Positions 1 through 64,000 of a stretch of DNA of 64,000 nt are shown here, piece by piece. The notes below the pieces were generated by a model. It had not been told where the DNA came from. It saw only the letters and a list, made by a program, of their open reading frames with translations, and did no database searches. The DNA lies in the IMG/VR virus record IMGVR_UViG_3300032132_000748; one strand, written 5' to 3'. The stretch is from a virus (lineage: Duplodnaviria > Caudoviricetes). How positions within the stretch are numbered: position 1 is the stretch's first letter; each line of letters begins with the position of its first letter. A program made the position numbers and the translations under genes.

Positions 1-617
<617 letters not shown>

Positions 618-668
618 TTACTTATAAAATAGGCGATTAGTAGTATTGGCGCAAGCTTTAGACATCAA

Positions 669-1412
669 TTAAATAAGTTCTTTGCTCTTCAAAACTCTCA
701 TTATTTTAGCCACACTTTCTTTGACCGTCTCTTCGTCCGTCCTGCAGATAAGATCCGGTGTTTCGGGTTTCTCATAGGGATCGTCTACCCCCGTGAAACC
801 TTTAATCTCTCCCGCATAAGCTTTTGCATACATACCTTTAACATCACGTTTTGCACAAACTTCAACTGGTGCATCTACAAAGACTTCAATATGATTATTA
901 ACACAACTCTTAACGAAAGCTCTTGCCTTTCTGTATGGTGATACAAAGGAGCATATAGTAATAGCTTTTTGGGATAAATATGAAGATATTCTAGTTATTC
1001 TTTGAATATTTTCATTCCTGTCTTCTGCGGTGAACCCAAGGCTCCAGTTAGGTAGCTTTCTAACCACATCTCCGTCTAAATACTCAACTCGTTTAAGTTG
1101 TTTCTCTAGCTGACTCTTAAGCTCTACCGCAATAGTGGTCTTACCAGAACATGGTAAACCTGTAAGCCATACTGTACAGCCTTCTTTTTCCTCTAGATTT
1201 CTTCCAAATTTTATTTTCTTCCAAACTGATTCATGGAAGTAATAAACGATAGATTTAAATACACCATCACCTAACGCGGCTAAGGATAATAATCCTACGG
1301 CTATGGCTGCCTCTTTAGTTACTATCATAAGAGTAATTAAAGTAATAAAAACAGCAATGACTCTCCAAGATACTGTTTTGGCGATGGTTCTAGTTTCTGT
1401 GTCTTTTATCAT
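669..1412 (-). CDS. cysC: Adenylyl-sulfate (APS) kinase with N-terminal DUF2061-like membrane domain
   Basis: WLTGLPCSGKTT P-loop, LDGD, LGFTAEDRNENI, SFVSPY, RDVKGMYAKA..GEIKGFTGVDDPYE; N-term KTVSWR...YYFHE..W. Confidence 0.93.
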   Translation of the reverse strand: MIKDTETRTIAKTVSWRVIAVFITLITLMIVTKEAAIAVGLLSLAALGDGVFKSIVYYFHESVWKKIKFGRNLEEKEGCTVWLTGLPCSGKTTIAVELKSQLEKQLKRVEYLDGDVVRKLPNWSLGFTAEDRNENIQRITRISSYLSQKAITICSFVSPYRKARAFVKSCVNNHIEVFVDAPVEVCAKRDVKGMYAKAYAGEIKGFTGVDDPYEKPETPDLICRTDEETVKESVAKIMRVLKSKELI

Positions 1413-1832
1413 TTATTTACCTGAAAATTTTTCTTCCAATTGTTTTTCAACGCCGGGCATAACTACATCACGCCATCCGTCCTCTCCTGCTCGAATTTGA
1501 CGGCGTATTTCTGTAGCACTTATTCTTTTAATATGCTCTGGAGCAGCGCCCTCGTGACATACAACAGCATATCCAACACCTCTTCCATAGTTTATGGAAG
1601 CTATGTCTGGGATAATCTGAAGAGCCACAAGTCCTGCATCGATCTCATCTTTAAAGGCCGCCCCCAGCATAGATTCGACCTCTGCTGCAGTGAAGGGGTT
1701 ATTTTCATCAGTAGGTACGTCCCGTATCATAATCAACACTGGTTCGTCTTTATCCAGGTGCTGATCAATAATAAATCTGTGGCCTTTGTGGGGACTCTGC
1801 CATCTCCCGATATACGCGTTATACTTTGTCAT
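1413..1832 (-). CDS. HIGH-superfamily (cytidylyltransferase-like) nucleotidyltransferase
   Basis: IGRWQSPHKGH and ISATEIR motifs; abuts cysC; GGAGG RBS. Confidence 0.85.
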   Translation of the reverse strand: MTKYNAYIGRWQSPHKGHRFIIDQHLDKDEPVLIMIRDVPTDENNPFTAAEVESMLGAAFKDEIDAGLVALQIIPDIASINYGRGVGYAVVCHEGAAPEHIKRISATEIRRQIRAGEDGWRDVVMPGVEKQLEEKFSGK

Positions 1833-1904
1833 AATTCCTCCCTACTAGTGTAAAATAGAAAATTTAGATTCACAGGTCTAAACACAAATTGTTATAATTA
1901 GGCT

Positions 1905-2384
1905 ATGAGTTACGAGAAATTAGAGCAGCAGGGAAGGGGCAGCCGAGAAGCTGTAAAATTCTTGCCTAAAAATATGCAAGATGACTTGGTTTCCCGTCAA
2001 GGTGAAACTGAAGTAGAAAAATACCCGATGGAATCCGTCAGTCCTTCAACAGAATCTAACTGGAAAGAAGGAGCTAAACTAAAGAAAAAGGCTATCCACT
2101 CTACTGATCTAACACATCAGGACTTAATGTCTCGTCTAAGATCAGCTCAAATAACTGCTGTTCAGGGTGACATAACAAGTGAATTTGGAGACGCAGCCAC
2201 TAACGCAATCTACGCTAAAGCAGGTGTTGCTGCTATAAGCTCATTGATAACAGGAAAGCCTCCTGCCCAACAAGAACAAGAACGCCAACAACAAGCTGAA
2301 GCTAAGAAAAAACAAGTTCCCATGATGCTTATCGGTGGCGGTCTTATTTTAGTTTTACTTTCTTATATACTATTTATTAAGTAA
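1905..2384 (+). CDS. Hypothetical protein with C-terminal transmembrane anchor
   Basis: C-terminal hydrophobic helix; TG-TATAAT 6 nt before ATG. Confidence 0.75.
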   Translation: MSYEKLEQQGRGSREAVKFLPKNMQDDLVSRQGETEVEKYPMESVSPSTESNWKEGAKLKKKAIHSTDLTHQDLMSRLRSAQITAVQGDITSEFGDAATNAIYAKAGVAAISSLITGKPPAQQEQERQQQAEAKKKQVPMMLIGGGLILVLLSYILFIK

Positions 2385-2441
2385 ACCACCATTGCTACTT
2401 AAACTCTAAATGATACCCTCTATTCTTCGGAGGGTATTTTT

Positions 2442-3191
2442 ATGGCCTATCGCACTTTGGAACAAGAAAACTCATTCGCTAGATCGGGAGATTTTGCAGT
2501 AGGTGACGGGACGGCGTCTTTGTATTACGACACGGCATCTTCACACGCCGCAGGAGCAATAACTATTAGTGGTGGTTGTGGGGCTGGTAGTGGTTCTGGT
2601 GGGGCAGTCTCTATAACTGCAGGCCAGTCAAGCTACTCAAGCTACTCTCGCGGAGCAAGAGCAATCACGCCCCTTACGCGGCTCTATCAACCTATTTACG
2701 ATAAGCAGGAAGTTTCTTCTGAAAGTTGGGCGCGATCCAATGTAAGAAAAATTGAGTTCTTTCAAAATCCAGTAATTAAGTCTTGGAAAGAAGAGGTTCA
2801 GGTTCGTGGTTCGAACGGACGATTTGCAAATAAAAAGATTCTTTCTCATCCCCAGCAAAGAACTTATGCAGATACTAATATGGAACATTCTGGTTATTTG
2901 GATCAAAGTTACAGAGTGACTGGCCTAGGCTTAATGACCCCCTCTTCTGCCAAAAAAGCTAATGTTTTGGATTTTGCTGAAAAATCATTTCTGTGTTTTG
3001 GTGTAGCAGGAAAAGAATACCTTCGACTTCCGGTTGTTATGCTCTTATCGGAAGCTGGCCCAGCTTACACCTTTGTAGACGCTATAGATATAAACCCTTC
3101 GGAACAATTTCAAGTGTACATAGAATCGAAGGGACTTAACTTATCAAGCCCCTTCGATATTCGATGCGTTTTAAGCGGTTACTACGATTAG
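2442..3191 (+). CDS. Divergent paralogue of the putative capsid proteins with Gly-rich N-terminal extension
   Basis: RLYQPIYD...FFQ.P...T.ADTNM..SG.L motif order matches 11577/12249 proteins. Confidence 0.7.
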   Translation: MAYRTLEQENSFARSGDFAVGDGTASLYYDTASSHAAGAITISGGCGAGSGSGGAVSITAGQSSYSSYSRGARAITPLTRLYQPIYDKQEVSSESWARSNVRKIEFFQNPVIKSWKEEVQVRGSNGRFANKKILSHPQQRTYADTNMEHSGYLDQSYRVTGLGLMTPSSAKKANVLDFAEKSFLCFGVAGKEYLRLPVVMLLSEAGPAYTFVDAIDINPSEQFQVYIESKGLNLSSPFDIRCVLSGYYD

Positions 3192-5059
3192 AACTCGTAG
3201 CCGATAACGTCAGCAGAGAATATACCTGTATTTCCAGCCATTCCAGTAACACCAAGTGTTAGGGTGGCACCTGCAGTTCCTACAACAGCTTTAGCACTTG
3301 AACTGAAGGTCCATAGATCATCTGCTGCTGTGACTCCTGTTGTTACTGTAGGAGCAAACACGTTACTTGTAGGTGCTGCACCGAATCCGGCAGCCGCAGT
3401 TGTGGCTGTTGTAATACCATCTGCGGTTGTTAGACGCAAGACAACTTCTGTAATTACTGCACTGGTTCCGCCAGGAACGTTATAGAGGAATATTTGAGTA
3501 GCTCCTAGGACTGCGTCGATATCGTCAACAGTTGCTAGGACTCCAACACCACCGGCAGCACCGATTCCTGTTACTCCTTGATCACCAGTAATACCAGTTG
3601 CTCCAGTTGCGGCTGGCGCACCCAGAATACCTGTTAATCCTTGGATACCAGTATCACCGTCAACGCCAGTTGTACCACTCATTCCAGTAATACCTTCGAA
3701 TCCAGTATTACCTTGGACACCGGTATCACCCATCATTCCGCCAGGACCTTGAATACCTGTCGCGCCAAGAATGGCAACTCCAGTATCACCTTGTTCGCCT
3801 TGAATACCCGTATCACCAACTACGCCGGTGACGCCGTCAGCACCAAGACCTGTATCACCTTGGACACCCGCACCAGTATTACCAGTTAATCCTAGGATAC
3901 CTGTATCACCTTGGGTTCCAACAACACCTGTGTCACCTTGAACGCCAACACCTGTATCACCAGTTAATCCGATAATACCTGTATCTCCTTGTGTTCCTTG
4001 TAGCCCCGCAACACCAGTATCACCTTGAATACCAACAACACCAGTATCACCTTGTGTTCCTTGTAGCCCTGCAACACCAGTATCTCCCTGAGCGCCTACA
4101 ACGCCGGTATCGCCTTGTGTTCCTTGAATGCCTTGAAGTCCAGTTACGCCTTGGGTTCCTACGCCTGTATCACCAGTCACACCGATAATACCAGTATCAC
4201 CAACTAAACCAGTAATACCTTGAGAGCCGGGAGCACCTGATGAACCTGGGGTTCCTTCAAGACCAGTTGTTCCTTCGAGACCAGTAACACCTTGACCACC
4301 GTCTACGCCGGTGCAACCTTTAATACCCGTATCACCTTGAGGGCCAGCTAATCCGGTTGTTCCTTGTGAACCGCCACCGCCGCCACTACCAAAAGGTTGG
4401 TTACCGCTAACGCTAATAGATCCACTTGTTCCTGTGGACTCAACAAGTCCTACAGGAACACTTACTGAACCGGCACTGCTGGTGGGATTAATCATACCAG
4501 GGGTGTCTGATAGGAAAGCTGTCTCACCAATGGTCATTGTTCCTACGTCAATTACAACAGATCCGCTGATAACACAGCTACCACACTCACCATCGTCTAG
4601 AGCTTCTTCGAGGATTCCAAAAGCTAACGCAGTAGGGGAGGCCGCAGCGCTGGCTAGATCGACAGTGGCGAGCTGTTGTGCTGTGTCATAGCCGGTGTTA
4701 TAGACAACACTACCTTTAGGTAGTGTGCTTCCAGTGCTGTTTAAGACTTTAATGCATTTATAGTCGCAAAGGAAGGCGTTTGATAGTTCGAATGAGTTAT
4801 TTAACTCTTCGTCAGTATCAAAATATACAATTGTTCCTCGTCCGGTTTTGTACCCCGGAACGGTTGTATCCGCAGGGAGGATTTTAATATAACTTAAATT
4901 TCCTATAGCTCCTACTGCGGTTACTGTTCCAGTCCCTGATCCTAAAGAACCGAGACTCGCGGCAGCGACTTTTCCAGTCCTACCTTGTTGTTTAAGCGTA
5001 ATACCTACGTATGAAGATACTACTCTCACTACATCGTTTACTGAAAAGTTTATGGCCAT
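3188..5059 (-). CDS. Collagen-like fibre/spike protein (N-terminal cement-like beta domain, G-X-T triple-helix region, C-terminal globular domain)
   Basis: ~270 aa of GDT/GXQ triplets; N-terminal domain similar to 54220..55017 (shared FLSDTPG.I). Confidence 0.85.
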   Translation of the reverse strand: MAINFSVNDVVRVVSSYVGITLKQQGRTGKVAAASLGSLGSGTGTVTAVGAIGNLSYIKILPADTTVPGYKTGRGTIVYFDTDEELNNSFELSNAFLCDYKCIKVLNSTGSTLPKGSVVYNTGYDTAQQLATVDLASAAASPTALAFGILEEALDDGECGSCVISGSVVIDVGTMTIGETAFLSDTPGMINPTSSAGSVSVPVGLVESTGTSGSISVSGNQPFGSGGGGGSQGTTGLAGPQGDTGIKGCTGVDGGQGVTGLEGTTGLEGTPGSSGAPGSQGITGLVGDTGIIGVTGDTGVGTQGVTGLQGIQGTQGDTGVVGAQGDTGVAGLQGTQGDTGVVGIQGDTGVAGLQGTQGDTGIIGLTGDTGVGVQGDTGVVGTQGDTGILGLTGNTGAGVQGDTGLGADGVTGVVGDTGIQGEQGDTGVAILGATGIQGPGGMMGDTGVQGNTGFEGITGMSGTTGVDGDTGIQGLTGILGAPAATGATGITGDQGVTGIGAAGGVGVLATVDDIDAVLGATQIFLYNVPGGTSAVITEVVLRLTTADGITTATTAAAGFGAAPTSNVFAPTVTTGVTAADDLWTFSSSAKAVVGTAGATLTLGVTGMAGNTGIFSADVIGYEF

Positions 5060-5151
5060 CTAAAGATCCTCTTTTCCCATTATACAAAATAACGGACCTC
5101 TTATACTATTTTTATACTTGTATTGATGGCTTTTTAAGGCACTCTAGTAAG

Positions 5152-5769
5152 GTGTCCGATAAAAAACCGTGGTTCATCAAGAGATGGTTACTTCAAGGGA
5201 TAGCAGTTGCCCTACCCGTCGTCATAACTGCTATTATTCTATACTATTCAGTTATATATGCTGATGCTTTTCTTTGGTTTTGTTGGGATTTGCTCCCCTG
5301 GGACTTACTTCCTTGGGAAGTGTCTAAGCCCTATTTTCCTGGTGTTGGTTTACTGGTAGTAACCAGCGGATTAATTGTCCTCGGATTTTTAACCGAATCT
5401 TGGCTTATCAATAAGGGTATAAATATATTTAACAATATCATGTCCAGACTGCCATTTATTAGAAATATCTACTCTACCGCATTAAAGGTTGTGCAAAGCA
5501 CAGTAGGAAACATGGACAACTTTTCTAGTGTAGTTCTTATAGAATTTCCGATGAAGGGTGTGTATTCCGTGGCTTTTAAAACTAGCGATAGTTCACAAGT
5601 GGTTAAGAACGCCACAGGGAAAAATTTAGTCAATATTTTTCTTCCTACAACACCCAGCCCGGCAAGCGGCTTCTATTTAATGATCCCAGAAGAGCAAATT
5701 ATTGAAACAGATATTACTACAGAAGAAGCTTTTAAGCTGATAATATCTGCAGGAATTGTTCAAAAATAA
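5152..5769 (+). CDS. DUF502 family membrane protein (start uncertain; GTG 5152 preferred over 5011)
   Basis: LP..IT TM helix, RLPFIRNIYST, VVLIEFP..G, IFLPTTPSPASGF, EEAFKLIISAG. Confidence 0.88.
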   Translation: MSDKKPWFIKRWLLQGIAVALPVVITAIILYYSVIYADAFLWFCWDLLPWDLLPWEVSKPYFPGVGLLVVTSGLIVLGFLTESWLINKGINIFNNIMSRLPFIRNIYSTALKVVQSTVGNMDNFSSVVLIEFPMKGVYSVAFKTSDSSQVVKNATGKNLVNIFLPTTPSPASGFYLMIPEEQIIETDITTEEAFKLIISAGIVQK

Positions 5770-6600
5770 TTATAGGGTGCGGTGAATTTTAATAGGGTCA
5801 TTGGATATGTAAGTATAGCATTCTGGTCCAATAACCTTTAGATCAACACTGGCGTAAGCTACATGGGCTCTCTTTGACCAATATTTGATTTCTTCCAGAT
5901 CTTTAACTCGATCAGCCATCCATTCTGCTCGACGGGCAGGATCTGTATGGAAGAGAATCTCTCCGTCATCTTTAGCCATAAAATACCTATTAAGTTTAAG
6001 TAGAGGGTTATACTTTGTTAAAGGCTTCACTCTGACTAGCGGATCCATAATACAAGCCACACCACCAGGGTTTAGCTTACTAAGCAAACAATCTAAATAT
6101 TTTTTATACCTAGCTTCATTCTTCTTCTTATCTCCTGGCTGAGTTGTATAATCAAACTCACAGTCGTCAATAATGATGTCGTATTTATATGGTGTTTCTA
6201 TTAAAAACTTTATACCGTCTCCAACTTTTAATTTAACTCGTGGATCGTTAAAAGAATCATTTGTGAGCTGTCTCATCACTGGATGAGTCTTTGTTAGATT
6301 AACTAATACTGGATCTAACTCAACATTTGTTAATTCTTTAACTATGTTCTTATGTCTTAGAAATTCTCTGGCAGCCAACCCGTCCCCACCACCAATTACT
6401 AGTATTCTTCTGGGGGTTTTTGCCAGCATTAACGGGTATTTTGCCATATATTGATGAGAAATATAACATTCTTTAGTATGAAACTGCAATATATTATTCA
6501 GAGCGAGCCAGTGATGCCTACCATTTTGATATAAATCAATTGTTTGGTAAGGAGACTTGCCTTTATAAAGCGCTACGTTTTTTCCTCTGGGTATCCACAT
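5770..6600 (-). CDS. speE: Spermidine synthase-like aminopropyltransferase
   Basis: KSPYQ, ILVIGGGDG, VELDP, F.DPRV...GDG, YDIIIDD; start placed at MWIPRG (6600) to avoid overlap. Confidence 0.8.
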   Translation of the reverse strand: MWIPRGKNVALYKGKSPYQTIDLYQNGRHHWLALNNILQFHTKECYISHQYMAKYPLMLAKTPRRILVIGGGDGLAAREFLRHKNIVKELTNVELDPVLVNLTKTHPVMRQLTNDSFNDPRVKLKVGDGIKFLIETPYKYDIIIDDCEFDYTTQPGDKKKNEARYKKYLDCLLSKLNPGGVACIMDPLVRVKPLTKYNPLLKLNRYFMAKDDGEILFHTDPARRAEWMADRVKDLEEIKYWSKRAHVAYASVDLKVIGPECYTYISNDPIKIHRTL

Positions 6601-6602
6601 AA

Positions 6603-7325
6603 TTAGAAAAATGCACAGCAAAGTAAATAGCGAACACCACCTGTCGTTGGTAATCCTATATGCTCGTGCGAGACCCCTCCTGGCCACATTGCAGCTTGCC
6701 CTGGTTTGGCAGGCTGCATTCTAAACTTCCATCGAGGGAAATAGGTCCCACCTCCGGCATAATCAGTATTTAGATATACAACCATAGCAACAGTCTCTAA
6801 ATCATAATGTAAGTTCATTTTATTTACTTTATCTGGCTCGTATTTTAGTAGATAGGGTTGATCATACCTCTCAACACTAAAAGATTTCCATAATTTATCT
6901 ATCAGAGGAGCCACATGTTTTTTATTTGTTTCTTGTATTGTCTTAGTGAGAGATTTCGTTTTTGTGCTAGGGAAGCTTTTGAGAGACAGCGTTGTGTCTT
7001 TTTCATTTTCGACTCTGCTACTTTCTAGAAGTTTTGAATCAATCTTCATCATTCCGAGACCAGATTCGTTATCCACTCCGGTTTCCCAGCCTCCTTGAAA
7101 CTCTGCTTCTTCTATTAGTTTTCTACAAAATTCAGGGGTGAATAGTTCAAATGTATATATTTGTTCAGCCGCCTCCACTACTTTGGCTTTTCTTGCCTGG
7201 GCTGATTTCACTAAGTGTTTTTCACTGTATTGATAGATATCCGGATGTAGTACTTTCGGGGCAGCGAGCTTTTCCTGCTGACCAAACCAATAATCGCCTA
7301 ATCCATATAAGTTTCCCGGTCTCAT
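6603..7325 (-). CDS. 2OG-Fe(II) oxygenase, PLOD/lysyl-hydroxylase-like catalytic domain
   Basis: YTFELFTPEFCRKLIEEAE...W, HYD, GGGTYF, PGGVSHEHIGLPTTGGVRY. Confidence 0.85.
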   Translation of the reverse strand: MRPGNLYGLGDYWFGQQEKLAAPKVLHPDIYQYSEKHLVKSAQARKAKVVEAAEQIYTFELFTPEFCRKLIEEAEFQGGWETGVDNESGLGMMKIDSKLLESSRVENEKDTTLSLKSFPSTKTKSLTKTIQETNKKHVAPLIDKLWKSFSVERYDQPYLLKYEPDKVNKMNLHYDLETVAMVVYLNTDYAGGGTYFPRWKFRMQPAKPGQAAMWPGGVSHEHIGLPTTGGVRYLLCCAFF

Positions 7326-7361
7326 ATCGCTATTTTAACATTCCAAACGACGGAAATCAAA

Positions 7362-8123
7362 TTATCTAGCATGTTGAGGCTCACCTTCTTCCCAAACTGA
7401 AACGGAATCTCCGTTTAAGACCTTATCATAGATAGCGTGGAGTATTAGATACCGCCTACCTTTGGTTATTTTTTTTCCACGATGAAGGTGGCTTAGACCT
7501 CCAGGGTAAAGTAGTATAACTCCGGGCTTGGCGTGAACCGTTACGTTGAATTTAGGAAAATGTGTTCCGCCTCCGACAAACTCATCATTTAAACCTAATA
7601 TACAGGCTAAGGGCTCCCCGTCGTAGTGATCATCCATCTTTTCCTGCCCGTCTTTTCCTGCTACATACCTTAATATGTAGACCTCATCATGATGGGTAGG
7701 GCTAAAGGTTGGAAACAATTTACTTGCGCAGGGGAAGACGTATTTCTTAATTGCATCGGAATATTTTTTCTGGAGTTCTGACATAAAATCTAAGGATAAA
7801 GTCATACCTACGCTTTCACCGCCACCTTTAGAAGCATTACCCCAAGTTCCATATTTTTCGGACACCCTAACTAAGGCATCGCACCACTCTTTATCGAAAA
7901 GCTTAACTGCATAGATTTGGCATGTTTTTGGTCCCATCTCCTTGGCGCGATGCTTTTTAGCATCAGGGTGTATATGATTCTCAATATCTAAAAGAATTTT
8001 CACGTCGGGATCTGAAAAGTCTCCCAAAGCTTTGGGAGACTTTTTTCGAAATTTTTTCCACGTCATATATGCGATTATTGCAGATAAAAACCCAATTCCG
8101 AATTTAATGTGAGGATTATTCAT
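7362..8123 (-). CDS. 2OG-Fe(II) oxygenase, PLOD-like, with N-terminal membrane anchor
   Basis: Paralogue of previous gene: HYD, GGGTHF, PGGLSHLHRG.....GRRY; N-terminal TM helix. Confidence 0.85.
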   Translation of the reverse strand: MNNPHIKFGIGFLSAIIAYMTWKKFRKKSPKALGDFSDPDVKILLDIENHIHPDAKKHRAKEMGPKTCQIYAVKLFDKEWCDALVRVSEKYGTWGNASKGGGESVGMTLSLDFMSELQKKYSDAIKKYVFPCASKLFPTFSPTHHDEVYILRYVAGKDGQEKMDDHYDGEPLACILGLNDEFVGGGTHFPKFNVTVHAKPGVILLYPGGLSHLHRGKKITKGRRYLILHAIYDKVLNGDSVSVWEEGEPQHAR

Positions 8124-8164
8124 TAATATAATTGTAACAAAAGCCCAGATGTTATAATTGATAT

Positions 8165-8701
8165 ATGAAAAAAGTTCTCCTAACCCTAGTGATATGCATG
8201 CCTCTTATGAGTGTCGGTTGCGCATCTTTTAAAGAAGACGTCGGACAATACGTCACGGAAGCTGTTCGTGACAAGGTTGTTGCTGATGTGGATAGCCTGC
8301 TAGAACGGAGAGGACTAAGTCGGCAAGAAATAGAACAAGTTATTGATGAAAATGGAGATGGTCAGATTGACCGTGCAGAAATTCTTGAAACAACCAAAGC
8401 CGCGACCCGCGATGCTGTTCTTTTACAAGCTAGAACTTTAGTAGATCAGCAAATTGCTGAACAAAGAGAAGGGTTTGTGGATAATGGAGATCTTAAGTCT
8501 AAGTTAAATGAGTTTTGGTTGTGGATCTTAGGTTTAGTTTCTGCTTATCTAACAAAACAAATTTATTCTGCGAAGCAGGATGGTAAGCGTGACCAGCGTA
8601 TAGCAGTCATTGAAAAACTGCTAAACAAAGATATAGATGGTGATGGTATCATCGGTGCTCCACCTTCTGATGTAGAACCAGAAATAGTTGCCGAGACTTA
8701 G
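8165..8701 (+). CDS. Putative lipoprotein with EF-hand-like loops and a TM helix
   Basis: MKK-hydrophobic-SVGC lipobox; DENGDGQIDRAE and DIDGDGIIG Ca-binding-type loops. Confidence 0.7.
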   Translation: MKKVLLTLVICMPLMSVGCASFKEDVGQYVTEAVRDKVVADVDSLLERRGLSRQEIEQVIDENGDGQIDRAEILETTKAATRDAVLLQARTLVDQQIAEQREGFVDNGDLKSKLNEFWLWILGLVSAYLTKQIYSAKQDGKRDQRIAVIEKLLNKDIDGDGIIGAPPSDVEPEIVAET

Positions 8702-8766
8702 AGCAGTTAAAGCTTCTCTTGATCCTCGCTCTTACATTATGTTCTTATATTTGCTATAATTGAGAT

Positions 8767-9015
8767 GTGGGGATACTCCTACAACTTTTGAATAGTCTTT
8801 TGTCTATTATTTTTAGCCTCCTAGCTATAACTTTGCTCGGCTTGTTTTGCGTGCTATTTTCAATCTATCCCCTATCTGTTATGCTTTTCATGTTCTTTTC
8901 CTATGCCACCTACGTTGGCTATAAGGAGGATATGCGAAAGAGAAAGAAACAGGCTTCAAAATATAGAAATCTTGCAAAGTTCCGTCGCGATGATACAGTC
9001 TCTGAAACGGAGTAA
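8767..9015 (+). CDS. Small membrane protein
   Basis: Long hydrophobic N-terminus and basic tail; TG-TATAAT 6 nt before GTG. Confidence 0.6.
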   Translation: MGILLQLLNSLLSIIFSLLAITLLGLFCVLFSIYPLSVMLFMFFSYATYVGYKEDMRKRKKQASKYRNLAKFRRDDTVSETE

Positions 9016-9018
9016 GTT

Positions 9019-10515
9019 ATGGGTAGCTATAATGTTGCCTGTTCTGTAAGTAATTTAAGCATTAGTTCTGGAACAGAAGTAGCCTTTTTTCTTTTATTGC
9101 CAAATTGTCGTCCATGGGGGTATAGTCGCTCTCTCGGTAAGGATCAATTCGACCATCAGGATGATAGAAGTCTTGAAAAAATACATCGGGTGGGTATTCA
9201 TACTCACTTAATGTATTCTAACTGCTATTTCAACCCTCTGGCATTACCTATATTTGCTGAATATAACGATTACGGTGGTCTTGAGTGTATTGAAGAAGAC
9301 GCAAACACTCGGGCCTTGGAAAAGTTCTTTGGGCTCTCAATAGAAAAAATTGTAGAAATAGTTTGCTGCCATAGAGAAGTTACCTGCACCCTTAGTGCCG
9401 CCCATAAGATATTAGGTATAAGTGGAGAGAAAGAGTTTGATTTCAGCGGGAAATTTGATGGGAAATACCTAGAGAGCTTTGGTTTTAAAAAACAGCTAAA
9501 CGGTAGGTATGCACTTATCAAGAAGGACCACACTGAGGTTTATAAAACTTGGCAAATTGAACTTACGGAGCCGAAAGAAAAAGAAAAAGGCCACCCCTAT
9601 ATGGATCATGGCTTTCGTCTCTATAAGACTGGAATTCCTGCGGGAGAAGAACTCTTAGCAGAATGTGATGGTCGTGATGCTAGAAAGCAACTTCAGAAGT
9701 TTTACTTACGTCATGTAGGCTACTATTTGAATGTTCCAGAGGATATGCAAGATAGATTCAAGGTTCTCTGTAAACTTTCCGGTATGTTTGTTATTAAAGA
9801 CGTTTATGACGACCTGGCTCGTTACGTTCCGACGGATTCTTGGTCAGAAGTAACGGTTGCTGATTCGAGACCCTCAGAGAGCATTCTCAAGGAACTTAAT
9901 TTTGAGCTTATTTCTGAGGACCCAAACCCTAAAGAGAGGTACAACAAACGTTGGCATAGAAAAGGTAATGATAAACTAGCTTTAATTACTGACGACTCTG
10001 GTTATTCCTATGTGGAAATAGTAAAAACCGGAGACCGACAAAGGGCCGGGGCACTTAAACGGATTAAGAAGACTTGGGAAGAACTAAGTTCTCAAACTGT
10101 GGATATTTCAAAATATGAAACAATCCCCTTGCATGGTCAAAAATTTGAAGACTTTTCCAAAAAGGTAAATGCCTACGATTCAAAAACTAGTCAAGAAAAG
10201 TTTGATATGTTATTGCTATCAGGGCCTTTCTCAACTTGGGGTGCTGAAAGCTACGATACTTTTTATGTTTATTATAAAGATTGGTCCTTTTTTGAAAAAC
10301 TATATAGAAATCAAATCAAAGAGTGTAATCAGGAAATAAAGCAAAAGTTTATTAATCAATATAGGTTTGAACATATGATGTATGGATGCAACAAATTTTA
10401 CTTCCCTGCGATGAATGGTCCTCAATGCGGAGAGCCTGAAGAAGAAACGTATCTATTAAAATCATCTCTGAAGTTCCTAGAAAAGCAAAAATTAGAAAGA
10501 GAAGAATGGGATTGA
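9019..10515 (+). CDS. Hypothetical protein
   Basis: 498-aa ORF with GGAG RBS. Confidence 0.8.
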   Translation: MGSYNVACSVSNLSISSGTEVAFFLLLPNCRPWGYSRSLGKDQFDHQDDRSLEKIHRVGIHTHLMYSNCYFNPLALPIFAEYNDYGGLECIEEDANTRALEKFFGLSIEKIVEIVCCHREVTCTLSAAHKILGISGEKEFDFSGKFDGKYLESFGFKKQLNGRYALIKKDHTEVYKTWQIELTEPKEKEKGHPYMDHGFRLYKTGIPAGEELLAECDGRDARKQLQKFYLRHVGYYLNVPEDMQDRFKVLCKLSGMFVIKDVYDDLARYVPTDSWSEVTVADSRPSESILKELNFELISEDPNPKERYNKRWHRKGNDKLALITDDSGYSYVEIVKTGDRQRAGALKRIKKTWEELSSQTVDISKYETIPLHGQKFEDFSKKVNAYDSKTSQEKFDMLLLSGPFSTWGAESYDTFYVYYKDWSFFEKLYRNQIKECNQEIKQKFINQYRFEHMMYGCNKFYFPAMNGPQCGEPEEETYLLKSSLKFLEKQKLEREEWD

Positions 10516-10886
10516 TGTACAAACTTAGAAAAGATAAGCACGGATTTTGGGTTAATTTAGATATTTCTACGGTTGGGTCGGGAGATGAGAATGATAGGAG
10601 ATGGAGATTTGAGGCAGCACGTCAACTTCTGTTACTTGTAATGACTGAAGAAAAAGCTGACCAGTTAATACAAAAATCACTTATCAACTCCGAGTGGTAT
10701 GACAGAACTAGAACAATAATTCTCCCAGAACCTTTTGAAATTGAAGGGTCCCCATTCTCTTTGATTCATGTTCGCACTACAGGGCACGGACCTGATTCTG
10801 TTTCTTCTGCATCAGCAGGTAGAGAACCAGTGCGGGCTTTGTCAACAGAAGGGTTAGAAGGGTATACCCCTTATGAAAGCTTATAA
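10515..10886 (+). CDS. Hypothetical protein
   Basis: TGATG coupling to upstream gene. Confidence 0.6.
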   Translation: MYKLRKDKHGFWVNLDISTVGSGDENDRRWRFEAARQLLLLVMTEEKADQLIQKSLINSEWYDRTRTIILPEPFEIEGSPFSLIHVRTTGHGPDSVSSASAGREPVRALSTEGLEGYTPYESL

Positions 10887-11517
10887 AGAAATAACTAAAA
10901 ATACGTATAATAGCCGAGCTGATGAAATATCAGCTCGATTTGCTTCATATTTCTCTATCTACAGAGAACCCGTGATCGGTAAATTTCTAAAATTTCTACC
11001 GGATTCAGATGAATTTTCTATCCTAGATATAGGATGTGGTAGTGGTGATGCTGCTGCTTATGTTAGTGAACGTCTTGCTAATAAATTTAAGAAGTTAAAC
11101 TTAATAGGAATTGACATATCTGCAGGAATGCTTCGTAAGGCTAAAGAAAAAGGTGTTACAACCCTCCAAATGGATATTGAACACCTCGCTTTTGTCCCCG
11201 AGAGCTTCGATGCTTGCTGGGCTATGAACTCTTTGCTTCACTTACCAAAAAGTAACGTCCCAAAAGTTATAAATCAGATAGTGAATATCCTCAAGCCCAG
11301 GGGAACACTATTTGTTTCTATGAAAAAAGGTGAAGGTGAGGGGTTCGTTGAGGCTCCTGAGTTGGAGCAGCGATTTTATTCCTTTTGGCAAAAGGACGAG
11401 TTCTTAGATCTAACTGAAGATTTTGAGTTGTTAGATTTTGATGAGACTAAGAGAGCGGACAATACTTTTCTTAATTTCTATTTGAAGAAACTGGCTGTAC
11501 ATGACAAAAGCCAGTAG
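10873..11517 (+). CDS. Class I SAM-dependent methyltransferase
   Basis: ILDIGCGSG, GIDIS..ML, FDACWA..SLLH, LKPRG. Confidence 0.9.
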   Translation: MKAYKEITKNTYNSRADEISARFASYFSIYREPVIGKFLKFLPDSDEFSILDIGCGSGDAAAYVSERLANKFKKLNLIGIDISAGMLRKAKEKGVTTLQMDIEHLAFVPESFDACWAMNSLLHLPKSNVPKVINQIVNILKPRGTLFVSMKKGEGEGFVEAPELEQRFYSFWQKDEFLDLTEDFELLDFDETKRADNTFLNFYLKKLAVHDKSQ

Positions 11518-11535
11518 CTTTCACTACTGGCTTTG
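11506..11535. terminator. Intrinsic terminator between convergent genes
   Basis: AAAAGCCAGTAG-loop-CTACTGGCTTT inverted repeat. Confidence 0.75.
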
Positions 11536-11576
11536 CCTTCTTCCTTAGTGGAGTGCGAACTAGGTTCGCGACTAAA

Positions 11577-12134
11577 CTAGTGGACCTCGCGCTTGAAGAA
11601 ACCGTCGAGGTAAACACTAAGTGCTACTGTGGCGGACAAAGTCTGAGGTGTTGGAAGGTTTACTTCACAACGGAAGTTTTGCTGTGGGATCAAGTCAATG
11701 GGCTCGGCCAAGACGTAGATACCACGTTGGTCAGGACGACCGTTGGTTACTGAAACAACGTCAGTAGAACCAGCGGCAACACCGTCAAGACCGACACCAG
11801 CGGTCAACATGAAAAGGTTGACAACTAGATAGTCCTTAGTTCCGATGAAAAGACGGAACCAAGCGTTGTTGAAGATAGCGTTGAGGTCGGCAACAGCACT
11901 GTCGTACTGGTTGATTAAACGGATTGCGTGAATCTCAAAGTTCTTCGGGTATGGCAGGCTTCCACCCTGGTCCATATTGGTTTGAACTTGTGTCTTAGGT
12001 AGCACGCCACCTGGGGTAGTTCCACCGAGTGGAACCTGGAAGAAGTTCAATTGTGAAGTACCACTTGTAGCGACGGTGTTACGGTCGTATAGTGGTTGTT
12101 GGATGCGTTCTAGCAATCCTGGAATACGAGGCAT
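11577..12134 (-). CDS. Putative major capsid protein B (single jelly-roll type, inferred)
   Basis: 185 aa, beta-rich, near-identical to the adjacent gene, strong AAGGAG RBS, last gene of the structural block. Confidence 0.6.
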   Translation of the reverse strand: MPRIPGLLERIQQPLYDRNTVATSGTSQLNFFQVPLGGTTPGGVLPKTQVQTNMDQGGSLPYPKNFEIHAIRLINQYDSAVADLNAIFNNAWFRLFIGTKDYLVVNLFMLTAGVGLDGVAAGSTDVVSVTNGRPDQRGIYVLAEPIDLIPQQNFRCEVNLPTPQTLSATVALSVYLDGFFKREVH

Positions 12135-12248
12135 ATGTATTCTCCTTTTTTTTACTTTTATTTACTTGTTTATGCCGCTCACTCCGAAGAGTGAGCTCAT
12201 AAACCCTTTTACTTCTTATTTACAAACAACGTCTGTAAATAAATCCAA

Positions 12249-12818
12249 TTAGTGGACCTCACGTTTGAAGAATCCATCCAAGTATACACTTAGATCGACG
12301 CTTGCAGTTAGAGGAGCACCAGCAGCAAATGGCGTTGGGAAATTAATTTCGCAACGGAAGTTCTGCTGAGGAATCAAGTCAATTGGCTCGGCCAATACAT
12401 AGATTCCACGTTGGTCTGGACGACCGTTAACAACTGAAACAACGTCGGTTGTTCCTGCTGCTACACCGTCAAGTCCAACTCCAGCAGTAAGCATGAAGGA
12501 GTTAACAACTAGATAGTCCTTAGTTCCGATAAAGAGACGGAACCATGAGCTGTCATAAATGCGGTTAAGGTCTGCAACCTCAGCACCGTATTCGTTGATT
12601 AGACGGATAGCATGAATCTCGAAGTTCTTCGGGTAAGGAAGACTTCCTCCTTGATCCATGTTTGTTTGTACCTGCGTTTTAGCAGTTACTGATCCAGCTG
12701 CGGCTCCACCAAGTGGGACTTGGAAGTAATTTAGCTGGCCGGTGCCGCTCGTTGCAACCGTGTTACGGTCGTAGAGAGGCTGTTGAATGCGTTCTAGCAA
12801 TCCTGGAATACGAGGCAT
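12249..12818 (-). CDS. Putative major capsid protein A (single jelly-roll type, inferred)
   Basis: 189 aa; first 26 residues identical to 11577..12134; AGGTGG RBS. Confidence 0.6.
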   Translation of the reverse strand: MPRIPGLLERIQQPLYDRNTVATSGTGQLNYFQVPLGGAAAGSVTAKTQVQTNMDQGGSLPYPKNFEIHAIRLINEYGAEVADLNRIYDSSWFRLFIGTKDYLVVNSFMLTAGVGLDGVAAGTTDVVSVVNGRPDQRGIYVLAEPIDLIPQQNFRCEINFPTPFAAGAPLTASVDLSVYLDGFFKREVH

Positions 12819-12941
12819 ATTGCCACCTTTCCTTTTTTATAAAATTAGCTTCGCACCGATTTCGGTTTGGACATACGAAGTTTTTAAACTACCCTAAGTA
12901 ACAGTATAAATACTGTCCGTATTACTCAGGACCTGTTGACT

Positions 12942-13895
12942 TTATTCAAAGTCGGCGGCAGCGGCGGTGTCCCACAATGATCCGTCAAGACCTTCGTAGC
13001 CACCATAGTGCCCTGCACTGTGTTTCATTGTATCGGCAACTTGCTGATCACGGGGGTTAGCAGTCTCTGGGACGAATCCTGCAAGACCTGATTCCGCTTC
13101 GAAAGAACCGAGACGTTGTGAGTTGTAGATATCGCCTAGGGGCTCGTATCCACTTAGGAATGGGTTGTCCTCTGGATCAACTAAATCAGTTGCGGCAACA
13201 ACTGGTTGACCGAAGTAACCTTCCATGCCTGGAGCTACACCAGTGGTGAACTCGTCATAATATGCTTGTCCGTAAGGTGAGTAACCTTCAAACTCTTTTG
13301 ACCAGCTTCCCCATCCTGCGAGACCTTTAGCCTCAAGGAATCCTTCGACTGGTGCTTGTGCGATCTTCCAGAAACCGAGTGTCATAGCACCGATTGCTCC
13401 AGGGATTGCTGCTTGACGTAGGAAGTCACCAACGGTTCCTGCACCTAACATCTCAGAGATCTTTAGTGCAGCAACGCCGCCACCGATACCACTAGCAACA
13501 GCTAGAATACCTTGACCGACACTACCTTCGCCTACTCTTTCACCAAGTAGTTTACTGCCTATCGCTAGGACGGCACCGCCGCCAACTGCTGCGACACCAG
13601 CATACATAATGTTTTTTCCACCTTCACCTGCAACGCTCTTAACAAGGTCACCCATTGCTGGGTTACGACGACGACGTGACAATGGGTTACGACGTTTCTT
13701 GCTGCGGCTGCGGCTCCGGCTCTTTTTGCTTCGGCTTTTTTTTGCCTTGCGCTTTTTACTTGCCATTTTAGCCCTCTTTTTCATTTTCGGACCGTCTTCA
13801 TCATCTAGTGAATACGGGTTTACGATTAAAAGTTCTGGGTTTCGCCTTCTTTTCTTTTTGTTTGGGAGATTAGACGGATTTACCATATAAAACAT
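12942..13895 (-). CDS. Basic RRNP-motif virion core/membrane protein (putative)
   Basis: Repeated RRNP/VNP motifs, Arg/Lys/Ser-rich segment, Gly/Ala hydrophobic helices, acidic tail with G(L/M)xG(Y/F/W) motifs; GGAG RBS favours ATG 13895. Confidence 0.7.
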   Translation of the reverse strand: MFYMVNPSNLPNKKKRRRNPELLIVNPYSLDDEDGPKMKKRAKMASKKRKAKKSRSKKSRSRSRSKKRRNPLSRRRRNPAMGDLVKSVAGEGGKNIMYAGVAAVGGGAVLAIGSKLLGERVGEGSVGQGILAVASGIGGGVAALKISEMLGAGTVGDFLRQAAIPGAIGAMTLGFWKIAQAPVEGFLEAKGLAGWGSWSKEFEGYSPYGQAYYDEFTTGVAPGMEGYFGQPVVAATDLVDPEDNPFLSGYEPLGDIYNSQRLGSFEAESGLAGFVPETANPRDQQVADTMKHSAGHYGGYEGLDGSLWDTAAAADFE

Positions 13896-13911
13896 TGTTG
13901 TTTTCTCCAAT

Positions 13912-13952
13912 AAAAAAAGAGCATGTAGTAGGCTCTTCCCACTTCATGCTCT
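13912..13952 (-). terminator. Intrinsic terminator (attenuator-like) in the 5' leader of the capsid operon
   Basis: AGAGCAUG-A-AGUGGG-AAGAG-CCUACU-A-CAUGCUCU followed by a U run. Confidence 0.75.
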
Positions 13953-14026
13953 GTACTTCAGTCGCAAGATTATTTTATTTCTTTACCATCAAGACTCCGC
14001 ATGAACGGTTGTTCTTAACTTCCTCA

Positions 14027-14056
14027 ATCATAGTATAAGACGTAGTATCGTGTCAA
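14027..14056 (-). promoter_or_regulatory. Sigma70-type promoter for the capsid operon
   Basis: TTGACA-18 nt-TATGAT with upstream A tracts. Confidence 0.7.
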
Positions 14057-14081
14057 CACTTTTTTTGAGTTTTTTTTACAT

Positions 14082-14116
14082 AAAAAAAGGGCGGCGAATT
14101 AACACCGCCCTTTTTT
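14082..14116. terminator. Bidirectional intrinsic terminator
   Basis: A7-GGGCGG...CCGCCC-T6. Confidence 0.85.
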
Positions 14117-14131
14117 ATAGAAAACTAAGGC

Positions 14132-15037
14132 TTATTCTGGTTCCTGATCACCGGGAGGTGTCGGAGGACCTGGGCATTGGCAATTAACACCGAAGGTAAG
14201 TAGTCTTCTTACAGGTAAACTACCGAATCCTGAGCCACCTCGACCAGCAACCCATTGTTGGCATTGTGAAGTAGTTTGTCCATTACCACCACCGACAGCA
14301 GAGAACTTGTGTTTTGCGGTGTTGTTAGTTCCACCAACAACAGTTGCAAACTCGCACTCAACTCGGTTTTCGCAGCTAAAGACAACGCTTAGAGGTCCAT
14401 CGAGATGGTTAAATGCACCACCACAAATACCTCCGTAGCTAGTCCACTGTGAATCACGCCCAACAATAATGTTGTGAGATCCTGTGCGCTCTGGGGCCTT
14501 TCCGAACAATCCAGCAAACCCTGCATCTTCGTTATAACCCATAATTAGGTTACCTAAGCTGTTGGTTGTAGCTGTAGTTCCTTCACCGTTCTTAATTTGA
14601 ACGTTAGTTCCACTAAAACAAGTGGTTGTCCCATCAACGCTCTGGAATTGAGTTTTGGTCTCAAGAGTTTCTATTCTTGTATTATGGGTATCTTTACATT
14701 CCTCTAATACAGTAATACTAGAAACAACTGCGACACACTTCTCTTGAAGTGCAGTGATGTTCGTTTCGTTGGTTTCAATTTTATTGATGTGTTGGTTAAC
14801 AAGGTCTATAAATGCATTTACTTGCGCGGGGTCTAGCCCAGCCAGTAATTCGATCGCAGTGCAGTTGCCCTGAATCTTAGCATCTAATAGTGCAAAGTTT
14901 TCATTTACTTGTGCTGATGAAATTACTTCACCAGGACTGAATATATGAAGACCTCCTGCAGGGACTGCCGCCCACGCAACGCTAGCGACAAGCATACCTG
15001 CCAAAGCACCTCCAAAAAATGTTTTTCTATTTTTCAT
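14132..15037 (-). CDS. Secreted protein with coiled coil and Gly-rich beta-helix-like repeats
   Basis: Signal peptide (AWA-A), VNENF motif, heptad region, VVGG..N.A repeats. Confidence 0.75.
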   Translation of the reverse strand: MKNRKTFFGGALAGMLVASVAWAAVPAGGLHIFSPGEVISSAQVNENFALLDAKIQGNCTAIELLAGLDPAQVNAFIDLVNQHINKIETNETNITALQEKCVAVVSSITVLEECKDTHNTRIETLETKTQFQSVDGTTTCFSGTNVQIKNGEGTTATTNSLGNLIMGYNEDAGFAGLFGKAPERTGSHNIIVGRDSQWTSYGGICGGAFNHLDGPLSVVFSCENRVECEFATVVGGTNNTAKHKFSAVGGGNGQTTSQCQQWVAGRGGSGFGSLPVRRLLTFGVNCQCPGPPTPPGDQEPE

Positions 15038-15066
15038 TTAATAAATAATCTCCTTAATGATTGTTA

Positions 15067-15231
15067 TTAATTGCCCCAGACAGAATTGTCCCATCCAGTT
15101 TGATCCCATTTAGCTACGTCTAATCCTTTAGGATCAGTAGGTGCTGATGGGCGTCGCTTTCTATCACCACAACCGGGTAGAAAGAGGCAAATAGTTGTTA
15201 AAAGCACACAGCTACGTAAAAAGTTCTTCAT
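15067..15231 (-). CDS. Small lipoprotein (54 aa) with C-terminal WDxxxWDxxxW motif
   Basis: Not in ORF track: MKNFLRSCVLLTTICLFLPGCGDRKRR...KWDQTGWDNSVWGN*; GGAG RBS; LPGC lipobox. Confidence 0.7.
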   Translation of the reverse strand: MKNFLRSCVLLTTICLFLPGCGDRKRRPSAPTDPKGLDVAKWDQTGWDNSVWGN

Positions 15232-15306
15232 GTAAAAATATACTCCCTCCTAAGACACTAGGGTAATAGAAAAAGACCTATCTTCAAGTTCGGGACAGCA
15301 ATTTAC

Positions 15307-15336
15307 AAAAAAAGGGTGAGTCTTTCGACCCACCCT
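15307..15336 (-). terminator. Intrinsic terminator
   Basis: GGGTG/CACCC stem with U7 on the minus strand, after gene 15361..15720. Confidence 0.7.
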
Positions 15337-15360
15337 GCTTACTTTATATAGAAACTTATT

Positions 15361-15720
15361 TTAAGAGCGTTTTCTTAACTTCTCGGTTTTGTTAAATCCT
15401 TCTATTTTAGAATCTTTCAATAAAATAGTTAACTGCTGAAAAGGTTTACTTCTAATATGATTGATAGTTAGTATTTCATCAGGCGATAGTTTTAAAGGAA
15501 CACCTGGTTTAAGGTTTACTTTATTAATTAAACTAAAAACTAGACCGCCACCTTTTTTACGCCTATACTTTAATGTTTGATTAACAGAAGATATTACTCC
15601 ATCTTGTAGCTGTACTACAATCTCCTGGTAAGCAAATCTACGCATCATAGTGATGACATCAATTTCTTCAGGAGCAAGCTTCAAGCTTTTGAATGCTGTA
15701 GCGGTTGTTTTTCCAGTCAT
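15361..15720 (-). CDS. Tandem DUF2292/YezD-like domain protein
   Basis: Two internal repeats: LAPEE..VI..MR...YQEIVV.LQDG.I..VN.T.KYR and LSPDE..TI..IR...FQQLTI.LKDS.I...N.TEKLR. Confidence 0.65.
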   Translation of the reverse strand: MTGKTTATAFKSLKLAPEEIDVITMMRRFAYQEIVVQLQDGVISSVNQTLKYRRKKGGGLVFSLINKVNLKPGVPLKLSPDEILTINHIRSKPFQQLTILLKDSKIEGFNKTEKLRKRS

Positions 15721-16367
15721 TATCCTATGATACCTCTTTCGGTAAACTCAAATTGTACACCATACATCACTAAAAAGTCTCTCTTCGGACTAAGACAAAC
15801 TATAGGCTTCTCTTTTGCTTCGGGAACACCGTCTCCTCGATCTTTTGCTGTGTGGATAAAGGGGACACCGCGTCTCTCTGAATATTCAGGAACACTATAT
15901 ACAATATGATTTAGATGACCCCAGAAAACTAACCAATCTGTGTCATCAGTCTCTACTTTTTTAATTTTATCGTGCTTCACGCCGTGGAAAGCTTCATGCA
16001 AATCTACAGCTTCTTTAATATCTTCGTGCTCAGGATCAATCCAAACGTCTCCTGTTATCTTATCTCCAGAAACTATTGCAACTACTTTGCCATCACCGGA
16101 GGCGGTTACGACCGCTTTCTTTTTAGATTTTATTAATCCAAGCGAATCTATTTTTGCTTCTGCAGGGGTTTCACACTCCAGTTCTTCGAGTTCTCCGACT
16201 AATAAAAACCCTTTAGGCATATTATTAATATCGAACTCACATTGAAGTTCTTTCTTTTTACCACTAAATCGTGCTTCACCTCTAATACGGCCAGACGTAT
16301 AGGGAGACACAACTTTGTTAGATCTTTCTGCTAATGCTGGATTTTTACGTTTACGTCTTTTTCGCAC
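15720..16367 (-). CDS. Hypothetical virion-associated protein with N-terminal RKRKNP motif
   Basis: Basic N-terminus ending in NP; coupled within the structural block. Confidence 0.7.
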   Translation of the reverse strand: MRKRRKRKNPALAERSNKVVSPYTSGRIRGEARFSGKKKELQCEFDINNMPKGFLLVGELEELECETPAEAKIDSLGLIKSKKKAVVTASGDGKVVAIVSGDKITGDVWIDPEHEDIKEAVDLHEAFHGVKHDKIKKVETDDTDWLVFWGHLNHIVYSVPEYSERRGVPFIHTAKDRGDGVPEAKEKPIVCLSPKRDFLVMYGVQFEFTERGIIG

Positions 16368-16376
16368 AGGGCCACC

Positions 16377-16592
16377 TTATCTATTAAGTAATTTGTAAGC
16401 TACTACTAGTATAAATAAAGTACCTAAAAGCCCAAATGATTTTTTAGTTTCAGTGACTCTTTTGGCCTCTTCAGAGCCAAGCTGCCACCCATCTAGAGCT
16501 GCGTGTCTAGCATGAATTCGTTGTTCCGGTTTAGCCTTCAAGCCCATACCCAGAGATAAATTATCTAAGTTTCCAAACATATTACCTCGCAT
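16377..16592 (-). CDS. Small membrane protein (structural block)
   Basis: C-terminal TM helix, LG motifs. Confidence 0.6.
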   Translation of the reverse strand: MRGNMFGNLDNLSLGMGLKAKPEQRIHARHAALDGWQLGSEEAKRVTETKKSFGLLGTLFILVVAYKLLNR

Positions 16593-16938
16593 GTTTTAGC
16601 CTCTTCAGCTTTTTAGCCATCATGGCTATTTTTTTCTTTTGTTGATCTTGTTTATATAGCAATAAAGCAACACCTAATAATAGCAAAAGTATCACACCTA
16701 TAGTCAACATTTTCTTATTCTGGAGTAAACCAGAAAATTGCCCCAACCCTGCTAAGGTGTTAGGGCTTTTAAAAACATTTATAATGGGTGTTGGTGCTTG
16801 TTGCGGCACTACAGGACCCGTTCTTTGTTTTGAAACTTTATTTCCCAAGGCTTTCATTTCTTTGAGAGCCTTGATCATTTCAGGATGTTTACTTGGATCT
16901 TCTCCCCCAAACATGGGTTGAAATGGGAAATTTTTCAT
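16582..16938 (-). CDS. Membrane protein with TM helix and basic tail
   Basis: LAGLGQF motif, TM helix, Lys-rich C-terminus. Confidence 0.7.
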   Translation of the reverse strand: MKNFPFQPMFGGEDPSKHPEMIKALKEMKALGNKVSKQRTGPVVPQQAPTPIINVFKSPNTLAGLGQFSGLLQNKKMLTIGVILLLLLGVALLLYKQDQQKKKIAMMAKKLKRLKHAR

Positions 16939-16943
16939 ATGTT

Positions 16944-17984
16944 TTATTTACGCTTCCTGCGGCGCTTATTTCTCTTAGCGGCAGCGGCAACTTTTTGTTT
17001 GTTCTTATACCACCAGATAACACCGACAATAGCAAGACCTGCTGCAGCAAAACCAATATACTTGGTTGCGCCACCGCCATGGAAGTCTCCTAGACCGGCA
17101 AGACCTTGACTCTTGTTGATATTTGAAAGAAGTTTTTTGCCTAAGGCCATATCCTTCTCGGCTTTAATCTGAGCTTTTTCACCCATGCCAAGCTTGGCCC
17201 CAACAGCACCTACTGCTTTATTAAGCATAGCACCAAAACCACCTGTTTTTGGAAGTGATGGGTTTATTAGCCAGCCAATGTTACTTTCTATTTCGGCACG
17301 CTGTAGATCTAAATACCGCATATTAGTTTTCTTACGTCGTTTGAGCATTTCAGTTGCGAGATTATAATAATCTTGTTTAACACTCATTGGAGTATCGTCT
17401 CCTACAACAGCTACTGCTTTTGCGAGAGCCTTAATTAATCCGGTTTCAGTATTAGATTTTGAAGCTTTGTGGAAATAGGTGTGAAAACTTTCAAGAGGTG
17501 TGTCTCCTAGACCACCATAACCGTCAAAAGCATCGTCATCATCGTCATCATCGTCGTCAATGCCTGCTTCTTTTGCAGTTCTAGAAATCATAGCAGACCC
17601 CATACCTTCGTAACCTGCGAAAGCGTCGTCCTGCGTTCCTGCGAAAGCGTCGTCTTCTATTCCGCCGAAGCTCATACCTTCAGCGCCAGCCATGTTCATG
17701 TCTGGACCTTCAATGGAGTAGCTGTTTTTCTGAGCCAGCCTAGACAACGCTTTGGTTCCTAGGTTACCACCGCTGGTTAAGGACTGTTCCATTTCTTGCA
17801 AATAATCTGCATAGGGCTCATATCCTGCGAGTCCCTGCAATCCTGCAGGAAGTCTATTACTGTTTTGTTCGGCGATACGGGCGATGTTGTTGGTGGTTTG
17901 CTTTTGCCCAGTTACAGCAGAACCAAACCCTTCACCCATTTGATATTCAGCAAAGCTGTCACTGTCTGATCTATTATAGGCCAT
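16944..17984 (-). CDS. GLG-motif-rich membrane protein with acidic linkers and basic tail
   Basis: Many xG(L/M)G / (F/L)AGY motifs, C-terminal TM helix then KRNKRRRKRK. Confidence 0.8.
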   Translation of the reverse strand: MAYNRSDSDSFAEYQMGEGFGSAVTGQKQTTNNIARIAEQNSNRLPAGLQGLAGYEPYADYLQEMEQSLTSGGNLGTKALSRLAQKNSYSIEGPDMNMAGAEGMSFGGIEDDAFAGTQDDAFAGYEGMGSAMISRTAKEAGIDDDDDDDDDAFDGYGGLGDTPLESFHTYFHKASKSNTETGLIKALAKAVAVVGDDTPMSVKQDYYNLATEMLKRRKKTNMRYLDLQRAEIESNIGWLINPSLPKTGGFGAMLNKAVGAVGAKLGMGEKAQIKAEKDMALGKKLLSNINKSQGLAGLGDFHGGGATKYIGFAAAGLAIVGVIWWYKNKQKVAAAAKRNKRRRKRK

Positions 17985-17986
17985 GG

Positions 17987-18712
17987 TTACTCCTTAGTTT
18001 TCCTTGATTTTATCAAATAATATATTGCGGTTGCTATTATTATACCGAAAATTAAATTTGAATGTGAGTGGCTGGAATCTTCAAAAGTTCCATCCAAGTT
18101 AAATATTTTTTTTGTTGCATACTTAGGCGCTTCCCAGCCCATTTTAGCTCCCGGAACAGAGCCATCCAAACCAATCCACTTATTGTTGATTTTAGTTTGG
18201 ATATAAATATGTGAATAATCTTCCTTGTCTTTATAGTTATTTCCAATAATGACAATTCTTACCGGGTGTCCGATGGACTGTAATAATGCTCCTGTTAGGA
18301 TGACAAAATCATCGCAGTCTGCAGCTTTATTATGTCTGCGCAATAGTTCTCTAGCGCGGTGTACTGTTTCAACTCTGTGAATATCCTTAGTATAGCGCAG
18401 TCTTCTTACGACAAAATTATAAACAGCCTTTACTTCTTTTTTATAATCCTTTTCTGGAATATATTGCGTTATTTTTTCTGCGAGAGTTCGGATAACCATA
18501 TCCTTTTTACCCTCATCAATAAGCTTTTTAATTACCTCAACAGACTCATAGGTAGCGCGGCTACTCTCAGAGAGTTTGACGTGATAAGTTTTCATATCTT
18601 CTTTGGGCAAAAACTTATCAAGCCATGATGCTATACGCGCATATTCAGCATCGTAATCATCCACGTCTGGATTGATATCGCCAATGAATCTAGGTAACTT
18701 ATTTTGAGACAT
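17987..18712 (-). CDS. Transglutaminase-like cysteine protease with C-terminal membrane anchor
   Basis: ADCDD (Cys), YSHIY (His), WIGLDG (Asp) triad; C-terminal TM. Confidence 0.85.
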   Translation of the reverse strand: MSQNKLPRFIGDINPDVDDYDAEYARIASWLDKFLPKEDMKTYHVKLSESSRATYESVEVIKKLIDEGKKDMVIRTLAEKITQYIPEKDYKKEVKAVYNFVVRRLRYTKDIHRVETVHRARELLRRHNKAADCDDFVILTGALLQSIGHPVRIVIIGNNYKDKEDYSHIYIQTKINNKWIGLDGSVPGAKMGWEAPKYATKKIFNLDGTFEDSSHSHSNLIFGIIIATAIYYLIKSRKTKE

Positions 18713-18787
18713 ATAACACCAAATATTAGTATAGCAAAATATTATTGATTTGAATCAAGTTTCCACTATACGAAAATAAATCCGTGA

Positions 18788-19108
18788 TTATGGACGCTTT
18801 GGCTGTCCTCCAAGACCGCCTAGCAGGGGTCCTAAAGTTCCCAAATTGCCCATTAACTTAGTTATGATTTCAAACGACTTAACTTTTTCGTATAGATCTT
18901 TAATGCCAGTAGCTACTTGATCAAAAACCTCATTAGTTGACTTAATGGTTTCGTTAAGTGTTTCGATATTTTCGCACATCTTTGATGAAGTTTCTTCTTG
19001 TTTTTTAACTTGATCCTCTAACTTCTCTAATCTAGTTGATAGAGATTCAAATTTATTTACTAACAAGGTTACTAGCTCGTCTGAATCGTGACTCTTGGAA
19101 TCTACCAT
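18788..19108 (-). CDS. Coiled-coil hypothetical protein
   Basis: Heptad pattern; GGAG RBS. Confidence 0.7.
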   Translation of the reverse strand: MVDSKSHDSDELVTLLVNKFESLSTRLEKLEDQVKKQEETSSKMCENIETLNETIKSTNEVFDQVATGIKDLYEKVKSFEIITKLMGNLGTLGPLLGGLGGQPKRP

Positions 19109-19110
19109 TA

Positions 19111-21912
19111 TTATTTCTCCTTTGTGGTTGTGGTTTTCTTAGCTCTCTTACGAGGTTTTTTTGGCTCAGCCTCTACCTTAGCTTCTTTAGCTGGGGCCTT
19201 TTTCTTAGCTGCTGGCTTCTTAGCTGCTGGCTTCTTAGCCTTTGGCTTTTCCGCAGGTGCTTCGGCAACAGGCTCTGGTTCGGGCTCTTTAGTTGGTTCG
19301 ACAGCTTCCGGGTTAGCCATAACAGCAAGCATCTTATCCATCCATTCGATGGTAGGGGCTTGCATGAAGAAAGAGCAGAACTCTTCGTCAAACATTGTTT
19401 GAAGGAGAGGGAATAGTTGTCCTACAACGACTTCTGAACTTTGTCCTTCTTCTTGAAGGAAGGCAACAATAGGTACCGAAAGTCTGACTTTTGCTTCTTC
19501 AGCCGCCTGTGCTGGAGTAACTTCACCACTCTCAATCGCTAATTTTACGTATTGGAAGAAATCAGCAACCCGAGGGATCTCTTGCATAGGATCTATGCCA
19601 TAGAAATCATCTAGATTCTCTTCGTAATCATCCTCTTGAGTCTCCTCCTCATAAATCTCTTCCTCAACTTCATATTCTTCTTCCTCAACTTTTTGTTTTG
19701 GTTGGGGAACAACTGAAGGTGCTGGAGTTGCTGGTGTTGGGTTAACAACTCTTCTTTGTGCTGGTTGGGGTGGTGCGGGTATTTGCTGACGCATACCGCC
19801 CCCACCACCCATTCCTAGAATTTGTGCTAGAAGGGGTCCCCCATCAGTGAGAATCTTCTTAAGAGCACCCATCATACCGCCGGAATCATCATCATCTTCG
19901 ACTTTAAAGTTGAGATCATTTACCATATCTATCTGCAACTTACGCTGCAAATATTCCTTAATGGCGCTATCGAAGGGGTCTTCACCCTTTTTAGATTCAA
20001 GATTTGACAATTCATGCTTCATCTTAGACATCTGCATAGCAGTTCCGTGACGAATCTTTTCTAGTTCCATCTGCGCTTGCGTTTGGAGCATCTTAGATTC
20101 GCTATCACTAGTCATCTTAGCGATAGCCATTTCCATCTGTAGCTGTGATTCTCTTGTGCCGTAGTTATTGTTATAGATTTGCTCTAACAATTTATGCTCA
20201 ACACCAGTTCTTTGAGTATCCATTCCTCGCATCTTTTCATTGATTTCCATCTCTTTAAGACGCATCTCATCTTTCCACTCCATCTCTTTGCGACGCAGCT
20301 CTTCATCACGAAGTCTCATTTGTTCACGGAATTGTCGTTCTTCCTGAACCATTCTTTCACGATGTTCTCGTTCTGAACGACGAGCCTCTTCATCTCTTCT
20401 TCGTTGCTCCTCTCGCAATTTTTCTTCTCTTTCACGAGTTTCAATACGAGCCTTTTCCTCTTTTTCTCGGGATTCTCTGCGAGCTTGTTCTTCGCGAACA
20501 CGCATCTCTTCCCGCATTTTATCGTATTCTAATCGAAGACGATGTTCGGTATCGCTTGACTCTCTATGCTTTCCTTCAAGGGTTTCTCTCATCTGCGTAA
20601 GCATTGCTTGGTGTTGTTCCTGAGCCATCCTTTGTTGTTGCAAGAATCGTTCTTCCATCTTTGATTGATAGTCGAGCATTTCTCTTCTATTTAACTCTCT
20701 GTCTTTTCTTTCTTTCTCAGAGTGATCTTCTTTAGATTTATCCGTTATACGAACAAGATCCTGCATACCTTGCATAAGGCCGACCATCTCTTTATTCATA
20801 GAGCTGAATTGTCCAGCACTCGCGCTATCTCTATTACTCTTATTATCAAGCCAGTTAACAATTACCGGGGCTACCGCAGTTATAACTTCAGCATTTAAAA
20901 ATGATTCTGGTTTTTTGTTCATGCTGTTTGCCATAAGAGATATAGTGTCTGTTAGTTTTCCTAATTTTGAGTCGAGTTTATTAGTAATCTTATCTTCCAA
21001 TCCTCTCAACTCACCCTTAACCTCATCCTGCGGATCTCTTCTAAATGAAGATTGTCCATAAGGTGGGCTAAATCCGTGAGGAGGAGGGAAAGATCCCCCA
21101 CCATAAGGAGACGGGAAGGGTGATGAAAACCCGGAAGGACGTAAAGGTCTTCTGGGAGTAGGATCAAATGAATCGTCATCATCCCAACCATCGTCATCGT
21201 CATCGTCATCGCTTACTGTAGGGGCTGAAATTGCCGGTGTTGGGGCTACAGGTTCGGGCTGTGCTATTTGTATTGGGTCTTCTTCCGGCACCTCTCTAGG
21301 TATTTTAGGTAATCCAGAAATTTCGAAAGTTTTCGACTTTACATATTTTCCTGTTCCATCAACAATTCGAAGCTGGTATTTACCTCCGCCATATTTTTGG
21401 CCTACATTTTCAATAATGTCAGGAATGGTTGTTGGAAGATGGAAGGTGTCGAGGTAGCCGTTTATTTTAGTACCTTTGATCATTTGCGGTTCTAGCCGCA
21501 TTACCATTAGTTTATACTCAGTTAAACTAGAGGTATTCATCTCTTTCCATATATTGTTTAATTGTTCTGCGTGTGGGTCATCCTCACTTGCTAAAACAGA
21601 TCCCATAATCTTTTTTGTTCCTGACATACCAGTCTCCTTCGAGTTAGTTACTTTTTGTTTCGGTAATTTTGCTGTTGGTAAAGTTGCCGATGTTATTTTC
21701 TTTTTCTTAGCTGCAGTAGGGGTTAGTTTAATCCCACTGTCTACTAAATCATTAATTGATTCGTGAGTATCCTCACCTAATTTTGAGAAGTCTATTCCCA
21801 GCCCATCATCTATATCTGATAGAGAATCGAAAAAACTATCATCCATGATGTTTCCACCAGATTGGATATTCTTAGTTTTCCCTTTTGGGGCATCTAGCTC
21901 TTTTTCAGCCAT
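19111..21912 (-). CDS. Large coiled-coil, low-complexity protein (933 aa)
   Basis: E/R/K/M-rich coiled coil, acidic and Pro-rich linkers, KKPAA histone-like tail. Confidence 0.88.
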   Translation of the reverse strand: MAEKELDAPKGKTKNIQSGGNIMDDSFFDSLSDIDDGLGIDFSKLGEDTHESINDLVDSGIKLTPTAAKKKKITSATLPTAKLPKQKVTNSKETGMSGTKKIMGSVLASEDDPHAEQLNNIWKEMNTSSLTEYKLMVMRLEPQMIKGTKINGYLDTFHLPTTIPDIIENVGQKYGGGKYQLRIVDGTGKYVKSKTFEISGLPKIPREVPEEDPIQIAQPEPVAPTPAISAPTVSDDDDDDDGWDDDDSFDPTPRRPLRPSGFSSPFPSPYGGGSFPPPHGFSPPYGQSSFRRDPQDEVKGELRGLEDKITNKLDSKLGKLTDTISLMANSMNKKPESFLNAEVITAVAPVIVNWLDNKSNRDSASAGQFSSMNKEMVGLMQGMQDLVRITDKSKEDHSEKERKDRELNRREMLDYQSKMEERFLQQQRMAQEQHQAMLTQMRETLEGKHRESSDTEHRLRLEYDKMREEMRVREEQARRESREKEEKARIETREREEKLREEQRRRDEEARRSEREHRERMVQEERQFREQMRLRDEELRRKEMEWKDEMRLKEMEINEKMRGMDTQRTGVEHKLLEQIYNNNYGTRESQLQMEMAIAKMTSDSESKMLQTQAQMELEKIRHGTAMQMSKMKHELSNLESKKGEDPFDSAIKEYLQRKLQIDMVNDLNFKVEDDDDSGGMMGALKKILTDGGPLLAQILGMGGGGGMRQQIPAPPQPAQRRVVNPTPATPAPSVVPQPKQKVEEEEYEVEEEIYEEETQEDDYEENLDDFYGIDPMQEIPRVADFFQYVKLAIESGEVTPAQAAEEAKVRLSVPIVAFLQEEGQSSEVVVGQLFPLLQTMFDEEFCSFFMQAPTIEWMDKMLAVMANPEAVEPTKEPEPEPVAEAPAEKPKAKKPAAKKPAAKKKAPAKEAKVEAEPKKPRKRAKKTTTTKEK

Positions 21913-22997
21913 TAACTTATCTCCTTACTATCTGGATCTTGCAAAAATTCTTCCGGTATAGGTATGTCATCTGGTAGTTGCCAGGTTGGTTTTGCTGCAG
22001 GTATCTCAGGGTCATTTCCCGCGTGCGGCCTTGATGTTGGATGTAGTCCAGGCATTTCTTCTTTTATCTCTGGTAAAGGAGGGCTTGGGTGCAAACCCGG
22101 CATTTCTGGGACTAATTTTGAAGCAGCTAGTATTTCCGCCAGAGGATCATCATCAGGCTTAACTTCAATTACTGGTTCGGGCTTAACTTCAATTACTGGT
22201 TCGGGCTTAACTTCAATTACTGGTGTTGGCTCGGGCTTAACTTCAATTACTGGTTCTGATCTCCAATCTCTAGTCATAGGATTTGAAACTAAAGGTTCAG
22301 GTCTAACTATTTCTGCCATCTCTTTATCTAGCGGCTTTGAAATAATTGGTAGTTCTGAAATTGGTATAGAAGGGGGATTAAGTAAATCAGAGAAATCTTT
22401 TGGAGTAGTAATAGGAGGAGCCGCTACAGATGGTTTTGTTACTGCCTCTTTAACTTCTTTAGGGGCAACTTCTGCGGGGTTAACAATAGGTCCAATTTTT
22501 TCTACAATCGGTAGTGTAAGATTATTTTCACTATTTTTATTTACGTCCTTAACAGGAGGAGTTGGAGGAACAGTTGTTTTTTGTTCAACAACCGGGGTTG
22601 TTGCGACAGCCCCCACAGCAGCACCTACCAAAGCAGGCTTCTTTGCAACAGTTACGCCTTGGCTTGCTGCTACAGATGCTGGGGTAGCTGACTCTACTTT
22701 TCTAGGGGGAGGTCCTGCGGTTGGCAGCTTTTTACGGAGCTTATCGAAAGTGGAAAGCATTCCCCCGCTAACAGCACCAACTAGTTTTTCTCGTCTCTGA
22801 TGTTGTCTTACGGGAATACCCCCACCTTCTGCAAGCATTCCAAAGGAGTCAACTGCAGACTTTAATCCGCATTGTTCATATGATTCATCCCACAAGGCAC
22901 ACGCCTCCTCAACACAATGATGCGCTCCCCCTGCTTGGGAGTTTTCCTTGTTTACGTAGAAGGAGAAGAAACTTAATGGGCAAAATTTTCGGGCCAT
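21912..22997 (-). CDS. Pro-rich protein with N-terminal Cys cluster
   Basis: CPL...C...CALWD...C putative Zn site; PVIEVKP repeats. Confidence 0.8.
   Translation of the reverse strand: MARKFCPLSFFSFYVNKENSQAGGAHHCVEEACALWDESYEQCGLKSAVDSFGMLAEGGGIPVRQHQRREKLVGAVSGGMLSTFDKLRKKLPTAGPPPRKVESATPASVAASQGVTVAKKPALVGAAVGAVATTPVVEQKTTVPPTPPVKDVNKNSENNLTLPIVEKIGPIVNPAEVAPKEVKEAVTKPSVAAPPITTPKDFSDLLNPPSIPISELPIISKPLDKEMAEIVRPEPLVSNPMTRDWRSEPVIEVKPEPTPVIEVKPEPVIEVKPEPVIEVKPDDDPLAEILAASKLVPEMPGLHPSPPLPEIKEEMPGLHPTSRPHAGNDPEIPAAKPTWQLPDDIPIPEEFLQDPDSKEIS
22155..22257 (-). repeat. In-frame tandem repeat encoding PVIEVKP(E) x4
   Basis: GGCTTAACTTCAATTACTGGT repeated four times. Confidence 0.9.
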
Positions 22998-23202
22998 AAT
23001 TACACTTTCTTACAAAGTAAGTAATTTTAGGCTTTTATGGAAGCCCTGGACACCAAAAAAAGGTAAAAGTACAGAGAGTAATTTATAGTGGATATTGACG
23101 TGTCATGTTGACTGGTTTTTTTGTGCCCTTTTTCTGGACTTTTTTAGTCAAATTAGGTTCAAAACCCTCATTATATTTACGGCAATTAAATCAGCCTACG
23201 GG

Positions 23203-23320
23203 TTGACACACAAGCTTTCCGTGATATACTAGACGGGTCAGCAGGGAAAGACCGTTGACAAAATAAACTTGGCTGCTACTTTAAAAACTTGGTGCCCTTA
23301 GTGGGACGACCAGGTATAAT
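23203..23320 (+). promoter_or_regulatory. Cluster of sigma70-like promoters at the divergence point of the two gene blocks
   Basis: TTGACA-16-TATACT (23203-23230), TTGACA-16-TACTTT (23254-23281), TATAAT (23315). Confidence 0.65.
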
Positions 23321-23337
23321 AGTTGATGGGGATCATC

Positions 23338-23592
23338 ATGAGCGAAGTGGCGACTGTTAAGACAGGTATTTTTTCAACTTTTGAGGAATTGGAGGGGCCT
23401 GTTGATGTAAAAATCACGGAACCTGTAGTAGAATCGGCTGATTCTAGTGAAACCCCTCAAACTGATAAAGACAAATTAGAGAACATCCTAGCATTACTTG
23501 ATGAGGCAAGATTGAATCTGAAAGACACAAGTGGTCAAGGATTTCTATTTAACGCTCAACATCAAATAATTGCGTATCTTAATACGAGATAA
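23338..23592 (+). CDS. Hypothetical protein
   Basis: First gene after the promoter cluster; start uncertain. Confidence 0.65.
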   Translation: MSEVATVKTGIFSTFEELEGPVDVKITEPVVESADSSETPQTDKDKLENILALLDEARLNLKDTSGQGFLFNAQHQIIAYLNTR

Positions 23593-23594
23593 CA

Positions 23595-24551
23595 GTGGAA
23601 GAAAAACTCGTTTTCGATAACACGATTTATCGTGTACGCCACGGTAGTATGGCCTATGGGACCAATATAGCCGGATCGGATATCGATGAAAAGGGGATTT
23701 GCATCCTACCTGATCCCAGCTATTACTACGGATTTAAACGGTTCGAACAAAAAGATGGTGAGTGGGAGGATGGCAATGATCGGGTTATTTACGATATTCG
23801 TAAATTTGTAAAGCTCGCTCTAGAGTGTAATCCTTCTATTATTGAAATTCTGTTCGTTGACGAAGCCGATATACTATATATCGATGATATGGGTCAGCAG
23901 CTTCGTGATAGTAGGGACATGTTTCTCTCTAAACAAGCTGCGCGCAAGTTTAGCGGATATGCTTTTAGCCAACTTCACAGAATTAAGAATCATAAGGTAT
24001 GGCAAGACGGTGAATTAGAGGAACCGAAGCCAGAAGATTTTGTCAAAGTAACTCAACTTACGACCGATAGTAAGAAATTTACTATTGAACTAGACAATCA
24101 TATGTTCGCAGTAAATCCTCCGAAGACTCTTCTTACAAACGATGCAGATATTTCTGTAGCTATTGAGCACTTTGATAAGCACGGACTCCGGGTTGCTAAT
24201 AAAAGATACGGTCAGTACCTTCGCTACATGAAGCATAGGAACCCTAAACGAGCAAAACTAGAGGAACAGTTCGGTTACGATACCAAACATGGGATGCATT
24301 TAATTCGGCTTCTTAGGATGGGAGTTGAACTGATTCGTGATGGTAACGTAATTGTTCGTCGCCCGGATAAGGATGAACTATTAGCCATCCGTAACGGAGA
24401 AGTTTCCTACGATAAGCTAGTTGAAGAGGCGGATAGACTTGACGCAGAGCTTAAGACGGCAATACCAAACAGTCCGCTCCCCGAAGAGCCAGATTACAAG
24501 AAGGCCCAAGAGCTTTTAGTGAAACTTGTTAAAGAAAAACTGGGTAACTAG
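23595..24551 (+). CDS. Pol-beta superfamily nucleotidyltransferase (Nuc-transf/RlaP-like)
   Basis: HGSMAYGT....SD.D.KG, NP..IE.LF, GYA..QL, GYDTKH.MHL.RL, SPLPEEPD. Confidence 0.9.
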   Translation: MEEKLVFDNTIYRVRHGSMAYGTNIAGSDIDEKGICILPDPSYYYGFKRFEQKDGEWEDGNDRVIYDIRKFVKLALECNPSIIEILFVDEADILYIDDMGQQLRDSRDMFLSKQAARKFSGYAFSQLHRIKNHKVWQDGELEEPKPEDFVKVTQLTTDSKKFTIELDNHMFAVNPPKTLLTNDADISVAIEHFDKHGLRVANKRYGQYLRYMKHRNPKRAKLEEQFGYDTKHGMHLIRLLRMGVELIRDGNVIVRRPDKDELLAIRNGEVSYDKLVEEADRLDAELKTAIPNSPLPEEPDYKKAQELLVKLVKEKLGN

Positions 24552-24620
24552 AATGGTAAAGTGTGGTTGAAAGGTTCGCGCCTTAGTATGAACAGCTAAA
24601 AGCTCTCATATGTTATCACA

Positions 24621-24782
24621 GGTTTGACAGATCATTGTAATATTCAAGCAGGAGTAGCCCGGTGAGGTCAATTCATGCATGAAACTTTTGTGGGGTGGCT
24701 GTAATGGTACGCGAGACAATATTACGATGGGGCTGGATGTTTGGTCGAGAATGCATCGCGGGTTCGAATCCTGCTTAAACCA
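24621..24782 (+). ncRNA. tRNA-like structured RNA (162 nt)
   Basis: Acceptor GGUUUGA/UUAAACC-A, T-arm GCGGG-UUCGAAU-CCUGC, 12-bp internal helix 24633-24644/24718-24729. Confidence 0.55.
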
Positions 24783-24802
24783 TAACTAACGAGGTAGCTT
24801 TA

Positions 24803-25087
24803 ATGTCTAAAACAAATGAATTTGATTTAATGGAGTGGTCTGCTCCGAATCTTTGTAACTCCCACGCTAAGCTTGAAGTCAAAGGTTATGATAATGGCGA
24901 CGGTGATGGTCCCCATTATTTCAATTTACATATTGATACTTGTGGTGGCGGGGATTTTGGGGCGTCGATGGATATATCGATTCAGTCAATTGAAGATCTA
25001 AGAAAACTTTCCGAGAGTTTTACTCGCGCTTACCATAAAGCGTTGAGCATTAAGGAGCAAAATGAGTCGCTTCAAAGAAGTACTTAG
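24803..25087 (+). CDS. Hypothetical protein
   Basis: GAGG RBS. Confidence 0.7.
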   Translation: MSKTNEFDLMEWSAPNLCNSHAKLEVKGYDNGDGDGPHYFNLHIDTCGGGDFGASMDISIQSIEDLRKLSESFTRAYHKALSIKEQNESLQRST

Positions 25088-25181
25088 TAACTTTTGGCAC
25101 AGATTGGATCGAGATGAGAAAGCAATTATCGTTTTACCGATGTTGTTGATTCTTGTAATACTTATTAGCGCCTTAGGATGA
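25062..25181 (+). CDS. Small membrane protein (39 aa)
   Basis: Not in track; AAGGAG RBS; MSRFKEVLSNFW...IIVLPMLLILVILISALG*; ATGA coupling to next gene. Confidence 0.6.
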   Translation: MSRFKEVLSNFWHRLDRDEKAIIVLPMLLILVILISALG

Positions 25182-25402
25182 AAATTGATTTAGGGATAAA
25201 ACCTAAAAAAGAAATTAAACCCAAACCTTCACGCCCCACGTTGACTAATAAACAGCGGAAAGAGGTAATGAAGGGTTGGTACATACACTGTAATAGTAGT
25301 TTTTACGTTGGCTACGGCTGGCGAACATTACCACCCTGCCCGAAATGCAATAAAAAATCCGAGAAAGCAACTCAAGGGCAAGTCTATGATGAGCATTCAT
25401 AA
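25178..25402 (+). CDS. Small Zn-ribbon-like protein
   Basis: HC...CPKC motif; coupled. Confidence 0.55.
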   Translation: MKIDLGIKPKKEIKPKPSRPTLTNKQRKEVMKGWYIHCNSSFYVGYGWRTLPPCPKCNKKSEKATQGQVYDEHS

Positions 25403-25424
25403 AATAACAATATAGAGAATACAA

Positions 25425-26249
25425 ATGCCTAAAGCAGTTAAAGAAAAAGAGCCGCCCGTAAGGTGGTTTAAGTCAAACAAACAATTGGGTGAGGTTAGAT
25501 TACTACCAAGTAATATAGATTCCAGAGTTCTTATCAGAAAACCAAAAAAGGAACACCAGTGCGGCGGTTATGGGAGTTGTCATCAATTCTCAATTGTATG
25601 TATGTTAAACCCAAAAACCAGAACTATAAATAATAATGGTGGGGCGGATAGAGCATACGGGAGTCAAACTAAAGGAATAAAAACTCCTAAGATAATTTTT
25701 CAATATGATTTGAATACTTTGGCCCTTAACGCCACGACTAACATTGGTTACTATTATCGACCAGAGAAAGAAAGAGAAACTCTAGCAGAGATGCTTGAGA
25801 CTCCTATAGCATTTAATTTTACACACGTTTATGATCCAAGCGGATACATGTGTCTAACAAATCGGCACCACACGTCTCCCCGAGTTTTGAACAATATATT
25901 TTGGGATAGTAGTTTCGGCGCTTGTTGGGGTGGAATCTATGGTAATGGTCTCGGAGGAACCTCTAAAAAAGCGTATCATGATTATATTGCTTTTAAAAAA
26001 CCGGAAAGAGATGCAGAACATAAACGTGTTTTGAGTAATTACAAAAATTACTTTGAGACAGACAAAAAACCTACTGCTATATTCTTCTCTAAGAACCCGA
26101 AAATTCTTGCGAAGGCGGGTAAGGAAGGGCTTTTTCCTGGTAAACCTTATGTTGTCGGATTTGCTTGGTTCGCAAAAAACCGCTGGTGGGTCCAACTTAA
26201 GGGTGACGTTTTTCTAAAGCTGACTCCCGAGCAAGTTAAAGCTACCTAA
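25425..26249 (+). CDS. Hypothetical protein
   Basis: 274-aa ORF, TAATG coupling to next gene. Confidence 0.75.
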   Translation: MPKAVKEKEPPVRWFKSNKQLGEVRLLPSNIDSRVLIRKPKKEHQCGGYGSCHQFSIVCMLNPKTRTINNNGGADRAYGSQTKGIKTPKIIFQYDLNTLALNATTNIGYYYRPEKERETLAEMLETPIAFNFTHVYDPSGYMCLTNRHHTSPRVLNNIFWDSSFGACWGGIYGNGLGGTSKKAYHDYIAFKKPERDAEHKRVLSNYKNYFETDKKPTAIFFSKNPKILAKAGKEGLFPGKPYVVGFAWFAKNRWWVQLKGDVFLKLTPEQVKAT

Positions 26250-26719
26250 TGACTACCTATAAAATTTCAGTAGTTATTCAACCCTTTATACTTGAGGGTA
26301 AAACCTTCACGTTGTTCAATGATTTCGTTGTCAGGAGTATTGGCTGGTCTTACAAGTATACTGACGTGGGTATACCTTCTGCCCAGCAGATTCCTGTAGT
26401 TCCGGTTAAGGTTTCAGTAGGAAGTTTTCTAGTAGATGCTATTGATTCAAATAATTTACCTCTGCCCCAAAAAGTAACCGCAGGTATGTTAGAGTGCTCA
26501 GTAATTAATACTAATATAGCCAATAGCCATAAACTAGAAGTTGATATTTACCTTTCTGATAAAGCCGGTTTTAACTCTCACCAACTAATGAGTCGGCCCT
26601 CAATTACTCTTCCAGCCATCAGGCTTAAACCTGCGGCAGGGAGTAGATCAAAGGCTTCTTGCGATTGCTCCTTACAGACTTTGATAGCTCGTGGGTGCCA
26701 AGATCCGAGCCATACTTAA
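26249..26719 (+). CDS. Hypothetical protein with C-terminal CxC-x8-GC tag variant
   Basis: Ends CDCSLQTLIARGCQDPSHT. Confidence 0.7.
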   Translation: MTTYKISVVIQPFILEGKTFTLFNDFVVRSIGWSYKYTDVGIPSAQQIPVVPVKVSVGSFLVDAIDSNNLPLPQKVTAGMLECSVINTNIANSHKLEVDIYLSDKAGFNSHQLMSRPSITLPAIRLKPAAGSRSKASCDCSLQTLIARGCQDPSHT

Positions 26720-26800
26720 ATAGTGCGAACTTTACTTAGTATAGTTTATTTATCCTAATAAATAAGCACGGCTTATTACAAATTCGATATCTCAGGAGGT

Positions 26801-27115
26801 TTGATGGACATCAAACATTCTTCCCTAATCGAACAATTACTTAAAAATATTTATGCCCATTCTTGCGATATGCGTGACGCTTTTCAGCATTACGTCGAAC
26901 ACTCAGATAGTGTTTTAGTCGCACAGTTGGATAATGAAGTAATGGCTTGTGCGCAGGGTATTGCTTTCGGGGCTCTCGCCCAGGAAGCCAAGCAGTATGT
27001 TTATCGCGTTAACAGTCAGCCACGACCCAAAGGTTTTGGCTGCTCTTATTTCTTTCGCGGTGATGAAAAAGAAATAATTAATCTTCTAAATAAAATCATC
27101 TGGAAAATAGACTAA
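26801..27115 (+). CDS. Hypothetical protein
   Basis: AGGAGG RBS. Confidence 0.65.
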   Translation: MMDIKHSSLIEQLLKNIYAHSCDMRDAFQHYVEHSDSVLVAQLDNEVMACAQGIAFGALAQEAKQYVYRVNSQPRPKGFGCSYFFRGDEKEIINLLNKIIWKID

Positions 27116-27124
27116 GGAAAAATT

Positions 27125-27304
27125 ATGTCGTCATTAAGTCGTGTTGAAAAATTAGATATGTTGAAGAAATTCTTCTTAAATAGTTTAGTTGAGGATCCAC
27201 AGGATGGGACTGAGTTTGATTGTGATGTTCTTGATGCAATTGAGTCTTTAGAGTCTCGATACGCTGAAGAGCAGGCTGTTGCATCAGACGATGTGACTGA
27301 ATGA
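27125..27304 (+). CDS. Small acidic hypothetical protein (59 aa)
   Basis: Not in track; AAGGA RBS; MSSLSRVEKLDMLKKFF...SDDVTE*. Confidence 0.55.
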   Translation: MSSLSRVEKLDMLKKFFLNSLVEDPQDGTEFDCDVLDAIESLESRYAEEQAVASDDVTE

Positions 27305-27367
27305 CCTGAGGGTTGCCTGAATAGCCGTTTCTCGATAAGATGGAGAGATACCCTAGGAGGAGCTTTT

Positions 27368-27709
27368 ATGATGAAAGCCAAAGATAAATGTATATTTAAT
27401 TTAGGTAGCTCTAGAGATAGCACTTGGATTGATGACTCTTATGAGGACGGCCATGTTTCAAATGATCTCTGTGACATCCACTCTGAATGGAGCAGCTTAG
27501 ACGGTAAAGAAGTAACCATCGCATCCGTAACGTCAGTTAAGACGGTTAACGGCTGTATTAATGTTGCAAAAGTATTTCTAACCACCTTAGGTGAAGCATT
27601 TTGGTTTACAGCCCTTACTAGCGAGCTAGCTCGTATAGGGGTAGAGAACAGATGCAAGTGCGACCTAGCATTGCTAATAACTCGCGGCTGTCAGTGTGGT
27701 GGCAACTAA
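27368..27709 (+). CDS. Hypothetical protein with C-terminal CxC-x8-GCxCGG tag
   Basis: AGGAGG RBS; ends CKCDLALLITRGCQCGGN. Confidence 0.75.
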   Translation: MMKAKDKCIFNLGSSRDSTWIDDSYEDGHVSNDLCDIHSEWSSLDGKEVTIASVTSVKTVNGCINVAKVFLTTLGEAFWFTALTSELARIGVENRCKCDLALLITRGCQCGGN

Positions 27710-27715
27710 ACATTA

Positions 27716-27844
27716 ATGGCGTTCCTCATCTACGTATTAAAGCTAATTAAATATTATGTTATGGCTTTAGGCTTATTTATTGGAGTACTGATAGTAATGC
27801 CTTGGCTTGTGTGGAATGAGGTTCAGGATGACAGGCAAGAATGA
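27716..27844 (+). CDS. Small membrane protein (42 aa)
   Basis: Not in track; hydrophobic ORF with ATGA coupling to nfi. Confidence 0.5.
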   Translation: MAFLIYVLKLIKYYVMALGLFIGVLIVMPWLVWNEVQDDRQE

Positions 27845-28332
27845 AAGCTTGCTTTGATGTCCAATATAGTGATGACACCGCTCAAGTCGGGTGTCTCATC
27901 TTCCAAGACTGGATAGATGAAATTCCTAGCAACAGTTATTCGGTAACTATTGAGGATGTCGAGGAATATCAGTCGGGGCAATTCTATAAAAGGGAACTAC
28001 CTTGTCTACTTGAGGTTCTCAAGAAAGTAAAAGAGCCTGTTGACACTCTGATTATTGACGGTCATGTTTGGCTCTCTAGTCTGACCGATAAAGGTTTGGG
28101 CGCATATCTCCACCAAATTACTGGGCTACCAGTAATAGGGGTGGCTAAGAGTCAATTTAAAGATTCTGTTGCTACTGAGGTTTTGCGAGGTGAAAGTGCT
28201 CGCCCTCTATATGTGACATCGGCAGGAACAGCAGCTAAATTAGCCGCTGACTGTATTAAGAAAATGCACGGGTCTCATCGTATTCCAACACTATTGAAGG
28301 CAGTTGATCATGTGGCACGTGGATTGAGATAA
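27841..28332 (+). CDS. nfi: Endonuclease V family protein
   Basis: DV.Y, Y..G.FYKRELP, IIDG, GLGA.L, IGVAKS, RGES.RPL, G..RIP. Confidence 0.9.
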   Translation: MKACFDVQYSDDTAQVGCLIFQDWIDEIPSNSYSVTIEDVEEYQSGQFYKRELPCLLEVLKKVKEPVDTLIIDGHVWLSSLTDKGLGAYLHQITGLPVIGVAKSQFKDSVATEVLRGESARPLYVTSAGTAAKLAADCIKKMHGSHRIPTLLKAVDHVARGLR

Positions 28333-28354
28333 AAACTTACATCGGAGTTAGATC

Positions 28355-28819
28355 GTGAAGCATAAAAACATAAAAGACTTTAAAGAGGATTTGAATGAGT
28401 TATCAGAAAGGGAAATTAGGGAATTAGCGGCAGATACTCGTCTAAGACTTGGAGATATGGAAGCTCAACTTGCGGAAAGAAATGCTTACGACGAAGTCGA
28501 TGAAGTATTACTAGTCGAGGACGCCAGATGGCGGGCTAAGTGTTTAACCGCACTTAAATGGGAACGACGTAGATACGCCTTGCTCAAAAGAGCTATAGCC
28601 AAACGAGCGAACGTAGACGTAAGTATTCAATATCTGAGGTGTGCTTCAAAGCTATTGGGGAAATTTATTCACGAAGAAGCTCCTACTAAAGAAGATAGAA
28701 AAGCAGCCCTAGGTGTTTTTGATTACTTACGGAGTGTGGCTCCACCTGAAACCTTAGAGATTGAAGCTTCTGAAGAAAAACCTTCTGAAGAATTAACACT
28801 TTCTGTGTCGTTGACATAG
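28355..28819 (+). CDS. Hypothetical helical protein
   Basis: GGAG RBS. Confidence 0.7.
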   Translation: MKHKNIKDFKEDLNELSEREIRELAADTRLRLGDMEAQLAERNAYDEVDEVLLVEDARWRAKCLTALKWERRRYALLKRAIAKRANVDVSIQYLRCASKLLGKFIHEEAPTKEDRKAALGVFDYLRSVAPPETLEIEASEEKPSEELTLSVSLT

Positions 28820-28841
28820 AGAACAACATCTGGAGAAAATC

Positions 28842-29231
28842 ATGGTTGGTTGGATAATTTGTGTTGAGGACTCTGTCGCTAAAGACAAAGCAACGAAACT
28901 GGTTCGTGGAGACCGTGAGACTGCGGAGGCTAAGCGAGATTCTTTACAGGAAAAGTATGACGCTATACAGAAGAATCGCTTTAGAGTTGTTATTTCCGCA
29001 CCCGTTAACGAGATTGAATTAGAGAGTCAAGCTAAAGTCAAGTTTACCTTGCCTGATGAGCTTGATTCTAGTCTTATGATGCGGGTTGTTTCTGAAATTG
29101 ATCCCTTTCTTGTTTCTGAAGATGAAAATATGATCGAGCTTGACTCGAACATGCTTCCTGATTTGGAGCAACTTGTAAGAGATTACAACGAAAAGTCGGA
29201 AACTGGTGGGCTATCATTTCAGGTGATGTGA
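28842..29231 (+). CDS. Hypothetical protein
   Basis: GGAG RBS. Confidence 0.7.
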   Translation: MVGWIICVEDSVAKDKATKLVRGDRETAEAKRDSLQEKYDAIQKNRFRVVISAPVNEIELESQAKVKFTLPDELDSSLMMRVVSEIDPFLVSEDENMIELDSNMLPDLEQLVRDYNEKSETGGLSFQVM

Positions 29232-29506
29232 TTCAACCACCCTTAGGTGCGTTTATTAGAATTACGAAACCAACTTTTGGATCTCGTATATCTAAGATGT
29301 ATACACACATAGCGGTACCTGCAGGTACTCTTGCAGTTGTTATAGAACACTGTAGCAATCCTAAGTTTGGTAATTTTCGAGTTGCTACTTTGAAATATGT
29401 GAAAAGCCGTAAGAGATGGGAACAAACAAAAGTTCTTGCCTTTTTAAGTTTTGGAGATGTCTTCAGCCCTACGATCTGGGAACCTGTAGGTTCTCTAACA
29501 CTATAG
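29228..29506 (+). CDS. Hypothetical protein
   Basis: GTGA coupling; followed by terminator. Confidence 0.6.
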   Translation: MIQPPLGAFIRITKPTFGSRISKMYTHIAVPAGTLAVVIEHCSNPKFGNFRVATLKYVKSRKRWEQTKVLAFLSFGDVFSPTIWEPVGSLTL

Positions 29507-29519
29507 CCAAAACTCAAGC

Positions 29520-29553
29520 AAAAATGCCCAGACCTAGGTCTGGGCATTTTTTT
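29520..29553. terminator. Bidirectional terminator (perfect palindrome)
   Basis: AAAAATGCCCAGACCTAGGTCTGGGCATTTTT. Confidence 0.85.
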
Positions 29554-29777
29554 GTACACTTTTATCTTGCCGTAACTTGTTTGTTCTCGATAATGTTATT
29601 TTGAGACTTTTGTAAACTATTGCTACTTAAGTATTTAGAGAAGGTGTAACATGTAACGTCAAAAAACCGGAATTCCAATCTTCTCTAACATCAGTTTAGC
29701 AACCTGCTGAAGTATATGCAAGATAATTTTAAAAGACTCTTCTCGCTTATTATAGTCTCAAATCCTATAATATAAAT

Positions 29778-30263
29778 ATGAAATGGATAAGACATAAGAA
29801 AAGTTGGGACATTGTTCCAATGCTCATCATAGAGGGAGACGTCGATATCATCACTAAATATATTTGGGAAACATCAGAGTCAGTTGGTGAGGCAGAACGA
29901 GAATTCATGATTGAAGATGAAGATACATGTAAACTCGACCCCGGTGGGATGTATAACATGAAAATTCCACACGCCCAATTTAATATTGATGGTGCATCCT
30001 TTGATATTCAACTTTCTAGAATAGAAGATGTTCTATACTTGATGGAACATGGAAAAGAAAGAATTCCAGGGTATATTAGATTCAGGCAGTGGAGATGGTT
30101 TGTGATCTTACCAAAGCTGATGTTTATTAAGCTCAAAGATAAGTTGAAGGAATTAGAGAAGAGTGATGCGGCAATGAACGCCGAGCTTACAGAACGGAAC
30201 ATCTATGATGATCTTGTTGAGGGTGGAATTATCATCAACGCTAAAAAGAAGCCAAATATTTGA
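29778..30263 (+). CDS. Hypothetical protein
   Basis: 161-aa ORF; TATAAT 6 nt before ATG. Confidence 0.7.
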   Translation: MKWIRHKKSWDIVPMLIIEGDVDIITKYIWETSESVGEAEREFMIEDEDTCKLDPGGMYNMKIPHAQFNIDGASFDIQLSRIEDVLYLMEHGKERIPGYIRFRQWRWFVILPKLMFIKLKDKLKELEKSDAAMNAELTERNIYDDLVEGGIIINAKKKPNI

Positions 30264-30504
30264 AAATTCTAGATGTAACAAAAAAGGGTGTAGATGCGAA
30301 ACATATTGGATGTTACAAAATTTGCCGCATAACTCGAAGCAATGAAATGACTTACGTAGGGTCCCCAAGGTGTAACATGAGATGTAGATGGTATATACCC
30401 TCATCAGAAGTTTTTCGGAACCTCACATTTGTAAAAAATACTTTCAAATAATTTCTAAATGGTGACCAACTTAAAATTCATTCGTAGTAGTTGGACCGTG
30501 AAAT

Positions 30505-30790
30505 ACAGTTACGGTGTTACACCCCACTAAAAACAGCTTTCGTTGGCTAAAAAAAGCTATTTCGCGTAACTAGCCATTAGTTACACTCTAGTTACACTCT
30601 AGTTACTATTTGTTACACCTCAAATATGACATATAAACAGATGTTACATGAAACATATATATCTATTTATTTTAGTACTTAATAAGATGTACATCTAGAT
30701 ATCTATCTAATTTAGTTTCAATTGGTCATATTCATCGTCTGTTAGGGGGTAACTTCCCGAGTAAGGTCTAGTTACTAGTGGTTACGGCCA
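30505..30790. repeat. Cluster of GTTAC/GTAAC motifs including tandem TAGTTACACTC repeats; candidate replication origin
   Basis: TAGTTACACTC x2 plus TAGTTAC at 30578-30606; about 11 GTTAC/GTAAC copies; AT-rich stretch at 30650-30720. Confidence 0.5.
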
Positions 30791-30834
30791 TATCTGGCTA
30801 TTGCAAATATGTGAGACATAGATAATATCTATAT

Positions 30835-31182
30835 ATGAATGATATAGGGGGCATCCCAGGTTTTCAGGGTGGCGTAGGAACCGCACCACATATTGCATTA
30901 GGCACAACCACAGCTTCAACCATTGGCTGGGCCAGAGTCTATGGCGACGCTATGTTCCGTTGGCTGATGGCTAAGATGGAAGAGGCTCAAGAACTTGGCA
31001 ATGATTCTGATCACGCCTACTACCTAAGTAGGTGTGAAAGCTTTAATGAGGATTTCTTCGGAGAGATGAAAAAACATTTCACGAAGCTAGCAGGTAGGGC
31101 AGAAATTTTTTCCAAAAAAGATATGGAGATTTACAGAGAACAGGCAATGCTATTCGACTTCTTGCTGAGTCTGATTAATTAG
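30835..31182 (+). CDS. Hypothetical protein
   Basis: TTGCAA-16-TAATAT, 6 nt before ATG. Confidence 0.7.
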   Translation: MNDIGGIPGFQGGVGTAPHIALGTTTASTIGWARVYGDAMFRWLMAKMEEAQELGNDSDHAYYLSRCESFNEDFFGEMKKHFTKLAGRAEIFSKKDMEIYREQAMLFDFLLSLIN

Positions 31183-31216
31183 ATCGCGAAAGGTGCTGAT
31201 TTGATAATATACACAT

Positions 31217-31405
31217 ATGCGACTCCAAAGATTCATCCTCGATAACAACTATCGACCAAAGTTTGAAAATACAAAACCTCTCCGCAGAAACCCTAGAAGG
31301 TTTCCTCGCGAAAAGGCTGCATACTGCTTTAATCCTCACCCAAGCTATAACAGAGATATTTATAGCTGGTCAGACTACCTGAGAGGGAAACATCGATGGA
31401 AGTAA
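31217..31405 (+). CDS. Small basic RRNP-motif protein
   Basis: LRRNPRR; leaderless-type promoter. Confidence 0.6.
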   Translation: MRLQRFILDNNYRPKFENTKPLRRNPRRFPREKAAYCFNPHPSYNRDIYSWSDYLRGKHRWK

Positions 31406-33732
31406 TTCTACCCACTATTGAGGACTTCAACGAAATCCCAGCCGTTACCCTGACTACGGAACAATTAGAGGACCTTCAACATAATGGATGGAGAGTCCGG
31501 TGGTCCGAGCGTCGCCTTAACTATCGATCAGATTGGGACCTGTGGATGGGGTTCCGAGAGTTCGTTCAAAATGCTTTAGATGAAACTCAAGGTGTTGAGT
31601 GTAATTACGATATAGATTCTGGCACGTCTTATGTAGTTGACTATGGCGGCGGATTCAAGCCCATACACCTCTTACTTGGAGAGGTAAAAACATTTAGTTG
31701 GGAAGATAAGTATTGTGCTCGCGGTCATTTCGGAGAAGGGATGAAGATCGCCGTCCATCCCTTCTTAAGAAAGGATAAAAGAATATTCATTCGCACAGCA
31801 GGTTTCGACTTCACATTTGCGTCAGCACTTTACGAAAATAGTGATGTTCCTGTAGTCATTTCTTTACAGAGACCTAATAACTTCACGAAAGGTACAGTAG
31901 TGGCCTTAGAGGCTTTCGATTGCAGACCTTACCTAGAACGCTTTACCTTATCCCTGCCACCAAAAGAAATATTACTCAGTATTCAAAGCAATAGGCATAA
32001 TTGCCAAACTCCTCAAGTTCTTAATAAAATTGGATACATCTATGTTAGAGATATATTTGTACAAAAAAGCTACTACCCCTATCTGTTCGGCTATAATTTT
32101 TGGTTTGGAGAAAAAGTAACCGATGTTCTCGGACCAAACCGTAATAAATTTCTGGCTGAGGGGCGAGAATTAACCCGAGAATGGTCGCAATTCTTGCATC
32201 ATCAATCTTTTATCAAAGAGATGATCAAGCGATTCAAGGATTATAAGGAGGTAGGTAGATCGGAAGATGGCAGACCTTTTGAATACAAACTATTAGCGGA
32301 TGCTATGGAGGAACTCAGAGGCCCCACTTATGAAGATGAGCTTGAGCACGATGCAATTAAAATAACAGCTTGGATTGATGAAGCCATTAGAGAAGTTTTC
32401 CCCATCAAAGAAGACTATTCCTGGTCATCAAATTTTGATGAAGCAAAAATACTTAAACATTTAGACGTTTTTGATTTAGAGCCATACTTACCGGATATAT
32501 CGGAAATACTAAGCATGGCCAACTTTTGCAAACCTGTTGATTCTTGGCATAAATTACGTGATCTAGAAAAAGTTAATGAAATAACTACTACCCAGCTTGA
32601 AGAGGCTATTACAAGAGCTGGCAACGAGAGGATGAAGTATATTTATTCATATGATGAAGAGGGTAACTACTTACCGGATATATCAGAAGAAGAAGACGCT
32701 ATAAGAGTAAAAAAGCTAGGAGTCAAATGGCTTGCTGAAGATAGAAAAATTATAGCAGCGTATGAAGAATTACATAATCTTCTAGATAACTACTCCAGAG
32801 ATATGACCGGATATTCTTTTCATTTTTTCCTGAAACCTAACGAAATGGATTCAAAAGAAATTGATAAAGTAGGTGGATTTTGTAGCTACGATACACAATC
32901 TGTGTGGGTAAAGTTTAGTAAATTTACTTATACGAATATTACCGACGGTATTTTAGAAACCCTAAACCACGAACTGGCTCATGCGCTTTGTTTTGGAAAA
33001 TTTAACAATACTGAAAATTCAGTGTCAAAAGAAAAACGATACAGTGAGTGGTGCAGCGATCTAACTGATATGTTTGAACGATATCTAGTTAAAGTTGGAC
33101 TTCTAATGGTTAAAAAATGGCCACATCTTTACTCCGAGGTAGATCGATTGGTTAAAATTTTTGATCAGCCTCTCAAGTCACATGATGATGGTTGGAATAT
33201 TTCCCAGATACTTAACAATGAAGAAGAAGACACTCTCTCCGAGAGGAATCAAGAAGATGATACACCTAGCGAAGAGTATTTTAAATTAATAGAAATGATC
33301 AGCGGTTTAGATACTAATTGGATGCAAGGCTGTGTTAAATATCCCCAATTAGTAGATAAAAAAGATAGCTACCGATACAATGATTGTTGGAAGCCTCACA
33401 AAGAAATTTCCTACCAAGAACTAATAGATACCCAGGCAGAGAAAATAGCAGAAGAATACGCACCAGCAGTAGCCACGTATTTCGGATATTTGGGAGATAT
33501 AGAAATATCGCCAGATGAGATTGATAGAGATGAATTAGCGGAAGCTTTTATAAACCTAAGAGACTTCAAACAACAGATAGATGGAAATTTACTAGTTTGG
33601 AAGATAGGAAGAGCTATTATAGGAGATAGCTGGTATCACTCACACTATTTCTATTCAGCCAAAGGTTCTTGGGATACTGAGCTGGCTAAGAAAAGGGCCA
33701 CTAGAGCGATTACTGCCTGGGCAAGTCAATAA
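31396..33732 (+). CDS. GHKL (HATPase_c)-like ATPase fused to HExxH metallopeptidase-like domain
   Basis: REFVQNALD, DYGGG, GHFGEGMK, KGT boxes; LNHELAHAL. Confidence 0.75.
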   Translation: MEVILPTIEDFNEIPAVTLTTEQLEDLQHNGWRVRWSERRLNYRSDWDLWMGFREFVQNALDETQGVECNYDIDSGTSYVVDYGGGFKPIHLLLGEVKTFSWEDKYCARGHFGEGMKIAVHPFLRKDKRIFIRTAGFDFTFASALYENSDVPVVISLQRPNNFTKGTVVALEAFDCRPYLERFTLSLPPKEILLSIQSNRHNCQTPQVLNKIGYIYVRDIFVQKSYYPYLFGYNFWFGEKVTDVLGPNRNKFLAEGRELTREWSQFLHHQSFIKEMIKRFKDYKEVGRSEDGRPFEYKLLADAMEELRGPTYEDELEHDAIKITAWIDEAIREVFPIKEDYSWSSNFDEAKILKHLDVFDLEPYLPDISEILSMANFCKPVDSWHKLRDLEKVNEITTTQLEEAITRAGNERMKYIYSYDEEGNYLPDISEEEDAIRVKKLGVKWLAEDRKIIAAYEELHNLLDNYSRDMTGYSFHFFLKPNEMDSKEIDKVGGFCSYDTQSVWVKFSKFTYTNITDGILETLNHELAHALCFGKFNNTENSVSKEKRYSEWCSDLTDMFERYLVKVGLLMVKKWPHLYSEVDRLVKIFDQPLKSHDDGWNISQILNNEEEDTLSERNQEDDTPSEEYFKLIEMISGLDTNWMQGCVKYPQLVDKKDSYRYNDCWKPHKEISYQELIDTQAEKIAEEYAPAVATYFGYLGDIEISPDEIDRDELAEAFINLRDFKQQIDGNLLVWKIGRAIIGDSWYHSHYFYSAKGSWDTELAKKRATRAITAWASQ

Positions 33733-34671
33733 ATGGATAGAAGATTAACAGAACTGCGAAGACGGGCTAGATCCGGTGATGTCAGCGCACAACTATCTTA
33801 TTGGATCCATCAAATCCGTGCGGGACTGACATCTTCTACATACTTAGATATGTTAGCAATGATCGGAGATCCTCTTGCTACCAAAGTATCGAATTACAAA
33901 CTTCCTAGAGGAGTAAGTTATATCAATGGCGCGGTAAAATTACTACAGGACCCGAAAGCACCAAAAAAAGCCTTATATGACTTTTACATACACATTCTAG
34001 AATATACACTACACCAGTGGGAGAAATATCATCCAGATTACAGAAAGTTTAAAGAAACAAATCAGGCTTACATAGATATATTCAAAAGTTTAGGACCTGG
34101 CAGCCCTCCCCGTAGTGAGGATATGAAACTTATAATCAGTTCCATATTTAACACGTTTCACGACAGAGCAGCTACACGTTCTCAATTGTCTGTTCAAGGA
34201 GTAAGCCATCCACCAGAATGTAATACGATGGGTGAGTTAGATTTGATGGAACTAGCTTTTCGCTTCTTGAGACCAATTGAGCAACAAAACGGGCGAATGA
34301 ATTCTCTACTAGAGGAACTAGGCATTGAACCAATTGATAATAATATTAGATGGAGCAAACATATAAAACTTTCTAAACTAGGGGCTTTTATGTCTGAACA
34401 CGGAGGATGGATTGGTTCTCTTAACTTAATCCTACCCCATGATGACGAATACTATGACGCAGGTTGGTGCTCACTAGATTTCCATAGTTTTATGCATCGT
34501 CCTTGGGAATCATATCTAATAGGTATGATCAAGGACTTAAGCTCATCCCAAAGAAGCATTTTCCCTTGGGACTACATAAACAACCACAGCCGCAGTGAAC
34601 TTAAACAAGTAGATAGAGAAATCAAATTTGAAATCATTAGAAGCTTTGCTCTAAGTAAACTAGATAATTGA
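33733..34671 (+). CDS. Hypothetical protein with D.RL..L.R.AR.GD N-terminal motif
   Basis: N-terminus shared with 42077..42667. Confidence 0.75.
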   Translation: MDRRLTELRRRARSGDVSAQLSYWIHQIRAGLTSSTYLDMLAMIGDPLATKVSNYKLPRGVSYINGAVKLLQDPKAPKKALYDFYIHILEYTLHQWEKYHPDYRKFKETNQAYIDIFKSLGPGSPPRSEDMKLIISSIFNTFHDRAATRSQLSVQGVSHPPECNTMGELDLMELAFRFLRPIEQQNGRMNSLLEELGIEPIDNNIRWSKHIKLSKLGAFMSEHGGWIGSLNLILPHDDEYYDAGWCSLDFHSFMHRPWESYLIGMIKDLSSSQRSIFPWDYINNHSRSELKQVDREIKFEIIRSFALSKLDN

Positions 34672-34694
34672 TATAATAAATCCCGGAGATACAT

Positions 34695-35384
34695 ATGCCC
34701 TTAACCGCTAGTGAACACCAAAAAATTGCAGCTCTACAGCAAATAGCTAATCTAGTTGGGCAAGCACAGAGTGTTGCAGGTAATCCCAACGTTTTAAATA
34801 ACGTAATAAATAATACACTTCCTCTTATTTCTCAATGGGAGAGAAGCGATCCTGAGTTTCAAGAATTAGCAATTCAATTACGGCGTGCTCGGGTTGATAA
34901 AGCTCCACATAACCTAATGAACATAGCTGGGCAAGCTCAGCGAATGATCGCTATGGTTCGTGGCGTCTCTCCTGTGCGTCGCGATTGGGAGGGTGACCCG
35001 GTTGTATGGGATCCTATTCGTGGCAGCGTGAGTAGCCCTATATTCGACCCTAACGAACCAATCACACCTAACACTCACATGGGCTGGCGCGGGTCACAAA
35101 AACATCCCTGGGGTAAGGCTTTCCCTACTAAAAATATGATTGAAGGTCTTGGCGACTATAACGGAGTTATTGGAACTGCCGGAAGTTTGTTCGGAACTCT
35201 TTTCAAAGTAATTGCCCTCTGTTCTGGTTCTGTATTAGCTATTCACGGTTATGAGCGAAATAATCGCTCTCTACCTATGGGTGTTGTTTGGGGTGTCCTA
35301 GGTGGCGCTGCCTGGCCCGTAGGGCTTTTCCTGATGTATCAGCAAGGTTTTGCCGGTAATACTCCAGATTTGTCCATGGCATAG
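34695..35384 (+). CDS. Membrane protein with EGLGDY motif
   Basis: Two C-terminal TM helices; GGAG RBS. Confidence 0.75.
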   Translation: MPLTASEHQKIAALQQIANLVGQAQSVAGNPNVLNNVINNTLPLISQWERSDPEFQELAIQLRRARVDKAPHNLMNIAGQAQRMIAMVRGVSPVRRDWEGDPVVWDPIRGSVSSPIFDPNEPITPNTHMGWRGSQKHPWGKAFPTKNMIEGLGDYNGVIGTAGSLFGTLFKVIALCSGSVLAIHGYERNNRSLPMGVVWGVLGGAAWPVGLFLMYQQGFAGNTPDLSMA

Positions 35385-35416
35385 ACTACGTAGTTTCAAT
35401 TGCTTATCATCCGAGA

Positions 35417-35887
35417 ATGAATATTCAAATATCTATAGATGCCGCCAGAGCAAATTTTCTTCTAATTACCAAACACTTAGAAGATATTCCCAAAGCAAAA
35501 CAAGGCCAAGTTTTGGAATACTTATCTTTCGGCCTTAAACAACTAGATCATTTAGAAGAGCTTGTTGGATCAAAACCACGAATGGTTAGAGAAAATTTAC
35601 CTTCTAATGAAGAAGTTATGGGTCAGATATGGAATGACATGAATACCACATCCATGTCTGATTATAAAATCATGCTAATGAGGCTTGAACCACATATGAT
35701 GGCGGGTAACAAAATAAATGGTTATCTTGATACACACCATCTTCCTACAACTATTCCAGATATTATAGAGAAGACCGGTATGAAATATGGTGGTGGGAAG
35801 TATCAACTTCGTATTGTTGATGATTCTGGAAAATACGTCAAATCAAAAACTTTTGAAATCTCAGGACTTCCCAAGCTCCCCGAATAA
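35417..35887 (+). CDS. Hypothetical protein carrying a copy of an 85-aa domain from 19111..21912
   Basis: 66/85 identical residues by manual alignment. Confidence 0.8.
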   Translation: MNIQISIDAARANFLLITKHLEDIPKAKQGQVLEYLSFGLKQLDHLEELVGSKPRMVRENLPSNEEVMGQIWNDMNTTSMSDYKIMLMRLEPHMMAGNKINGYLDTHHLPTTIPDIIEKTGMKYGGGKYQLRIVDDSGKYVKSKTFEISGLPKLPE

Positions 35888-36037
35888 TTTAGGGAGTTCT
35901 TCAAAGGTACAACCTCGACAGCCTTTGCCTGCAGAACAATGTTCCTGAAGCTCTTCGAGGGTGGTCAGGGATTTATCTAAAATTATCTGGATAATTTCTT
36001 CTGACGTAACTTGAAAACAATGACAAATGTAGTCCAT
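35861..36037 (-). CDS. BFD-like [2Fe-2S]-binding protein (58 aa)
   Basis: Not in track: MDYICHCFQVT...TLEELQ..CSAGKGCRGC; directly downstream of iscS. Confidence 0.8.
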   Translation of the reverse strand: MDYICHCFQVTSEEIIQIILDKSLTTLEELQEHCSAGKGCRGCTFEELPKLFGELGKS

Positions 36038-36044
36038 GATGATC

Positions 36045-37160
36045 CTATAGTGTTTTTACCGCGGATATAATTCTTTGCGTAGCTAATAAAATATCATTAG
36101 GCTTGGTAAATCTTCCAGCAGAAATTCTCAAAGTATTTCTAGCGTAGCTTGCAGGCAAACCCATACTCAGCAAAACCTTTGAAGGCGTAGCAGAAGCACA
36201 TCCGCATGCAGAAGCTGTCGAAGCAGCCACTCCCCGTAGATTTCTAATAACTAGTTTTTCATATGGAAATGAAATATTACTTATAACACCGTTCCTTGGA
36301 GCGTCCGACCCATTGATAATTACTTTGGGAATTTTTTTGAGCTGATCTTCCATATGTTTCATTGCTTTACTGATTGGGTTGATCCAAGAAGTATCTTTTA
36401 CGGCAATTTCTAATGCGCGAGCAAAAGCAACTATTAAGGGAACAGCCGTTGTGCCGGAACGGATACCAAATTCCTGACCGCCACCCACTAAAAGCGGACT
36501 TACCTTAAGATCAGGACGAATCCACAAACAACCCACACCTTTTGGCGCGTTAAACTTATGGCCACTAAATGAAGCCATATCTACATATTTTAAAACGTTC
36601 AAAGGTATCTTACCTACCGCTTGAACAGCATCAGTATGTAATAACATGTTATAGCGAGTAGCTATATCCGATATTTTCTTTAATGGCTGAACTACCCCCG
36701 TTTCGTTGTTAACTAACATCACACTAATTAAACTAGCATTTGAATGTCTTGCTAGAGATTCCAGATGATCTACATCAATTAAACCATTTGGAAGAGTTTT
36801 GATTTTTAAAACTTTAATACCCCTATTAAGAATAAATTTTGTAGATTCCTCGATACAAGCGTGTTCGATGGAGCTAACTATGAGAGCACAGTCTTGCTTC
36901 TGCAAGCAGCTTATACCTCGTAGCGCAAGGTTATTAGCCTCTGTCGCACCACTGGTGAAGATGATCCCCTTCGGGGAAAGCCCTAGTAAATCACCTACTC
37001 GTTGTCGAGCAGTCTCAAGAGCTTGTTTCGAAGCTCTTCCATAAGAATGTGTTGTGTTACTGCAATTACCCCAGAATTTCTGTTCGGCAGCCATGTAAAT
37101 TTTCAAGACTTCCGGATGAAGAGGGGTTGCCGCAGCATTATCTAGATATATCTCATCCAT
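36045..37160 (-). CDS. iscS: Cysteine desulfurase (IscS/NifS family)
   Basis: YLDNAAATP, FTSGATEANN, VNNETG, HTDAVQ, SGHKF..PKG.G, GGGQE.G.RSGT, STASAC. Confidence 0.93.
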   Translation of the reverse strand: MDEIYLDNAAATPLHPEVLKIYMAAEQKFWGNCSNTTHSYGRASKQALETARQRVGDLLGLSPKGIIFTSGATEANNLALRGISCLQKQDCALIVSSIEHACIEESTKFILNRGIKVLKIKTLPNGLIDVDHLESLARHSNASLISVMLVNNETGVVQPLKKISDIATRYNMLLHTDAVQAVGKIPLNVLKYVDMASFSGHKFNAPKGVGCLWIRPDLKVSPLLVGGGQEFGIRSGTTAVPLIVAFARALEIAVKDTSWINPISKAMKHMEDQLKKIPKVIINGSDAPRNGVISNISFPYEKLVIRNLRGVAASTASACGCASATPSKVLLSMGLPASYARNTLRISAGRFTKPNDILLATQRIISAVKTL

Positions 37161-37203
37161 AACTATATAATATCATCTTTTACGAACTTGCTATAATAGT
37201 ATC

Positions 37204-38907
37204 GTGTATGTAGACATTCCCGAAGAGCTAACTTCAGAGTCTTTAGATGATTGGAGTGATGAGGTCAAAGCAGAATTAGATTTATGGATCTTCTCTTTGA
37301 CACTGCATCGAAATGGAGATATTAAATTAGATTCCATAATAGTTAAACCAGATGAGTTGAAACAAGGGAAAGGCACTAAAGCGATGAACCAGCTCATCGA
37401 ATTAGCTGATAGACATCAAAGAAAACTCTGGTTGTCTCCAGGAAAAAAGGACCCTTATCACAAAACAACAAGTCGAGCCAGGCTAGTTAGGTTTTACAAA
37501 AGGTTCGGATTTATAGAGAATAAAGGGAGAAATTTTGGAGGTCATGGAGCTATGTTTAGAAAACCCCATGGAAGAAGAAATCCAGTAGCTCCTTTACCTT
37601 CTGGATTTCAAGATTCTATAGCACTAATGACTTTGAAAGAATTCCTTGATTACAGAAACCCTCGGGGTAAGTGGCATGATGAGGAATCTTACAATTTCGA
37701 CTTAGAAGATATGAATAGAAACTACAAGATTCAACATCTTGAAGACTATAGAACACGTGAAGTAATATTTAGGACTTACCGGAACGGCGATAGTTATCTT
37801 ATCTACTCTGCTGTTGATAGCAGAGATAGATTTAAACTTGTAGCTATTATATATGAAAATACACTTTATTATGAAAAACCTTCTCTTGTTTGGCGACTAC
37901 CAGGTGGTTATCGAGATTCTAATGACTCTTGGGTATCATTCAACATTTCTGAAAAGAAACGAATAAAGTATCTAGATGAGATGTTAGAACTAATTAACAA
38001 TATCAAGCAGGAAAATCTTGATAGGTACCCTTACCTACACCAAAGAATAAGATTACAGGGAGAGTCTTTTCAGATTAGATTTGAAAAACAGCCAGAGCAT
38101 GATGCCGGAACAATTATAGCTGTCCTAAACTCCGAAGGACAAGCAGTAGCTAAAGCCCAACCAGAGTGGGGCGCAACACTAGTAGTAGTAGCTCAGGAAT
38201 ATCGAGGCAGAGGTTTAGGACCCATCATCAGCCAACTCTGGTATGACTGGAATCCAGGCTACCCATCAGGAGGTTTTACTGGCTCGGGACTAAACAACGC
38301 AACAAGAACTTGGGAGAACGCCGTTCGGTTATACCGATCTAAGGGCTGGTATTCAGAGCTGCTCAAACAAGGACATATATCCAAAGAGCGCCTCAAAGAA
38401 ATTTTTGGAAAATTATCTAAAAAGTCCCCACCTAAAAAAAGAATAATTTCCCAGGAAAAGAAGGTATTAATTTACGTTGAACGGGATACAGAACATGGGC
38501 ATCCTGAATGGGGACCAACTTTTGCTATATACGACGAAGCCTTCCTAACTGAGCCAGATGAAAAACATATCTACGGATTTGGTTTCTTCCGAAATAATCG
38601 CGCTGGAACATATCTCTTTGCGATCGATTACGAAAGAGAGTTCGACAAAATCACTACGTATGTCGCTCTCCAGATAGCGAGAAACAATAATGAGAAAATA
38701 TATGCCGGAAATGATTACGGAGCAGATATATTAGAGCTCTCCAATTTAAATCACGTTCAAGTTGAGGAAGATTATGCATATCTTACAGAAGATGTTCTGA
38801 ACTTAGAACTATTTCGGAATGTAGAACGTAGGCTAAGAAATCTGAAGGATCCTCTGGGAGAAAAATACCATTTATTGCTAGAGATGGCTCATACCAAATG
38901 GTTGTAA
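37204..38907 (+). CDS. Multi-domain protein with two GNAT-like acetyltransferase domains
   Basis: KQGKGT...RLVRFYKRFGF; VAQEYRGRGLG; internal GRRNP. Confidence 0.7.
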   Translation: MYVDIPEELTSESLDDWSDEVKAELDLWIFSLTLHRNGDIKLDSIIVKPDELKQGKGTKAMNQLIELADRHQRKLWLSPGKKDPYHKTTSRARLVRFYKRFGFIENKGRNFGGHGAMFRKPHGRRNPVAPLPSGFQDSIALMTLKEFLDYRNPRGKWHDEESYNFDLEDMNRNYKIQHLEDYRTREVIFRTYRNGDSYLIYSAVDSRDRFKLVAIIYENTLYYEKPSLVWRLPGGYRDSNDSWVSFNISEKKRIKYLDEMLELINNIKQENLDRYPYLHQRIRLQGESFQIRFEKQPEHDAGTIIAVLNSEGQAVAKAQPEWGATLVVVAQEYRGRGLGPIISQLWYDWNPGYPSGGFTGSGLNNATRTWENAVRLYRSKGWYSELLKQGHISKERLKEIFGKLSKKSPPKKRIISQEKKVLIYVERDTEHGHPEWGPTFAIYDEAFLTEPDEKHIYGFGFFRNNRAGTYLFAIDYEREFDKITTYVALQIARNNNEKIYAGNDYGADILELSNLNHVQVEEDYAYLTEDVLNLELFRNVERRLRNLKDPLGEKYHLLLEMAHTKWL

Positions 38908-38970
38908 AATCTGTTAAGGGATACTGAAGTTTAATAATATCCACCCGGATATTATTAATACCCTCCTCGC

Positions 38971-39262
38971 TGACACCAAATATCGAAATTCTGTCTCGGG
39001 ATGCGAGTTTTTATTTAATATGCATATTAAATTAGACAAAACCGAAATTGATTGCAAATAGCCAAATTCTGTTACGGGATGTGAAGGTCTTATAAAAAAA
39101 TTGCCCAGCATTTTTTTAAGACTCCGAATTTACTGTAGACATAGAAATTCTTTCGAATTGATTACAAATATGAAAATCCTATCGCGAGATGGGTGATCTT
39201 ATATTTTATAAGGGATTATAAAATGAAACTGACAACAAATAAGGAAATTCTGTTACAGAATG
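38971..39262. repeat. Four degenerate ~33-bp direct repeats between convergent genes
   Basis: TGAYnnCAAATAnnnAAAT(T/C)CT.....G.GATG starting at 38971, 39049, 39159, 39230. Confidence 0.65.
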
Positions 39263-39288
39263 CCAAAGTTATAAAAAACCGGACCAGT

Positions 39289-40197
39289 TTATAAACTTCG
39301 CGCCCAACCCTTCTCGATCAAAAATTTTACAGAATCTGTTAGCTCTTTTCGATCAGATATTTTTATCCCCGATAAAATAATATCTTCTTTCAAGATATCA
39401 ATTAATTGACGACCAGTCTCGGAGTCCATCAGTTCTTTCATCATGGATACTTCCAGAGCTTTATGTTCTTCCGCTCTTTGCATAGATAATTTTTTCAAAA
39501 CCATTGGTTGTAATATTTCTGGTAACGCATCAAGAGCAGCCATACTAAAAGGTAATCTTCTTAAATCGGGGCCGCCTTGATCGACAATCCAATCATACAT
39601 TGGATCAGCAACTGCTTCATCTATAATGATCTGTGCTTTAGACTGCTCGCCCATCATCGAATATCCGATACATTCTTTTGGGCTCACAGGGATGTCCGAT
39701 ATTGAAGTAAACATCGTTCCATCCATTATGGTAAATACTTCGTAGGCTGAACCTTTTTTAAAGGTGTATTTGTTGTTAGAAGCACTGATGGCTATGTGGG
39801 GGGAGAATTTTTTCTTAAATGATGAAACACTGCTAACACCAGCTCCATAATGCCCGCTTACAAAACCTGTCATTGATCCACTATGTTCGTGGTATTGAAT
39901 ATTTTCATCAGTTGAGCCGAAGTGCTTAAAAATTTCTTTGGCCATTCCTAAAGCATTCGGAGGTTCTGTTGAACCTCCCGAAACACCGTTTGGAAAAAGT
40001 TTGCGACCTTCGGGAGTTTCAAACTGTTTTGTTCCGAATCCCGACACAAAACCTATTTCAATAGTTCCTGTTGCGTATATTTGATTATCATAAACTCCAA
40101 AATTAGAAGTTATTTCGTTATCGGGCCATCGACCTGCCTTATGTCTGTTGGACATAGAGCTAATTGTTGCACGTCTAGTTAAGTTATAATCTACCAT
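39289..40197 (-). CDS. Hypothetical protein
   Basis: 302-aa ORF overlapping the upstream gene end. Confidence 0.75.
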   Translation of the reverse strand: MVDYNLTRRATISSMSNRHKAGRWPDNEITSNFGVYDNQIYATGTIEIGFVSGFGTKQFETPEGRKLFPNGVSGGSTEPPNALGMAKEIFKHFGSTDENIQYHEHSGSMTGFVSGHYGAGVSSVSSFKKKFSPHIAISASNNKYTFKKGSAYEVFTIMDGTMFTSISDIPVSPKECIGYSMMGEQSKAQIIIDEAVADPMYDWIVDQGGPDLRRLPFSMAALDALPEILQPMVLKKLSMQRAEEHKALEVSMMKELMDSETGRQLIDILKEDIILSGIKISDRKELTDSVKFLIEKGWARSL

Positions 40198-40751
40198 TGC
40201 CGGTTACTTTCTAAATAATAATGATTATTTTCTTTTATTGCTCCGGCTCGCTCCCAGGCTTTAGTAGCTCCAGGAGATAGTGACGAAACACTGCTGCTAT
40301 AAATTTCCCCCACTAACTGAGAAATTAATTGTAATATTGCCGGATAAATACCAAATCCATGTAATGAAAGCTGGGCAACTGTAGTGGCCCATCTATCCCT
40401 AAAAAAGGCTCTTCCTGTTCCAAGCCTGTAACCATCTAATGAAATAACCCATAGTAATTTGCTGTAATCTTCATCTGATCTTATGGTCAGCAGTAAATCT
40501 CTGAAGTTAACATTCAAAAGTTCTTCTGGGAGATCCGCTCTATTGCGATATACCCAAGAATTACCTGCTAGGATCTGATTAATAGATAATTTCAGAGAGT
40601 CTAAAAAAATAATTTCAGGAAAGTCTCTAGCTTCTCGTTCCTCTTGATATAAACCATCAGCTCCTGGCCATTTTTTGTCACCAAAAGGTGTGAATTTGTT
40701 CAGCTTATAGTAGTAATGCTTCTCAAAAGTTTTAGGGTTTCGACGCCACAT
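40191..40751 (-). CDS. RRNP-motif protein with GNAT-like C-terminal half
   Basis: MWRRNP; LHGFGIY...SLSPGATKAWER. Confidence 0.6.
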   Translation of the reverse strand: MWRRNPKTFEKHYYYKLNKFTPFGDKKWPGADGLYQEEREARDFPEIIFLDSLKLSINQILAGNSWVYRNRADLPEELLNVNFRDLLLTIRSDEDYSKLLWVISLDGYRLGTGRAFFRDRWATTVAQLSLHGFGIYPAILQLISQLVGEIYSSSVSSLSPGATKAWERAGAIKENNHYYLESNRQW

Positions 40752-40820
40752 GAGTTTATTTTATCAAGTTATTGAAGATATTGGTTTCCCTTATATCCTT
40801 AGCTAGGAGCAAAAATAATT

Positions 40821-42047
40821 ATGCATAGAAAAGATCATCTCCGAGAACTTATCAAAACCGGAAAAAGTCAACAAGAACAAAATGAAGCTCATATCAAAAG
40901 ATATGAAGAAGAATTAAAAGAAATAAAACAAAAGGAGACACGACTCCCCAGCCCAAAGCTAACTGAGCTTCGCCAAACCTTACAGAGAAACCCAGGCTCT
41001 TTTAAAATCCGTCAGGAATTAACAATCCAGGCACTCGAAGAAGAGAACGGAACCTTTGTTGCTTGGCGTGGTGGGGAGGGAACCCCTCCAGAGGCACAGT
41101 TTGTTGAAATCGAGCAACCACTATTTAATTCAGAAAATGTTTTAGATAATCCTCCGATTGTTAAACAACATTTTCACGTTCTCTCTGTATTGGATAATAT
41201 TAATGATTTGAAGGGTTTGTTGGATGTAGTTCAACCGGATTGCATGATTACGCTGCCCCAGCACGATTTGCACTACTTCTCTGAGTTTCAGACGGAACCT
41301 ACTACATATGTAGTAGAAGGATCTGACGTTCCAGTAGAGAATCTAGTTCCTTTTAATCATAAATCGGATAATATATCAGATAAGATTAATTTAGCTGGTG
41401 AAACAGCCGGAGAAACTACCATTGGAGGTAGAACAAAAGGGCTTCTTCAAAGAATTTATCAACCCTTGTATGATACTAATACAGTAGCCACTTCGGGATC
41501 GGGTCAACTAAACTTTTTCCAGGTTCCTTTAGGTGGAAGAATAGCAGGAAGCACTACGCCTAAAACTCAAGTTGATACCAATATGGATCAAGGGGGGAGT
41601 CTTCCTTATCCAAAGAACTTCAAAGTAACTGGAATAAGTGTTATACCGGACGCTTCTGCTAGCTATGAAGACGCAGCAAAGGTGCTTGACGGATCCTGGT
41701 TCCGACTATTTATCGGGACACAGGACTATTACGTGTCTCCTACGCTCCCTCTAGCCTTTGCTCCCGGTAAGCGTAGTCCTGGTATGAGCTTCAGAGTAAA
41801 CAACCCCTTGCGACCCGTTTACTGTTTTCCAGAGCCTATTAGCTTGATTCCCCAGCAAAATTTCCGGGTAGAGCTTAATTTCCCGAAACCTTTTACTAAA
41901 GATAACGCTCTTAGTGAACCTTTACGTATCCGTGTAGTTCTTCATGGATATTTCTATCGAGAAGTTATGGAGATGTTTAAGAGTTTAAAAGCTTTTGATT
42001 ACAGCAGCCAACGTTTAGGTTCCTACGAAGCTGAATCTAAGTTGTAA
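40821..42047 (+). CDS. Chimeric protein: unique N-terminus, third capsid-protein paralogue, C-terminal peptide from the core protein
   Basis: GLLQRIYQPLYDTNTVATSG..QLNFFQVPLGG...TNMDQGGSLPYPKNF...LIPQQNFR; ends YSSQRLGSYEAES. Confidence 0.85.
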   Translation: MHRKDHLRELIKTGKSQQEQNEAHIKRYEEELKEIKQKETRLPSPKLTELRQTLQRNPGSFKIRQELTIQALEEENGTFVAWRGGEGTPPEAQFVEIEQPLFNSENVLDNPPIVKQHFHVLSVLDNINDLKGLLDVVQPDCMITLPQHDLHYFSEFQTEPTTYVVEGSDVPVENLVPFNHKSDNISDKINLAGETAGETTIGGRTKGLLQRIYQPLYDTNTVATSGSGQLNFFQVPLGGRIAGSTTPKTQVDTNMDQGGSLPYPKNFKVTGISVIPDASASYEDAAKVLDGSWFRLFIGTQDYYVSPTLPLAFAPGKRSPGMSFRVNNPLRPVYCFPEPISLIPQQNFRVELNFPKPFTKDNALSEPLRIRVVLHGYFYREVMEMFKSLKAFDYSSQRLGSYEAESKL

Positions 42048-42076
42048 TTCCTAGACATATCTAATATCATTTAGAT

Positions 42077-42667
42077 ATGTCAGACGAAAGATTAAGAAAG
42101 CTAGAGCGGGCGGCCCGAAACGGGGATCCAACCGCTCTAGCTTTGTATATAGCCGGATGCAGAAGAGTGGCTATTAGACCCGAACATGGGCTTGCTTGCC
42201 TCCATATTAGAAATACGATCAGGGCAGTAGACCCTTTAGGAGAAGTTTCTTTTAATCAATTAGGGTTTTGGGTGATCGAAGCTCTTGCTACCGATGTAGC
42301 TTTATATACCGATTGCGATTTTCAAGATTACTGCGCAGAAGATAAAACAGATATTCAGGAGTGGTTTGTATTACCGACACAAGAGGAATTAACTATTCTT
42401 AAAGAGCAACACCGTAACCCATTTTTTAGAAATGAACCTTGGTCACCGGCACTATTACTTCAATATACGGAAGAAAGCAACCAAGATCCGAGAATACATG
42501 TTATACCTCCTGAATGGGATCTTCCGAGGGCTGGGTTACTTAAGGTAGATACTAAGAATACCTACTCGGATATTATTTTAAGAGCTTCTAACCCTCCCCA
42601 TATGTGTTATGGCAATTGCTACTGCCAAGCATGTATTATACATGGGTGCTGTTCCTACGAAGACTAA
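42077..42667 (+). CDS. Hypothetical protein with DERLRKLERAARNGD N-terminus and Cys-rich tail
   Basis: N-terminal motif shared with 33733..34671. Confidence 0.75.
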   Translation: MSDERLRKLERAARNGDPTALALYIAGCRRVAIRPEHGLACLHIRNTIRAVDPLGEVSFNQLGFWVIEALATDVALYTDCDFQDYCAEDKTDIQEWFVLPTQEELTILKEQHRNPFFRNEPWSPALLLQYTEESNQDPRIHVIPPEWDLPRAGLLKVDTKNTYSDIILRASNPPHMCYGNCYCQACIIHGCCSYED

Positions 42668-42720
42668 TCTTTAATTCGGACAAACCTTGCTTAGACCCTT
42701 GTAAACAGTAGCATAAGGCT

Positions 42721-44718
42721 ATGAGTGCAGTAACCCTACACCTAGCAGGTGATAAACTATTAATATCCTTCGATTATAATGAAACAATTGTTTCAAAATT
42801 GAAGAGAATCCCTGGTTGCCGCTGGAAGAAAACCCTAGGTAGGTGGGAAGCCCCTTTAGCAAACTATAGTAGAATCGTTGATTCACTGAATAATGTTATA
42901 GTGTCTACTGCTGTGATGAAACGTCTTGCTGACGAAGCAGCCTTAACACGTAAGGTTGAGATATTAAAAGCAAAAACCTATCATGAACTAGAAGACTACT
43001 CTCCCAAAGTTCCTTTAATGTCCCACCAGAAAAAAGCATTCGAGTTACATCGTATGTTAAAAGGTAGCGGTAACTTCGGGGAAATGGGCTCTGGCAAAAC
43101 GGCATCAGCTATTTGTTCAATTCATTGGCATATAGAGACCGGAAATATCGAAAACGCACTAGTTGTTTGTCCTAAATCAGTTCTCCGGGGCTGGGAAGAA
43201 CAAATTGAGTTCTTTTCTGACCTAAGTTTTATCTCTTTGGTAGGGACTAAACCCGAAAGAATAAGAAAATTAGGACTAAAGAAAGATATTTACCTAATTA
43301 ACTACGCTGGAGCCCGAATTATGGAGGAAGTCCTCCTCGAAAAGGGCTTTAATATGGTAATTACGGACGAAGCTCACCGAATTAAGAACCCACAATCAAA
43401 ACAAAGTAAGGCTTGTTACAACTTAGCAGACAAAGCGGAGTGGAAAATTGCTCTGACGGGCTCCCCTGTATTGAATACAGCACTAGATGCCTTCGGAGTC
43501 ATGCGTTTTATTGATCCAACTGTCTTCGGAGAGAGCTTTTTCGCCTTTCGTAACAAGTATTTTAAGAATGTTGGACCAGAAAACTCACCAATTCAAATTT
43601 ATATACCGCAAGGTGGTGCGGAAAAGGTAATTTCAGACAAGTTAGATACCAGATCGATACGTGTTCTTAAAGATGAGTGTATGGATTTGCCTGTTGCGGT
43701 CCACTTACCTAACAGAATTGTATACTTAAGCCCACAACAAGACCGAGTTTATCGAGATTTGCAAGAAAACTTAGCTGCACAGCTTAGTGAAAACAAATCT
43801 ATTAAAATTAATCACGTATTAACTTTAATGTTGAAGCTTAACCAAATCACTTCTGGTTGGTATAAGGACTCAGATACCGGTGAAATTACACACTTCAAGA
43901 CAAATCCCAAGTTTAATGCCCTAAAAGAGGTAGTAACGGACGCCGGTGAGCAAGCAATTATCATTTGGGCCTACTACAAGGAGGATATGAAGCTAATAAC
44001 TAACTATTACGGACGTTGTCAGAAGTGTAAAGAGTCTGTAAATTTAGTTGGTGGCGAAAAATGTCCCAAATGCCACACTGTAATTAAAAACAGATGTTCA
44101 GAAGTGCAGGGTTCGACTAAAAGAAGAAACGCAGAAATAGCTAGATTCAGATTTACTCCAGAAGAAAGAGCAAAATTACGCGCTAGATTCATAGAAGAGG
44201 GGATGAAAGCGACTGAAATTAGAGATGAACTAGGAGATTTATTAGACGATGGTAGTGAACCCCCACAAAGTAATATATTTGCAGCACAAGTTACCGCAGC
44301 TTCTGAGGGCCTTAACCTTCAACGAAGCACTATGTCCGTCTTTTATAGTCGAAACTGGTCACTAAAAGACTGGGTTCAAGCTCTGGCTAGAAATCACCGT
44401 AAGGGACAAACAAAGAAGGTGACCTACGTTAACCTCGTAGCCCAAATGCAGAGCGGTGACCCTACTGTTGACCAACGTATCGTTGATGCCCTCACTAAAA
44501 AGGAAAATCTCTCTAAAAGGATCAACAAAGACGATATCAAGTTGCTAACTGGAAATTACAAAAAGAAAAATCGGGAAGCTTTTAAGGATATTGTCATTGA
44601 AGAGGAGAAAAAAGAGATGGATCGCCCTAAGCAAGAAGACGACCCATCGGACAACGGCGAAGCCCCTCCTGAGTTTACAGCACCCTCTGAGCCTCCCACA
44701 CAAGGAGGTCTGTTCTAA
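42721..44718 (+). CDS. SNF2-family helicase with N-terminal HARP-like domain and Zn-ribbon insert
   Basis: EMGSGKT, DEAH, LTGSP, EGLNLQ, QA.ARNHR.GQ; CxxC...CxxC insert. Confidence 0.92.
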   Translation: MSAVTLHLAGDKLLISFDYNETIVSKLKRIPGCRWKKTLGRWEAPLANYSRIVDSLNNVIVSTAVMKRLADEAALTRKVEILKAKTYHELEDYSPKVPLMSHQKKAFELHRMLKGSGNFGEMGSGKTASAICSIHWHIETGNIENALVVCPKSVLRGWEEQIEFFSDLSFISLVGTKPERIRKLGLKKDIYLINYAGARIMEEVLLEKGFNMVITDEAHRIKNPQSKQSKACYNLADKAEWKIALTGSPVLNTALDAFGVMRFIDPTVFGESFFAFRNKYFKNVGPENSPIQIYIPQGGAEKVISDKLDTRSIRVLKDECMDLPVAVHLPNRIVYLSPQQDRVYRDLQENLAAQLSENKSIKINHVLTLMLKLNQITSGWYKDSDTGEITHFKTNPKFNALKEVVTDAGEQAIIIWAYYKEDMKLITNYYGRCQKCKESVNLVGGEKCPKCHTVIKNRCSEVQGSTKRRNAEIARFRFTPEERAKLRARFIEEGMKATEIRDELGDLLDDGSEPPQSNIFAAQVTAASEGLNLQRSTMSVFYSRNWSLKDWVQALARNHRKGQTKKVTYVNLVAQMQSGDPTVDQRIVDALTKKENLSKRINKDDIKLLTGNYKKKNREAFKDIVIEEEKKEMDRPKQEDDPSDNGEAPPEFTAPSEPPTQGGLF

Positions 44719-45146
44719 TGAATTGTGGATGTGATTACTGCACAGAAAAGATCTGTGAGCTAGAAGAGTTATTTAAGACTAATAAAAATATCTATAAAAT
44801 CGATATTAGTAGAACGGTAAACGTCACTCTTACCTCAAAAAAGGAATTAACCGAACAAGAACGAAATGAAATATATGAATTAGAAGGTAAAGCCGTCTCA
44901 TATCTATCAATAGACGGCTTAGATTTTCGTCTTAAAGCTCCCCCAAAAAAACCTTTGAGCCGTCTCTATCCTGAGAAACAAATTTCAATAGCAGATTACT
45001 ATAAACATACACCAAAAGGCTGCCTCAGATGCATCAAACTTCTAAGCAGAGGGGCGCAACCTGAGCGACTAGGGACACAAATTTGCGGATGTCTTTGGCA
45101 AATTAACGATGAACAATCAATAATATATAAACGAAAATCAAAATGA
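44718..45146 (+). CDS. Cys-containing hypothetical protein
   Basis: TAATG coupling. Confidence 0.65.
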   Translation: MNCGCDYCTEKICELEELFKTNKNIYKIDISRTVNVTLTSKKELTEQERNEIYELEGKAVSYLSIDGLDFRLKAPPKKPLSRLYPEKQISIADYYKHTPKGCLRCIKLLSRGAQPERLGTQICGCLWQINDEQSIIYKRKSK

Positions 45147-45328
45147 CTGAACAGCTTACCTCCCGAGGCCAAACCCAAGATGGCCTTACCTTTACCTGCC
45201 CCCGCCACGGAAAACAAGGATTCCATTCTATGTCCTGGGCATTACCTGAATACACTGGAATTCAATTAACTTGTGGTTGCTTTTGGCGAGCAAACAAAGA
45301 CGGGTCCTTAACCCATAGAAGAGTATAG
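45143..45328 (+). CDS. Small Zn-binding-like protein
   Basis: CPRHG...CGC; ATGA coupling. Confidence 0.6.
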   Translation: MTEQLTSRGQTQDGLTFTCPRHGKQGFHSMSWALPEYTGIQLTCGCFWRANKDGSLTHRRV

Positions 45329-45633
45329 TGAATAACAAAGAAGAAATTATAGAAGCCTTAATTCACGGACGTTTACGCGAAGTAAATAAGCGTTGGCCTA
45401 AAATTTTTGGGAAAAATAAATTCCAAGAGTTTGAACGATGGATAGCGACCCAAAAAGATGAAGAGCTAATTACAATAACTTTTAATCTAGGCGGTCAAAC
45501 TACCAATAACCAGATGGAAAACTATAGTTGCATCCTTTCCGGCTCACCCGTCTACCAAAATGGATGTATCGAAGTTTCGGGGATGAGTTTTTCACCCTCG
45601 TCGAATTTCCCCTTTGGCTATCTTTTTTCTTAG
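45328..45633 (+). CDS. Hypothetical protein
   Basis: TAGTG coupling. Confidence 0.55.
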   Translation: MNNKEEIIEALIHGRLREVNKRWPKIFGKNKFQEFERWIATQKDEELITITFNLGGQTTNNQMENYSCILSGSPVYQNGCIEVSGMSFSPSSNFPFGYLFS

Positions 45634-45644
45634 AGGATTTTAAA

Positions 45645-45968
45645 ATGATGTGTCCCGAATGCGGAACCCAGGATGCCCAACAATTACTACTAACTATTCG
45701 CTGCTCTAATAATAAATGCAAACACTATGATGTTAAGCACGAAATACAAGTAACTAAGAACCGGCTTGCAGAGGTGGATAAACAAATTACTAGTTTAGAG
45801 AAACAAAAAAAGGTTTTAAAGAGTCATCTCCAAAATCTAGGCGGGTTAGTAGTAGAAGATCCTTTTGATTCAGCCATAAAAGCTTATTTACAAAGAAAAC
45901 TTCAGATAGATATGGTCCAAGAACTTAACGGAGTATTAATAGAGAAATCCATATCTTTCACTTCCTAG
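45645..45968 (+). CDS. Zn-ribbon/coiled-coil protein ending in a peptide copied from 19111..21912
   Basis: GAGGA RBS before ATG 45645; CPECG...C....C; EDPFDSAIKAYLQRKLQIDMV. Confidence 0.75.
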   Translation: MMCPECGTQDAQQLLLTIRCSNNKCKHYDVKHEIQVTKNRLAEVDKQITSLEKQKKVLKSHLQNLGGLVVEDPFDSAIKAYLQRKLQIDMVQELNGVLIEKSISFTS

Positions 45969-46630
45969 CGCAACTATCTCATCAATATTTGGAATCAACT
46001 TATAGGTTTCTAAACTATTTAATTTTGAGTTACTCGGATCTAGCAGTTCTGATATTCTTGGGCTGTAGTGAGGTTCTACTCCTACAAACTCAAATAACTC
46101 TTGAACCATTTCGAGGCTTTTTGGTAATGATCGATAAAGATCTCATAAAAAATGTTTAAATGAGATAACTGGTTATCCTGAATATACTTGTCATACTGGA
46201 CAAAGGATACCTCTCTTCTTTTCAGGTCAGCTTTAAAGGATTTTATATCAATTTTATGATATTTATGGTTCTTGACTACAGATCGATCAGTATCCCAGTG
46301 TTTTGATTGGCGAGATATGGAATGAGATAGGACTCCCTGTAGATGGTTTTTTCTTCGAAGCACAATTATAACTTCTGCTGATGAGAGAATTCTTTTATTT
46401 GCTTCAAGGGAGCCTTGACCTACAAGGTGCTTGAACCCGTTACACTCAGACCACAATTCTTTCAAACCTTTTTTTGTTAAAGAATATTGCTTTATCTGGT
46501 ATTTCCTGGTATGTCTACCTTTGTTAAAGGGCTCCCCTATTAGTTTAAGTTGGGGATGTGATCCCATAACACGAACTAAAGTGGACGACCCACTTCTAGG
46601 CTGCCCAAAAATGATAAAACGTTTACTCAT
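45936..46630 (-). pseudogene. Stf0-like PAPS-dependent sulfotransferase with a 1-nt frameshift near 46142
   Basis: PRSGSS 5'PSB motif, HP...GEPFN, LRRKN.L..S; the YE|DL motif is split and the C-terminus continues in the -1 frame to a stop at 45936. Confidence 0.8.
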
Positions 46631-46717
46631 TACAACAGTATACCTTAGATTGTCGCATACAGTCCATAACCATTGCCCACATCATCTTCCCTGCAATAAT
46701 AAGGTAGGGAAGATAAA

Positions 46718-47374
46718 ATGCTTAAACAGAGTAAGAAAAAAGTAAAAACATTTGTTAAATTTTTACGAAATAAGTTGTTGTTAGAGGGGCTCTCCAAGCC
46801 CTATATCCATTCAATGGATGATGATACTGTTCTCGATAGCTTTAGAAAATGTGCTGATTGTGACGAAGTGATCTGCACTAAAGATCAACAAATGCATGCT
46901 ATTCTTGAGTTTGATACCCCAGAACGGGTTTTTGAGGTCCTTTACGAGGAAGATCAACCCCATGACTCATCAGAAGATGAAAACGATGAAGACGAAGGCG
47001 AGGAATATGAAGATATCAAGCAAATCAATTTCAATTTTGAAGATCTAGAACTAACAGATCTAGCCGAACTTGACCTAGACGAAGATGAGGCGGAACTAGT
47101 AGATGAGATTTGTGAAGGTTGTTTCGACGCTATCGTGAAACATTTTGGTGAAGAAGATGATGGCCCTTCTGGTGCGCATAAAGCTATTGATGACGCAGAG
47201 GATGAGGAAATAGTCCGAGGAAAATGGATTCTTGATGGAACCACAACCATGACCCAAATGATTGACAACTTAGAAAACTTTATAGAATATATGAAGAAGC
47301 TAAGAGAGTCTGGTTTCGAATTAGCCCACCCAATAGAGGACGATTATGGATACCTTATCAAAAGAAAAGGATAG
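46718..47374 (+). CDS. Highly acidic hypothetical protein
   Basis: D/E-rich with CxxC motifs. Confidence 0.75.
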   Translation: MLKQSKKKVKTFVKFLRNKLLLEGLSKPYIHSMDDDTVLDSFRKCADCDEVICTKDQQMHAILEFDTPERVFEVLYEEDQPHDSSEDENDEDEGEEYEDIKQINFNFEDLELTDLAELDLDEDEAELVDEICEGCFDAIVKHFGEEDDGPSGAHKAIDDAEDEEIVRGKWILDGTTTMTQMIDNLENFIEYMKKLRESGFELAHPIEDDYGYLIKRKG

Positions 47375-47684
47375 TGGAGCAACTCCAATACTCTCAAAGG
47401 AGGCTCTTTGCCAAGAATGCGGGACGGGGTTAGACGCTAACTGTAATAAAATTTATGGAATGTGGCTGTGTGACTCTTGTGAGAATAGTCAGGTTACTAA
47501 AGCCGTAGTTGTTGCTTATACCAATTACAAAGGCACTACCGCAGTCCGATCAATCATCCCCAAAACAATTTATTTTGGCTCAAATGAGTGGCATAAGGAG
47601 CCCCAGTGGCTTCTAACGGCTTTTGATTTGGACAAAAATGCAGATAGGCACTTTGCTATGGCGGATATCCATAGCTGGCAATAA
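47346..47684 (+). CDS. WYL-domain protein with N-terminal Zn finger
   Basis: YTNYKG...R.I.P....FG..EWH..PQWLL.AFDLDK.A.R.FA. Confidence 0.8.
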   Translation: MDTLSKEKDSGATPILSKEALCQECGTGLDANCNKIYGMWLCDSCENSQVTKAVVVAYTNYKGTTAVRSIIPKTIYFGSNEWHKEPQWLLTAFDLDKNADRHFAMADIHSWQ

Positions 47685-47686
47685 CT

Positions 47687-48640
47687 ATGCTCAAACACAT
47701 AATAAAATCACAACAATTTAGTCCTGAAGAAATTCAGAAACTATTTCTACGTACTGCTCAAATGCAGCAACAGTTCATTAATCCTGTAGGAAGAACTGTG
47801 TTAAGACAAAGTTTCTTAACTAATAAATTGTTGTTTAACATTTTTTACGAACCTTCAACAAGAACTAGGTTTAGCTTTGCAGCCGCTGCCAACCATCTAG
47901 GTATGCAAGTAGTTGATACCGAAGCTGCTAATCATTTCTCGTCTGTGACGAAGGGCGAGACACTAGAAGATACGATAAAAGTTCTCTGTCAGTATTATCC
48001 CGATGCAATTGTTTTAAGGCACGATCAAACTGGCGCAGCCGAGCGTGCAGCGGCAGTAAGTAATTGCCCTATTATCAATGCTGGAGACGGAAAAGGGCAG
48101 CATCCCACACAGGCACTTCTTGATTTATATACTGTCTGGAAGCGGTTAAAAACTCTTAACGGTCTGACAATTCTAGTTGGGGGTGATCTTGCCCATGGAC
48201 GTACTGTGCGCTCCTTGGTTTATTTATTTTCCAAGTTCCAAGGAACTCAATTTATATTCTGTTCTCCAGAACAACTGAGAATGCTACCAGACATTAAAGA
48301 ACACTTGGAAGAAAATAACATAGTTTACACGGAAGTTTTTGAGAATGCTAACAAGGTTCTCCCTTTAGCTGATGTTGTCTATTGGACACGGGTTCAAGCC
48401 GAGCGAATTGAGGATCCAAACTTGGATCCCGAAGAACTTAGAAAACAATTTGTAATAAACACAGAGAGTATGGCTTTCATGAAACCATATTCTGTATTAA
48501 TGCACCCACTGCCTCGGGTTGGTGAAATTACTACCGACTGCGACCGAGATGTTAGGGCTGCTTATTTTGAACAAGCAGGTAATGGCATGTTTGTTCGGAT
48601 GGCTCTACTAGAGAACATACTTAAAAAAGACGGCATTTAA
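47687..48640 (+). CDS. pyrB: Aspartate carbamoyltransferase catalytic subunit
   Basis: FYEPSTRTR.SF, KGETLEDT, INAGDG..QHPTQ.LLD, GDL..GRTV.SL, TRVQ.ER, MHPLPR. Confidence 0.96.
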   Translation: MLKHIIKSQQFSPEEIQKLFLRTAQMQQQFINPVGRTVLRQSFLTNKLLFNIFYEPSTRTRFSFAAAANHLGMQVVDTEAANHFSSVTKGETLEDTIKVLCQYYPDAIVLRHDQTGAAERAAAVSNCPIINAGDGKGQHPTQALLDLYTVWKRLKTLNGLTILVGGDLAHGRTVRSLVYLFSKFQGTQFIFCSPEQLRMLPDIKEHLEENNIVYTEVFENANKVLPLADVVYWTRVQAERIEDPNLDPEELRKQFVINTESMAFMKPYSVLMHPLPRVGEITTDCDRDVRAAYFEQAGNGMFVRMALLENILKKDGI

Positions 48641-49020
48641 TGAAATACACTAGAAAACTTAAAAAGAAAAAGAAACGAAGAATAGTTCCACCACAACAAT
48701 TAACTTTGTGGCCTTCGCTTACTACAACACCCGCCCCTTTAATTAGTGGTATAGGTTCAGCTATCCCTGCGAGAGGGGCAGATATCACCTTTTCTCCAGG
48801 TAAAGGCGAGAAAGGGATGCGCGATGGCAAGATCGGATTTAATGACGGCGATGGTGATGAGATTCTTTCCATCAATTCTGATAAAACCATTACAATTCTT
48901 GGAGAAACTTTTGACCTTCAAGAAGTCAAATCTTGGCTAGCTAAAACCTTTAAGTCCGGTGGATGCCAGTGCTCCTTAAAACAAATTATGAGCCAGGGGT
49001 GTGGTTGTGGCGGTAACTAA
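48640..49020 (+). CDS. Hypothetical protein with CxC-x8-GCxCGG tag
   Basis: Ends CQCSLKQIMSQGCGCGGN. Confidence 0.7.
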   Translation: MKYTRKLKKKKKRRIVPPQQLTLWPSLTTTPAPLISGIGSAIPARGADITFSPGKGEKGMRDGKIGFNDGDGDEILSINSDKTITILGETFDLQEVKSWLAKTFKSGGCQCSLKQIMSQGCGCGGN

Positions 49021-49321
49021 AAAACTTCATAAACTTGAAGACGTACTAGACATAGTGGATCAATTATTAGCTGATGGTAAGATTGAAGAAGCTAATGCTA
49101 CTATCGATGACATTATGGATGCTCTCGGTGACAATGGCATAGACTTAATTAAAAAAGCAAAAGCTTTAGACGCAGAAAAAGACAAAACAAAAAAGGCCAA
49201 GCTGGCCAGAGAACTCAATATAGAGATGACTAAAGCAATTGTTGAAAAACTTGGTTTAGATAAATGTTCGTGTACAAGTGAAACTATATTTACTAAAGGA
49301 TGTATTTGTGGAGGAAAATAA
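49001..49321 (+). CDS. Hypothetical protein with CxC-x8-GCxCGG tag
   Basis: Ends CSCTSETIFTKGCICGGK. Confidence 0.7.
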   Translation: MVVAVTKKLHKLEDVLDIVDQLLADGKIEEANATIDDIMDALGDNGIDLIKKAKALDAEKDKTKKAKLARELNIEMTKAIVEKLGLDKCSCTSETIFTKGCICGGK

Positions 49322-49526
49322 AGTATCAGCGGCTGAGTGGAAGGAGTTTATTTTAAATTACTATCTCCATAAATTAGAGCATATTCTCGAAGATGACCAA
49401 TATGTGATGGGCTCGGAATCTTCTGAAACCTTTGAAGAAAGGGTTTTTGATGAAGAAATTGACTACGACCAAATCACATTTAAGATCCACGATCAAATCA
49501 TGGAAAAAATCAGAGAAATATCATGA
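49278..49526 (+). CDS. Acidic hypothetical protein (true start probably the downstream GTG)
   Basis: Fills the gap in a coupled gene array. Confidence 0.55.
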   Translation: MKLYLLKDVFVEENKVSAAEWKEFILNYYLHKLEHILEDDQYVMGSESSETFEERVFDEEIDYDQITFKIHDQIMEKIREIS

Positions 49527-49912
49527 CCGTAAACGTTGAAGAAGAGGCCAAACGCTTTTGGCGGGAAATGAAGTTCAACAATATTTGTTGCAACGATAAA
49601 GATTGTAAAATGGATGTTGATCTAGTTGATGACAAAGTCGAAGTTAGCCTGGTTAAGCACAACTACGTTGTAACGATTCATAGAATTGAATCCATGGCAG
49701 GTATGGTCAACGTCAAAGATCCAGCTAAGTGGTGGGAAAGTGTAGGGACACTCTCCCACTCTCAAAATGAACTTAATTTTTGGAATAGGGTGGCCGAACT
49801 CTATCAAAAAATTCCTTTATGGATGTTTGAGTTCGAACTAGACGGGGATCACGCCTGTATCTGCGAAACAACTACTATAGTAGCTCAGGGCTGCCAGTGT
49901 GGAGGAATTTAA
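49523..49912 (+). CDS. Hypothetical protein with CxC-x8-GCxCGG tag
   Basis: Ends CICETTTIVAQGCQCGGI. Confidence 0.7.
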   Translation: MTVNVEEEAKRFWREMKFNNICCNDKDCKMDVDLVDDKVEVSLVKHNYVVTIHRIESMAGMVNVKDPAKWWESVGTLSHSQNELNFWNRVAELYQKIPLWMFEFELDGDHACICETTTIVAQGCQCGGI

Positions 49913-50349
49913 TGAAAGCGTGGTATGTAGAAACCCCCTCTCGCCCTATTATACGGAGCAAAGAGGATTTTTCTAAGGATCACATAGAGAGAATTCCCAC
50001 CCATATGTCAATTCTCTATGAAGTAGAGATTCTAGAAGAAACGAGTAGGATCTCAGATAGGTCAAAAATTTGTCTCACGGAAGAAATTTGGAGGTCCCCA
50101 GAGATAAACGAGCGGGTGGGCTATGGCAGGTCGATCAACGGATCTCTAAAGGGCAACACCCTTTTTCTACCAAAAACAAATATCTTTTATTCTAGGATCG
50201 AAGCTATTCAAGAACATCAAAAAAGATGTAGAGAATTTATCCTAGAAGCAAGTGAGAGATGGAAAGCTCAAGCTGAAGTATTTCTTAATTACGATGATCA
50301 CCTAACAGATGCTAAATATACATCACCGTTTACAGGAGAAGAAAAATGA
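49912..50349 (+). CDS. Hypothetical protein with KYxSPFT C-terminal tag
   Basis: TAATG coupling; ends KYTSPFTGEEK. Confidence 0.7.
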   Translation: MKAWYVETPSRPIIRSKEDFSKDHIERIPTHMSILYEVEILEETSRISDRSKICLTEEIWRSPEINERVGYGRSINGSLKGNTLFLPKTNIFYSRIEAIQEHQKRCREFILEASERWKAQAEVFLNYDDHLTDAKYTSPFTGEEK

Positions 50350-50786
50350 AAACCTTTCTAATTATTCAGATGACTGCTGGTGAGTATGAACATGATGATG
50401 AGGAACGTCATATCGTATCAGGAGAAACTTTTGAAGAAGCCCTTAAGCAAACCTATTTACACGAGTCCATTGAAGAGTGGGTGGTTAACTTAAACCCAGG
50501 GGATCCCTGGCCAACAAACGTGGTCAAAGACTTGGGAGAGTGCTACCAACCTAGGATGGAAGTATATCAGATTGAAAAAGTTCTAGATAATAAAGAAGTT
50601 AAAGAGTCCCTGGATACTTATTTAAACGGGGTCTTAGCTAAAGCGGTAGAAGAAGAAAAAGTATATCAAGCGGAAGCCCCTAAGAGAGAAAAAGAAGCTA
50701 AGATGGAGGCCCTACAAAAGGCTGCAGCAGAGCTTGGTATGGATCTTAAACCGAAGAAAAAGAAAGCCGCTAAAAAGAAAGCCTAG
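50346..50786 (+). CDS. Hypothetical protein with Lys/Ala-rich tail
   Basis: ATGA coupling. Confidence 0.7.
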   Translation: MKTFLIIQMTAGEYEHDDEERHIVSGETFEEALKQTYLHESIEEWVVNLNPGDPWPTNVVKDLGECYQPRMEVYQIEKVLDNKEVKESLDTYLNGVLAKAVEEEKVYQAEAPKREKEAKMEALQKAAAELGMDLKPKKKKAAKKKA

Positions 50787-51055
50787 TGGAAATCAAGATA
50801 GGTAACACCTATAAGCTCTTTATACCCGCAGCAGCTATGAAAATTCTTAGCAAAAGCGCACGCCGTTACCATGAAAAAATAGTATTGGTATTGGATAGAA
50901 ATGAAGCCCTAAAATCTGTCCTAGTATCTATAAATCAAGGTGCTACGGGTATGTGGGTTGAGAGTTACTGGGTATGTCATATAAATGCCGACGGTAACTG
51001 CGGCTGTGACATAGAAATACTAGTCACTAAAGGATGTAAATGTAGTGGAAATTAA
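50786..51055 (+). CDS. Hypothetical protein with CxC-x8-GCxC tag
   Basis: Ends CGCDIEILVTKGCKCSGN. Confidence 0.7.
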   Translation: MEIKIGNTYKLFIPAAAMKILSKSARRYHEKIVLVLDRNEALKSVLVSINQGATGMWVESYWVCHINADGNCGCDIEILVTKGCKCSGN

Positions 51056-51057
51056 AT

Positions 51058-51576
51058 ATGCTAATTAAATCAAAAGAGTTTTATAAAAAAAATCCCATTT
51101 TCGAATTCCCTAAAGATTTGGACGATCCCTTAATAGATAACTTAAGAAGATACGTGTATCAAGAACAGATTACCTCCACTACAGAAGAGATCAAATGTAG
51201 GTGGATGGTCCCTTTCGAAGATGATAATGGTATCCTTAAGCCTCATTGGTCATCGTCTAGGTGGTATAGAAAACAACCGAACTATAGAGAAGTAAGTAAC
51301 CACTGCTTCTTTTCGGCGTTTCAGTTTTCTCATTTAACGTCCCAAGGTTCAAATAAATTTATAGATCTAGATGGCGACCCTGCATACATGTTCAACGGAG
51401 AGCTTAATGAAATTATTAAAAACAACTATCTTCTTGAAAATGGTTGGATTATAGGAAAATTCGCTTATGTTAAGCGAGGCTCAGAGTTAGGGCTACGCCC
51501 ATACAATCCTAGTAAAGATAAGTTGACCGGAAAAGATCCCTTCGCTAATGTTCAAACATCTGGGTCAACTGCATGA
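51058..51576 (+). CDS. Hypothetical protein
   Basis: 172-aa ORF in a coupled array. Confidence 0.7.
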   Translation: MLIKSKEFYKKNPIFEFPKDLDDPLIDNLRRYVYQEQITSTTEEIKCRWMVPFEDDNGILKPHWSSSRWYRKQPNYREVSNHCFFSAFQFSHLTSQGSNKFIDLDGDPAYMFNGELNEIIKNNYLLENGWIIGKFAYVKRGSELGLRPYNPSKDKLTGKDPFANVQTSGSTA

Positions 51577-51908
51577 GAGAGATCTATTGGATTGATGAGT
51601 ATTGGGACAGCTCCATCAAGAAAAAATGGGATGCCATCTTTGCATCTTTAACTAATCCCAGAATAGAATTCTTTAGAACAGATCATGAAAACAAAGATGG
51701 ATGCTCTCACGACACTCTCGATCTTTGCAGAAAGAATTGGTGCTGGCTAACCCAAGATTTATCATCTATGTGTTTCTGGGATTCTCATGGAAGATGTTCT
51801 GGCGCATGCTTTGATCCAGACAATAATATGAGAAAAGATTGCGGATGCCTCTGCCACAAACAGAGAAAGAAAAAGTATCTGTCACCTTTTACAAATGAGT
51901 GGACCTAA
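51573..51908 (+). CDS. Cys/His-rich hypothetical protein with KYxSPFTNEWT tag
   Basis: Ends KYLSPFTNEWT. Confidence 0.7.
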   Translation: MREIYWIDEYWDSSIKKKWDAIFASLTNPRIEFFRTDHENKDGCSHDTLDLCRKNWCWLTQDLSSMCFWDSHGRCSGACFDPDNNMRKDCGCLCHKQRKKKYLSPFTNEWT

Positions 51909-52162
51909 TGGACATATATAGATATGTTTCTGTAGATTTAAATTCTTCAGAAAAAATAATACAAGAAATACTTGCATCATCAATTACACCTATTTTAGAC
52001 AGTGTAGCCTTATTTGACGGTAACGTATTGTCAATAGCTTTTAGGGCTCCGCTCAGCAGTTGTGATCAAACAATTCTCCAGAAGATAGTCGCGGGGTATC
52101 AACCAAACAAAGTTCCTGTAAAAGAAAAATACATATCACCTTTTACAAATGAGTGGACCTAA
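51908..52162 (+). CDS. Hypothetical protein with KYxSPFTNEWT tag
   Basis: TAATG coupling; ends KYISPFTNEWT. Confidence 0.7.
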   Translation: MDIYRYVSVDLNSSEKIIQEILASSITPILDSVALFDGNVLSIAFRAPLSSCDQTILQKIVAGYQPNKVPVKEKYISPFTNEWT

Positions 52163-52530
52163 TGAGAGAATTTCCAACCAAGAACGGTAAGATTAACTTC
52201 GTCGATGAGGACGACACTCTTGTTGGGTTTGATAATCAAGCAAGCTGCTGCGAGAATTTTGGTTGGTTCTATTCCAAAGAAGTTCCAGTCAAACTTCCCG
52301 AAGAAAAAATAACTCCTGATCTTGAACCCTACTTTTTTAACAAAGGGTTCTTTGCAGAATGCTCCGATCCAGCTATCTTGGATGATGGAAAAATTGTAAC
52401 CTTCAGGTTAGAAATTAAAAATGATGATCAATATCTATATTTGTCGTTATATAACGCCCATAACGGATACTACTCTCATGGATTTAATTTAGCTGTAGGT
52501 GGAAAAGACCTACGAACAGGATCAATTTAA
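52162..52530 (+). CDS. Phage-type hypothetical protein (CCE...HNGYY.HG motif)
   Basis: TAATG coupling. Confidence 0.7.
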   Translation: MREFPTKNGKINFVDEDDTLVGFDNQASCCENFGWFYSKEVPVKLPEEKITPDLEPYFFNKGFFAECSDPAILDDGKIVTFRLEIKNDDQYLYLSLYNAHNGYYSHGFNLAVGGKDLRTGSI

Positions 52531-52967
52531 TGGGAATCGTCAAGGCTATCTACCTCCGACCAGAGCGCCACGCAGAGACTGTTTCGGTAGAGTCCGCGAA
52601 AGCAATTGTTGGCACAGGATTAGAGGGCGACCATTTTAAGAAGAAAAACGGATGTCGCCAAATTACCATAATGGCTCAAGCAGATTGGGACGCCGTCTGT
52701 AAAGATTTGGGTGAAGATTTGGATCCTATGACACGCCGTGCCAATTTATTAATTAACAATACTATATTAAAAAACACAACAGGTAAGATTTTACAAATAG
52801 GGGAAGTCGAGATTCAAATCGAAGGAGAGACCACACCCTGTAGAATTATGGATGAGGCCCATGACGGACTAAAGGCCGCATTAACTACTGAATGGCGTGG
52901 AGGAGTTTACGGAAAAATTATTACTACCGGTATAATAAGAATTGGAAACAAAGTGTCATTCAAATGA
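52530..52967 (+). CDS. MOSC domain protein
   Basis: GLEGD, RQIT, RRANL, IGEV, PC..MD, WRGGVY.K. Confidence 0.9.
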   Translation: MGIVKAIYLRPERHAETVSVESAKAIVGTGLEGDHFKKKNGCRQITIMAQADWDAVCKDLGEDLDPMTRRANLLINNTILKNTTGKILQIGEVEIQIEGETTPCRIMDEAHDGLKAALTTEWRGGVYGKIITTGIIRIGNKVSFK

Positions 52968-53452
52968 AAATAATACACGGAAATCTGATGGATGCAACAG
53001 AGACATATATTTGCCATCAGTGTAATTGCCTCACTAATAGATCTAAACATCTAGCTTCAACCGTTTTTAAAAAATTTCCATATGCCGATGTCTACACCAA
53101 ACGCCAAGAACCATCTCTTCCAGGCACAATAGAAATTCGGGGGGATAAGACTAAAGATCAAAGATCGGTTATAGCGATGTTTGCTCAGTATTATCCGGGA
53201 AAGGCTAAGTATCCTACCTCTAAAAAAGACGGAACCCAGGCACGCCTCGATTATTTTAAATCTTGTTTGGAGAAGATGAAAAATCTTAAAGGAAGTTTTG
53301 CTTTTCCTGCAGGAATTGGCTGTGGAGCTGCCGGTGGTGATTGGGAAAATTATTATGCTACCATAATTAGTTTTTCCGAAAAGTATTCGAAGAAAGTTAC
53401 TATATACAGCTTAGCTCCACTTAAACAACCAGAAAGCCCCAAACTTTTTTAG
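52964..53452 (+). CDS. Macro domain (ADP-ribose processing) protein
   Basis: GNL.....YICHQCNC, F...P.A, PGTI, MFAQY, AFP.GIGCG.AGG.W. Confidence 0.88.
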   Translation: MKIIHGNLMDATETYICHQCNCLTNRSKHLASTVFKKFPYADVYTKRQEPSLPGTIEIRGDKTKDQRSVIAMFAQYYPGKAKYPTSKKDGTQARLDYFKSCLEKMKNLKGSFAFPAGIGCGAAGGDWENYYATIISFSEKYSKKVTIYSLAPLKQPESPKLF

Positions 53453-53491
53453 AAGGTTTAAAAATAGTTTTTAGATAGTAATATAGTAGGT

Positions 53492-54127
53492 ATGAGTGAC
53501 ATACCTAGCGAAGATTACATCCATAAAATGTACCAACAGATGCAACGACAACGCGCAAATGACGTTGTCCGCATGAGGGATCAGGTTTTAAGTTCTGATC
53601 CTTCTCTTTTACCGGAAGTGCGTAGACAGGCATTCCATGCAAATCCTGCCAGAGCAAATGAGCCATCCTTCAGATCCCAGTTTTTCAATTGTGGAGAAGG
53701 TTTAAAGGTTGTAGAGTCGGGAGCTACCACCGTTTTAGCTATTAAAACCGTTCCCGGACAGCACTCTGGGGTCCTAACCGGATTTTCTCAATATTTTGGC
53801 GGATGTGATGGGGCCAACGAAGATGCTATACAAAATAGTATTACGTGGTCCCTAAGAATTAACGGTTATCCTCCGCAGGGATTTATGGACTTTGTAGGAG
53901 AATATAGCACTTTACTATTCCCCCATCAAATATACTTCCCTTTGACAGGTGGTGCTTCTACTTTATCTACTACCTCTACTTCAATTGGAGGCTCAGCACC
54001 AGATGATCTTGCTACGGTAACCTTCAGTGCCACAAATCACTGGAAAACTTCTGTTGTTTTGCAAGGCAGAGTCGTAGGTTACACCTTCCCACTTGCGGAA
54101 AGAAACGACGAATTCTCTAATATATAG
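53492..54127 (+). CDS. Beta-rich hypothetical protein, possible minor capsid/vertex protein
   Basis: Alternating beta-strand pattern (TVP...GV...ITWSLRING...LQGRVVGY); precedes the fibre genes. Confidence 0.55.
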   Translation: MSDIPSEDYIHKMYQQMQRQRANDVVRMRDQVLSSDPSLLPEVRRQAFHANPARANEPSFRSQFFNCGEGLKVVESGATTVLAIKTVPGQHSGVLTGFSQYFGGCDGANEDAIQNSITWSLRINGYPPQGFMDFVGEYSTLLFPHQIYFPLTGGASTLSTTSTSIGGSAPDDLATVTFSATNHWKTSVVLQGRVVGYTFPLAERNDEFSNI

Positions 54128-54219
54128 TTAATGAATACCAAAGCAGTTTTAGCTCTGTAATTAGTTGAATAATGGACCAAGTCTCCATCATTCTGTTATA
54201 ATTACGATGGAGTATATCT

Positions 54220-55016
54220 TTGGTTGACGTAGCCGTATTTAATAATTCTGGGGCCGCTATTCTGACCGGACAAGTTGTTCGTCAGACTGGGTTTGTACAA
54301 CCACAGCAATTGCCGTCCATAGCATTAGCTTCGGCTGCTGTAGTAACAACAGCAACAGTATTCGGTATTGCTACAGAAGTTATTGCAAATAATACTGCCG
54401 GACAGGTTAGAGTCTCTGGATCTTACGGCCCTCTCGACACGTCAACATTTATTGTTGGGGCCAAAGTTTTCCTATCGGATACTCCCGGAGAAATATCCTC
54501 CACACCTGGAACGATTGAATCCGCCATAGGTAACGTTGAGGTAGCAGCTCTTGCGGGCTGTGTCTATATTACATGTATTGCCCCTACTGCGTCCTGTAGC
54601 ACAAGTTCTGGTACTGGAGACGATGGAGCTACTGGCCTACAAGGAGTGACCGGTATTGGAACTGCAGGTAGCGGCGTTGACCAGCTACATATGAATGTTC
54701 TCGGCCCTCTCGAAGCTATACCATCTCTACCTTTTGTCGAAGTAGGTCCTGAAATTTCAGGAACCGCTAATACTTTCGTTATATGGAGAGGAAGAAGACT
54801 GACTCCTGGAACTGCCGGAACAACTACAATACAACTAGAACTAAATGATGTTCCTGTTGTAGGAGCAATCCTTTCATGGACCCCCGCCGATGCAGCCTCC
54901 GCTCTCATGACTGTTGGAATAGCTTTGGTTGTTGCAGTAGGGGATAAAATTAGCTTTAGAATTACATCATTCGAGACAGGTGGGACTAGAGACATAATTA
55001 CGGAGATTAACTCCTA

Positions 55017-55017
<1 letters not shown>
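54220..55017 (+). CDS. Fibre-associated protein with cement-like beta domain and short collagen stretch
   Basis: N-domain homologous to the N-domain of 3188..5059; [10 protein letters not shown]. Confidence 0.75.

Positions 55018-64000
<8,983 letters not shown>

Follow-up and report, generated by a model that had tools for sequence, protein, structure and literature searches.

Accessory genes of an undescribed giant tailless virus carry old, selected copies of pieces of its own morphogenesis proteins

Virion assembly can be inhibited by scaffolding fragments: in phiX174 and P22, isolated binding domains act as dominant negatives, these being laboratory constructs and not natural genes. Short capsid-targeting peptides, such as the T4 CTS and encapsulin cargo peptides, address cargo to the shell; to our knowledge, targeting peptides of this type are not copied from the conserved core of a structural protein. 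Among natural genes, Ccm of SaPIbov5 is a HK97-fold homologue of the capsid protein that cannot replace it and interferes with assembly (PMC5052747, PMC8569155). The chlorovirus PBCV-1, which has a eukaryotic host, encodes MCP variants with a double jelly roll that are seen in virions (PMC9617893). Borgs, archaeal elements of megabase scale, carry several single-jelly-roll capsid-like genes (PMC12660748). Finally, the tail assembly blocker Tab is a virus-encoded prophage defence that blocks virion assembly of rival viruses and comes with a separate anti-Tab (PMC10884400).

The stretch of DNA analysed here (the window) comprises 64,000 nt, and the record carrying its proteins is an 859,269-base contig from a marine metagenome. 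Its source is a very large, undescribed, tailless virus or virus-like element, which encodes small capsid proteins of the single-jelly-roll type and whose host is probably bacterial, judging from gene content and from the Gemmatimonadota bin of a distant small virus. A minus-strand operon encodes, in order, a 933-aa protein, a small coiled coil, a transglutaminase-like protein, membrane proteins, a basic core protein and two capsid proteins. This order is the same in large relatives and is kept in outline in distant small viruses, one of them within a Gemmatimonadota bin, indicating that the parent genes discussed below are morphogenesis genes of one virus lineage. The 933-aa protein (19111..21912, minus strand), near the head of the operon, is probably scaffold-like, given its operon position and coiled-coil character. 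The basic core-like protein is encoded at 12942..13910 (minus strand; likely start ATG 13895), and capsid proteins 1 and 2, which are 85% identical, at 12249..12818 and 11577..12134 (both minus strand). The capsid genes encode 185-189 aa, and the predicted model is a single jelly roll (pLDDT 84), with the FG loop of capsid protein 1 (residues 107-139) at about 12402..12500. The SPV1 capsid (PDB 6oj0) was the top match of this model in both structure searches (Foldseek E 1.2e-3; VIA Z 7.7, rmsd 3.8, 142 aligned, 11-14% identity), HCIV-1, HHIV-2 and P23-77 ranking lower. With a middling Z of 7.7, these matches moderately support an eight-stranded jelly-roll fold nearest to viral capsid proteins. 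Sulfolobus polyhedral virus 1 (SPV1) is a small archaeal virus, in contrast to the 859-kb contig described here. No relatives were found in IMG/VR or among GenBank phages nor, for the capsid, in species genomes; neither parents nor copies could be assigned to a family with Pfam, PHROG or PADLOC, the LmuB and coiled-coil matches from these searches being rejected as weak, and a literature search retrieved no paper on this virus group.

Pieces of these proteins recur in plus-strand accessory genes. The short gene 35417..35887 (156 aa) encodes a segment of about 65 aa, probably helical, followed by a copy (35627..35881, plus strand) of an 85-aa domain of the 933-aa protein (21298..21552). Residues 71-155 of the short protein and 121-205 of the parent are identical at 66 of 85 positions (BLASTP E 2e-45), exactly the count given in the original prediction, with a pS of 0.79-0.80 and a serine codon switch (TCC/AGT). 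The domain ranks first by conservation among the 849 85-aa windows of the parent. Its predicted structure reached a pLDDT of 88; structure searches with this model returned no clear match (Z at most 5.6), which does not by itself imply a new fold, and a beta-grasp guess was unsupported by the structure matches listed. Upstream lies a candidate sigma70-type promoter (35382..35410, plus strand) that matches the consensus at only 9/12 positions and whose -10 box ends 6 nt 5' of the ATG. The -10 box likewise ends 6 nt before the ATG in several other window genes; promoter and terminator counts in the window were the same as in shuffles. A syntenic orthologue of the short gene lies on a Tara scaffold (L024:9486-9947), its N-terminal part being only 26% identical. 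This scaffold carries orthologues of 34695, 35417, 40821 and the SNF2 gene, in conserved order, as well as its own parent gene.

Across the family, about 50 short proteins contain the 85-aa domain, 49 of them with 50% identity or more to the domain of a parent; the search, performed on 50%-identity representatives, recovered 11 parent clusters of nearly full length alongside dozens of short proteins. The short domain proteins inspected on contigs are whole genes located in accessory regions, and others may be contig-edge pieces. Their architectures vary: some have a helical N-terminal part as in 35417..35887, some consist of the domain alone (93-120 aa), three are tandem doubles (P0103, P0104, P0147), 11 bear a CxC...GC tail, two a SPFT tail, and one is fused to a capsid paralogue (P0119). 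We found no sign of a widespread stand-alone cellular domain, the case that had been named as able to overturn the original prediction: a pattern-limited scan of 185,579 species genomes returned two matches to the domain, both single full-length genes, one heading a complete capsid operon and the other adjoining the same protease gene. In addition, every full-length homologue inspected heads the capsid operon of this virus lineage, and in the distant small viruses the domain occurs once, within the full-length gene.

A different part of the 933-aa protein (19909..19983) is found in gene 45645..45968 (plus strand, 107 aa), behind a Cys-rich, zinc-ribbon-like start and a coiled-coil-like middle. 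Residues 71-91 of its product match residues 644-664 of the parent at 20 of 21 positions with 12 synonymous codon differences, both figures holding on recount, and a serine switch (TCA/AGC). The whole 25-aa fragment (45855..45929, plus strand) is identical to its own parent at 22/25 positions and to parents of other lineages at no more than 18/25. Four relatives carry a longer piece of the region, three of the four behind the same Cys-rich start.

The third gene, 40821..42047 (plus strand, 408 aa), comprises an N-terminal region of about 200 aa of no known family, for which searches gave no match, a capsid domain and a tail. The capsid-like part (41430..41969, plus strand; residues 204-382) is 51-53% identical to both capsid proteins. 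What had been described as a whole capsid paralogue is indeed a paralogue, although not quite whole, its FG loop being replaced. The self-search of the window that had been suggested yielded no other comparable fragment, and a capsid profile added a further paralogue, overlooked before, at 2442..3191 (plus strand; HMM iE 4e-39), which is more divergent, has its FG loop deleted and carries a Gly-rich N-extension. Beside about 49 true capsid proteins, the paralogues fall into five or more types, among them one bearing a RING-like insertion; they are scattered and lie far from the morphogenesis operon. The Gly motif of the FG loop is absent in 33/33 aligned paralogues and present in 47/49 true capsid proteins, and a similar Gly motif occurs in the distant small viruses; according to a quick tree, it was probably lost at least twice. 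Paralogues match the capsid consensus at 0.58-0.68 in the CD, EF and GH segments, and at 0.12, 0.13 and 0.26 in FG, DE and HI. By analogy with PBCV-1 (PMC9617893), CD, EF and GH may face inward and the remaining loops outward, which would place the added domains and tails of the paralogues on the presumed membrane side. The 40821 family counts at least ten orthologues sharing the N-terminal region. Window and L024 members of this family share 71% identity in the capsid domain, as against 93% for true capsid proteins when the window is compared with L010 or L017. A domain copy has a capsid paralogue close by in the window, in L024 and in L001/L002, and the two are fused in L008.

As predicted, 40821..42047 ends in a peptide of the core protein. 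The 13-aa tail (42000..42038, plus strand; residues 394-406) is identical at 11/13 positions to residues 262-274 of the core protein (13089..13127), with a serine switch (AGC/TCA), whereas the best 13-mer match in five shuffles of the 72 window proteins was at most 9/13. Among the 40821 orthologues, only the window's copy carries this tail. Another orthologue, P0188, ends with the core peptide lying just upstream of the copied one (shuffle p 0.001, 13 tails tested); either the two peptides were captured in parallel, or they are different parts left over from a single longer capture. Within the tail lies a hydrophobic-Gly-aromatic motif that is repeated in the core protein (6 versus 0.33 expected) and in membrane proteins and occurs once in each of two hydroxylases; this pattern, chosen post hoc after sequence inspection, may be a protease site or a virion label. 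In four genomes, no stretch of the core protein is better conserved than the copied peptide. The proposed reuse of interaction surfaces thus suits two pieces, the 85-aa domain and the core peptide, each the best-conserved stretch of its parent and plausibly an interaction surface; the second fragment of the 933-aa protein fits less well, ranking only in the top 10% of parent windows. Prediction of a complex between the core segment and two capsid subunits scored 0.01, gave no usable model and carries no weight as evidence.

Synonymous sites are saturated or strongly diverged between copies and parents (pS 0.79-0.87, and 0.61 for the 15 codons of the tail), exact DNA matches of a copy to its parent are 8-14 bases at their longest, and each of the three cases shows the serine codon switch that had been announced. 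One Logan contig covers 34500-46500 with zero differences, but is probably from the same sample and so not independent. Between syntenic orthologues, pN/pS is 0.33 for the domain and 0.23 for the capsid part (versus L024, with saturated pS), and 0.20 between L001 and L002; as dS is saturated, these values are upper bounds. Copies evolve faster than the structural genes (60-71% versus 88-93% identity), and between L001 and L002 the short gene is 64% identical, compared to 95-96% for its neighbours (pS 0.75 versus 0.29-0.51). Taken together, these comparisons indicate that the fragments are family-wide, old and under purifying selection, bearing out the prediction of old, selected copies rather than recent duplications and of purifying selection in relatives.

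An alternative source raised in the original prediction, capture from a related virus, is unsupported for the two fragments of the 933-aa protein, because both match the parent of their own genome better than any other. In the tree, the window's domain copy is sister of its own parent (support 100/94), and it shares 6/12 of the residues peculiar to that parent (1.6 expected, P about 0.001); for the 25-aa fragment, the identities given above (22/25 versus at most 18/25) point the same way. We consequently reject capture for these two fragments, a rejection that extends neither to the near-invariant core peptide nor to the capsid paralogue. In the domain, the window's short gene and its syntenic counterpart in L024 share only 60% identity, and each is 66-78% identical to the parents. 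Informative sites group by genome rather than by gene type (4 versus 1 for window/L024; 21 versus 6 in total for six quartets that are not independent). For the short genes with helical N-terminus, one common origin was not rejected (p-AU 0.124). The L020 and L018 copies, assigned to their parents by shared sample alone, track these parents weakly. By these sequence measures, the pieces of the 933-aa protein stay closest to their own genome's parent, either through occasional re-copying of the parent into an old locus or through co-evolution; the data fit both, and since dS is saturated, re-copying can be neither dated nor separated from co-evolution. Neither the protease encoded at 17987..18712 nor any other operon protein was represented by fragments in the 276 kb of loci examined, although this sample is small and biased.

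Accessory genes have thus received pieces of morphogenesis proteins of the same virus; these copies are maintained by purifying selection, recur family-wide in many architectures and keep conserved surfaces while lacking parts constant in the parents, namely the long coiled coil of the scaffold-like protein and the Gly motif of the capsid FG loop. We tentatively propose, at a little under an even chance, that the copies are assembly-incompetent self-mimics, that is, dominant-negative decoys competing for the parents' partners. They would bind capsid subunits, the scaffold, the core or the membrane assembly site, but would be unable to extend the lattice, and would therefore titrate or cap assembly. 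Such titration would adjust when, or how much, the virus itself assembles and would spoil the assembly of co-infecting close kin, whose surfaces are near-identical. Decoys were already envisaged in the original prediction, to which the FG-loop loss in 33/33 paralogues adds support; their function and target are putative. Consistent with decoys, many domain copies hold little beyond the domain, and tandem doubles and a capsid-paralogue fusion exist. Against them, what the 933-aa protein does is itself putative, the virus would suffer from a perfect mimic of itself, and a kept base with varied outer loops also describes functional PBCV-1 capsid variants (PMC9617893). No immunity or timing switch for self-mimics was found.

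Other readings of the same genes have to be weighed. That the copies are debris of neutral or recent duplication in a jumbo genome, or else artefacts of assembly, is very improbable and largely refuted already: jumbo genomes do shuffle modules, and unrelated genes in the window also share C-terminal tags, but high protein identity despite saturated synonymous sites, intact frames, syntenic orthologues, purifying selection, the shortness of exact DNA matches (no more than 14 bases) and a contig spanning the region speak against it. The fragments could also act as address labels, tethering passenger domains to the virion or assembly site, much like the cargo-loading tags first suggested. This would predict own-parent tracking, and the recurrence of the tail motif in the core, membrane proteins and two hydroxylases, together with the adjacent core peptide at the same end of P0188, is in line with it. 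However, many domain copies (93-120 aa) have no passenger or cargo, the N-terminal part of 35417..35887 is poorly kept in its orthologue, and the motif pattern was picked after the sequences had been seen. A cargo-targeting terminal peptide should be conserved among orthologues, and here it is confined to the window's copy, with one orthologue bearing a different core peptide. Tagging, which at best fits the 13-aa tail, is thus quite improbable as a general explanation.

Somewhat less improbable, but still unlikely, is that the capsid paralogues are specialised minor virion parts, variants that occupy particular lattice positions together with local adaptors, in the manner of PBCV-1 and perhaps of Borgs. 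The conserved base and varied outer loops resemble the PBCV-1 variants (PMC9617893), at least ten orthologues of the 40821 family share the N-terminal region, and domain copy and paralogue are co-located or fused. By contrast, the five or more paralogue types are scattered and distant from the morphogenesis operon, the evolutionary rate of paralogues is several times that of the capsid protein, all of them lack a loop motif that even distant viruses conserve, large additions sit on the presumed membrane-facing side, and the 25-aa fragment is left unexplained. Counter-defence is similarly unlikely: copies would act as sponges for factors that recognise conserved structural surfaces, be they host sensors, assembly blockers of host or prophage origin, or hijack proteins of satellites. 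Such sponges would explain self-likeness without a kin target and would fit the fast, patchy evolution, the many small fusion partners and the accessory locations; assembly blockers such as Tab are known (PMC10884400), and small viruses with the same operon are possible parasites. Yet the host, sensor or satellite concerned is hypothetical, a copied trigger surface could fire a sensor instead of blocking it, and word searches of the EVADES preprint found no such class, a result of little weight in either direction. A common function for all three genes is not required: tagging suits the 13-aa tail best, and the variant reading the capsid paralogues.

Returning to the decoy reading, it is possible, although on balance doubtful, that a lineage of megabase-scale tailless viruses keeps a repertoire of decoys derived from its structural proteins against kin, satellites or host sensors, with parent genes re-copied into old accessory loci so that the decoys follow changes in the virus's surfaces. 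If so, viruses would carry natural inhibitors or sponges made from their own assembly surfaces, and conflict among viruses or between virus and host would have a new layer. Whatever their function, the copies mark working interfaces of an uncharacterised giant jelly-roll virus (an indispensable capsid loop, a scaffold domain, a core peptide), making the assembly of this lineage testable with a few small proteins and without a cultured virus.

Among described systems, Ccm shares with the paralogues its homology to the target capsid protein (here 51-53% identity), and the FG-loop loss is suggestive of a Ccm-like inability to replace that protein. However, Ccm is 19% identical to its target and is encoded by a satellite against its helper, whereas the proteins here are jelly rolls, about 52% identical and encoded by the parent's own genome, copies and parents lying on the same contig in the window and, for the domain copy, also in L024; moreover, the copies include non-capsid fragments. 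Decoys would thus work like Ccm without belonging to its satellite-encoded class. Tab is not described as a structural-protein copy in the accessible portion of PMC10884400. In the literature searched, neither a natural self-mimic decoy strategy of prokaryotic viruses nor natural self-fragment decoys were found. The likeness to PBCV-1 lies in several capsid paralogues per giant genome with a conserved base, varied outer loops and N-terminal extensions, the sides being assigned by analogy. As regards one-to-one orthology, ten or more orthologues of 40821 stand beside several other paralogue types. The two systems differ in that the types here, known from genes, are patchy, fast-evolving and accompanied by scaffold-like and core fragments. 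Borgs are alike, by description, in their megabase scale and multiple single-jelly-roll capsid-like genes; the available part of PMC12660748 describes neither lattice-loop loss nor fragment copies of other structural proteins. We conclude that these copies are a real, selected feature of an undescribed giant virus lineage, for which the mechanism is offered as a proposal, and that they are akin to known assembly-interference or capsid-variant strategies.

The C-terminal tail CxC-x8-GC is common to unrelated small proteins encoded on the plus strand of the window, by ORFs starting at 26249, 27368, 48640, 49001, 49523 and 50786. In 11 relatives, this tail is also fused to the 85-aa domain, the piece of the 933-aa parent protein that is copied in 35417..35887. 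A different C-terminal tail, SPFT, is common to three plus-strand ORFs (starts 49897, 51573 and 51899), with 11/13 between two of them, and is also found on two copies of the 85-aa domain in relatives. Within the window, a hydrophobic-Gly-aromatic motif recurs in the basic core-like protein (12942..13910), in membrane proteins and in two hydroxylases, its further carriers being located at 16944..17984, 16582..16938, 34695..35384, 6603..7325 and 7362..8123. The motif may be where the transglutaminase-like protease at 17987..18712 cuts; alternatively, it may serve as a virion label.

The orthologues of 35417 and of the capsid paralogue gene 40821..42047 adjoin in a related Tara scaffold (L024), where the block 35861..40751, comprising a ferredoxin-like ORF, an IscS-like gene and genes for 567-aa, 302-aa and 186-aa proteins, is absent. 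The Cys-rich N-terminal module of gene 45645..45968 is present in two adjacent genes of another relative (L009:52-657 and 681-1115); the parent fragment is found only in the second. In eight window genes (1905, 8165, 29778, 35417, 36045, 37204, 42077 and 46082), exactly 6 nt separate the end of a -10-like hexamer from the start codon, a spacing that suggests leaderless transcripts. A hairpin with a T-run after it (about 13900..13960 in the window, minus strand) is conserved in four genomes (the window, L010, L013 and L017), where it immediately precedes the start of the core gene.

A further capsid paralogue of the window (2442..3191, plus strand) bears a Gly-rich N-terminal extension, has its FG loop deleted and adjoins a collagen-like gene. 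Collagen-like Gly repeats also occur in a plus-strand open reading frame (55011..64000) that has 2996 or more codons and runs past the window end. In two relatives, capsid paralogues carry a RING-like Cys/His insertion (L001:15726-16448 and L002 about 13711-14433), matched by PF14446 in one relative. Both are directly preceded by a Clp ATPase gene, a possible link to disassembly or proteolysis. On a JGI 3300042731 contig, a 376-aa gene, equal in length to P0188, a relative's orthologue of 40821, directly precedes the capsid paralogue P0194; judged by gene length, two paralogue types possibly stand there side by side.

A small-virus version of the window's capsid operon, encoding a 587-aa protein, a protease, a basic core and a jelly-roll capsid (L028:7824-15960), is located on an 80-kb contig in a Gemmatimonadota bin, which offers a clue to the hosts that the wider lineage may infect.
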